Assembly: GCA_965153355.1 (NCBI GenBank)
Contig: OZ231126.1
Location: 35,526,001-35,590,000 of the forward strand
DNA length: 64,000 nucleotides
Direction: 5' to 3'
DNA from: Flaccisagitta enflata
Taxonomy: Eukaryota
Below are positions 1 through 64,000 of this stretch, in pieces. Position 1 is the stretch's first letter; each line of letters begins with the position of its first letter. The notes beneath the pieces are model-generated. The model saw only the letters and a list, made by a program, of their open reading frames with translations. It did not search any database and was not told the origin of the DNA. A program made the position numbers and the translations under genes.

Positions 1-1965
1 GATTTATGACGTGTATGTGTCATTGATTTATGACGTGTATGTGTCATTGATTTATGACGTGTATGTGTCATTGATTTATGACGTACATGTGTCATTGATT
101 TATGACGTACATGTGTCATTGATTTATGACGTGTATGTGTCATTGATTTATGACGTGTATGTGTCATTGATTTATGACGTGTATGTGTCATTGATTTATG
201 ACGTGTATGTGTCATTGATTTATGACGTGTATGTGTCATTGATTTATGACGTGTATGTGTCATTGATTTATGACGTGTATGTGTCATTGATTTATGACGT
301 GTATGTGTCATTGATTTATGACGTGTATGTGTCATTGATTTATGACGTGTATGTGTCATTGATTTATGACGTGTATGTGTCATTGATTTATGACGTGTAT
401 GTGTCATTGATTTATGACGTGTATGTGTCACTGATTTATGACGTGTATGTGTCACTGATTTATGACGTGTATGTGTCACTGATTTATGACGTGTATGTCA
501 GATTTATGACGTGTATGTGTCACTGATTTATGACGTGTATGTGTCACTGATTTACGACGTGTATGTGTCATTGATTTACGACGTGTATGTGTCATTGATT
601 TACGACGTGTATGTGTCATTGATTTACGACGTGTATGTGTCATTGATTTATGACGTGTATGTGTCATTGATTTATGACGTGTATGTGTCATTGATTTATG
701 ACGTACATGTGTCATTGATTTATGACGTACATGTGTCATTGATTTATGACGTACATGTGTCATTGATTTATGACGTGTATGTGTCATTGATTTATGACGT
801 GTATGTGTCATTGATTTATGACGTGTATGTGTCATTGATTTATGACGTGTATGTGTCATTGATTTATGACGTGTATGTGTCATTGATTTATGACGTGTAT
901 GTGTCACTGATTTATGACGTGTATGTGTCACTGATTTATGACGTGTATGTGTCACTGATTTATGACGTGTATGTCAGATTTATGACGTGTATGTGTCACT
1001 GATTTATGACGTGTATGTGTCACTGATTTACGACGTGTATGTGTCATTGATTTACGACGTGTATGTGTCATTGATTTACGACGTGTATGTGTCATTGATT
1101 TACGACGTGTATGTGTCATTGATTTACGACGTGTATGTGTCATTGATTTACGGCGTGTATGTGTCATTGATTTACGGCGTGTATGTGTCATTGATTTACG
1201 ACGTGTATGTGTCATTGATTTACGACGTGTATGTGTCATTGATTTACGACGTGTATGTGTCATTGATTTATAACATACATGTGTCATTGATTTATGACGT
1301 ACGTGTGTCATTGATTTATGACGTACGTGTGTCATTGATTTATGACGTACGTGTGTCATTGATTTATGACGTACGTGTGTCATTGATTTATGACGTACGT
1401 GTGTCATTGATTTATGACGTACGTGTGTCATTGATTTATGACGTACGTGTGTCATTGATTTATGACGTACGTGTGTCATTGATTTATGACGTACGTGTGT
1501 CATTGATTTATGACGTACGTGTGTCATTGATTTATGACGTACGTGTGTCATTGATTTATGACGTACGTGTGTCATTGATTTATGACGTACGTGTGTCATT
1601 GATTTATGACGTACGTGTGTCATTGATTTATGACGTACGTGTGTCATTGATTTATGACGTACGTGTGTCATTGATTTATGACGTACGTGTGTCATTGATT
1701 TATGACGTACGTGTGTCATTGATTTATGACGTACGTGTGTCATTGATTTATGACGTACGTGTGTCATTGATTTATGACGTACGTGTGTCATTGATTTATG
1801 ACGTACGTGTGTCATTGATTTATGACGTACGTGTGTCATTGATTTATGACGTACGTGTGTCATTGATTTATGACGTACGTGTGTGTCATTGATTTATGAC
1901 GTACGTGTGTGTCATTGATTTATGACGTACGTGTGTGTCATTGATTTATGACGTACGTGTGTGTC
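1..1965. repeat. 24-bp tandem satellite, consensus GTGTCATTGATTTATGACGTGTAT (continues past window start)
   Basis: About 80 near-identical units (VSLIYDVY in the ORF track). The variant ending GTACGT dominates 1290-1860 and 26-bp units occur at the end. Short 20-bp units at about 495 and 971 define a 476-bp higher-order block. Confidence 0.97.
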
Positions 1966-2138
1966 AAATATGGCCCCTCCCCACCCGCACGTGACCGGGG
2001 TAGCCGTGTATCTGGCCTTGTTGCATTGAAAAATGAATGTCACAATATGATTTACTTGTGTTGTTATGTCATTTACTTAGGTGTGACAATTGTTTTTTAA
2101 GCAACATACATGTCATTTTCTTTCCCTGTTGTCATTAG

Positions 2139-5100
2139 GTCTCGGCGGTGGAGAGCGAAGTTGATGATGACACCGCATTTCTTGATCAGCCCCATACTAA
2201 AAGAGATACAGCCCTTGCGGCTAACGACGCTTTTTCAACTGATGGAGAGTATCCTGAGATTCCGCCTGAGTTTGACACTTATCTTCGAGACACTCGTCAC
2301 TTGACCATACGCTCTAGAAAGAATTACATACCAAAGGTCAGACACTTTTTGGGTTACGTCGAAAAGACTACCAAACAACCGGCCCGTTTGGAGGAGGCGT
2401 GGAATGTTAATCTTGTGACAAAGTTTTTCATTGTTCTCAAGAAGCTCTACTGCCCGAGCACAATCATGACTTACTGGGCTTCTCAGCGGTGCATTCGCGA
2501 TTATCTGGCCATTGACGTGCGCCGGTGTCCCACGAATTACAATCAAATCAATGAGCAATTCGAAATTCAATCGAAAGCTGGCGGGAGGCGAAGAACCCAG
2601 CACTTGAAAGTGAGGAAGGAGGAACGTTTGAATGATTCCGACGATCTCATTCGGGACATTTGGATTAACATCTATCATAATCCATACTATTGGGACAAGT
2701 TGAACAGTCTAATTGATGAATTCAAAGGGGAAGCGGAGGAGGACGAGGAGAAGGAAGCAAAGCCATTAAGACGCCTCACTCAGCATGAGTTCTGTTTCGT
2801 CATTGGTTTTTTGGCGTGGCTGATCATTTTTGTTAACATGAAACGAAGTGGAAACATCGGTCTGCTGAAACTTGAAAGTACCAGTAAAGCGTTGAATGAA
2901 TCTCTAACAGCGTTCATGGCAAGAAATAAAGGGGTGAGAATTTCCCAACTGCCACGCGTTATTGACCCTAAAGCGGTGGTGCCAGCAGTTTTTGAGGTTA
3001 AAGAAAGCATGAAGAAAAAGGAAACTGAATATTTTTGCGTGCTCAACCCCCGCGATCAAAGGTAGTGATTTTTTTTGGGGGGGGGGGACGTTTTATTGTG
3101 AAACTCATTGCGTCATTTTGTTATTTATGTTTTAAATAATGGATGTTTTTCCATTTTTACCGACTTTCATTTTTAACAATCTTTATTATGCAATTTTTAA
3201 TTTTTCAATTTTTTGTTCCCTCCCTGTCCATATACAGAGCTCTCCTTCAATATGTGGAGTATCTCAGGCCTAATGGCCCAGTGGAGCCGCAGTGCGATTC
3301 ATTCTTTGTCAATTGTCGTGGCAACGCCTTGGACAAAGTTATACCGTACCTCCAAACCATCAGCGAAGATGCAAAAATTCCCAACGTCACCATTATGAAA
3401 TTGCGATCTTTAATTGAAACCGATAACTTCTTCCAGTCGTCAGAATCGGCCACCATTTCCGGACACATGGGCCACAACATGCGTGATGCCCTTCAGTACT
3501 ATGTCTCCCCACAAAAGGAACACGCCGCCAATGCTGTGGCCAAAATCACTGAAATTTTGCAGGAACGGGGCGAGAAGAAATATGTAGCGCCAGTCAAGAC
3601 ATTATGGAATCCTGTAAGTGAATGGGTCTTAGCCAATTTTGACATTTTGTTTTCAAGCTTAAGTCGTGACGTTTGATTTTGAATATTCATATTGATATTG
3701 ATATAACCACAGAGATATCTATTTTGACAAATGATTGCAGCTTTATGACATTTTTTTGCTCATTCATTTTTTCGCGCGCTATGTGATTCTACTGTCTGTC
3801 CATTGGTCAGTCAGTAGGTTGGGATGATTTACTTTTTCGCGGTCTTCGGCCTTGCTATTGAAATTCTGTAAATGCACCCTTGACTTCAGATCTGGCCTTG
3901 GCGACTGGTGATGCCGTGAATACGGTCTTTTTTACATTGCCCCCAATCTTTTTTTTCTTTTTCCCTTTGCAGGCGAGATGGGAGAGTGACCATGAAGAAG
4001 ACAAAGATGGCAACACAGAGGGATCTTCCAAAACTTTCGGCCGTGGTTCTAAAAGTAGCAAGGGCTATCAAAATGTACGATCTGTTAATTGATGTCTATA
4101 GTGTCAATATTTTATCTCCTAGTTTGACCGACAGTTCATTTTGATATCCACGGCGTTTGTGCTGATTTCATTTGTTTACATTTGATTTCATTTTTCTCAG
4201 CTTTCCGCTGCCCTTTCCGTTCGAAGTGGTAAGGATACAGGAAAGAAAGCTATTGCGACAGAATCATCCAAATTCCGCGAATCTGCACGTGGCGCGAGCT
4301 CCAGTGTGAGTATTTGGGTTTGCATGTAATTACTCCTATTGTACTACTTGCTATTGTATTAGTCTACTGAATAAATTGACCTTTTATATCACGTTTATAT
4401 TTGCATTTTTTGTGACATGTACTATTCACGACGTATATCATTTATTTATAACATAACTGAATGACATATGACACGTCATTTGTTCCTGAAACATGTCATT
4501 TATTTATGTAATATATGTCATTTGTGATATATGTCGTTCATTCATGACCTATGTATGTTATTTATTTATGATAAAAGTCATTTATTTATGACGTGTCATC
4601 TATTCATGACGTGTATGTGTCATCTATTTATGACATGTTTGCGGTATTTATTTATGACATTTCATTAATTAACAACGTGTCAGTTATTTGGTGTGTGTCA
4701 TCTATCTATGACATGCATATGTCATTTATTTATGACGTGCATGTCATTTATTTATGACATGTATGTGTCATTTATCTATGACGTGTATCTGCCATTTATC
4801 TATGACGTGTATGTGTCATTTATTTATGACTTCTTTGTGTCATTTATTTATGACTTCTTTGTGTCATTTATTTATGACGTGTATGTGTCATTTATTTATG
4901 ATACGTATGTGTCATTTATTTGATACGTATGTGTCATTTATTTATGACGTGTATGTGTCATTGATTTATGACGTGTATGTGTCATTGATTTATGACGTGT
5001 ATGTGTCATTGATTTATGACGTGTATGTGTCATTGATTTATGATGTGTATGTGTCATTGATTTATGACGTGTATGTGTCATTGATTTATGACGTGTATGT

Positions 5101-8100
5101 GTCATTGATTTATGACGTGTATGTGTCATTGATTTATGACGTGTATGTGTCATTGATTTATGACGTGTATGTGTCATTGATTTATAACGTGTATGTGTCA
5201 TTGATTTATGACGTGTATGTGTCATTGATTTATGACGTGTATGTGTCATTGATTTATGACGTGTATGTGTCATTGATTTATGACGTGCATGTGTCATTGA
5301 TTTATGACGTGCATGTGACATTGATTTATGACGTGTATGTGTCATTGATTTATGACGTGTATGTGTCATTGATTTATGACGTGTATGTGTCATTGACTTA
5401 TGACGTGTATGTGTCATTGACTTATGACGTGTATGTGTCATTGACTTATGACGTGTATGTGTCATTGACTTATGACGTGTATGTGTCATTGACTTATGAC
5501 GTGTATGTGTCATTGACTTATGACGTGTATGTGTCATATGTTTAGGCTAATGCAAATCTTTGCATATGCCTACATTGTCCATTAATTTTGCAGATTGGCG
5601 TTTCCGTTCTGCGTGTGAGTGAAGATAAAGATGCCAAAATAAGTGTATTTCGCCAGAGAGACATTTGTTATAACATCAATGACTTGTATTCCCACTCTTC
5701 CCATTTATGCTCAGAATGTCACTACGCGCAAAAATCGCAAAAAGGGCGCGGCTTACAAGGATGCTGCTGCAATTGGATTATCTGAAAGTTCAAAGGTGAG
5801 CCCTTCATACGTTGACAGTTTTGAAATTCATCAGCTTATGATTGCACTGCATCAACATTGCATTGCACTGCACTGCGATTTGTGACATATTCTTTTGCTA
5901 AGAACAAGGCCGGATACAAGGCAGGGGCAGTAGTGCAATAACTGCTTGCAATGCAGGAATGGGACAGGCAGACGGACCGACCTGACAAGTTAGACCTGCG
6001 TCCGCGACTAAAGATTATTTCTCTCTCTGCTTTTCTACTGTACTAGAATGCCGCTGCTCACGAGGGTGACAAACAAGTCCTAGCGTATAAGGTTGCTTCT
6101 CTCTCTCCTCACGCCGGCGCGGCGCCGATTGAATCGGCAATGGGAGTCGAGGGGAAGTCGGCCTCTGGGTCTTCTGGAGGCCGACGACCCCCTTCTCAAG
6201 GACCAGGGGCACCTCCCAATGAACGTCCACTGACAAAATGCCTCAAGGTGACTGTTGTAGAGACTTTTCAGTTTATCAGTTTATGTCTGTAAGGGATTGT
6301 AGACATAGATGTTTCCAGTTGCTTGCAATGACGAATATATCATCCTAAGAATCGCAAATCCACTTTCCATTTTTGCACCAGGATGCCGCTGCTCGTGTGA
6401 GGGACAAAGACGGCAAGGCTGACATGTTGGTCGTGCTTAATGCATCAAAAATACCAAAGGTTAGTGCCAAACTTGGGATAATAAGACGATTTCTCAGTTA
6501 ATCAGCTTTAGTGCATCCCCTATCACGACAATTGAATTTGCATTTACAATGTTTTTTGCTCGCAGACCTATTTTCAGCAGATGGGTTTTATTTCTGTTAT
6601 TAATATTTGCTCAACCCTCCCTTCTTAGACTGCCACTCCTGACGCCCCTGAAAATGTCAACGAAGGTGACGACGGCGAGGATGATAACGACGAAGGCGAG
6701 GATGATGACAACGACGGTGAGGATGATAATAACGATGGCGAGGATGAAACCAACGAAGGCAAAGATGAATGTAACGAGGGCGAGGTTAGAAGTGACCCGT
6801 ATGAGACGAAAAAAACTGCCGGATCATCTGAAGTCTTCAAGGTGGGTTCCAGTGATTAAAACTCATTCACTCAGTGGCCTTTTTTTAGACTGACGAACAT
6901 TCATTGTCAACGCGGTTAGAATAATCTGTTAGGACATTTCTTTCACTGTTGGCCTACGATACCTGCCTTTCTCTCAGGATGCGGTTTCAATTACTTCCGA
7001 TGGAGCTGATAGTGATGAGAAGCCAGACGAAATTTCATCTAAAATTGTTCCGGTAAGCGGTCAATCGTGACTCAATGCCTATCATGACAGATATATGTAC
7101 TTATCACGATTATCTGTGCCTATCTTGAGTCAGACTAGAATCAACTGTAGCAATGACTCAAAAGTAGGGAAGCATCTCTATCAAGCTAGTTCTATATTTA
7201 CATGCTTGTCAAATGGCACAAGGCTGGATACACGGCCAATACCTGTCGCGGATGGGTGGGCAGGTGCGGATATGCGCGTTTTTGCTCTTTCTCAACTCCA
7301 TGACCTCTATGGACCTACTGACCAACGGATAGACAAGGCCTCTTATTGAGTCGCTAGTCCGTGACTAAAAACATTCATTTTTTATTCACTAAAGAATTCG
7401 GTTCCGGGAATTATCTTTATTACCCATTTTAATTGTGACTTTTTTTTTATCTTTTGCATCAGGCAAGCCTCGCCTCAGATGACTTTAATTTGGAGATTGA
7501 TGAACAAGTCTTTCCCACGGCTTTAGTGCGTAATGTCGCGGGCATGGATGTTAATATAACACATTTGAACATAACGGAGGTGAGAACTGACTAGCTTGAT
7601 GAATCGGTAATATCTACATCTAGCCGGCTATATGAGATGAGACTAATTGTGGCAGGTTCATGGTAATGAGACATTTTATTTTAAGTTTTATTCAACTGTG
7701 CTTTGTTTGCATTCACTAATTGTTAGTCCCTCTTGTTTTAGCTTTGAGCCATGTAATTTGTTATTTGACCTGTGGTTCCTTTCCTTACCTGCCCTTGTCT
7801 CTTTTAACAGCAAGGAGGACTTGGAGTGTCCGTTCCCATTGACGTTGATTGCTGCGAAGATTCGACTCATTCTTTGGTAAGGCTACATAAAACGTGGAAC
7901 AATATCCCTCACTATGCCCAAACTGGAGTAAATGGAAGAGGGCTTTGTGAGTTGCTGGCTACTTTACATGTACACCGCTCCTTGTTTTTCAACAAACAGA
8001 ATCTGAAACTTTCTTAATCTACCTCAAAAGGGAATGTTCCTTTTATTAACGTATATGAGACCAGTTTATTGAGCATCAAAATAATTTTCCCATACCTTCT

Positions 8101-9507
8101 TCCCCAATATGCAGACGCCGGTTGGATCTGCAAATCTGCAAATTATCTCTATCTCGCCAACAGTAATTGATCATGACTTCGATGGTGATTATCAGGTCAG
8201 TTTTGCGTCGGTCGTATACATTTGTACCTAAAGTGAAGTTTCTTGGTGACAAATTTTTTCTTCCTCAGTCAAAGCACCTCTAAAACTAACTCTGTCAATT
8301 TGTCGACCTGTCTGTCCGTAATGCACTTATGTAACGATCCACATGTCACACCTTATTGGCCTACTTGGCCCTGTTGATATGTCTATTCACAGCTGCCAGG
8401 CCCTTTTATTGGCACTATCATTCTAGATATTGCCTTCGTTTGCTTCCTTCCTTCCAATATTCTGTCACAATCTTCCTAATTTCATTTTCGACAGGCCACG
8501 TCTCGAACAGAAGTGATTCAACGATCCCCAGACGAGCAAGAAGAAACTGACTCCAGTTTTTTGCCTGGGAGTGGAAATTTGTCAAATCTAAGCAGCTCAA
8601 ATGAAACGAAAGAACTTCCACTGGTGAGTCAGTCGGTTATACATTACTTATGATGGTGGACAATGTTTGGGTCATGTGCAACTGAATTGTTCACTGTCTG
8701 TCCTTCTGTCCGTCTGTCACTAGCACTCTTTTTCTGTGTAAATTCAAAAGGCCATTGTCTTTATTCCCATTTGTATCATTCTTTTTTCCATTTGTATCTT
8801 TTTTTCTTGGTTATCTAAAAACCAGACCGCCTATTGATTTAGATGAAAATTTCATAATTATACAACACTATCCCCAGGTGCGGAAGGCCGATTCGCCAGC
8901 ATCTGTCATTGACAGTAAACGCTCCAAAGAATCTCTTCAGTCTCCGTCAACCATGCGGCAAGGGTCCTTAAAAGAAATGTTCGCCGCTCAAGCAGTACGC
9001 AAATTTTTATCTCCAACCCTCGATACGGCGACTTCATCTTCTACAGCCTCGGGAGAATTTACACAAGCAGCATCGACGTCGAAATCTACAGTAACTGCAG
9101 AAAACTCACCCTTAAAACGTGTGGCGAAAGCTGTGGTAACACCTGCAGCAAGACTCTCGGTAAAACCCCCGGTAAAACCCCCGGTAGAACCCCCGGTAAA
9201 ACCCCCGGTAAAACCCCCGGTAAAACTCCCGGTAAAACCCCCGGTAAAACCCCCGGTCAAACGCGTGGCCAATCCCGCGGCCAAATCCGCGGCCAAATCC
9301 GCGGCTAAATCCGCGGCCAAATCCGCGGCCAAGCCCGCGGCATCGACAGCCAAGACGTTGAAATCGATAGACTCATCAAACACGAGGGCGAAATCTTCTA
9401 CGTCCTCTTCTTCGTCCTCTGCTTCTTCGTCCTCTGCTTCTTCGTCCTCCGCTTCTTCATCTACTTCGTCATCTTCGAGCGGGCGCCGACTCCGTCCGCG
9501 CCCATAA
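2139..9507 (+). CDS. Spliced tyrosine recombinase (lambda-integrase fold, Crypton-type) with long low-complexity C-terminal tail; 5'-partial, 15 exons, about 1075 aa
   Basis: Hand-built exons, all AG/GT bounded and in frame: 2139-3061, 3238-3613, 3973-4074, 4201-4305, 5594-5644 (donor least certain), 5715-5795, 6047-6247, 6382-6459, 6629-6841, 6978-7052, 7463-7579, 7811-7876, 8115-8195, 8495-8623, 8878-9507 (TAA). Exon 1 has a SAM-like segment FDTYLRDTRHLTIRSRKNYIPKVRHFLGYV and the first catalytic Arg in NMKRSGNI (2844). Exon 2 has YVEYLRP, FFVNCRG, TIMKLRSLIET (second Arg, 3404) and ISGHMGHNMRDALQYY (His, Tyr nucleophile). The domain call is more secure than the small tail exons. Confidence 0.8.
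4690..5537. repeat. Intronic copy of the 24-bp GTGTCATTGATTTATGACGTGTAT satellite
   Basis: Same unit as 1-1965, lying in intron 4 of the recombinase gene; grades into degenerate units from about 4400. Confidence 0.95.
5902..6012 (-). mobile_element. Short HINE/DINE-1-like (Helentron-associated) repeat copy
   Basis: AACAAGGCCGGATACA... to ...CGCGACTAAA, matching the ends of fuller copies at 44016-44180 and 46360-46570. Similar fragments occur at about 1969-2022, 7218-7370 and 8300-8375. Confidence 0.6.
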
Positions 9508-9588
9508 GCTACCCTCGTTTTGAAAATTACTCGTCTTCCATTGTTGCAACCGTTTTTTGGTTCCGTTTTCGCTTTTGTTATTTGCTAA

Positions 9589-9594
9589 AATAAA
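9589..9594 (+). promoter_or_regulatory. Probable polyadenylation signal of the recombinase gene
   Basis: AATAAA about 80 nt after the TAA stop at 9507, followed by T/GT-rich sequence. Confidence 0.5.
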
Positions 9595-9874
9595 CGCGAT
9601 TGTTCTTGTTCTAACAGTTGTCCACAATTATTAACTCAAATTTTTTTTTTGGCAGTCAAAATCGAGTACCACCAAAGCTTCTACAGTAAATGAGCTAACA
9701 AATTATACAACCATCCCGTACACAGACCATTTAAAAAATATATTTTGTCTAGTTTATACAGTACTTTATGCACTAGGTAATAATTGAATAACACAACTGT
9801 GCCCAATCTAACAACGTACAAAAAATGGCATTTATTGGTATAGGTTAGTTAAACTATGTGCATATTTTGACCAA

Positions 9875-12515
9875 TATGTGACATAAAATTACGGCTAATG
9901 TGACATACAATTATGACTTATATATGACTTGTTATTATGACAAATACATGACATAAGATTATGAATAATACTCGATTAAGATTAATTTGTGCTATAATTG
10001 TATGTCACAAATGCCAAAATCATGTCACATATAGTCAGTCTTATGTCACATATAGCCATAATCTTATGTCACAAATTAATCATATATCAAATTTAAGTCA
10101 TGTCACATATTAGTCGTAATCTCAACTGGTATGTGAGGTATGAATATGATTAACATGTGACTTATGGTTATGACTAATATGTGACCTACAAACATTTGTA
10201 GACTATTATGTGACATGCGGTTATAACTGACTTATTATGTAAGATTATGACTGTATGTCACAAAAGATTGACTAATATATGAATTAATATCATGACTGAA
10301 ATGTGACATGATGATTATGGCTGATAAGTGACATTTTAATGTCACTGATATATTTAGATTATGACTGATATGTGACCTAAGATTATGGCTACTATGTGAC
10401 ATAAAATTATGGTTGATATGTGACATAAGATGGCCTGATATGTGACCTTTAATTATGACTAATGTGTGACATAAGATTGTGACCACTATGTGACATAAGA
10501 TTAAAGTTGATATGTGACATAGGATTTTGACTAATGCTATAAAAGATAATCAGTTGGTGACATGATATGTGACATAGGATTATGTCTGTGACTTTTAATT
10601 ATGACAATATGTGATATAAAATTATGACCAATATGTGACATAAGATTGACTGATACGTGACATAAGGTTATAACTGATATGTGACAAAAGATTATGGCTG
10701 AAATGTGACCTTAAATTATGTTTAACATGTGACAAAAGGTTAGTACTGACTAATGTGACAAATTATTATAACTGACATGTGACAAAAGATAATTGTCATG
10801 TGACATAAGATTATGTCTGAATGACATATGATTATGATTAATATGTGACATAAGATTATGACTTATGCGTGACATAAGATTATAGCTGATATGCGACATA
10901 AGATTAAGACTAACATGTGACATAAGATTATGAGTATTACATGACATAAAATTATGTTTGATATGTGACATAATATTATGACTGATATGTGACATGAGAT
11001 TATGGCTGATGTCTGACATAAGATTATGGCTGATGTGTGACAAAAGATTACGACTGACATGTGACATAAGATTGTCTGACATGTGACATAAAATTATGAC
11101 AATATGTGACATAAGATTATGACAAGTATGTGACTTAAGATTTTTTATTATTATGTGACATAAGATTATAACTAACATGTGACATAAGTTTATAACTAAC
11201 GTGTGTCATAACATTATAACTAACATGTGACATATTATTATAACTGATATGTGACAAAAGATTACAACTGACATGAGACGAAAGATTATAACCGACATGT
11301 GACATAAAATTGTAACTGGCATTTGACATAAGATTATGAGTGACATAAGATTATGGCAGATGTGTGACATAAGATTGTGGCTGATATGTGACATAAGATT
11401 ATGTTTGATGTGTGACATAAGATTATGACTAATGCGTGACATAAGATTATAGCTGATATGCGACATAAGATTAAGACTAATATGTGACATAAGATTATGA
11501 GTATTACGTGACTTAAAATTATAATTGACATTTGACATAAGATTATAATTTATTTGTGACATAAAATTATAACTGATATGTGACATAATATTATGACTGA
11601 TATGTGACATAAGATTATGGCTGATGTGTGACAAAAGATTACGACTGACATGTGACATAATATTGTCTGATATGTGACATAAGATTATGACCAATATGTG
11701 ACATAAGATTATGACTAGTATGTGACATGAAATTTTTAATTGATATATGACATAAGATTATAACCAACATGTGACATAAGTTTATAACTAACATGTGACA
11801 TAATATTATGACTGATATGTGACCAAAGATTATAACTGACATGAGACAAAAGATTATAACCAACATGTGACATAAATTTATAACTGATATTTGATATAAG
11901 ATTATGAGTGATATGTGAAATAAGATTATGGCAGATATGTGACATAAGATTGCGGCTGATATGTGACATAAGATTGCGGCTGATATGTGACATAAGATTA
12001 TGGCTGATGTGTGACATAAGATTATGACTAGTGCGTGACATAAGATTATAGCTGATATGTGATATAAGGTTAAGATTAATATGTGACATAAGATTATGAG
12101 TATCATGTGATATAAAATTATAATTGACATGTGACATAAAATTTTAATTGACATGTGACATAAAATTATAATTGATATGTGACATAAGATTATAATTAAT
12201 ATGTGACATAAAATTATAACTGACATGTGACATAATATTATGACTGATATCTGACACAAGATTATGGCTGATGTGTGACATAAGATTGTCTGATATGTGA
12301 CATAAGATTATGACCAATATGTGAGATAAGATTATGACTAGTATGTGACATAAGATTATGACTAGTATGTGACATAAGATTATGACTAGTATGTGACATA
12401 AGATTATAACTGGCATGTGACTTAAAATTATAATTGGCATGTGACACAAGATTATAGCTGATGTGTGACATAAGATTATGACTAATATGTGACATAAGAT
12501 TATGACTGATATGTC
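9875..12515. repeat. Degenerate 24-bp satellite, conserved core TGTGACATAAGATTAT plus variable 8 nt
   Basis: About 100 units. A higher-order landmark GCGTGACATAAGATTATAGCTGATATG recurs at about 10867, 11434 and 12033. A short inverted patch lies at about 9997-10120. Confidence 0.93.
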
Positions 12516-13342
12516 AAAGTGTGTGTCTGCGGCTATAAACCGGATTCTTTGACGGGCATTTTAGTCCATGTTGCCAAATCAGTCGACTCTTAACATGATG
12601 TTTGAGATGCTGTGAGCTGTTTTGATGGTTGCCACTTTAAAGTCCTAGCCTAACTGTGTGAGTTCCAACACTCAAAAACAATCGACATCGAAAAAACTGA
12701 CGCTATCACATTTCTGCGCCATCTTTATGTTGTCCAAGTCTGTTTGAAGTTGTGGAATTATGATGGTGTGACATTTAGATTATGCGTAGTTTTTATGTAT
12801 TAGAAAGACCAATGAATAGACCATTGAATGGACTAAGTAAAATTAAAAGCTGTTGTGGACACGTTATCCAAATCGCCCATGCTGTTTAAGGTTGTCCTTG
12901 GGCAGGACATGAGTGTTTCTAGTTGAAAATTGACAGTGCTCCGCTTTGTTGGAGAGACAGATATGGCGGCAAATTTGAAAGTAAGAAATCCGTATTGAGA
13001 TGGAAGGATATGTTGTTCCATTCTACTCCAGTTGGTAGAATCAGGTCTATTCAATGCTGTATGCCAAACAGACTGACAGCCAAATTATGTGGCTCCTTTC
13101 TTCATACCTATTGCGACATTTGTTTTCATCAATGTCATTCAATTTTACTGTTCGAAGTTGCGTGCAAAGAACTTTGACCCATAATATTGATAGGATGGTT
13201 AGTCAGTCCTACTCAATATTTTCGGCTTCGATGGATGTCCTTTGCATTACTGCTCCTGCCCAAATGCTTCGTTAGCCTATTTCATCACCGCCCCTGCTTA
13301 CCGACCCACACATCAGTAGCCATGTATCCTGCCTAGCAATAA

Positions 13343-13562
13343 GAGCCGCTCGATACATTCTTAGCAGGCAAGAAGGCGGGCCTTAAGACTGAGACAAATG
13401 GAACTTTCTTTGGAAGAAAAAGAGATGGATGAAAAAAGGTAGGAAGGCTGGATCTATTGAGTCATTTACTAATGTGACACAACGTCACAGCGCTGTGACG
13501 TTTTCCAGAAAAACGTCACAAGCCTCCCATTGGATTGTACGGGGAATTTTTCGCGGAAAGTA
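13343..13562 (+). mobile_element. Palindrome-rich element terminus, shared in reverse complement with 44239-44475
   Basis: Perfect 22-bp palindrome AACGTCACAGCGCTGTGACGTT (13481-13502) overlapping an 11-bp inverted repeat TGTGACGTTTT-N5-AAAACGTCACA. Similarity to the 44 kb copy stops abruptly at GCGGAA(A/T)G|TA. Confidence 0.7.
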
Positions 13563-13918
13563 ACATGGTTTTCATTTTCTTATTAGAAAGTTGAGGATCT
13601 CCACCGACCGATTGAGGCCTTCAATGAAATTGATAGGGTAAGTAAATTTGATAATTCTCTTTCATTAGGCGCCAAACAGGATGCTCTACAACAAATATTT
13701 TTGGCGTTATGAATTTTTAAAGATTTATTTACGAAAAATTCAAATTGAATTTTTTTCGATTTATTATGATTTTAAGTAGGATCAATAAAAGAGTGTATTT
13801 ATATTTTTTTGAGCATGCAAATACAAGAAAACATGTTTATGAGCATAGCTGCTCATCTGTGAGGGTGTTTTTGAGCATTCTAGCTCATTTAGCTCATTTA
13901 GCTCATTTTGCTTAATTC

Positions 13919-14040
13919 TTTTTAGTCGCGTGCACGCGACTCTACAACCCGATCCGTCGGTCTGTCGGTCGGTCCGTCCGTAACACTTTGCTTTTTTTCG
14001 TCTTTTTGGGTGGTCTGGAGTTATTTTGAGTCATTTTTTT
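13919..14040 (+). mobile_element. HINE/DINE-1-like repeat, 5' part
   Basis: TTTTTAGTCGCGTGCACGCGACTCTAC 5' hairpin followed by a (GTCG/GTCC)n microsatellite, as in the 44016 and 46360 copies. Confidence 0.65.
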
Positions 14041-14069
14041 GTTGTTTTTGGGAATTATTGGTTGCTTTT

Positions 14070-15297
14070 AGTCATTTTTGGTCATTTTGGTCATTTTGGT
14101 CATTTTGGTCTTTTTTGGTCATTTTTGATTATTTTTGATTATTTTTGATTATTTTTGGTCATTTTTGGTCAATTTTGGTCATTTTTGGTCATTCTAGGTC
14201 ATTTTTGGTCATTTTTGGTCATTTTGGTCATTTTGGTCATTTTGGTCATTTTGGTCATTTTTGGCCATTTTTGATCATTTTTGGTCATTTTTGGTCAATT
14301 TTGGTCATTTTGGTCATTTTGGTCATTTTTGGTCATTTTTGGTCATTTTTGGTCATTTTTGGTCATTTTTGGTCATTTTTGGTCATTTTTGGTCATTTTG
14401 GTCATTTTTGGTCATTTTTGATCATTTTTGGTCATTTTTGGTCCTTTTTGGTCATTTTTGGTCATTTTTGGTCATTTTGGTCATTTTGGTCATTTTTGGT
14501 CATTTTTGGTCATTTTTGGTCATTTTTGGTCATTTTTGGTCATTTTTGGTCATATTTGTTTAAAGTCTGCTGGTTAAAGTCTGCTGGTTAAAGTCTGCTG
14601 GTTTAAGTCTGCTGGTTAAAGTCTGCTGGTTAAAGTCTGCTGGGTAAAGTCTGATGGTTAAAGTCTGCTGGTTTATATCTGCTGGTTTAAATCTGCTGGT
14701 TTAAGTCTGCTGGTTTAAATCTAATGGTTTAAGTCTGCTGGTCTAATGGCTTAAGTCTGCTGGTTTAAGTCTGCTGGTTAAAATGATATTAAAGATAAGT
14801 ATGGTTTAAGTCTGGTTTAAGTCTGGTTTAAGTACGGTTTAAGTCTGGTTTAAGTCTGGTTTAAGTCTGGTTTAAGACTGGTTCATGTCTGATTTATGTC
14901 TGGTTTAGGTCTGGGTTAGGTCTGGTTTAGGTCTGGTGTATGTCTGGTTTTTGTTTGGTTTATGTTTGATTTAGGTCTGATTTAGGTCTGGTTTCGGTCC
15001 GGTTTTGGTCTGGTTTAGGTTTGGTTTCGTTCTGGTTTGAGTCTGGTTTGAGTCTGGTTTGAGTCTGGTTTGAGTCTGGTTTGATTCTGGTTTGAGCCTG
15101 GTTTGAGCCTGGTCTGAGCCTGGTTTGAGCCTGGTTTGAGCCTGGTTTAAGTCTGGTTTAAGTCTGGTTTGAGTCTGGTTTGAGTCTGGTTTGAGTCTGG
15201 TTTGAGTCTGGTTTGAGTCTGGTTTGAGTCTGGTTTGAGTCTGGTTTGAGTCTGGATTGAGTCTGGATTGAGTCTGGTTTGAGTCTGGTTTGAGTCT
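14070..15297. repeat. Composite satellite: (TTTTGGTCA)n 9-10 bp, then (AAGTCTGCTGGTTT)n 14 bp, then (GAGTCTGGTTT)n 11 bp
   Basis: Directly visible; blocks at about 14070-14552, 14560-14780 and 14800-15297. Confidence 0.92.
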
Positions 15298-16794
15298 GGA
15301 GGACATAAACATCCTCGTCATCCTCATTGACGAGAGTCTCCTCCACTTCGTCGTCGTAGTCTTCATCTTTGCGTCGTCCTTGCCGCTCAATCTCACGCTC
15401 CAAATGTTCTTCGACTGTCTTTTGAACAACCTTCCAACGAAAAGAGAAATTGATTCAAAAAGCCATCAATTGACTCAATCAGCTGTTTATAGACTTCTAC
15501 GGTTCGCTCACATTCTCTTCATTTCATTATTATGACAGTTGAAACAACATTGCCCTTACAAAAGGAGGCCAGAATTCTCCAATTTACAAAGGATGAAAGC
15601 CTTGCAAGCTTTCAATGGTGTTTAATCCAGATTGCTCACAACAATCCTTTATTAAAGACAAACAAAATAATGTAATTCGTTTAACAATCATTTCATTCAT
15701 CCTTCAATCGTTCCATTCATCCATCAATTTTCCCAATCATTCACTCATTCCTAAATCTTTTCATTCATTCATTCTTCAGCTTTCTTTCTGCCGAAATATT
15801 TAGGTTCTTTGATTTTTCGCTTCATTTTGAAAGCATGGACATTTTGACAATACTTTTTGCCATCTGTCATAATAATCTCATTCTTCATTTCATGTTGTCA
15901 AACTTGTTTTGCCTCAATTCGTACATTCGAGCATCTAGTTGTTACCTCAACCTATCATTTCCATTGGAGTAACCCAATCATTCATTCACTTCTTCATCAT
16001 TTTAGTCAGCTGAAGTAAACGATAGGTACCAACCCTTTTAATCCCAATACACTCAAATAATTTCCGGAACATATCCCTCAGCGACAAACGAATACCTTAA
16101 TGACTTCGTTCATCTGTTCCTCGGTGAGGCATCCAACGCCAAGAACTTCGATGCACTTTCCGAGCGAGTGAAGCTCTTCTCCGAGAACATCGTTGTTGTG
16201 CTCCGTCTCGATGGCTTTCAACAACTCGACCACCATGTAAGACCAAAGCTCTTTGAGAAAAGCCTCACCCTAAAAAGACGAGAAAAGGCGAATGATCAAT
16301 GCGAGACACAGTGGATACAGTGGACACGGTGGATATGCGACATTGTCAAAATCGCTACTTGCAAAACCCAGCCTCACCAAGCTCAGTCGTGCAGCTACAG
16401 ACAGACTGCTCTAGTACTTAGCCATTAAAGACGACTCGAAAACGATTTGTCGAGGTAGGTCTCGTGAGCAAGGGTTGGGACGGGGTGGAGGACATAGTAT
16501 GGGATACAACGGAAAAGAGGCAAGCTTGGCGTAACATTTCAAAGCTTTATATTGAAGCGCCAAGCAATCAACACTCACTTTGGCTTTTCCCGACTCGACG
16601 AGAAACGGCAGACTTTCCGCGGCGGCAATTCGAACATTATCGTGAAGATAAAACTTAAGCAACGGTACTAAGAGTTTGACGGTTTCTTCCACGTAATCGG
16701 CGAAGCCCTCTTTCAGCTCTTTAGCGTAGCAAACGAGCATTTGGCAAGCAGTCGATTTGTCGTCCAAACCCGCAGTCTTGATACCGAAGCTCTG

Positions 16795-16829
<35 letters not shown>

Positions 16830-18725
16830 GAATGTGAAATAGTCGAGCGCTGATCTAATATCAGATAGTTTCTACTGACAATTTACTCGAAGACAGGAAC
16901 CAATACCAAATTTTGAGTCATAACTGATTGTACAAACAGATATCCCAGAATGATCTTTAAATAACCACCAAGCGAGTCGAAGGCATACTATGCGACATGT
17001 TAAAGGGAAAAGTTTTAATTCATTTGAGAAGGATGGGTGGAGGAGGCCGCCGGTGACAATACGGTTGGACATAATCAGCTCAATCATCATGATCATCTAC
17101 ATCGTACACCACTTGGCTGAGTAACAACCTTCTTTATAACAACGTCCAGGCTCAAAATGTCAAAAAAATAAGAACATTTCTAGCAACATTGTCAGCCTCA
17201 GAAAATTAAGAATATAACAACATTTCAGCCTCAAGTCCAACTAATAACAACTTTTCTCTTAGATTTTCCTGTTCCCGTTTCATTTTTATGACATTGAAAG
17301 CTGTGTTTCATAGAAGGTGGCTTTTTCTACTGTATTTCAGATATAACAATATTTTGTCCCTGATTTTTTGAATAGTTTGTTCTCCTTTATTTCCATTTCC
17401 TTCCCTGAGTCCCTGTCATTGACAGCGAAAAGGAATGATGGTACAGATATCCTTATCAATCGTTATATTAGAAGATTGATGTGAAAAAAATAACAACAGT
17501 TTAGCAACGGTTTGAGCCTCATATCGTCTTTTAAATAACAACATTGAGCCTCAGAAAAAAATAACCCGTTGTTACTCAGCCAAGTGCGTGTAATCTAAAT
17601 CCTAAATTTTCATTCTAGACCACTACCATCATGATAATTCAAACCATTCTCAATATCATCATCATCATCATCATCATCATCATTATCAACAACATCATCA
17701 ACATCATCAACGTGATCATCCACATCTATATTACCCTCATCGACATCACCGATATCATCATTACCCACATCGTCACCGCCATCATCAGCATCATCCACGT
17801 CACTATCGTTATCTGCATCGACATCCTCATCCACATCGTCATTGTATTATCACCGTCATCTGCATGATCCACATCAATTCATCATTATCATCTACATCAT
17901 CCACATGATCATTAGTTCATTACCATCATCTACATCATTCTTTCATCATCATCACCATTTACTGCATCATCGTCATGATCATGATCATCATGATCATCTT
18001 CATCATTTTTGACCAGGTCATCATCACCTTTCATCATTAAATACATCACCGTCGTCAATGACATCCTCGTCTCTAACTACATCATCAACATCACCTTTAT
18101 CATTATCTCCATTGTAACTGGGCACCACCAATAACATCATCATAGCATAATCTAAGGAAAATCTACAGCACAGTGCAGTATCATCTCTTCAATGGTCATC
18201 AGTATTTTAATAATCATCTCTTTCATCATCATCATCTCCATCATCTCCATCATCTCTTTCATCATCATCTCTTTCATCATCTCCATCATCTCTTTCATCA
18301 TCATCTCCATCATCTCTTTCATCTCCATCTCTTTCATCATCTCCATCATCTCTTTCATCATCTCTTTCATCATCTCCGACTCCATCTCTTTCATCATCAT
18401 AATCTCCATCATCACTTTCATCATCACTTTCATCATCATCATCTCTTTCATCATCATCATCATCTCTTTCATTATCATCATCATCATCTCTTTCATTATC
18501 ATCATCATCATCTCTTTCATCATCATCATCATCATCTCTTTCATCATCATCATCATCATCTCTTTCATCATCATCCTCATCATCTCTTTCATCATCATCC
18601 TCATCATCTCTTTCATCATCATCCTCATCATCTCTTTCATCATCTCTTTCATCATCTCTTTCATCATCTCTTTCATCATCTCCGACTCCATCATCTCTTT
18701 CATCATCTCCGACTCCATCATCTCT

Positions 18726-18785
<60 letters not shown>

Positions 18786-19390
18786 TCTGTCAGCTTCGGC
18801 CTCGATGCCAGCAGCGTTTAGGTCTCTCACGTGAAAACATTAAGACGACTCATCATCTCTTTCATCATCTCTTTCATCATCATCATCTCTTTCATCATCT
18901 CTTTCATCATCATCATCTCTTTCATCATCTCTTTCATCATCATCATCTCTTTCATCATCTCTTTCATCATCTCCATCATCTCTTTCATCATCATCTCCAT
19001 CATCTCTTTCATCTCCATCTCTTTCATCATCTCCATCATCTCTTTCATCATCTCTTTCATCATCTCCGACTCCATCTCTTTCATCATCATAATCTCCATC
19101 ATCACTTTCATCATCACTTTCATCATCATCATCTCTTTCATCATCATCATCATCTCTTTCATTATCATCATCATCATCTCTTTCATTATCATCATCATCA
19201 TCTCTTTCATCATCATCATCATCATCTCTTTCATCATCATCCTCATCATCTCTTTCATCATCATCCTCATCATCTCTTTCATCATCATCCTCATCATCTC
19301 TTTCATCATCTCTTTCATCATCTCTTTCATCATCTCTTTCATCATCTCCGACTCCATCATCTCTTTCATCATCTCCGACTCCATCATCTC

Positions 19391-19434
<44 letters not shown>

Positions 19435-19560
19435 TCTTTCATCATCATCATCTCTTTCATCATCTCTTTCATCATCATCATCTCTTTCATCATCTCTTTC
19501 ATCATCATCATCTCTTTCATCATCTCTTTCATCATCATCATCATCTCTTTCATCATCTCT

Positions 19561-19596
<36 letters not shown>

Positions 19597-19626
19597 TCTT
19601 TCATCATCATCATCATCATCATCTCT

Positions 19627-19662
<36 letters not shown>

Positions 19663-19692
19663 TCTTTCATCATCATCATCATCATCATCTCT

Positions 19693-19728
<36 letters not shown>

Positions 19729-19758
19729 TCTTTCATCATCATCATCATCATCATCTCT

Positions 19759-19794
<36 letters not shown>

Positions 19795-19824
19795 TCTTTC
19801 ATCATCATCATCATCATCATCTCT

Positions 19825-19860
<36 letters not shown>

Positions 19861-19890
19861 TCTTTCATCATCATCATCATCATCATCTCT

Positions 19891-19926
<36 letters not shown>

Positions 19927-20058
19927 TCTTTCATCATCATCATCATCATCATCTCTTTCATCATCATCATCATCATCATCATCATCTCTTTCATCATCAT
20001 CATCATCATCATCTCTTTCATCATCATCATCGTCTCTTTCATCATCATCATCATCTCT

Positions 20059-20118
<60 letters not shown>

Positions 20119-20143
20119 TCATTTCATCATCATCATCATCTCT

Positions 20144-20177
<34 letters not shown>

Positions 20178-21313
20178 ATTTTACAATCACTATCATACAA
20201 ATTAGCATCACCGGTGTTATCTAGAGCATTATCATTCAAATCCTGGTCTTCATCATCCTCATCATCATCGTAGTCTTTATAATAATCATCATCATCCTCT
20301 TCATCATCATCATCTTTTCTTTCCTCTCTGTAAATACCCCGCGAGCTACCTGTTGATCACCCAACGTGACGAATTCCCAGCCATCGACTTCGTTCATGTC
20401 GGTTTTGTTGTCTTCCGCGTCGAATATTGCCACTTCCGGTTTCATGGCGGCCGTTTTGAGAAGCGGTGGCATCACCAGAGGCAAGTATTGAGTGAAATCT
20501 TTGCCCAGAATCTTGCACATCCGCGCCCAGGCGCTGATCATGTACGAAACTTGAGGGTCGTCGTCCTCCAGTTCCGCCTCCTCCGTCTGCGTTTGCAGCA
20601 ACATCTGCATCACTTCCTGTTGATATCAAAGCCGCGAAATGATTTGAGTTTGACCCTTTAAGGCAATAGAAAAATCGGCAGGGGTCAGCATTCAGCAGTT
20701 CATGACGATGATGACGGGGGTAACCTTGTATCTACTATCTAGCTTTGTCCAGTGAACGACATGATCACTACTTATGGACAAACGGTAAGGGCGAAGAGGG
20801 AGGAAGAGAGGAGGGGGAGAGGGAGATGGAGAGGGGAGATGGGGAGGGGAAGGGGGGAGGGGGAGGACGAGAAGGGAGGAAAGAAGAGAATCGAGTGGAT
20901 TTTAACCAGCACCGACCTGACAATCTGCCATAAACTTTTCTCGTCCAACGGCGAGCCCGATGAGGGAAATGCATTCGATGGTTTTGCCTCTAAGGAGACG
21001 GAAATCGGGCGTGTTGGCGTTTTGCATGATGTATTTCAGACAAGGCATGAACCGGTCGTAGTAAGCCAAGAATTGATCCTCGGCCGTGTCAGCCACCGCG
21101 GCGATCGTCGTTACGACCTGCTCCAACACCAATTTGCTGCCTTTTTCGACAAGTTCTTGGAATTTAGCCGACAACACCTGATGAGAAAAGACGTGCAGTA
21201 AGCCATTATGCAGAAGAGTAGGGGGGGGGGGGTATGAAGAGTTGAAAGAGACAAGCAAGAACAGACACACAAACTTAACAGGCTGTCAAACTCACTGTCA
21301 TACCGTGTCAAAG

Positions 21314-21386
<73 letters not shown>

Positions 21387-24300
21387 CAGAGGCAATGAAA
21401 ATACAATGAGAGGAGCAGCCAAAATCTCTAGCAACCCCCCCTGCAGCTTAAATAATTTATATTTCATCAACTTCTAAAATAGCAATTGATAAATTGTCCC
21501 AAGTGAATTCCCGCCATCAAGGCGATTTCTTTATTGCAACGGTTTTCAGGAAACAATAGCCTTTCGAGGTCCCAGTATCAATCATTTATAAATATTGAAT
21601 TTTATCTATTACATATTATCTTAAGCATTAAAAGGAAATTCAAAAATCCCCTTGATGGCGGGAATTGAATTGAGGTATACTAATATTTACTACTTCAATC
21701 ACCTCTATTACATCCCTAGTAAAAGCTGCAGGGGGGGTTGCTAGAGATTTTGTGGCTCCTCGCATTGTATTTTCATTGCAACTGTATATATATATTGAAT
21801 TCTGTCAATCAAGAACCTGTTCCAGTTTAGCGATGATGGCCTCCAGATATCCGGCCAAAATAGTCTTGGGGCATTCTTCTGCGAAGTTGACGAGAGCGGC
21901 GCCGGCGTGAGCTTGGACGCGAGGATGCGCAGCGTCGTCGAGGATGATCAACAGCCCCGGAATGATGCGGTCGTGGAACTTCTTTTCGATTTGCGGAGCG
22001 AAGTCAGTCGATAACTGACCAATAGCGTTGCATGCCGCGTAGCGTACACGAGGATGCTGATCCTGGAGCATGGGAAGGACAGCGTCGACAATCTGATTCA
22101 AGACGTTGAGCATCTGTTTGTGGCAACCTTCGCCGATTGCCGACATCGCCATCAACGCCGCGTGTCGGTATCGCCAGTCCGGATTGGACAGCATCAACGG
22201 GATGTTGGCCGTGATGTGCGGGAGAATCGTTTTGCCACCAAGCCCTGATAAGTGAACCAAGCATTTTGCCGTTTAAAAAACACCAACGCTAAACGACATG
22301 TAAGACAGGCCTCAATCAACCTTACAAAGCAAATCGATCGATCAGACAGCAAATAAATCAATGCATCAGAGCAAATCAATCAATTGGATAGAGCAAATCA
22401 ATCGACCAGAGAGCAAATCAATCAGCCAGAGAGCAAATCAATCTTTCAGAGAGCAAATCAATCAACCAAACACAACAGGAAAATCAATCAACCAGACAGA
22501 ACATCTTACAACCAGGGAGCAGATCCATCAGACAAGCAAATCAATACATGACAAGAGAGAAAATCAATGAGCTAGACAAAGCAAATCAATCGACAAGAAA
22601 GCAAATCAATGACCAGACAAAACATCAAATATTCATCCAGACAAAGCATCTTAATCAGAAATTAAATCAATCAAGCAGACAAAGCAAATCAATCAGACAT
22701 AAATCAATCAGACAGCACATCAATAAATCAGACAGCGGGTCAATCAACCAGATAGCAGGTCAATCAACCAGATAGCAGGTCAATCAACCAGATAGCAGGT
22801 CAATCAACCAGATAGAAAATAAATCAACCAGGTAGGGCAAATTAATAAACCAGACATGACAAATCAATCAATCAGACATAGCAAAGCAATCAGCCAGATA
22901 AAGCACATCAATCAACCAGACAGCAGATCAATCAACCAGACATAGCAAATCAATCAACTAGACATAGCAAATCAATCAACCAGACATAGCAAATCAATCA
23001 ACCAGACATAGCAAACCAATCAACCAGACATAGCAAATCAATCAACTAGACATAGCAAATCAATCAATTAGACATAGCAAATCAATCAAACAGACGGCAA
23101 ATCAATCAACCAGACATGGCAAATCAATCAACCAGACATGGCAAATCAATCAACCAGACATGGCAAATCAATCAACCAGACATGGCAAATCAATCAACCA
23201 GACATGGCAAATCAATCAACCAGACATGGCAAATCAATCAACCAGACATGGCAAATCAATCAACCAGACATGGCAAGTCAATCAACCAGACATGGCAAGT
23301 CAATCAACCAGACATGGCAAGTCAATCAACCAGACATGGCAAGTCAATCAACCAGACATGGCAAATAAATCAACCAGACATGGCAAATCAATCAACCAGA
23401 CAGCAAATCAATCAATGCTGACCAAGGGCGATTCTATCGATAGCCGATTCCGCAACAACGGGGTTCGACTCGCTGTCCTCGTCTTCATCTTCATCTTGAA
23501 TGGCCCATTCATCGTCATCGTCCAAGTCGACCATAAGTTGCAACACTTGATGGATCACCGGTTTGAGCATCTGCGCCTGTTTGCGCACCATCGCCGGCGC
23601 CGTCTCACACAAACTAACGATGATCTCCAACGCCAAATGACGTAGCGAATTTTCCACATTCGCATCGTCCATCACCTTCAAGCACATCTGGACGAGTGGT
23701 TCCAACTGACTGCGAAGAACCTTGGGGCAATTCTCCGCCAATTCAATCAGGCATTTGAGGACTTCGTCCTCGCCATCTATTTCCGCCGTCAAGATGTCGT
23801 TGACGGCCTGCATGTAAGAGGGTACGAGCTCCTTGAACATGGCCGTCAAGTGATTCTCCGTGCCATTGGCTACGATGAAGGAGGTCGCGGCTTTGACGGC
23901 CTCCAATCGCACGCGGGGATTCGCGACGTCGGCGATCGCTCTATGCATAGAGAATAGAAACGGGAATTAAGGGATCGAAAGATTTGTGAGAAGAGGAAAA
24001 GTCAGGTCATAGAACTTTTAGATTGATCAGCCGAAGATCAGGGCAGCGGTCCCAGAGGGCCGATGTCCTGTAGGAAAAGGGTGAATTTCCAGACATCTTG
24101 AGAGGGCATATCTGAGAGCTCTGAACTAATTCAGGGGTTTGAGGACTAATTTGATTGCTAGAGGCATCTAGGGGTTTAATAAAGGGCTTTAAGAGAGCTT
24201 ATATAAGGTCAGGGATGAGGGTAGATTTAAGGGCAGACCAAACATAGGCCTGAGAATTAGGATTTTAGGCCTTGAAGGAAATTTGAGCCTTTACAAAGCA

Positions 24301-24788
24301 AATTTGGGGTCAGAGGGCTGATTCTGGATCAAAAACAACTAACTCAGTGTCTGAAAGGCTTTGGCAGCTGCCCGAAAAGAGGCAAAAAATATCAACCTGG
24401 ACAACATCTGCTTGATAACGTCGATGTACAATCCTTGTTGATTGCCAAATATCCCCGGGACAGCGCCGAAAACGTGGAACGCGGATTGACGGAGCGCCGG
24501 ATTTTCGGAACTGGCTAACTCGAACAAAAACTTGAGGACTTCAGGCCAGAGATTGTTGCCATTTTCATCGAACAAATTGCGTGCCAGTTCCGCGAGGGCG
24601 TCGCAAATCTTGCGTCTGACAGAGTCGACGGCGTCGTTCTGCACCGCCAACAACAACTCCTGCTTGACGACGCCGTGGACTTCGGCGCCGAGCCCGGGCC
24701 AAAAGTCCTCGAATGTGTTGGTGAAAAGACGACGCAACAAAACGGCCGCCATCGTTCGGTGTTCGGTCGAGGCAGAAGTGCGCAACGC
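15298..24788 (-). CDS. IPO5: Importin-5 / karyopherin beta-3 (HEAT-repeat nuclear import receptor); partial at both ends, 8 exons
   Basis: Exons (minus strand, AG/GT bounded, phases compatible): 24788-24397, 23940-23423, 22244-21817, 21177-20917, 20616-20350, 16791-16579, 16269-16096, and 15430 to about 15298. Diagnostic IPO5 peptides include [101 protein letters not shown] and [23 protein letters not shown]. Confidence 0.95.
17107..17590. mobile_element. TA-flanked MITE in IPO5 intron
   Basis: TA|CACCACTTGGCTGAGTAACAAC ... GTTGTTACTCAGCCAAGTGCGTG|TA terminal inverted repeats. Confidence 0.7.
17630..20320. repeat. (CAT)n / CATCTCTTT low-complexity microsatellite tract in IPO5 intron
   Basis: Directly visible; source of the poly-H/I/S/D/M ORFs. 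A block at about 18270-18720 is repeated at about 18960-19390. Confidence 0.95.
21387..21784. mobile_element. TA-flanked MITE (Tc1/mariner-like ends) in IPO5 intron
   Basis: About 65-bp TIRs CAGAGGCAATGAAAATACAATG...CCCCCCCTGCAGCTT / AAGCTGCAGGGGGGG...CATTGTATTTTCATTGCAACTG, plus an inner inverted pair AATTCCCGCCATCAAGG; TA on both sides. Confidence 0.8.
22320..23415. repeat. 22-bp tandem repeat CAAATCAATCAACCAGACATGG in IPO5 intron
   Basis: Homogeneous from about 22930 to 23400 and degenerate toward 22320. Confidence 0.9.
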
Positions 24789-27700
24789 CTGTTAATGCAA
24801 TGGGGGAGATTGAAAAAAAGGGAGAGTAAGGAATGGTGTGTTGGACGAGCAGGATGATTGGTAAGTATGGAACGCTTCTATATAACTATGGGCCCCAAAT
24901 CACATAAAAATCCAAGACAGTTTTAAAGCTTTGCGAAAAATGTTTCAAATGGGACATAGCTGGTCATTTTTTTGTTTAAAAAAATTGACCAGCTGTGTCC
25001 CCATTGCTTTATTTTCTAAAAAGCTAAAACTGTCTTGGGCCACAGCCAGCCTATGTCATAACAAGGCGTTCCTTGTGTCTGCTCAGTCTATTCTTACTAT
25101 AGCATCTCTGTCCCATGGCGCGCTGAGCCGAGCGCATGTTTGTGGCTTCAGCCATTGCGATAAATCTTCTGCACGTCGGCCGACTCGGCGCCGAAAGTCC
25201 GCAATCGTCAAGCAATGGCAGTCGCTATTACCATCGCTCATCAGGCGCAAGTTTGCGACATTTCTTAAAGTGCTGCGCAATTTATTCGACAATATCTCTG
25301 GCCTGAATCTCAAGTTTGTTCAGTGCTCATTCAGAAATAAACGCTCACGTTCATTTCGAGAAATAATACATGTGGCAATCAGCAGGGTAATACATCGACG
25401 TTATCAAAGCAGTGGCTCCGGAATGACCGCTCTTTTCAGGCAGCTGCAAAACGCTCAGGCGCTGGATGTGACACGATCGAGATCAGCCCTCTGACTGAAA
25501 TTTGCTGTAAAACCAGAGTAAAGACCTAGAATCACATTCTCAGGCCTGTGGCAGTGCTGCCTATCCTCATCTGACCTTATAACTCTCTTAAGCCCTTTAT
25601 TAAACCTAGACCACAGCAATCAAATTGATCTCAAACCTGAGTGGTGAAGTCTCCAGTATAGCTCGTGTGAAATTGCCACTCCTACAGATCCGGCCACTCA
25701 TAGGAACCACTACCTGTGCTCGGCCTGATCGACAAAGTTCTATGTTTGACTTTCACTCTTCTCACAAATGCTCGATCCGCTAATTCCGTTTCTATACCAT
25801 GCATAAACGTCGCCGGCGTCTGGGCTCCCACGTGCGGTGGAAGGCTGTCAAGCCGCGACGCATCGCTCATCATAATAATGGCACGCAATCACTTGACGGC
25901 GCCATGTTCAGGAAGCTCGTACCTGCACATGCGGGCAATCAACGGCTGCCATCAAACGCAGCGGAAATAACGGCGAGGTGAAAGTCTGTCTGATTAATTG
26001 GCGGAAGTAACACGGGATGCTAGCGTACTTCGTCAAATGTGCTTGAAATGATAGTGACCGACCATCATACATCATTGCGGTGGCGACCATCTGGTTGTGG
26101 TTGGCGCCACGTGTGCGCAAGCAAAACGGTGCAAACCGGTGATCATCAGTGATATTCGACGAGACGATGACGATAATGGGCCATTCATGAATGAACGGGA
26201 CGAGTCAGCCCGTTATTTAAAGATCGTATCTCGGGAATGCGCGTCAAGCGCGACGGTGCTGTCTGTGTTGTTTTGCCGTAATCTGGTATTGTTTGCCATG
26301 TCTGGTCAAGTGACTGCCATGTCTGTTGAGACTTTACCGTATCGCGGTGATGACTGCCATGTCTGGTATTGATTTGCCATGTCTGTTGTTGGTACATCTG
26401 GTATTGTTGCATGTCTGAGCGGTATTTATGATTGCCGTAATACTGGTATTACCGTATTCTGGTGATGGCTATATGTGAACGGTGTTACTGCATGTATTGA
26501 TTTAACATGTCTAATTGATGTTACTATACAGATGATGACTGGGCGATATATTTGACAGTTTACTATGTCTGAACAGTTGATTGCTATATCTGTTAGTATT
26601 TACTATATCTAGTTGTGTTACATGTCTGGTGTTAAATGCCTTTTATATAACATTGCTGCTATGTCTGGTGGTGTTTATTAAATGTCTGAATAACCACTGT
26701 ATTTATCTGGTGATTGACCTGCTATCTGTTGATTACGACCTGCTATCTGTGGTGGCCTATATCAGTGACCCTTTAATATTTAATGTCTGATTATTAACAA
26801 TCGTGGTATTTAATTTCTGAATTATACTGGATATTTTGTGTTTGTCTGGTCATTATTTGCTCTTATCGATTGATGCTAACGTGCTCATTGACCTACTCTC
26901 TTATCATGTATTGTGCTGTCTAGTATGGAAATATTGTCTAATTGGTGTTTGCTCTCTGAGCGGTAACTGGTGATTTACTCTATTGATGATTGATACTGTG
27001 TGTTATTGCTGTCATCGTCGATTTACTGTAGGACCGGTGAACATGTCGACAGTATTTTAAACGGCAATATACTGAATTCCTTATCAGGCAGTAACAACGC
27101 TGCACACATCACAACAACATCCCGATGATATCAATCCCGAACTGAAACACCCTGGCGTTAAATAACGTATCGGCTGTCGGCAGGTGCACAAACGAATATC
27201 AGCGTCTTGGACTCGGGGTATCGCGCTGTCCTGCTCCAGGATCGGCACATCTCATCATTCCTGCGCGGCGCATGCAACGCTGCAGTCAGTTATCGGCTCC
27301 TTCCGCAATCGAAAATCACGACATCGATTCAGTGACTATGCCACATCACCGTCAAGCCGCATAACCTTCTCATCAACCTGCTGAAACGCTCTCCCCAAAT
27401 TATTACGGCCGGATATCTGGGCTAAACTGGAACAAGGGTGCGATTGACAGGAAATTCAATATGTATATCTGATTGTGAAAAATACAGTGCGAGGGCCACC
27501 ACGTCTCTAGCAACCCCTTTGGCTTTACAGGGATGTAATGAAGGTGATTGAAAATAATGCATGTTAGTATACCTAATTCAATTGCCATCAAGGGGATTTT
27601 GAATTTCTGCAATGCTTAAGACCAACCAAGCTAAATAGAGCAAAATTCAATATTTGCGAAAATGATTTATTTTTGAGCTGTTTAACAAGTTAAAATAAAG

Positions 27701-27801
27701 AAAGTATGACAAAGTGTGGGACAATTTATCAGTGCTATTTTAAGTTGATAATATAAATTATTAGCTAGAAAGGTTTGCTAAGATATATATTGTATTTTCA
27801 C

Positions 27802-27836
<35 letters not shown>

Positions 27837-28935
27837 GCTGTGTGTGTGTGTGTGTGTGTGGTGTGTGTGTGCGTGTGACGCAACGTGACGGTATGTTAAA
27901 GAACGACCGTATCTGATGCGCGATATAGCAATGCTGTACCTATAATTCTGCGCAATGAACTGCCGTCTAAATCGAGTGTTGTCGCTAAATTCAGAACTGT
28001 CGAAAAGGCGGCAAACGGTGTTGCGAAACAGGTATAACGACGATAAAACCGCAGACACGGCGGTGTGCTGGCTACGACAGATTCATGCTGCTGTCTGGCC
28101 ATCATGCAAACACCAACTGCATGATTTCCATCTCCTGGGCAAATCAGATATTCCTCATCATCATATTAGTGGCTTATGTGCAGATGTCGGAGTCATTAAC
28201 TGTGCATCACTCGACTCTCATGTCTCCTCCCCTCCCCATCTCTATACTTTCCCTCTCTCTCTCTTCCTCCTCTTCATACAATTATCATATAGTGATCATA
28301 ATAGTTCACTGAACAAAAAACTAGATAATAGATCTGGAAGGAATTTACCCCGTCATCATAAATGTGAGCTGCTGAATGCGACTCTTAATTTTCTATTTAT
28401 AAAGTCAAACCTCAAATCATTCACTGGCATTATCAGCAGGGAAATTGATACAAATATTACAAAAACAGGCTGAAAGGACAACGACCTCAGAGATTTCATG
28501 CACATGATCAGCGCCTGGGCCTCAGGTGTGCCTGGGCAAGATTTCACTCTGTACTAGCTCTCAGTGTCTACCCGCTCCCAAAGGCAGCTGCATCGGCAGG
28601 AGTGAGCATGAGCTGAGATCGGCTGAGCTGCGTGGTGATCAGTGACAGAGAGGATGATGATGATGAAAGGATGATGACAGTTATTATAAGACTACGGTAT
28701 TGTGGGATGGAAGACAGGTTTAGTGATAATATACAGATAACATTTATATGTGTGATTATAAAGTGTGTGTGTGTGGTAGTGGGTGTGTGTGTGTGTGTGT
28801 GTGTGATGATGAAAAGTTGATGTGTGTGTGGCGTGGGTGTGTGTGTGGAGTGTGGTGATGTGGGTGTGTGTGTGTGTGATGGGTGTGTGTGTGTGTGATG
28901 TGTGGGAAAAGATGATGTGTGTGTGTGTGTGAAGA

Positions 28936-28966
<31 letters not shown>

Positions 28967-29474
28967 ATAGTGAAAAGTGTGATGTGTGTGTGTGTGTGTG
29001 AAAGAGTATTTGTGGGCGATGTGAAGTGAAGAAGGTGTGTGTGTGAAAGTGAAGAAGATGTGTGATGGGACGTGTGTGAAGTGTGTGTGTGTGATGACGA
29101 CGTGTGGTGAAGACGATGGGAATGAAGTGAAAGATGATCGTCGAGTGATGAAGCGATGAAGGTGATGAAGATGACGAGATGATAATGGCTGATGAAAAGT
29201 GACGAGACGTGGTGGTGTCAGATGATGATTGTGGACGTGTGTGGGTGATGACGGTAAGAAGGTGTGTGTGATAATGAAGCGTGATGTGATGGATGATGAT
29301 GGAGGCTGACGAACGAGTATGACGATGAAGATGGAAGTCGAAGTGATGAAAATGATGAAAGGAATGAGATAAAGTATTGAAGATGATGATGAAGATGTGG
29401 GAGATGATGAAAGAGATGATGAAAGAGATGATGATGATGAAAGAGATGATGAAAGAGATGATGATGATGAAAGA

Positions 29475-29526
<52 letters not shown>

Positions 29527-29556
29527 AGGATATGATGACGATGATGATGTGGTGGT

Positions 29557-29591
<35 letters not shown>

Positions 29592-31135
29592 AATGATGAG
29601 TCGAAGATGATAATGAAAGTATTGAATGATGAAAAGATGATGAAAACGAAGATGATGAGAATGAAGATGATGAGGATGATGATGAAAGAGATGATGAAAT
29701 GAAAAGAAGATGATGTGTGTGGATGATGTGTGTGTGGGTGATGGTGTGAAAGAAGTTGATGAAGTTGTGTATGATGATGAAGATTGATGATAATGTGTGA
29801 AAAGCGATGATAGAGTCTAATGTCGAAAGATGCCGTCGGGAATGATAAGAGATGATGAATGATGGGGCGATGAGATGGAGATGAAAGAGATGATAGAGGC
29901 GTGTGAAAGAGATGATGGAATGACGAAAAGAGATGATGAAAAAGATGGAAGATGATGGAGATGATGATGATGATGTTAATGATACTATTGAGATGATACT
30001 GCATAATGCTGTAATTTCATAGATATGCTATGATATTATTGTGGTGCGCAGTATGGAGACAATGATAAAGGTGATGACAGAGTCTGAGATGTCGTAACGG
30101 CTGTGTATTGAAAGGCGTGTGACGAGTCATGATGAAGACGATGCGCGATGATCATGATCGCGAGCGATGTGCAATGTGTGTGTGAAAAATGATACCAGAT
30201 GACTGGTAGCAGATAATGTCATAATGGTATTAGGTGATGTGATGGGCGATGTGAATCATGCAGGTGACGTATTAATACAGCGGCGGTAGTGAGATGTCGA
30301 TACGGAAATAACTGACTGGTAACGTGGGTGTGCTGATGGTGGCGTGACGTGTGGTATGATGATATCGGCCGATGTCTTGAATATAATGAATTGTCACGTT
30401 GGTGTGTGTGTGTTGGTGTGTTTGTGTGTCGTGATGACTGATGTGTAATGAATTTGAATTATCGCCGATGTCAAAGGCGTTCGTCCGCCTTTGGTAACTG
30501 GCAGGTGGCCTGCGAATAATGTGTGTGGAGCGATATGACTCAAGCCATTGCTAAACTATTGTATTTCCGCATCAGTAATATAACAACATTGTGGATATCT
30601 GTATAATATTCCTTTCGCTGCTGCCTGATGAGCAGAGATCTAAAGGAATGAAGTAAAGTATTCAAAATCGAGGACAAATATTGTTATATCTGAATACGTG
30701 AAAAACACACTATTTCTATGGAAACACTAATCTACAAATGAAACAAGAAATTATAATAAATCTGAAGAAAGTTGTTATTAGACAGACTTAGAAAGACAAA
30801 ATATTGTTATATTCTTTAATTTTCTGAGACTATTGTGTTGCTAAAAATGTTTAACATTTGGCATTTTGAAGCACAGACATTATTATAAAGAAGGTATTGC
30901 AACCAAAATGTTCTTGCGATAATAGACCGTCATGATATTGAAGCGTTATAATCTGCGCGGCGGCTTCTGGTTAAAGCACCGCGCAACATGTGCGCTGGTA
31001 ATGCCTTCGACTAAACTGGTAATTGTTTAAGATGTTCTGAAGATATCTGTACAATCAGTGCGCTAATAAAATTTGTATTGGTCTGTCTTCAGTAAATTGT
31101 CGTAGAAAATATCAGTATTGGGCTCCCGGCGCTCG

Positions 31136-31227
<92 letters not shown>

Positions 31228-33584
31228 CATCAAACTAAATAGTTTGGACGACAAATCGGCTGCTTGCAAATATCGTTTTGCTAAACTGAAGAGAACTTCG
31301 CCGGTGACCGTCGAAAATGTGACGCAGTTTATCTTCGCGACGCCGATTGCTGAAAAAATCTGCCGTTTCTCGGCGAAATCAAGAAAACCAAAGTAATGAT
31401 AGCAGCGCAATATAAGCGAAATGGTACGCCAACATAACTCGTGTATCCATACTGTATCCTCCACTATCTATTCGCGCTCTGATTCTATCGGCAAATCGTT
31501 CGTCGTCTTTAGCATTTGAAGTACTGAAGCAATCTGTCTCATCTTCGGCAACTGGTGAACGGGACTGCTAATGGCGACGACAGTATCACCGTGTCATATT
31601 GTGTGCCGCGATCTGCCTGCGCGTCTTTAAGTGAGCTATAAAAGCCAGTGATCGGCCCAACCATCGAGCAGGCGCAACAACGTCTCGGAAACTCCTCCTC
31701 GAAAAGTATCGAAAGTTCTGCGTTGAATCTCACCGAGCAGATAGTGAAATCGTAAAATATTCGTTTGTCGCTAATATGTTCAGGAAGTGGCTAGTATGTG
31801 GACCAAAGAGTTAGTACCTATCGTTGCTTCAGCTGACTAAAATGATGAAGAAGTGAATGAATGATTAGTACTCCAATAGAATGATAGGTGAAAGGTAACA
31901 ATAGATACTCGAATGTACAGTGAGCAAAACAGCTGACTGGCATGAAAAAATGAAGAATGGATATTATGACAGATATTGTCAAAAAATGTATACTTTCAAA
32001 AATGAAGTAAAAAATAAAATATTCGGCAAGAAAACGAAAATAGTGAATGAAGATTTAGAATGTGAATGATGAGGAAAATTGACTGGATAATCGTTTGATC
32101 TGAAAGGATAGTCAAGCTGTGTAAGCAGTACAGTGTGAGCATCTGGATTAAACTATTTGAACAAAACTGTCCTTTGTAAGTGGGGAATTCTGGCCTCACT
32201 GTAAAGACGGCGCTGTCATAATAATGAAATGAAGAATGTGTTGTTCATGAAATCTATGCGCTGGTGAAGTCAATTGATGGCGCAATCAATTTCTCTTTCG
32301 TTAGGTAGGTGATCAGCGAAGGCTGTTGGAACGTGAACCGGCATGGCAGAACAGCCGCAAGGCTACGAACTACGACGGCGAGTGGAAAGAAAATATAATC
32401 AATGGTGAGATGTTTATAATCTCTCAGCAGAGCACACTCTTTGCACAGGTATCGTTGTTATGAAGTCATTTATAACGTTGTCATCTCCTCTGGAGCATTC
32501 ACTCCTGCATTGATACAATCACGCAGCCTCGAAAAACGGCAACTATCAACGGCATTATCTTGATCCGATGGATCCACTCAATATCTCAACGAACAACAAC
32601 TGTTCTGACTGGTATTACCGACATTCGCCGGCTCTGACCGGATCGTCAATGAGAATCTGCGTTTTCGGCGACCTCATTCGGCGGTGCCATCAAAATGCAA
32701 AAACCGCTCTTCCACGCTCGTCGGTAAGATAAATCGACAAAAGCACCGAGGTGGCGTCACGCGGCGTCGTACTCGATTCATTTCTCGTTACTCACATCAC
32801 CCAACATAAAGTAAATATTATGTATAATATGTATACATATGCTACTCATGTGGGTGTGGCTGACACAGCATATAAACATATGAACTATGCTCCTTTCGAT
32901 TTCACTCATTTATCACTGCTTATGCTCATGGTGATTTAGCTGGCGTATCTCCGCCGCTATCTCCCGGAAGTGGCAAGCGCAAATGGAATCAGCAACCGTG
33001 AAGCGGCCAGCCTGGCATATATGCTGTTAAGTCAACGATCTTCTCGAAGTCAAGCCAATAACTCTGAAAAAAGTCGCCTGCGTCTAAAGGTAGCTGGTCG
33101 GAATCTGGAATTTCTTGTTGTGATATACATACTGAGTATTCCTAGCTGTTATAGTGTCCCTCTTTGTTGGTCTGTCTGTTTGTTGCAGTCATCTCTGTTG
33201 TAGTGGAGTGCTCTCTTGTTGTAGTCACTGTTTCACTGTTATAGTCATCTTCTGTTTGTTATGGTCATATTTCGCTGTTGATCATCTCTGCTGTGTGTCA
33301 TATTTCATAGTAGTCGTCTCTTGTTTCCTCTTCTTGTAGTTGCTCACCTAGCTGTTACAGTCATCGCCTCTGTGGATCATGCGTGTTGCAGTCGCTCTCT
33401 CTTATGTCATCTCTTCATGCTGTAATATCTTATATTCTTTACAGTGCATCTATAACACACGTCATCTGCTCTCACTTCTGATCTATACTCACAGTCAGTG
33501 CTCTAAACACGTCATCTGCTTCTCCTTCCTGATAATCTCACTCGCCTGTCATCTGCTATCGCTGGGTCACTCCACTTCGACTCT

Positions 33585-34025
33585 GCTGCAGTCATCTGCT
33601 CTCGCTGCAGTCATCTGCCCTTGCTGCAGTCATCTGCTCTCGCTGCAGTCATCTGCTCTCGCTACAGTCATCTGCTCTCACTGCAGTCATCTGCTCTCGC
33701 TGCAGTCATCTGCTCTCGCTGCAGTCATCTGCTCTCGCTGCAGTCATCTGCTCTCGCTGCAGTCATCTGCTCTCGCTGCAGTCATCTGCTCTCGCTGCAG
33801 TCATCTGCTCTCGCTGCAGTCATCTGCTCTCGCTGCAGTCATTTGCTCTCGCTGCAGTCATCTGCTCTCGCTGCAGTCATCTGCTCTCGCTGCAGTCATC
33901 TGCTCTCGCCGCAGTCATCTGCTCTCGCCGCAGTCATCTGCTCTCGCCGCAGTCATTTGCTCTTGCCGCAGTCATTTGCTCTTGCCGCAGTCATTTGCTC
34001 TTGCAAGGTCATTTGCTCTTGCAAG
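33585..34025. repeat. 19-bp tandem repeat GCAGTCATCTGCTCTCGCT
   Basis: About 22 clean units, preceded by garbled units at 33130-33585. Confidence 0.9.
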
Positions 34026-34285
34026 GTCACAATGCAGTCTTGATGTTCAACCTAATTACAAGAGCACAATAAGTAGGCCTAACTGATAGTTCTACAATAA
34101 GTGCCACGTAGGAAAAATTTTTCCCCTGTCCATGATAAGGCAGGGCCGGAAATACGTATGCCTCATGCGCATTTCAGCTCTCTTGCCGATGGACGGACGG
34201 ACAGACAAAACCACTTTTAGAGACGGTGCAGCGGCAGTGATTCGTATTGGCAATGAATGTTTCGGATTAACAATGTTTGTTTCAG

Positions 34286-34408
34286 GTGATGAAATATATG
34301 CCATCTGCGACGAATCTCGAAGAGACTATCCCTCATTGGCTCTCGTGGCTTCCGGTTTGGGAAGATGACGAAGAAGCCAAACATATTTATGGATATTTTT
34401 GCGAGCTG
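34286..34408 (+). CDS. IPO5: IPO5 C-terminal-region exon preserved within the noisy mirrored arm
   Basis: ttcag|GTG...CTG|gtgagt; translates VMKYMPSATNLEETIPHWLSWLPVWEDDEEAKHIYGYFCEL, matching the IPO5 LPHWLSWLP..ED.EEA...F.YLCDL motif. Too short for the ORF track. Confidence 0.85.
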
Positions 34409-36949
34409 GTGAGTGGAAAATCTCTTTTTAAAAATTATCTGATGTGATGTTTCTGATCGGCGATTTACTGCAGAAGATGTCAGCACATATAAAATAATCT
34501 CCGCTTTGAATCTTCGGCACAACCAGCAATATCTCTTGTCTATTTATTCAACATAGTAAAATAGCGAGAATAATTAAGCCTAATAAATTCGCCTCAAGCC
34601 AGTGTTAAGATAAATCATTTAAAATTTTAACCTGTTTAACGGGTAATCCATGATCATCCATCGAGTCAAGCTAGATCGTGGTTCTTTTTGAGGCTGCTGG
34701 CTCTTTACTGTCTTATCGCCGCGTGTATCGATGCCGCAAGCTGACGCTTTGCGGTGACTGGGTGAAACAACCGCTGTAGCTAACGAAACTGCATCATGGC
34801 GAAGTCATGGTCGAAAATGTTCGCCGGACATTTTACTGCCATCGTACAGACTGCACAGCTCATGGGTATTTCAGAACATGCTTTATTTCTGTTGATTAAT
34901 CAGCCAGTTTAAGTCTTTATGACCGATGATAACGAAGAACACATGCGCCATAGCAACAAGAAGGTGACATCGACCGATGTCGGTCAGCAACACGACGTCG
35001 GCGTGATGTGGCCTTGTTTATCGTTTGTCTCATTACCTCAGTTGAAAAGGTGATTTTCATAATTTTCGCAATTCTCTTCCATTCTGTCTGGTGTGTCACC
35101 TGTCAAATCTCGCTTCGTCATACTGCTCTTCTCTTGTCGCCGAGAATCACTTTGTCTCCTTTCCTTTCACTGGGTAAAAAAAATCATTTCACTGTTTTCA
35201 TAATATATAATATATATATGCACAGGCGATAGCATAAATAACTTTCGGTACTCAAAAACTTCGTTCTTTCCTTCTCGGCTGGCTGATTCTGTCTGCATCG
35301 AAAGTCGTCGACGACAACTCTTATATAGATTGAATGAATGCATTTCTCATGATTATTTTCTGCAATCTTCTTCTGTCACCATCACTGCGCTACTAAATCT
35401 AACATCTCCGAAGAAAGATCCATCCAAGCTTTAAAATAAAGCACCATTTACTAGATCAGTCAGAACTATTTTTCTGTGAAACAAAAAATATGACATTATA
35501 TAACATGTACACACGTGTGTGCGTGAATATTAATGCTCTCATAATCTGCGATATAAGAAAACGAAGAAGAAGCTATTTCCTTCTACGCCTCTGTTATAGA
35601 CTTTCTTTGTCGTGATCTGATAACGCACTGCGCCATCTTGCTGCTTACTTTTTACTGGCGTCAGCGCCGTTTCTTTTTAACCGCAAATATTGCAACACAA
35701 CAAGTGAAGTTCGTGACAGAAAAGCATGCGGCGATTTTAGTTATTTCCCATGTGCAGCATGCAATGATGTGGTAAAGGACAAATGTTAATTTGATGTTGA
35801 TGAAGAGTGAGATGATGACGTGAAAAGTTGTGATGATGAATGTGGGGTGTTATGAAAGGATGATGATGATTTGGTTTTAAGTGACCTTACAATTCAGCAA
35901 TGCACAACTATTGATTATTGCCCTTTTTCACATGTTGCTTTCTTTTGCTTTCCTTCGTTACTTTATGTGGGCAAATCTTAAACAAATTACTGTAGTAGTA
36001 TAAACTATTATCAGATCTTTGATGTTTATCTTTCCTGTGATGCAATGTGTAGTATAAACAGTCTATAAGAAAATCAAATTTGTAGATAACTGCAGACCAA
36101 TACAGCATTCTCAAGCCATCTTAGTGAAACAAACAATAATCTTACTCAGGCAGAAGGTACAATTTTGCAAAGAGCATTATGCTATTGCAGTAGTTTAGTG
36201 AAATGCCTATGCTAGAAGTAGGTGGCTGGGCCAGTTTTAAAAAATGCCTCGAAAGGCTGTTAAAAAGAAATGAGCAGGCACAGTGTATTAACCATTCTAT
36301 TCTTTCTTATTAGTGTTATTATTGGTATTAATATTTGTATATTGTATTGTATTTGGCAAAATGAATGTATTACATTGAAGTAAACAGTAGCTATCTAAAC
36401 ATGTACCCGGGCAAACATTGCGAGACGCAATGTGTTACCATTTGCCGCATCAAACTAAAAAAATTCATTAGTTCACTCATTAGTCGATAATAAGCCAAAT
36501 CATAAACGATAAGTAAAACAGGTCAAAATCATCAGATAATAAACGTTTAAACGGCGGGCAATTCAATGGCGAATGACTTGCCGGGGATTGACCTTTGTAT
36601 GTACGTACGCTAGATTGAGTGTTTTATTTTTGTCGCGAACTGAAAAAACGTGTGCGCTGAGGCTTTGTTCATCATAAAATCGATCTGTCTGTCAGACAGC
36701 AATTGAAAAATGAGCAGGTATTGTGTCTTCCGGTTTAATTTTTCCGCCTGCGTGATCCGATACTTTCAGATTTATCTTATGAAAAACTGGATAATTGCGC
36801 TGGCGCAATCGGTGAAAGATTCACCATGCCGCGACCTATTCAGTATAGTCAGACACTGTCTGTTAGCTATAAGTCAGTATGTCCCCTCATCTGAGCAAAT
36901 GATGTTTTAGTGTTAAGACTTAAACTCAACATGCTATTATTCCCTATAT

Positions 36950-39550
36950 ATGAAGATTTGTCGGAAAAAAAATCAGTCTTCTTGCACAGCATATTCAGAA
37001 CAAGTGCGAAAGGGAACTCACAGCAGGCTGATTACAGCCTCAGATAGTGACCAATATCAGAATTTAATAATTCTCTCTCAGGGTTGGAAACACAAGCAGA
37101 AGAATGCTCTACATGAAATATTTTTGCGTTATAATTTTAAGGCTATAAACCTGCAATTTTCATGATTTTGAATAGAATCAATAAAGATATATTAGTTTAC
37201 AAACATACAATATATGTTTATCTGTTTCAGCATATTCTACTATCTTTGAAAATTGTTGTGGCTACTCATTGCTTCAGTTTCTTCTTATGATTTTAGATGC
37301 AACAAATGAATAAATATTTTGAAACATGTTTATAACATGCAAGCATATCAGTGGTAGACCTTAGCATTTAGCTCATTTAATTTATTTTTTTTCTCTTTAA
37401 GTAGAGATGAGATAAATGACAATTAAGCACATACAAATACCAGAAAGCATTTCATTGAGCATAACAGATATCTGGTCAGTGATGTTGAATATTTTGCTCA
37501 TCTATTTTTCTTTGATTTTCAGTGCAGTCAACATAAATGCTCTTGTGATCTAGCAAATATCTGGAATAGTAAAAGCTGATGAGTAACCAATGCTTAACTT
37601 TTCCTCTATTGTGTGCGTGTATTACTGTGTGTTTGGCAAATGAGTGATTATGAACTAACAAGGTCAGCTTAAAATAGCTAATCAAACTTTAAAGGTAATC
37701 ACATCCCAGATAGGAATACAATTTAGTTATTAACTAAAAGTGTTTAAATAAGGAACAAAAAAGATAACATTCTGATATCAGAGGTATTGAAGATCTTCAA
37801 TTATATTATTCTGAAACTCTTGTGTGTGCAGCCTGATCTCCCACATATTTCAAAATATAATCCTAATTAAAAATGCTCTGAATGGCTTTGGTCAAAGGAG
37901 CGAAATATGAAAGTAAAGCTGCTGTAAAGCCTGTTTTGCCAGGCACGATTTGAAGCCTGTGGCACGGAACGCGAAGTGGATTTATTCTTAAGAAAACGCA
38001 GTTAGTCTGTGAAGCGATGTGAGTAAGAAGGCCGTTTTCATGCTGAGGCAGCTAACTTAGGCAGAGAAGGCTGGGTAGGGCCTGAGCTGAAAAATTTCTT
38101 GCAGCTTAAGTGCGCAGCTGGTGGGGCGCAGGCTGTGCAGCAAGTCGGTGGAGATCTGGCGATATGGGCATGGGGTTGGCAGCCGAGGCCTGATGAGCCT
38201 AAGAGTGTGACAGAGAGAGACCAGGCACAGACTGACAGACTAACAAAAAAGATTGTTTCAAAATAGACTTTGATGGGCTAATTCAGATGGACAGCAGTAC
38301 TATATTAGTGTGTGAAAGAGACATGAGCCCAAGACAATGACACATGTAAGGCACAGAGTAGAACTGTTTTTAGTGTCTGAAACATTATGTAAGTTAATGC
38401 CAGACAGTATTTGAGCCTCATGGCTGGGTTGAGCTTTGGAAGCTTGGGATTTGAGCCACCCAGCAAGTGGATTCAGGCTAGAGTTAGGCCTCAGGCTAAA
38501 TTTGAGCATGGCGCTGGACCGTGCTGAACAGGTTGGGCCTTTTAGCCTCTGGAAGGCCTCTAAGTAAGGTAGATCAAGGCGCCAGGAGGCGGGATCAGGC
38601 GCAGGAGGCAGAATCTAGGCCTGAGGCTGGGTGGGAGGCCTGAGAGCGATTACAGGGCCAGGCAGCGTATTTAAGGCATGGGAGATTCTGGAGGCACGGG
38701 AAGTCTGGAGAGTGAGATGGATGGGAATAAAGCAAATAAACAGTGCGGTGCCTAGTTCCCTGGGCTATCTCACTGAGCTGCGCTAAAAAGGATTTAAAAG
38801 TTCATTGAACACTGAAAAGTCAGATTTAGGATACAAGATGTCATATTGTGAGGAGTGCGTGTCTGCACTTCTCCTTAACAGTTTGTTGTCAAATTAAGAA
38901 ACAATTTATGTATTGATGCATGAAAATCAGAAATAAGGGCAATTAAATCAGCTAGATAAGCAAAATACTCAGGAATCACTCATCAGCCTTCACTGAAAAT
39001 AATGTATATTTGCAGTAATAATTTATTTCATCTATCAAAAGTTAGCAAAGCACAAGGCTGGACTCCCCTCAGCCAGCCTGTGAACGAAGTGAGCAGGGCA
39101 TGTTTTCACATTTTCAGCTGTGCTCACTTAACAGAGGATGATGCTGGACCAATAGACGGAGTTTCCTGAGCTTCTTTGAAGTTACGTGTCATAACTCAAA
39201 AGTAAGCCAAATGAGTAAAACAGTGCTGCTGTTTATACTCTCTTCTTATATACTAATGTGTTTCAAATATTTATTCATTGTTGCATTCTAAATCAGAAAA
39301 AACTGAAGCTAAATAATGAAACTATAAATGTATATAAGATGTTTGTATATATAGTATGTTTTCATATTTTCATTAACCAAACAAGCAAATACACCTTTTT
39401 GTGATCACGTTTCAAATGTGAAAAGTGAAAATTCAATTTAGGCCTAACAAATAAATATTCAGAGACTAAAGTAACCATAAAACATTTGCTGTGAAACATT
39501 AGCAGTATGAAAGAAATTATCCGTTACCTTTATCAATTTTGGTCGAAAGT
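36950..39550. mobile_element. Degraded element with long inverted arms in low-quality sequence
   Basis: 37270-37330 is the reverse complement of about 39258-39310. The left arm resembles the repeat at about 13620-13915 (ATGCTCTACA..AAATATTTTTG, CATTTAGCTCATTT). Confidence 0.4.
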
Positions 39551-41070
39551 ACAATCAACTACAATACAGCTATCGTGAAAAATAAAGCCTGTTTTGGTAT
39601 GTCAAGTCAAGAGACTATTTTCTGATTAAAATCTCTGCGTGAAGTATTTCAAGTCTGACATCATCATGCTGGAAATGGTCTGATGAAGGTTGTGTGCCTG
39701 ATAAGATAACAGGCGAATGTGGAAGTGTTCATTTGTATATACAATCTTTGTGTGCACTGACAAACTGCTCTCGTCCATTTTAATTGACTTAAGTAATTCT
39801 GAAGAAATGATTATCCAGTCTGAAGACAAGACAGATTAGAAATTTCGAATATATGTTCATTAATTTAACAATAACTGAAATACTCTACAAATGCAATTTG
39901 GGATAAGTGTTTCAGTGTAGGCTATAGTGAGAGATATTATTTCTCTTGGCTCATTCAACAAAGGCAGTCTGGGCATTCTCTGGAACACAAGGCGAGCAAT
40001 TTTGACCCGGCAGCTCTGGAGATGATTTTGAATCGTGGTCTGTTGATCTGCGGTGGGCTAACAATTACAAGAAGAATGGTCTTCTTTCAATAAAAATGAT
40101 TGCCAGTGGTGGCATCAGGCGGGCGTGGTGTGCTATATCATTTTTGATAAACCACTGCTGCAGAGACTACGCTGAACGCTGCTTTGCGACTGAAGAAGAT
40201 GACTGGGTAACGCTCATCCCTTCGTATTGATGTTGGGTTTCTGTATAGATTTAGAATTAGTCAGGTGACCGCCTTCTGCGACGAACATTTGCGCGTGAGT
40301 CTATAATATTTCTCAGACGTCGGGCTTGGAAATAGCTAAGCGCTGTGACCATGGTCGGACAACCCGCTGCTGATCAAGAGCTATCCAGCAGACTACGTAA
40401 TAACGTAATTCTTTAACATGAACTGGTGCAAACTGGCAAAACTGCCGATGGCATATGTGTTATGGTGGCCGAAATTCGATGCGGGTGAGCACTAGTTGCC
40501 GAAGTAATGAATGATCTGGCTGCTGTTGGCGATATAACAAGCTTTGAAATACTGCTGAATAACAGTAATAATCGCCATTTCAACTGCGTAACATCGCTAA
40601 CTCTTGCTATCGCGCGTCTCTAAAGATCGCCATTTCAGCGATCTCGCATCATCCGAGTTATATCTGCTTTCGTGCGTTTTCGCTACTTTCTATAACCTGG
40701 CTGTATTGTCGGTGGTGATCGTCGTGGCATGATCGTTCGGCAATCACACGTCTGCATTGGCCTACTTAACAACTGTGCTCGGGCATACTGTCAGCGAGCG
40801 ACTAAATCTGTTAAGCTGGGAGCGTAATCGCAGCATTCCATTTCCTTTACTGCGTGCATATCAAATAGTCGGGCTCTTAAGATGCCTGAGCATACCACTA
40901 TGTCGTTCTCTGTCAAAAAGATGGCGTGCTCTCTGCGCCGCTGCGGTGGCGGCAGGAATGTGAAGAAAGGAACATTTATTCACACTAGTGGTAACTCATA
41001 GGTATTCCTGGAGTCAAATTACGTTCAGTATGCTATAACACAACATATATCCTATAACAATATATTATAT

Positions 41071-41780
<710 letters not shown>

Positions 41781-43087
41781 CAACTCTGTTTCTCTTTTTC
41801 TCCGAGAGAAAGAATTATCGATCGGTTTACTACGCCAATGTGAGAGATGAGTTTGAGAAAGGAGGGAATATGATTAATTTTTCTCTTAATTAGAATCTCT
41901 TTCCTCCTTTCGAAAGTGTCTTTCGACGAGGTGATCATACACGAAAAGGAATTAAGAAAAAGAAGGAGAGTGAAAAAGGGAGTTAGAATTTAGAAAAGGT
42001 CAACTTGTTTAGAAATTAGAACGAAGAAGGAAGGCAGAAAGAAAATGATTCGATGAATAAATGAACGAATGAGTAGAAAAAGTAGAATAAAGTAGAATAA
42101 AGTAGAATAAAGGAGACCCAAGCGCGTCTTTTTATGCAGAGAGGCTGTGTCCGTTGGTCGGACGGTAACGAAAAAGTCACAAAATGCGAGGCTTTTTCAA
42201 CAAAAGAGCAGTACCAATCTCTTATTTCATTCAGTCATTCATTCATACACGTTCATTCCCAAACACGTTCGTTTCTTAGGAAACGTTCTAAATCTGCGAG
42301 GCGCGCATATTGGCTGTTACTTGGCCTTGCTCACTCTCTCTCTTACTCATTCCCTCTTAAAAAGACGCTTCATTGAACTCTTGTAATATTTTCAGTTTTC
42401 ACTTATTTTTTTTTCAATTCTCAGCACTGTACCCTCTCTCAGACTCTTAAGCTTTTCTCTCGCAGTTGGGGAGAACTCTCTTTTTCTCTCACTCTCAATG
42501 AAGTGTCCAAAGAAAAAAATCAATTTTTCCTCCGCCGAAATTTACCCATTTTTGTTTCGGTTGAGTTCAATTTTCTCTGGTTTTTATCCCGTTTTCTGTA
42601 TTTAAGGGGCAAATTTGGTCGACGTCGAAAATCTGTGTAAATGCGAAGAAAAAAAACGATGTAAAAATATAAACATGCACTTAATGTGATTAGCTTTTAA
42701 AATATGTCAACATTCAATTACCAACAGTTCAGCAACGCGTCAACAGTAAAAACTTCAGCAACATCATTGAATCACAATCTCTAACCTTCAAAATTGAAAT
42801 GTTGCAACCATTTGGAAATTGGAACTCTTCTTGAACTCGCAATTTTGGCTTCTTCCAAATGTCAAACTTATCTTTCCACATCGTTGATCACATCGAGAAC
42901 AAAAAAAAAAAAAAAAAAACCAATCCGTCTGTTGAAAGAAAATAAGCAATCCATTTTCCATGTTATATAAGTCCACTGAAAACGACGCGAAGCATCAAAT
43001 CGTCCTTTGATACAGAATACTCCCTCCATTTATTATTGTACTTGAAAAAATCATAGTAATTTCTTCCACGTTATTTACTACCTCAGA

Positions 43088-43342
43088 ATGGTCAGCAATT
43101 CTAGCAAGTCCGTCGATTTCCGCCTCCTTTCGTCCTTGACTTTTCGTTTTTCCATCCACACAATCTACACAATCCTATTTTGCTCTATTGTTTTTCTGTC
43201 GATAACGACACTTGCGATATCTGCCGCCGCGTCGTCGAAAGTGGCGCGGATTCCCGGCGACATTCTCATCGGCGGCATGTTTCCCGTTCACAAAGACGCG
43301 CCAGGGAAACCCTGCGCCGTTCTCAGAGAAGATGGCATTCAG
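43088..43342 (+). CDS. First coding exon of a class C GPCR, metabotropic glutamate receptor-like (signal peptide plus start of Venus flytrap domain)
   Basis: ATG at 43088, a hydrophobic signal segment, then VARIPGDILIGGMFPVHKDAPGKPCAVLREDGIQ followed by CAG|GTTTGT. This matches the mGluR N-terminal GD..IGG.FPVH...C......GIQ motif. No further exons were recognised in the window. Confidence 0.85.
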
Positions 43343-43367
43343 GTTTGTGATTTTTATTATTTCTTTT

Positions 43368-43384
43368 GTCTTTCTTTCTCTTTT

Positions 43385-43468
<84 letters not shown>

Positions 43469-43492
43469 TCCTCTTTTCTTTCTTTCTTTTTT

Positions 43493-43572
<80 letters not shown>

Positions 43573-43600
43573 TTTTTCTTTCTTTTTCTTTATTCAACCT
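43368..43600. repeat. (TTTC)n microsatellite
   Basis: Directly visible; similar tracts at about 54106-54440 and 62668-62880. Confidence 0.95.
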
Positions 43601-44015
43601 TTCATTCAATCATTTTCTTTCTTTCATTCAATCTTTTCTTCAATCTTTCCTTCAATTTTTTTTCTCTCTCTCTTTCTCTCTTTCACCTTCTCTATTTCTC
43701 GCATTCTTTCCATTACAGGCCTAAAATCAGCCCTTTCAAACCTAAAATCTAATCACTTGCTCAATTCAGCCTCATAATAACCTCTCAGGTCTCTAAACCT
43801 GCCCTCATCCTGATCTTATCACTGAATAATGAATCAAATCAGCCCTTAAATGTGCCCTTTCAGGACGTCTGGAAATTCACCCCTGATGGGACATCAGCCT
43901 TTGGGGCCTTCCTGCTCTATCCACTTTCTTAGCTGATCTGCTCCAAGCGGGTATTAATTTTACCACGACCATGTACGATCCTTGGATGACTAGTTTACTT
44001 TTCTTGTTTTTCTTT

Positions 44016-44180
44016 CTTTTTAGTCGCGGACACGCGACTCTACACCTTGCCGTGTCGGTCGGTATGTCGGTAGGTCCGTCCGTCGGTCCGTCCGTCACAT
44101 TTTTGAATTCCGAGCGGTATTCGCATTACTGCACCTGCGCAACCGTCCGCGACTGGATTGCCGTGTATCCGGCCTTGTTT
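44016..44180 (+). mobile_element. Complete short HINE/DINE-1-like element
   Basis: 5' TTTTTAGTCGCGGACACGCGAC hairpin, (GTCC/GTCG)n core, subterminal CGCGACT and 3' stem-loop GCCGTGTATCCGGC followed by CTTGTT. This is the Helentron non-autonomous layout. Confidence 0.7.
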
Positions 44181-46359
44181 TCCTCCTAAAAAGTCCTATT
44201 TCCTTTCTTTTTTGTTAAATTCAGTTCTTCTCTTTTCTTACATTCCGCGAAAAATTCCCCATACAATCCAATGGGAGGCTTGTGACGTTTTTCGGAAAAC
44301 GTCACAGGGCTGTGACGTTGTGTCACAATAGTAAATGACTCAATATATCCAGCCTTTCTAGCTTGTTCATCCATCTTTTTTTTCCCCATGGAAAGTTGCA
44401 TTTGTCTCATTCTTGGGGTTTGGATAAGTATTCCACCTTCTTGCCTGCTAAGAATGTTCTGTGCGACTCAGCTTTATGAAAAGAATAAATCAAGTGGCAT
44501 TATAACAGAAAAACAATGTCACAATATGCAACAGGAAGGAAACCACAGAATGTCTGTTAGTCTGTCCAACCGTGCGTCAGATTGTTGGTCCATAGGTAGG
44601 TCAGTTGCAATCAAGTTGAAAAGAGGTAAACATGCATTTTGTGACATATGTGTTTACTAATTGTCATACTACAGACGAAAGTGAAATACAAGAAGTTAAC
44701 CCCCCAAAAACTGTAGCACCCCCCCCTACAGCCTCAACCACAAATTGAAGAAAGACATATAAGGTAAGGAATGGAAAGTCATATCAATACAGTTAGCCTC
44801 ATCATAGCGATTTTGGAATTTCATTCCCAGTAAAGATGTAAAAAAACTAGTAAATTGCATTTTAGTATTTAAAAGTGTTAATTTGTGTAGTTTTAAGCTA
44901 TAATTTTTATTGGAGAAAATAAATGTCACATAAAGCAAGAGGAAGGGAGCCACATAATATGTCTGTTAGTCTATCTAACAGTGCATTGGGTTGTTGGTCC
45001 ATAGATTGGTCAGTTGTGATCAAGTTGAAAAGAGTTAAACATGCATTGTGTGACAGGTGTATTTACCGATTGTCATACCAATAAGCAAGATATCTCATTA
45101 TTGGTATTAACTTTTGTCACAATGAAAAACATAAGTGTATAATGTGTGAAAACTAATGTCACAAAAGCTGACAACAGATGTCACAGTAGGTAAGATGAAG
45201 TAATCGATAACTTGTCTGCCTGTATGTCAGTCTGCTTATCAGTGCATTGGTTCATTGATGTGAGGTGATCAAGCTGATACGAGTTAAACATCCATATTGT
45301 GCCCTTTGTCTTTATTGATTTCCACACTTCTAAACAAGAATTTTCATGATCTTTAAAAATCATTGTCACAATTAAAGATAGATACCACAATGAGTAGAAA
45401 CCAATGCCACAAAGGGTGAAAATAGATGTCACAATAGCTGAGATGAAGGGAGCAATAACTTGTTTGCCTGTATGTCAGTCTGTCATATAAACTATTGTCA
45501 CAATGAAAAACATTAATGTCACAAAAGGTAAAAACATATTTCACAAAGGGTAACAACAAATGTCACAATATATAAAATGAAGTAATTGATAACATGTCAT
45601 TCTGTTTTACAGTGCATTGGTTCCTTGATCTGGGGTGAATTATCTGAATAAAGTCACACATCAATTTTGTGACATTTTTCTTTATTGATTCCCCCCATAA
45701 GAAATTTTGCAATTTGTAAAAACTATTGTCACAATTAAAAATGATTACCACAATGTTCAGAAACCAATCTCACAAAGGGTGTAAACATATGTCACAATAT
45801 GTAAGAAGAAAGAAGCCATGAGTTGTCTGCCTTTATATCAGTCTGTCAATCAAAGCATTAGTTCCTTGGTCCATTGGTTGGTACTGGATGGTCAAAAAAG
45901 AAGTAACCAGGGTTATTTTTGTTGACCACCCATTATGTGATTTTTTTGAAAAGAGGTAAGTATTCATTTTGTGACATTTGTTTTACCTGATTCTCACACT
46001 AATAAACAAGAAATTTCACTACTTGCAAAAACTATTGTCATAATGAAAAAATAAAGGCAAAAATATGTAGAAACCAATGTCACAAAGGGTGAAAACAGAT
46101 GTCATATTAGGTGAGATGAAAGGAGCCATAACTTATCTGCATAACTTATCTGTCAGTCTATATGTTGGTAAATTGGTTCTTTGGTCCATTGGCTGGGAAA
46201 GGGTGGTCAAAAAAGAAATAACCATGGTTACTTATTTTGACCACCCATTATGTGACCAAGCTTAAATAAGTTTAACATTTATTTTGTGACATTTCATTTT
46301 ATTGATTGTCATACTAATAAACAAAAAAATCATTCTTTATAACAATCATTGCCACAATG

Positions 46360-46570
46360 AACAAGGCCGGATACACGGCTACCCCAGTCGCGTGCGGGTG
46401 GGCAGGGGCCATAATTGAGGTCAGTTCATCATTTGGGCAGGAGCAGTGAGGCTAAAAATCGCAAAAACCCAAAAAAAGTAAAGTGTGACGGACGGACGGA
46501 CGGACGGACGGACTGATGGATGGACGGACCGACAAAGCGGGTTGTAGAGTCGCGTAGCACGCGACTAAAA
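46360..46570 (-). mobile_element. Complete short HINE/DINE-1-like element
   Basis: AACAAGGCCGGATACACGGCTACCCCAGTCGCG...(GACG)n...GAGTCGCGTAGCACGCGACTAAAAA. Further copies occur at about 56896-57063 and 61650-61940. Confidence 0.7.
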
Positions 46571-46859
46571 AGAAATGCTACAATATGCAAATGCCAATGT
46601 CTCAAAAGGTAACAACAGATGTCACAACCGGTTACATTAAGAGAGACATAACTTGTTTGCCTGTATATCAGTCTGTGATATAATTTTTTTTTAACAATGA
46701 AAATCATAAATGTCATAATATGTGAAAAACTATTGTCACAAAAAGTGAAAACAGTCACAGTCGGTAAGTTCATTGGCTCCCTGGGCCATTGGTTGGAAAA
46801 GAGTGGTCAAAAAAGAAGTGACTCAGGTTATTTTTTTTTTGACCACCCATTATGAAGGT

Positions 46860-48594
46860 AGCCACCTTCTTCGGTGTTGAGGATGGATCAAGCAGACATT
46901 TAGCAGACACCTACTACTAAATTGGGGATGGATCCAGCAGACACCCAGCAGACACCAAATACGCATGTGTGAGCTGGATCTAGCTGACAGTCATCTGATG
47001 GCTACTACTAATTTGGGGATGGGTCAGCAGACACCCAGCAGAACCTACTACTAATTTAGAGTGGTCAACAGACACCTTGACACCAAATAATTAACGTTGT
47101 ACTGACTATAAATGTCATCAGGCATAACTTCTACTAATGTGGAGATTGGACCAGCAGACACCCAGCAGACACCTACTACTATGTTTGAGATGGATCCAGC
47201 AGACACCCATCAGACACCTAGTACATGGCGCTGTACAAACTCTATAAATATCTGCAGGCACCTTCTATAATGTAGAAGTTGTACCAGCAGACACCCAGCA
47301 ACCCAGACACCTACTACTCACAGTTGGGGATGGATCCAGCAGACACCCAGCTGACTTTCACCACTGGTTGAGGATGGATCCTTAGACACCAGCAGACACC
47401 TACTACTCAGTTGGGGATAAGATCAGCAGACACCCAGCAGACACCAAATACTAACGGTGTGCATTTATAGAATATGCTGCTGAGCACCTTCTACTAAGTT
47501 GAGGATGGACTCAGCAGACACCCTAACAGACCACCTCCACTACTAATTTGGGGATAGGTCCAGCAGACACCCAACAGACACCAAATAATTTACGTTGTAC
47601 TGACTGTGAATGTCCATCAGGCACCTTCTACTAATGAGATTGGACATGAACTTAGCAGACACCTACTACTATGTTGAGGATGGATGCAGCAGACACCCAT
47701 CAGACACCTAGTACTTAGCGATGTTCTGACTATAAATGTCTGGCAGGCACCTTCTACTAATGTGGGATTGGTCCAGCAGGCACCCAGCAGACACCTACTA
47801 ATAAGTTAAGGATGGATCCAGCAGACACCCAGCAGACCTCTACTGGTTAGGAGAAATGGATCCAGCAGACTGTAGACACCAATACTTAACGTTGTACTGA
47901 CTATGAATGTCTAGCAGGCACCTTCTACTAAGTTGGGGAAGGACTCAGCAGACACTTAGCAGGCACTTACTGCTAGGTTAGGGATGAGTCCAGCACAGAC
48001 ACCCAGCAGACACCAAATAATTAACGTTATCCTGGCTATGAATATCTAGCAGGCAGCTGCTACTAAGGTGGGGATTGGGTCAGCAGACTCCCGCCAGACA
48101 CCTACTACTAAGTTTTGGATACATCCAACAGACACCCATCAGACACCAAAAACTTGACGTTGTACTGACCTATGAATGTCTAGCAGGCACCTTCTACTAA
48201 TGTGAGGACATGAACAGCTGTGGTTACTACTACTAAGATTAAGACCAGATCAGTGACACCAGCAAACTTTCACTACTAAGTTGGGGATGGATCCTTGAAC
48301 ACCCAGCAGACACCAAATACTTAACGTTGTACTGACTATGAATATCTAGCAGGCACCTTCTACTAATTTAGGGATGGGTCTGGTGCCAACAGACACCTAC
48401 TAATTTGGGGATGGGTCCAGCAGACTTTGTGAACACACAAATATTAACGTTGTACTGACTGGAGAAATGTCATCGAGCGCCTTCTACTAATGTAGGATTG
48501 GACCAGCAGACACCTTGAACCACCTACTATGTTGGAGATGGATCCAGCAGACACCCATCAGACAGCTACTAAGTACATAGCGCTGTACTGACTC

Positions 48595-48595
<1 letters not shown>
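46860..48595. repeat. Degenerate tandem array built on CAGCAGACACCCAGCAGACACCTACTACTAA..GGGATGGATC
   Basis: Recurrent subunits of about 45-55 bp with many indels (possibly unpolished sequence). Confidence 0.85.
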
Positions 48596-48650
<55 letters not shown>

Positions 48651-48689
48651 CTATTCACTGTATCAGAATGTCTCAATCAGTGACAATCA

Positions 48690-49360
48690 GATGCACATAT
48701 TTGGGGATGGTAGTAGTTGTAGTTCACAAGTTCAAAGAGTGAGAGTGAGAGAGAAAGAGAAAAAGAGAGAGACAGACCATTCAGTCATTCAGTAAGACTC
48801 AATTTGAGACAATCAGAATTACATATTTGGACATGGCTGTGGTAGCAGTTCATATGTTCTTTAGTTAGGGCCATAGTAATCAAGGTGAACAGGTGGCATT
48901 TGTTTTTACCTATTGTGACATTTGTGTTTACTAATTATGAAATTTGCCTTAATCCTTTGTGGTGCTCCTCTTTACCTACTGTGACATTTGATTATGATTT
49001 ATTGAATGACACTGACTCACGATTTTTTAACCATCTTCAAAGGGACATGTTCAGTCAATCAGAATCTAAGTAGAGTAGGTACATCTTGATGACACAGATT
49101 GAGTCATAATGAATGACTAAATGGTACACAGTAAGGGAGAGACCAGTGACAAGAGGGGCTAGCGGGGTCAGAATACATGTTAAGCATGTTTTCTTTATCT
49201 GCTCAGAAGGTTGCTCATTTTCTTCAAAACCCTCTTTATATATACATATGCATATATAAAGGGCTTTTTGGGGAAAATGAAGGGGTAGATTCAGCAAAGA
49301 GCAAAAAAGACTCAACACTAATTCTTACCCCGCTAGCCCCTCATGTCACTGGTGTCCTCC

Positions 49361-49440
<80 letters not shown>

Positions 49441-50115
49441 AATACACATATTTGGGGACTGGTAGTAGTTGTAGTTCACAAGTTCAAAGAGTGAGAGTGA
49501 GAGAGAAAAAGAAAAAGAGAGAGACAGACCATTCAGTCATTCAGTAAGACTCAATTTGTGACAATCAGAATTACATATTTGGACATGACTGTGGTAGCAG
49601 TTCATATGTTCTTTAGTTAGGGCCATAGTAATCAAGGTGAACATGTGGCATTTGTTTTTACCTATTGTGACATTTGTGTTTACTAATTATGAAATTTGCC
49701 TTAATCCTTTGTGGTGCTCCTCTTTACCTACTGTGACATTTTATTATGATTTATTGAATGACACTGACTCAAGATTTTTTAACCATCTTCAAAGGGACAT
49801 GTTCAGTCAATCAGAATCTAAGTTGAGTAGGTACATCTTGATGACACAGATTGAGTCATAATGAATGACTAAATGGTACACAGTAAGGGAGAGACCAGTG
49901 ACAAGAGGGGCTAGCGGGGTCAGAATACATGTTAAGCATGTTTTCTTTATCTGCTCAGAAGGTTGCTCATTTTCTTCAAAACCCTCTTTATATATACACA
50001 TAAGCATATATAAAGGGCTTTTGGGGAAATTGAAGGGGTAGATTCACCCAACAGCAAAACGGACTCAATAACAATTCCCACCCCGCTAGCCCCTCTTGTC
50101 ACTGGTCTCTCCCTG
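48690..50115. repeat. Tandem duplication of about 750 bp, each copy containing a MITE of about 230 bp
   Basis: 48693-49365 is nearly identical to 49445-50115 (duplicate ORFs at 48885 and 49637). Inner TIRs are AGGGAGAGACCAGTGACAAGAGGGGCTAGCGGGG / CCCCGCTAGCCCCTCTTGTCACTGGTCTCTCCCT. Confidence 0.88.
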
Positions 50116-51115
50116 AGAGAGAGAGAGAGAGTCCCAATTCAGTCAATCAGAATGTCTCAATCAGAGACAATCAGATCATCTGGTTCAGATGCACATATTT
50201 AGCGATGGCGGTAGTTGTAGTTTAAAAACCCAGCCCACTCACACGGGACTTAGGTATCCGTGTACTCAGCCTTGTTAGCCTTTGTGACGTTTGTTTCCAC
50301 TCATGATGACATCTATCCTTATTTACTCCGGCGTTTGTCTGCACTTAATGTGACATTTGTTTTTTCTTCATGACTTCTGTCTTCACCAAGAATGTTTTGT
50401 GACGTTTGTTTCTACTTATTGCTTATGATAACATGGCTTTGTGTGGTGTGACACTTAATTCTAAGGATATGAACATTGAGCTGAGACACGCAGAACATTC
50501 TTGACAAGGAGAATGATAGAATCAGAATGTAGCCCCCAAGGCGGAGAGGCAAAAACAATCGTCACTATAGTCCTTTTGTGACGTCTGGTTCTTAACACTT
50601 AGCAGTTTCAACCTCCCGGCGCTCTCAATATCACCCGAAGAATGTATACGTGTTTCTCTCGAATATGTCAAAAAGTCGAAGACGGACTTTGACTTTTTTC
50701 CCGATAAAGCGCCCCCCCTCCAAAAAGCACCCCCCATTTTTTTTCTTAGTGTCAACCTCTTCAGAAAAGAGTTGCATAGAAATACAAAGTAAAATGATGT
50801 AAAAACACAACACAATGAGCTATTTTCACTGACTTTCTAACAGATATATGCAATGAATATGTCTATTTAGAGTCAAATTTAGCATTTTGATTGCCTTTTA
50901 TGAAAAAAATAGATTGAATAACAGATTATCTTAAAACAAAGGGGGCGCTATTTGGAGGGTTAAAAAGCAAAGTCAAATTTCAATTTCATAGATTTCATAG
51001 ATTTGTGTCGCAAGAAAACTTAGTAAACCAGACCAACAGTTTTCTGTCGGGCCCGCTAAAATTGTTGGGAGCAAGCGCGACTGGCCTGCTCAAGAAAGAT
51101 CGAGGGCTGTACATA

Positions 51116-51633
51116 CCGGGTGGACATAAAAAAGGTAGCTCTGAATCTGAATAAAAGAAAAACTGTTTTTAACTATTTATTGTGTGAGTATTTGAAATGA
51201 TGAATCTCTGAATTTGTATATATGACTGAAATATACAAATTCAAATTATATATAACTCAAAATAATTTTTTTCTGAGCATTATTGCTTGTTTACAACTAA
51301 TAGTGTTTTGGATTTGCATTTTGTTTTGTACTTAAAAAGTCTTGGTTTTTGTAGTTTTTTAAGACCCACTTTTATTCAACTATTTTCCTTCAAAAGTAAT
51401 TTTTTGCTAAAATCATTGATTCTTAGTCAAATTTAAGCAAAGTTTTTTAAGTGGTCCCTAATTCAATTCAGTTTTTTAAGGATTAGATGAAAAATATAGA
51501 TCCTCATAAAAATTGTTCATTATAGAACATGTACGCCACGATCATATCTAGCTAAAAAAAACTTTTACTTAAGAGAAATTTTAAAAGTTTTATAAAAAAA
51601 AAGAATAAAAGCTACCTTTTTAAAGACCACCTA
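51116..51633. mobile_element. MITE with imperfect TIRs
   Basis: GGGTGGACATAAAAAAGGTAGCT ... AGCTACCTTTTTAAAGACCACC. Confidence 0.55.
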
Positions 51634-53956
51634 TTACATATCAAAATGTTTGTATATTTAAAAAGACATTACAAAAATAGATTCATTTCTACTCTTCCTT
51701 CAAGCTATACTAGATTTAATTTGCAAACCCCTGAGATAGTCAGTAAAATGTGAAAAAAGTCAGGTACATCCATCTGCCCCACAACTCAAGCTTTTCTTAT
51801 CATTCAATGAATGATCTTTTGTTTGTCAGAATATGACAGTTGCATACAAACATACACACTTTACTAAGACCTAATAACTATAGACTAATGAGGAGGTTCA
51901 TTCTTTGTCCATTTGATCCGAGATGAAGTAAGCGGATAGTTCACAAACCACTTCAGAGTGTTTACCTTCCAGAAACCATGAAAAAATTGCTCACGTAAAA
52001 GTCAAAATGATCAAGCCTCTTAATTGCAATTTTCATGAAAATTGGTCTGTTGATGGACTGACTTGTGTTTTCTAAGAAGGTTACCTCAATTTTGCACAAT
52101 CCCAACCTCAGTGTGCATTTTTTTGAAGTGCTCAATGATAATATGCTCAATGACTCCCATTACAAAAGCACCGTTTTTAGAGTCTTCACTCTTCAAGTGT
52201 GAAAAAGTCCCTAGGCTCTTTTGATAATTGTTCCTAAGAATGAGAGGAACCTTTCCTGAACTTACAAAATGATTCTGGAGTGTATAAAAATTCTTAAGTC
52301 AAATCACATCGTAAATTCACTTTTTGACACCAAGTGTGACTTAGTGTAACGGCGTCCCCTTACACCCTCCCAGGCTTTGTTTACATGTCCCTTTTGTTTG
52401 ACAAGGTAATACATCAAGTTAGTAGGACCCCTGTAGGTTGTTTTTACTTTTTTGATGCCCGTTTGAAGAACAGATGACTATTGGTGGCTGTGTCTCTGCT
52501 AGAGCCAAGCAAGCCCGATAGGGCAACAATGTGTCCTCCTCGAAGCTCTAAGCAGAGAGAATTTTGGGATTACGACTGAACTTAAAGATAGACCTTTGAT
52601 ATGTGTTATGAGCTACTATTGTGGCAAAAAGCAATCTCAACAGTTCCTCTCGGAAAAGCTATGTGATCAATGCTTTGATGAGATTTGCATATTGCAGTGT
52701 TTATCCTAGACATATGTCATCAAGCTTTCAAGGACTTTTTATACACAAAACGCTAAAAATATTAAGATGCAAAAGTCAACGAGACAATATTGAAAACATT
52801 TTTATGATATGGAGAGATAGTCGTAGTCTGTGGGCTGAGGGCAGGGCTTTTACATGGACAGAGCCTTTATCCACAGTTTTATCCGCAGTTTTAAGTGCTC
52901 CATAGTGTTATCCGCAGGTTTATCCGCAGGTTTATCCACAGATTCATCAGCAGGTTTATTCTAGCAGGTTTATTCTAGGTCTAACTGCTGATTTACCCGC
53001 TGGCGATGAAGAGCAGGAGGTGACGTGGCGGCGATATTGATGGCGTTGGCGCTGGCGCTGGCAATGTAGAGCAGGAAAAAGAGAGGCGATAGCGATGGCG
53101 ATGGCGATAGCAATGAATTGTTTACACTTCCCGTCGTCTTCGCCGTTGCTGTCGCTGTCGCCATTACCATCATCATCCTCAATCTTGTCATCATGGCTGA
53201 TATTGTTCTCAAATTTAATGACGATGACGACAGCGGCGGCGAAGACGACAACGACGACAATGACGACAACGGCGGCGGCAGCAAAGACCACAACGACGAC
53301 GATGACGACAATGACGACAATGACAACAAGGATTACGACAACAACAACGATGATGATGGAAAAAAGAAAATGAAAAAAAGAGAACAAAGACAACAGGGGA
53401 AATAAACAAAAAAGAGCTAAAAAAAAAACAAAAAACAAACAAAAACTTCAATGTTATTGCCTTCATTGTCACCGTCACCAGCGCCAGCGCCATCGCCATC
53501 ATCATCTTCATGGGAAAAACTGCGGATAGACCCTCATAGCCCTCAGACTACTCATGGGAGGATATGGATAGGTGGATACATATAGAGAGCAGAAGCATAA
53601 CTTACCCCCACAAGTCCAAGAAATAGAATGGAATTAGGTGATTTGCGCCATAAAAATAGATCTGTTTGAAAGATGTATTCTTAGTAGAAAATCTTAGCCC
53701 CTTAAACATTTAGGTTCTATCATCTATTGACTATGTAATTCAAGTCTCCGTCTTGCATTGTCATGGCTGACGGCCCTGAATTTTGCATTTTATGTATGAG
53801 GGTATTTTTACTCCATTTTCCTAGATCTCATAAAATTGCACTTTTGAGTTCATTTAGTACTCTGAGGTTTATACCTTGTCCTTTATATGAATGCCCTGCC
53901 CTGGAACTAAACCAAGAGGATAAATTGGGTCTATCTACAATAATATTTGGTAAGAG

Positions 53957-54891
<935 letters not shown>

Positions 54892-55065
54892 GGTAAAAGA
54901 CAAATGATTTGGGGCCTAAAATGATACTATTTCCAGATATCGTATAAATGATGGGACTGTGAACTGTCTACAGTTTTGGAGTGCAATACAAAAGGATGAA
55001 TTTGAAAAAAAATTGAATTCTGGAGGTGGGAGGGATTGGGGCAAGATCAACACATTGTCACAATG

Positions 55066-55642
55066 AGAGGACGCATCTAAAAATGATCAGGGGTGGTTGG
55101 TGAGTGATTGGAGATGGATAAGCGGGATTTTTGAGGTAGGGTTAATGGACATACATATGGACGGACAGACCCTCTTATAGAGATGCGAGGACGCATCTAA
55201 AAATGATCAGGGGTGGTTGGTGAATGATTGGAGATGGATAAGTGGGATTTTTGAGGTAGGGTTAACGGACATAGATACGAACAGACAGACCCTCTTTTAG
55301 AGATGGGATGATGCATCTAAAAATGATCAGGGGTGGTTGGTGAATGATTGGCGATGGATAAGCGGGATTTTTGAGGTAGGGTTAACGGACATACATACGG
55401 ACGGACAGACCCTCTTAAAGAAATGCGAGGACGCATCTAAATATGATCAGGGGTGGTTGGTGAGTGATTGGAGATGGATAAGCAGGATTTTTGAGGTAGG
55501 ATTAACGGACATACATACGGATGGACAGACCTTCTTATAGAGATGCGAGGACGCATCTAAAAATGATCAGGGGTGGTTGGTGAGTGATTGGAAATAGATA
55601 AGAGGGATTTTTGAGGTAGGGTTAACAGACATACATACGGAT
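55066..55642. repeat. 120-bp tandem array (about 5 units), HINE-end derived
   Basis: Unit GAGGACGCATCTAAAAATGATCAGGGGTGGTTGG...GGACAGACCCTCTTATAGAGATGC. Confidence 0.9.
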
Positions 55643-56041
55643 AAGGCCTTGTGTATGGGCTTCATATCCACGGCCTTAATTCGGCCTCGTATGGGCCAAA
55701 ATACGAGCCACAACATTCGGTTTTGTATGGGGCCAAACCCGGATGTAAGTCGGGTTTGTTACGGTTTCCATAGAAACTTAAAAATGACAAGGAAATCTTC
55801 CCTGATGATGAAGCTTAAGGGGTTTCAAACAAAATCGCTTGGTGACAGAAAATGGAGGTACGATTCAGATTATGTATCTGACCATACAACATCCCTACAT
55901 GGGCAGGAGATGAAAGAATGTATTAATGAATGAATGGATTTATGAAAAGGAAAATCACAATGTTTAGATCGCGAGCAATCATTCCAAACAACTTGTTTTT
56001 GAGAACAAAAATATACAAACTAGGAAAGAATCTTTGGTTAA

Positions 56042-56145
<104 letters not shown>

Positions 56146-57162
56146 AATCCTGGATTAGCTTCGATTCTCATTCATTGGGAAAGACCGCGCACAGGTGAGT
56201 TGAGATCCATTTGTTTTCCCCCCAAGAAAGTCATGGCTCATGAACGATCATCCATTAGAATTCCAGAACAGTCATTTATCAGCAAAATTCAATGATCATT
56301 TGCAATGATCAATATGCTTCATGTCTTTCTGTCTATATCTGTGTGCAAACTAGTATTTGTTCAATGTGAGTCTGAAATATGTAAAAAATTGCTGTAAGTA
56401 GGGTGTAGGGATGGTGACCCCATCCACATCGTCCTTTTGGTCCTTCCAATAAATCCCATTTTCTCTCTTGCCAACATGGAATTATGTCTAATCAAAACAA
56501 AGAACCTTTTCATATTAAAGTACAATTTTTTGGGGGCAAAGTGAAAACTTACATGTGTGAAATGCGGAGTGAAAAATGAAAAATGGGAAATAATGAATTC
56601 AGATAACATTAAATGAAATGAGAAGTCAAAAATGAAATGAGAAGTGAAAAATGAAAATCAAGAAATAAAAAGTGAAAAATGAAAAATAAGCAAAAGAAAT
56701 TGAAAAATAAAATGTGAACAATGATAAGTGAGAAATGAAAAGAAAAGAAGGAAGAGTTAAAAGTGAAAAATGAAAAAAAAAATTTAAAATATGAGAAAAA
56801 ATGAAGTACAATAAATCTTGAAATGATGTATGATTCAAAGGATCAAAAGAAATCGGTCATGAATGTTAAAAGAAGAAAAATTAGGACAATTAGAGAACAA
56901 GGCCGTATACACTCCCCCTAAGTCGCGGACGGGTGGGCAGGAGCGGAATAGCAAAAAAACGCTCGCATTTTGATTTGGTTACCGACGGACCGACGGACCG
57001 ACCGACCGACGGACCGACCGACCGACACGGCAAGTTCTAGAGTCACGAGTCCGCGACTAAAAATGTAAAAACCGGGCCGGGCTTGAGGGTAAACCCGGCC
57101 TACGGGCTTGGTCCAAATGCCGTGCCCCGGCCCTCACACGGCCAGGCCCGCAAGTCCTTACA

Positions 57163-58167
57163 CACGGACAGACAGACCCTCTTATAGAGATGCGAGGACG
57201 CATCGAAAAATGATCAGGGGTGGTTGGTGAGTGATTGGAGATGGATAAGCGGGATTTTTGAGGTAGGGTTAATGGACATATATATGGACGGACAGACCCT
57301 CTTATAGAGATGCAAGGACACATCTAAAAATGATCAGGGGTGGTTGGTGAGTGATTGGGGATGGATAAGTGGGATTTTTGAAGTAGGGTTAACAGACATA
57401 CATGCGGACGGACAGACCCTCTTATAGAGATGCGAGGATTCATCTAAAAATGATCAGGGGTGGTTGGTGAGTGATTGGAGATAATTAGCGGTATTTTTGA
57501 GGTAGGGTTAACTGACATACATACGGATGGACAGACCCTCTTATAGAGATGGGAGGACGCTTCTAAAAATGATCAAGGGTGGGTGGTGAGTGATTGGAAA
57601 TGGATAAGCGGGATTTTTAAGGTAGGGTTAACGGACATACATACGAATGGACAGACCCTCTTATAGACATGCGAGGACGAATCTAAAAATGATCAGGGAT
57701 GGTTGGTGAGTGATTGGAGATGGATAAGCGGGATTTTTGAGGTTGGGTTAATGGACATATATATGGACGGACAGACCCTCTTATAGAGATGCAAGGACGC
57801 ATCTAAAAATGATCAGGGGTGGTTGGTGAATGATTGGAGATGGATAAGCAGGATTTTTGAGGTAGGGTTAACTCATAGATACAAACGGACAGACCCTCTT
57901 AAAGAGATGCAATGACGCATCTAAATATGATCAGGGATGGTTGGTGAGTGATTGGAGATGGATAAGCGGGATTTTTGAGGTTGGGTTAACGGATATATAT
58001 ACGGACCGACAGACTCTCGTATAGAGATGCAAGGACGCATCTAAAAATGATCAGGGATGGTTGGTGAGTGATTGGAGATGGATAAGCGGGATTTTTGAGG
58101 TAGAGTTAACGGACATACATACGGAAGGACAGACCCTCTTATAGAGATGCGAGGACGCATCTAAAAA
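57163..58167. repeat. Tandem array of about 119-120 bp (about 8 units), same family as 55066-55642
   Basis: Directly visible; ends at GCATCTAAAAA. Confidence 0.9.
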
Positions 58168-58169
58168 GT

Positions 58170-59358
58170 AATTGTTTGACCTGATCAGTCCAAACTGAAA
58201 AAGCCCAAGCTAGAAAATGTTCTATTAAACAATTCAAAAATTTGAAGGTTGCTACCATTTTTTTAGGGCTCCAAAAATCGTTAAAATGAGCCTATAATTG
58301 ATCGTTTATAAACACAATAATAATGATGTTTATAAACAACAAAAATTAGGTGTTTGTAAACGCTAAATATATTGTGTTCATAAACGCCAAAAGAATAAAA
58401 AAAAAATGTTTATTTGCCCCTTATTTCTTTTGTTTATAGCCACAAAAATGAAAACAAATTTATGGTGCCAAATGAACGATTTTTTGTTTATTTTGAAAGG
58501 AATTTGGGAGCAAATAAACAATTTTGGATGAGGAGGGGGGGAGGAGGAGGAGAGAAATATAAAAATCTGTTTATGAGACCAAATTTATGGTACAAAATAA
58601 ACAAATTCGTTTCTGAGATTCATATTTTTGGTGTTTATAAACACAAAACCTTCTAAAGGAGTGTAATTATTTATGAAAACAAATTTATGGTGCCAAATAA
58701 ACAATTTTTTATTTATTTGGAAAGAAAACTAGGAGCAAATAAATGATTTTGGATGAGGAGGAGGAGGAGGAGGAGGAGAGAAATATAAAAATCTGTTTAT
58801 GAGATCAAATTTATGGTACCAAATAAACAAATTCGTTTATGAGATTCATATTTTTGGTGTTTATAAACACAAAAACTTCTAAAGGAGTGTAAACGTTTAT
58901 GAAAACAAATTTATGGTGCCAAATAAACAAAGTTCTGTTTATTTGGAAAGGAAATTAGGAGCAAATAAATATTTTTTTATTTACAAAAGAAATTGCGGGC
59001 AAATGAGGAGGAGAAGGAGGAAGAGGAGGGATGAGGGAAATATAAAAATCCTTTATACATTATCCATTGCAATTTTTGCGGTTATAGGGGGTCTAAGGGG
59101 GAAATCAACGATTTTTTAATATTTTTTTGGTGTTTGTGAACACAAATTATTTAGCGTTTATAAATACTTAATTTTTGTTGTTTATAAACATCAATATTAT
59201 TGTGTTTATAAACAATCAAATATGGGCTCTTTTTAACGATTTTTGGGGTCAAGAATTAGTAGCAAGTTGCTACTAGCAACCTTCAAAATTTTGACTTTTC
59301 TAATAGAAGATATTTTAGTGTGGACATTTTCAGTTCATACTGATCAGGTCAAACAATT
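58170..59358. mobile_element. Foldback-like element with about 200-bp inverted arms and GTTTATAAAC motifs
   Basis: AATTGTTTGACCTGATCAGT...AAACTGAAAA / TTTTCAGTT...ACTGATCAGGTCAAACAATT, with internal direct repeats of about 230 bp. Outer boundaries are uncertain. Confidence 0.7.
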
Positions 59359-60083
59359 TCTTATTTTCCTACGTTCATGAACAGTGATATGAAGTTGTTT
59401 ATAAACAGAGTTTTTAACTGCCATTTAAACAATTTTTATTTATTTGACTTGCATTTTTGATGTTTATAAACAGTTGTATAGCATTGTTTATAAACGGCGT
59501 TTATTTGGCGTTTATAAATAACACCTAATTCAAGGATGTAATACCCGGAGCACACAGGATCAGTAATAAAGATCGTAAGGTCATTTTATTCAGATGTATT
59601 GATGATTAATAGCCTATAACGCCAAAAAGTTTAAGGACTGACAGACCAACGTAAAGATCAACCAATGGACCGAATAAATGGTTAAGAACCTTGCTCATAA
59701 AAAATGAAATGAATATAATAGAATAAAGCGTCAGTGACATCGATTGGAGAAAATGGGAAAAATTGTGTGTCATCATTTCCAGGGGATGAAATGGAGTAGT
59801 CATTAACTGGCGCGTCTCTACAACCGTCAAAATTGGATGTTTCGAGAGAGAGTGAGCGAAGTAAGTGAACGAGCCTGTGAACAGACTAAGCAACGTGGCC
59901 GCGTACGTGGGGAGCTGCGAAGCGAGTGAATGGAGAAAGCGGTGCGAGCGAACGAACAAAGAGAGCGACCGCGTGCCCCTTTAGAAACGCGATTTTCAGC
60001 TTTGTAGTATGAAGAAACACGTCCTTAGACAGGCTTAGGCATTGTTCACGTGACGTTTTTTTGACATCTGGTCGACGTCTAAA

Positions 60084-63015
<2,932 letters not shown>

Positions 63016-63076
63016 CTGAAAATTGGGAATAAGTAATTAGAAAGTTACATATTCTGATTATATGAAGGGTGCTAGC

Positions 63077-63415
63077 TAGGGTGACTGAAAATATGGTCAT
63101 ATTTGAATCTGGTCTCCCTCGCGGGAGAAATGATACCATTTCCATCACAGATGACACCCCTAAAATCTGGTGGCAATCAAATGAAGTTTACTCATGGCCG
63201 CAACCCCCCCTCATTTCCCATAGAAAATGTACAGGAAGGATTTTGGCCTCTGCAGCTTCCTATCTTTTATAATGGGAATGGGGTGGGGTTGCGGCCATAA
63301 GTAAACTTTGTCTGATCATATCCAGATTTTAGAGTTACCATCTATGATGGAAATGGTCACATTTCTCCCGCAAGGAAGACGAGATTCGGATTTGACCATA
63401 TTTTAAGTCACCCTA
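63077..63415. mobile_element. hAT-type MITE
   Basis: About 75-bp TIRs starting TAGGGTGACT / ending AGTCACCCTA; perfect 8-bp target duplication GTGCTAGC (63069-63076 and 63416-63423). Confidence 0.9.
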
Positions 63416-64000
63416 GTGCTAGCGCCCGTTTAGCAACAATTGCTACTGCCCTGATTAGAAATCTATAGCTATGGTGGCTACCGAATGGTACAGTAAAACA
63501 CAATTTCCAAGGTTCCTAAGTACCTTTTGTATGGTATACAAAATCAAATGAATTCATCTTTTTAAATCTAATCTATCTACCTGTTGCAACATTATTGTTA
63601 TTATCATTTAATATTCTTTTTTTACTCACCTACACATGTATAATCAAAGAACGGTAAGAACCCATGGGAAATGTTTGATTGGAACATTATACGGGGTGTT
63701 CTGATTTTAAGAGTTACAACTGAAAGTGCTTATATACTGTAAGTAGTATGTTTACAATGCAATGCATAAAAAAGATACAAGCTTTAGTTCACGTTTTAGT
63801 GACTTAAAGTTATTTTTTCTAGGTTTCTCTTGAGAGCATTTAAAAGAGTTTTAAAAAATGAAAAAATTTCCACCAAGCCCAAAGAGTTTGATCCATTTGT
63901 CTAAATTTTATAATAAAACAAAGATAAGGTATCAAAAACAGCAATCAAAATTATGATCTTTTTTTGCTGTTCTCAAAAAGGGACTGTTTTTACTAGAATT

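What the first reader, a model, noticed from the sequence alone, without database searches (positions are those of the whole stretch)
13343..13562. Palindromic terminus downstream of the recombinase also caps a second element 31 kb away: candidate autonomous/non-autonomous pair
Seen: 13343-13562 matches the reverse complement of 44239-44475, including nested CGTCAC/GTGACG dyads, and similarity stops at the same base next to TA. In both cases TGTGAC-rich sequence lies on the inner side of the terminus. I could not find the partner end (like 50480-50644) between the recombinase stop and the 9875 array. Inference: this element extends leftward over the recombinase gene and beyond the window (more than 13.5 kb), which would make the recombinase its mobiliser.
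Basis: partly seen in the sequence, partly recalled or inferred. Interest (0 to 1): 0.75.

Follow-up and report, generated by a model that had tools for sequence, protein, structure and literature searches.

The report
Repeated transposon end, recombinase link unproven
The 220-base palindrome-bearing stretch is a real, moderately repeated end of a non-coding inverted-repeat mobile element family in a repeat-rich marine eukaryote genome, but nothing found here ties it to the tyrosine recombinase gene 10 kb away.

Summary
13343-13563 matches the reverse complement of 44238-44475 (83% over 234 columns, 90% over the outer 180). Similarity ends at the same base (...GTAA), and both copies carry the nested TGTGACG dyads.

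Contigs of three public DNA runs cover the outer ~150 bases at about 5-50 times the depth of the single-copy DNA beside them, so this is a repeat family.

The second copy caps a 6.4-kb element with no recognisable coding capacity (44238-50644). Its two arms are inverted relative to each other, its tips match 9 of 11 bases (TACATTCCGCG / TACATTCTTCG), and it has TA at both junctions.

- Homology between the two elements reaches only 13065-13563.
- 12515-13228 is single-copy.
- The terminus piece is sandwiched between fragments of a hyper-abundant repeat that resembles non-autonomous Helentrons (HINE).
- At least one of the two 24-bp arrays flanking the recombinase gene belongs to that repeat; the other lacks its right-module signature.

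The recombinase is a genuine, divergent Crypton-like tyrosine recombinase (48 relatives; profile hit to XerA). It contains an intron and has no in-frame ATG, and none of the terminus motifs lie near it.

Best reading: an ordinary non-autonomous inverted-repeat transposon end. The link to the recombinase is untested and unlikely.

The parts
13343..13563 (+). T_A: terminal module (right end) of element A. The outer ~180 nt is the conserved family core.
   Evidence: match to 44238-44475; depth 1276-3765 in X1 and 670-7442 in X2, against 86 and 139 for the single-copy DNA beside it
13473..13520 (+). Four alternating TGTGAC(A/G) half-sites. They form a 6-bp hairpin (13473-13489), the 22-nt palindrome (13481-13502) and an 11-bp-stem hairpin (13494-13520). 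The hairpin ends 43 nt inside the terminus.
13065..13135 (+). Subterminal module of element A. It is homologous to modules repeated in both arms of element B: inverted relative to the left arm, direct relative to the right arm.
13241..13340 (+). Fragment (right module, 'Y') of the hyper-abundant HINE-like repeat R. It interrupts element A just inside T_A.
   Evidence: depth 5.7e5; joints 139xx->13241; alignment with four other R right ends
13565..14023 (+). Left module ('X') of repeat R, starting 1-4 nt outside the terminus of T_A.
   Evidence: depth 2e6-1.2e7; pieces start at 13562, 13565 and 13567
44238..44475 (-). T_B: the same terminal module, forming the left end of element B.
44238..50644 (.). 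Element B: 6.4 kb, with no recognisable coding capacity. Its diverged arms are inverted, its interior is tandem arrays, it holds a nested R copy at about 46340-46600 (-), and TA lies at both junctions.
   Evidence: Pfam on 13 of its 14 ORFs of at least 70 aa found no hit at or above Pfam's cut-off
50270..50644 (+). Right end of element B. It ends ...CGAAGAATGTA|TA, holds three TGTGACGT motifs, and is weakly homologous to T_B in inverted orientation.
   Evidence: score 56 vs shuffle mean 27, max 54; 63% over 152 nt, E 5e-7
9877..12514 (+). 24-bp tandem array (TATGTGACATAAGATTATGACTAA) inside or beside element A. Whether it belongs to A is unresolved.
2139..3061 (+). Tyrosine recombinase exon 1: SAM-like N-terminal domain and the first catalytic Arg (NMKRSGN). 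It has no in-frame ATG.
3238..3613 (+). Tyrosine recombinase exon 2 (LRS..ETDN, GHN..YY). It ends at a gtaagt donor-like site or reads on to the stop at 3676.
1..2028 (+). 24-bp array (GATTTATGACGTGTATGTGTCATT) followed directly by the ~60-nt right module of repeat R. This is the tail of a HINE-like element, not part of a recombinase element.

Best explanation
13343-13563 is one terminal module of a moderately repeated family of non-autonomous mobile elements with inverted ends. A full member is 44238-50644.

That member has short terminal inverted repeats (TACATTCCGCG... / ...CGAAGAATGTA) and TA at each junction. Its arms, about 2 kb each, are diverged and built of repeated modules that carry TGTGAC(A/G)T motifs pointing outward. 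Its interior is satellite-like. I infer that the motifs, and the four alternating half-sites that make the palindromes 43-90 nt inside the end, are the binding sites of the family's transposase.

The most likely mechanism is cut-and-paste by a DDE transposase encoded elsewhere in the genome, of Tc1/mariner-like type if the TA is a target-site duplication. This step is inferred, not shown.

The copy at 13.5 kb is a diverged, possibly truncated arm. Its recognisable homology spans only 13065-13563, and it has since been hit by fragments of a hyper-abundant HINE-like repeat.

The tyrosine recombinase gene at 2139-3613 is a separate, Crypton-like gene. It lies next to the terminus by chance of position, in a very repeat-dense region.
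For: Repeat family and boundary
- The two copies match far above chance and stop at the same base in two unrelated flanks.
- Depth over 13382-13534 is 15-44 times (X1), 5-54 times (X2) and 2-21 times (X3) that of the adjoining single-copy DNA, and it rises towards the terminus.
- At 13435, 13439, 13454 and 13492 most other copies carry the letter that element B carries.

Inverted-end architecture of B
- Left arm against right arm gives 25 minus-strand HSPs (1822 nt) and 2 plus-strand HSPs (164 nt).
- The terminal 11 nt match at 9 of 11 positions, and only three sites in the window fit the end motif.
- TGTGACGT occurs 9 times in 64 kb, all within the three ends.

Non-autonomous
- 13 of B's 14 ORFs of at least 70 aa were scanned against Pfam; none reached a Pfam cut-off.

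Element A is short or unrelated further in
- Homology to B covers only 13065-13563, and the 24-bp array gives no HSP to B's arms.
- 12515-13228 is single-copy.
Against: - No autonomous partner was seen. 118 of the window's 141 high-entropy ORFs of at least 70 aa were scanned, and none matched a DDE transposase, reverse transcriptase or Rep/helicase at E <= 0.001.
- The TA 'duplication' rests on three ends and no empty site. The TA could instead be part of the element.
- The right boundary of B is supported only by weak similarity (score 56 against a shuffle maximum of 54; E 5e-7) and by motif content.
- Extensive subterminal motif arrays are not typical of Tc1/mariner elements (from general knowledge).
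- The only recombinase-type gene in the window is the tyrosine recombinase, on the same strand as T_A.
- The 24-bp units flanking that gene and the unit inside A are related: 16 of 24 positions match, and 15 of 5000 shuffles do as well.
Confidence: 0.55

Rival explanations
1. The end belongs to a family mobilised by the neighbouring Crypton-like tyrosine recombinase. Element A is the autonomous copy, more than 13.5 kb long and running off the window's left edge, and element B is its non-autonomous derivative. The inverted TGTGACG half-sites would be the recombinase's binding sites.
For: - The recombinase is real and is the only recombinase-type gene found in the window (118 of 141 ORFs scanned).
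- It lies on the same strand as T_A.
- No partner end lies between it and T_A.
- The hairpin can be read as two 10-bp inverted arms around a 6-7-nt spacer. That is the geometry of tyrosine recombinase core sites as described in PMC3212892 (passages).
- The 24-bp units beside the gene and inside A are related.
Against: - Homology between A and B stops at 13065, and 12515-13228 is single-copy.
- A and B stay about 96% identical for 43 nt beyond the last half-site, so the element junction is not in the putative core spacer.
- TGTGACGT is absent near the gene.
- The array at 1-1954 ends in the right module of the HINE-like repeat R, so it belongs to another element.
- The gene has an intron and no in-frame ATG where its closest full-length relative starts.
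- Between the gene and A lie R insertions and in-frame ORF pieces flanked by splice-site motifs, which look like further exons (inference).
- Cryptons are described as lacking terminal inverted repeats (PMC3212892 and PMC13465315, passages).
Confidence: 0.1
2. The family is a rolling-circle (Helentron/HINE-like) non-autonomous element. T is its right module with a 3' hairpin, 50644 is its 5' end, and tandem arrays are carried between the two modules.
For: - The architecture matches the HINE description: two modules with subterminal inverted repeats (about 24 nt, 20 of 24 matching: AGCTGAG.C.C.CAGAACATTCTT at 44475 and 50478), a hairpin near one end only, and tandem arrays in between. Source: PMC7492417 and PMC4067079, passages.
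- The window is saturated with a true HINE-like repeat.
Against: - The subterminal repeats lie about 145 nt from one end and 215 nt from the other. HINEs have them 2-4 nt from the 5' end and 38-60 nt from the 3' end.
- The hairpin ends 43 nt from the terminus, against 8-35 nt in HINEs.
- The flanks are not T-rich or TT (ACATGG, AGAAAAG, TACGTG).
- The very tips are inverted repeats with TA beside them (against the values in PMC4067079).
- No Rep/helicase was found in the window.
Confidence: 0.15
3. Not a mobile-element terminus. Either it is a module shared by local inverted duplication or satellite-associated DNA, or T_A and T_B are the two inverted repeats of one 31-kb unit (13343-44475).
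For: - T_A and T_B are in inverted orientation 30.7 kb apart.
- The inner edge of T_A coincides with another repeat.
Against: - Tens of copy-equivalents occur in three runs, including a metagenome.
- The sharp, best-conserved edge faces the intervening DNA, not away from it.
- Similarity decays outward from 13343 and 44475 and reappears as modules at 13065-13135 and 44909-44972.
- The intervening DNA holds an importin-5-like host gene.
- B has its own inverted partner arm.
Confidence: 0.08

Closest known systems
Non-autonomous TIR DNA transposons with TA target duplication (Tc1/mariner-type deletion derivatives or MITE-like elements)
   Same: Short terminal inverted repeats, TA next to all three ends seen, no coding capacity, and moderate copy number.
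   Different: Much larger (6.4 kb). It has about 2-kb arms of repeated modules, dense subterminal motif arrays, nested palindromes at one end only and a satellite-like interior. No transposase partner has been identified and no empty site seen.
Foldback-like elements (long modular inverted arms)
   Same: The arms are built of tandemly repeated modules in inverted orientation around a variable middle.
   Different: The arms are only 63-79% alike at module level. Foldback target duplications are longer (recalled, not checked), and none is seen here.
HINE / DINE-1 / Cg_HINE (non-autonomous Helentrons)
   Same: Two end modules, subterminal inverted repeats, a hairpin near one end and tandem arrays carried in between (PMC7492417, PMC4067079).
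   Different: The positions of the subterminal repeats and the hairpin fall outside the published ranges. There is no TT or T-rich insertion site, and the tips are inverted repeats with TA. The window's true HINE-like repeat (R) is a different family.
Crypton (YR-only DNA transposons)
   Same: The neighbouring gene encodes only a tyrosine recombinase with a SAM-like N-terminal domain and R..K..R..H..Y, it has an intron, and no reverse transcriptase lies nearby.
   Different: Cryptons are described without TIRs, with 4-6-bp terminal direct repeats (PMC3212892). The boundaries of any element around this gene are unknown. There was no DUF3504 or GCR1_C hit: Pfam at E <= 0.01 found Phage_integrase in 2 of 21 family members and a SAM-like domain in 1.

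Membership tests
Tyrosine recombinase superfamily (the gene at 2139-3613) | Catalytic R, K, R, H/W and Y in order, within a fold related to Xer/Cre | tested here: met
   The profile of 21 family members hits XerA 5hxy (E 7.7e-6) and a XerC-like protein 4a8e (E 7.2e-5). In the alignment, S.KK pairs with sgKGdK, LRxxxET with LRHtfAT, and LGHs...Y with LGHa...Y. The window's exons carry NMKRSGN, MKKK, KLRSLIETDN and GHN..QYY. The His of the classical HxxR is not conserved.
Crypton | Encodes a YR and no reverse transcriptase | tested here: met
   No RT, RNase H or methyltransferase hit in 118 of 141 ORFs scanned. tblastn of 78 relatives finds one YR locus only.
Crypton | No TIRs; 4-6-bp direct repeats at the two termini (PMC3212892) | not testable with these tools
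   The ends of any element around the gene are unknown, and no assembly or second copy is available. The T family itself has inverted ends, so it does not fit this feature.
HINE / non-autonomous Helentron (for the T family) | 12-15-bp subTIRs, 2-4 nt from the 5' end and 38-60 nt from the 3' end | tested here: not met
   The inverted 24-mers lie about 145 nt from the 50644 end and about 215 nt from the 44238 end, against the ranges in PMC4067079.
HINE / non-autonomous Helentron (for the T family) | Palindrome 8-35 nt from the 3' end; insertion in TT or T-rich DNA without duplication | tested here: not met
   The hairpin ends 43 nt from the terminus. The flanks are ACATGG, AGAAAAG and TACGTG.
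Canonical Helitron | 5' TC, 3' CTRR, hairpin about 11 nt from the 3' end, insertion between A and T | tested here: not met
   The ends read ...GGAA[A/T]GTA(A), with no CTRR. Criteria from PMC4067079.
Tc1/mariner-type TIR transposon (for the T family) | TIRs and a TA target-site duplication | tested here: inconclusive
   9 of 11 terminal bases are inverted and TA lies beside 3 of 3 ends. No empty site was seen, so duplication is not shown.
Tc1/mariner-type TIR transposon (for the T family) | DDE/D transposase in autonomous copies | not testable with these tools
   None in the window. The genome is not held, and the metagenome scan for the end found nothing.

The most novel reading that the evidence does not exclude
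The TGTGACG half-site arrays and the inverted ends are the recognition sites of the divergent Crypton-like tyrosine recombinase encoded next door. That would make a eukaryotic YR transposon family that has terminal inverted repeats, autonomous and non-autonomous members, and satellite cargo, which is unlike any described Crypton.
Probability: 0.08. Interest if true: 0.7.

Novelty: new member of a known kind. Interest (0 to 1): 0.25.

Why it matters
As it stands, this is routine repeat annotation. It defines one end, and probably both ends, of an uncharacterised non-autonomous transposon family that carries tandem arrays. It also shows how a hyper-abundant HINE-like repeat fragments other elements in this genome.

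It would matter more if the recombinase link were real, because eukaryotic YR-only transposons (Cryptons) are described without inverted ends and their recombination sites are poorly defined.

The recombinase family itself has 48 representatives and no Pfam model of its own. That makes it a modestly useful addition to the catalogue of eukaryotic tyrosine recombinases.

Tried and rejected
- **Recombinase relatives with flanks:** the metagenome scan failed with the 21-sequence alignment (error) and found none by tblastn with a 6-sequence alignment. The viral scan also found none.
- **Terminus palindrome in metagenome contigs:** 0 matches.
- **Word-index protein searches:** no named relatives. 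All cluster members are unnamed ENA records.
- **Earlier findings of this scan:** nothing.
- **RNA families:** no Rfam family and no tRNA in the window.
- **RNA reads:** no read on the terminus in the 6% of run X23 that was read. This is not evidence of absence.
- **Canonical Helitron ends:** rejected, no TC/CTRR.
- **One 31-kb unit with T_A and T_B as its inverted repeats:** rejected. The sharp, best-conserved edges face inward, and B has its own partner arm.
- **Target duplications of 3, 8 or 9 bp at B:** none fits the flanks read.
- **ESM Atlas look-alikes of a relative:** only unnamed or generic integrase clusters. Treated as a lead only.

Full report
**1. The observation**

The match is real. 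blastn of the window against itself pairs 13385-13563 with 44414-44238 (90% over 180 nt, E 3e-62) and 13355-13379 with 44457-44433. With permissive gapped scoring the pair is 13343-13563 against 44469-44238, 83% over 234 columns. A local alignment scores 318, against a maximum of 51 in 200 shuffles.

Both copies end ...GGGGAATTTTTCGCGGAA[A/T]GTAA, and the next 30 bases are unrelated.

The 22-nt palindrome AACGTCACAGC[G/C]CTGTGACGTT occurs only at these two places, with 0 expected by chance. It overlaps an 11-bp-stem hairpin (TGTGACGTTTT, a loop of 4-5 nt, AAAACGTCACA) that folds in both copies at z -3.3 and -3.75. The two copies differ in the palindrome centre and the hairpin loop. They do not differ in the arms.

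**2. Context**

The window is eukaryotic and very rich in repeats. It holds 31 tandem-array rows and few long ORFs. On the minus strand, around 20.9-24.8 kb, lies an importin-5-like gene in pieces. No whole genome is held for this window.

Runs labelled with one coded organism hold 0.64 and 0.50 of the words of 12520-13990. Many marine metagenome runs hold small shares.

**3. Anatomy of the family**

The second copy (T_B) is the left end of a 6.4-kb unit, 44238-50644.
- The interior is tandem arrays with periods of 315, 45, 135 and 435 bp, plus a 788-bp duplication.
- 13 of its 14 ORFs of at least 70 aa were scanned against Pfam. None reached a Pfam cut-off; the one match is a low-complexity DUF3915 hit below it.
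- The left arm (44238-46330) against the right arm (48596-50644) gives 25 minus-strand HSPs and 2 plus-strand HSPs, so the arms are inverted relative to each other.
- The right end reads ...CGAAGAATGTA|TACG and the left end reads ...TTCT|TACATTCCGCG. That is 9 of 11 terminal bases inverted, with TA at the junction. Only three sites in the window fit this end motif, the third being 13552-13562.
- The last 380 nt of the right arm align to 44396-44541 in inverted orientation at 63% (E 5e-7). This is weak support: a local alignment scores 56 against a shuffle maximum of 54.
- The 8-mer TGTGACGT occurs 9 times in 64 kb, all within the three ends.
- TGTGACAT is confined to 9877-12767, to B's left arm (10 of its 14 copies on the reverse strand) and to B's right arm (forward strand).

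**4. Copy number and the boundary, from public reads**

I laid the contigs of two DNA runs of the coded organism (X1, X2), one marine metagenome (X3) and one polyA RNA run (X23) on 12515-14023, at 80% likeness.

| Region | X1 depth | X2 depth | Reading |
|---|---|---|---|
| 12515-13228 | 86 | 139 | one clean contig per run; I take this as single-copy |
| 13382-13534 (the terminus) | 1276, 1933, 3765 | 670, 2042, 7442 | rises towards the end |

Summed contig depth is not a copy count. Relative to the neighbouring DNA it says tens of copy-equivalents. At 13435, 13439, 13454 and 13492 most of that depth carries the letter found in element B, so copy A is the diverged one.

Two neighbours are hyper-abundant. 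They are 13241-13297, decaying to about 13340 (depth 5.7e5), and everything from 13562-13567 rightward (2e6 to 1.2e7). Five listed pieces begin at 13562, 13565 or 13567. Many contigs run from 13944-13998 straight into 13241. So these two are the left (X) and right (Y) modules of a single repeat, which I call R. The terminus piece therefore sits between a Y fragment and an X module of R.

No RNA read lay on the terminus in the 6% of X23 that was read.

**5. What R is**

Five R right ends in the window align and all stop at ...GTAGCCGTGTATCCGGCCTTGT(T). Upstream of that end, R has a short hairpin and a GTCC/GTCG microsatellite.

A left module with a GTCY-type microsatellite, a central tandem array and a ~60-nt right module is the published organisation of Cg_HINE and DINE-1-type non-autonomous Helentrons. 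I read passages of PMC7492417 and PMC4067079.

The 24-bp array at 1-1954 is followed directly by this right module at 1958-2028. That array is therefore the cargo of an R-type element, which ends 110 nt upstream of the recombinase exon.

**6. How far element A reaches**

Homology between A and B is limited to 13065-13563. It consists of the terminal module plus one subterminal module at 13065-13135, which matches B's left-arm modules in inverted orientation and B's right-arm modules in direct orientation. The R fragment lies between the two.

- 12515-13060 is single-copy and unrelated to B.
- The 24-bp array at 9877-12514 shares only the TGTGACAT core with B and gives no HSP to either arm at E <= 1e-3.
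- Its unit matches the unit of the arrays at 1-1954 and 4593-5537 at 16 of 24 positions on the same strand; 15 of 5000 shuffles do as well. It may therefore be HINE-type cargo as easily as part of A.
- The left edge of the array has a short inverted block at 10002-10255, but nothing there resembles an end.
- No partner end exists anywhere in the window.

**7. The recombinase**

The ORF pieces 2139-3061 and 3238-3613 are joined by a GT..AG intron. Removing it restores an unbroken alignment to a 437-aa relative at residues 300/301.

- An exhaustive HMMER search found 48 relatives with E <= 1e-3. Six had E <= 1e-30. Full-length relatives are 420-470 aa.
- All relatives looked up are unnamed ENA records.
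- A profile of 21 of them hits the tyrosine recombinases XerA (E 7.7e-6) and a XerC-like protein (E 7.2e-5). The catalytic Lys region, the second Arg, the His and the Tyr align.
- Pfam sees only sub-threshold Phage_integrase (2 of 21) and a SAM-like domain (1 of 21), and no DUF3504.
- The window's exon 1 has no in-frame ATG. The closest full-length relative's Met falls at the stop codon that opens the ORF. A good acceptor precedes the ORF.
- The relatives mostly end at ...(D/E/Q)(P/Q)V. In the window that V is the GT of a gtaagt. Several in-frame pieces flanked by splice-site motifs follow downstream. I infer that further exons exist, but this is not shown.
- No reverse transcriptase, DDE transposase or Rep/helicase was found in the 118 of 141 ORFs scanned.

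So this is a Crypton-like gene that encodes only a tyrosine recombinase.

**8. Is the terminus linked to the recombinase?**

For a link:
- The gene and T_A are on the same strand.
- It is the only recombinase-type gene in view.
- No partner end lies in between.
- The 24-bp units are related.
- The hairpin has a core-site-like geometry (10-bp arms, 6-7-nt spacer).

Against a link:
- The homology stops at 13065, and the single-copy stretch follows.
- The array at 1-1954, next to the gene, belongs to R.
- No TGTGACGT lies near the gene.
- A and B stay about 96% alike for 43 nt beyond the last half-site. A crossover in that spacer would therefore not produce the observed boundary.
- Cryptons are described as lacking inverted ends (PMC3212892 and PMC13465315, passages).

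The link is not excluded, because the window's left edge cuts the view and no other copies could be fetched. I put it at about 0.1.

**9. Mechanism**

Shown:
- A repeat family with a fixed outer boundary.
- Inverted arms.
- Outward-pointing motif arrays.
- No coding capacity in the one complete member.

Inferred:
- The motifs bind the family's transposase.
- The family moves by cut-and-paste with a TA duplication.
- The autonomous partner lies elsewhere in the genome.

A Helentron-like rolling-circle origin is the main structural rival. It fails the published positional criteria for subTIRs, palindrome and TT target.

**10. Verdict**

It is an ordinary, previously uncatalogued non-autonomous transposon end in a region shredded by a hyper-abundant HINE-like repeat. 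The autonomous/non-autonomous pairing with the recombinase is unsupported.

Noticed in passing
window 13241-13340, 13565-14023, 1958-2028, 5895-6015(-), 7190-7276(-), 44013-44182, 46340-46600(-): A hyper-abundant repeat (R) with a hairpin, a GTCC/GTCG microsatellite, a variable or tandem-array centre and a ~60-100-nt right module ending ...GTAGCCGTGTATCCGGCCTTGT. Its depth is 10^4-10^5 times that of single-copy DNA in three runs. The organisation matches published HINE / Cg_HINE non-autonomous Helentrons.
   Followed up: partly
window 1-1954 and 4593-5537 vs 10130-12514: Two 24-bp satellite variants match at 16 of 24 positions on the same strand (15 of 5000 shuffles do as well). The first array ends directly in the R right module. 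The second lacks one and lies among what look like introns of a plus-strand gene.
   Followed up: partly
window 2139-3613 (+): A divergent tyrosine recombinase family: 48 representatives in 1.84 billion proteins, no Pfam model of its own, and the classical His of HxxR not conserved. Most relatives end at ...P/Q-V, where the window has a gtaagt. That suggests a conserved intron and unseen C-terminal exons.
   Followed up: partly
window 3973-4074, 4201-4305, 5593-5613, 5708-5788, 6048-6092, 6383-6460, 8686-9507 (+): A chain of short in-frame (phase 0) pieces flanked by AG/GT motifs. Several begin (N/D)AAA and end in K, and the chain ends in a low-complexity PVKPPVK/poly-Ser ORF with AATAAA about 80 nt after its stop. 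It may be the tail of the recombinase gene or a separate gene.
   Followed up: no
window ~20900-24800 (-): Exons of an importin-5-like (IPO5 / HEAT-repeat) host gene: TPR_IPO5 E 2e-35 and Importin_rep_4 E 1e-25.
   Followed up: no
window 55063-55641 and 57159-58167: 120-bp tandem arrays whose unit carries a hairpin (GATGCGAGGACGCATC) and an ACGG-type microsatellite on the opposite strand. This looks like whole short R-like elements repeated head to tail.
   Followed up: no
window 9875-10255: The left edge of the 24-bp array is an inverted block. Units run forward at 9877-9960, reverse at 10002-10255 (6 copies), then forward again. This marks a local inversion or fold-back at the array edge.
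   Followed up: partly
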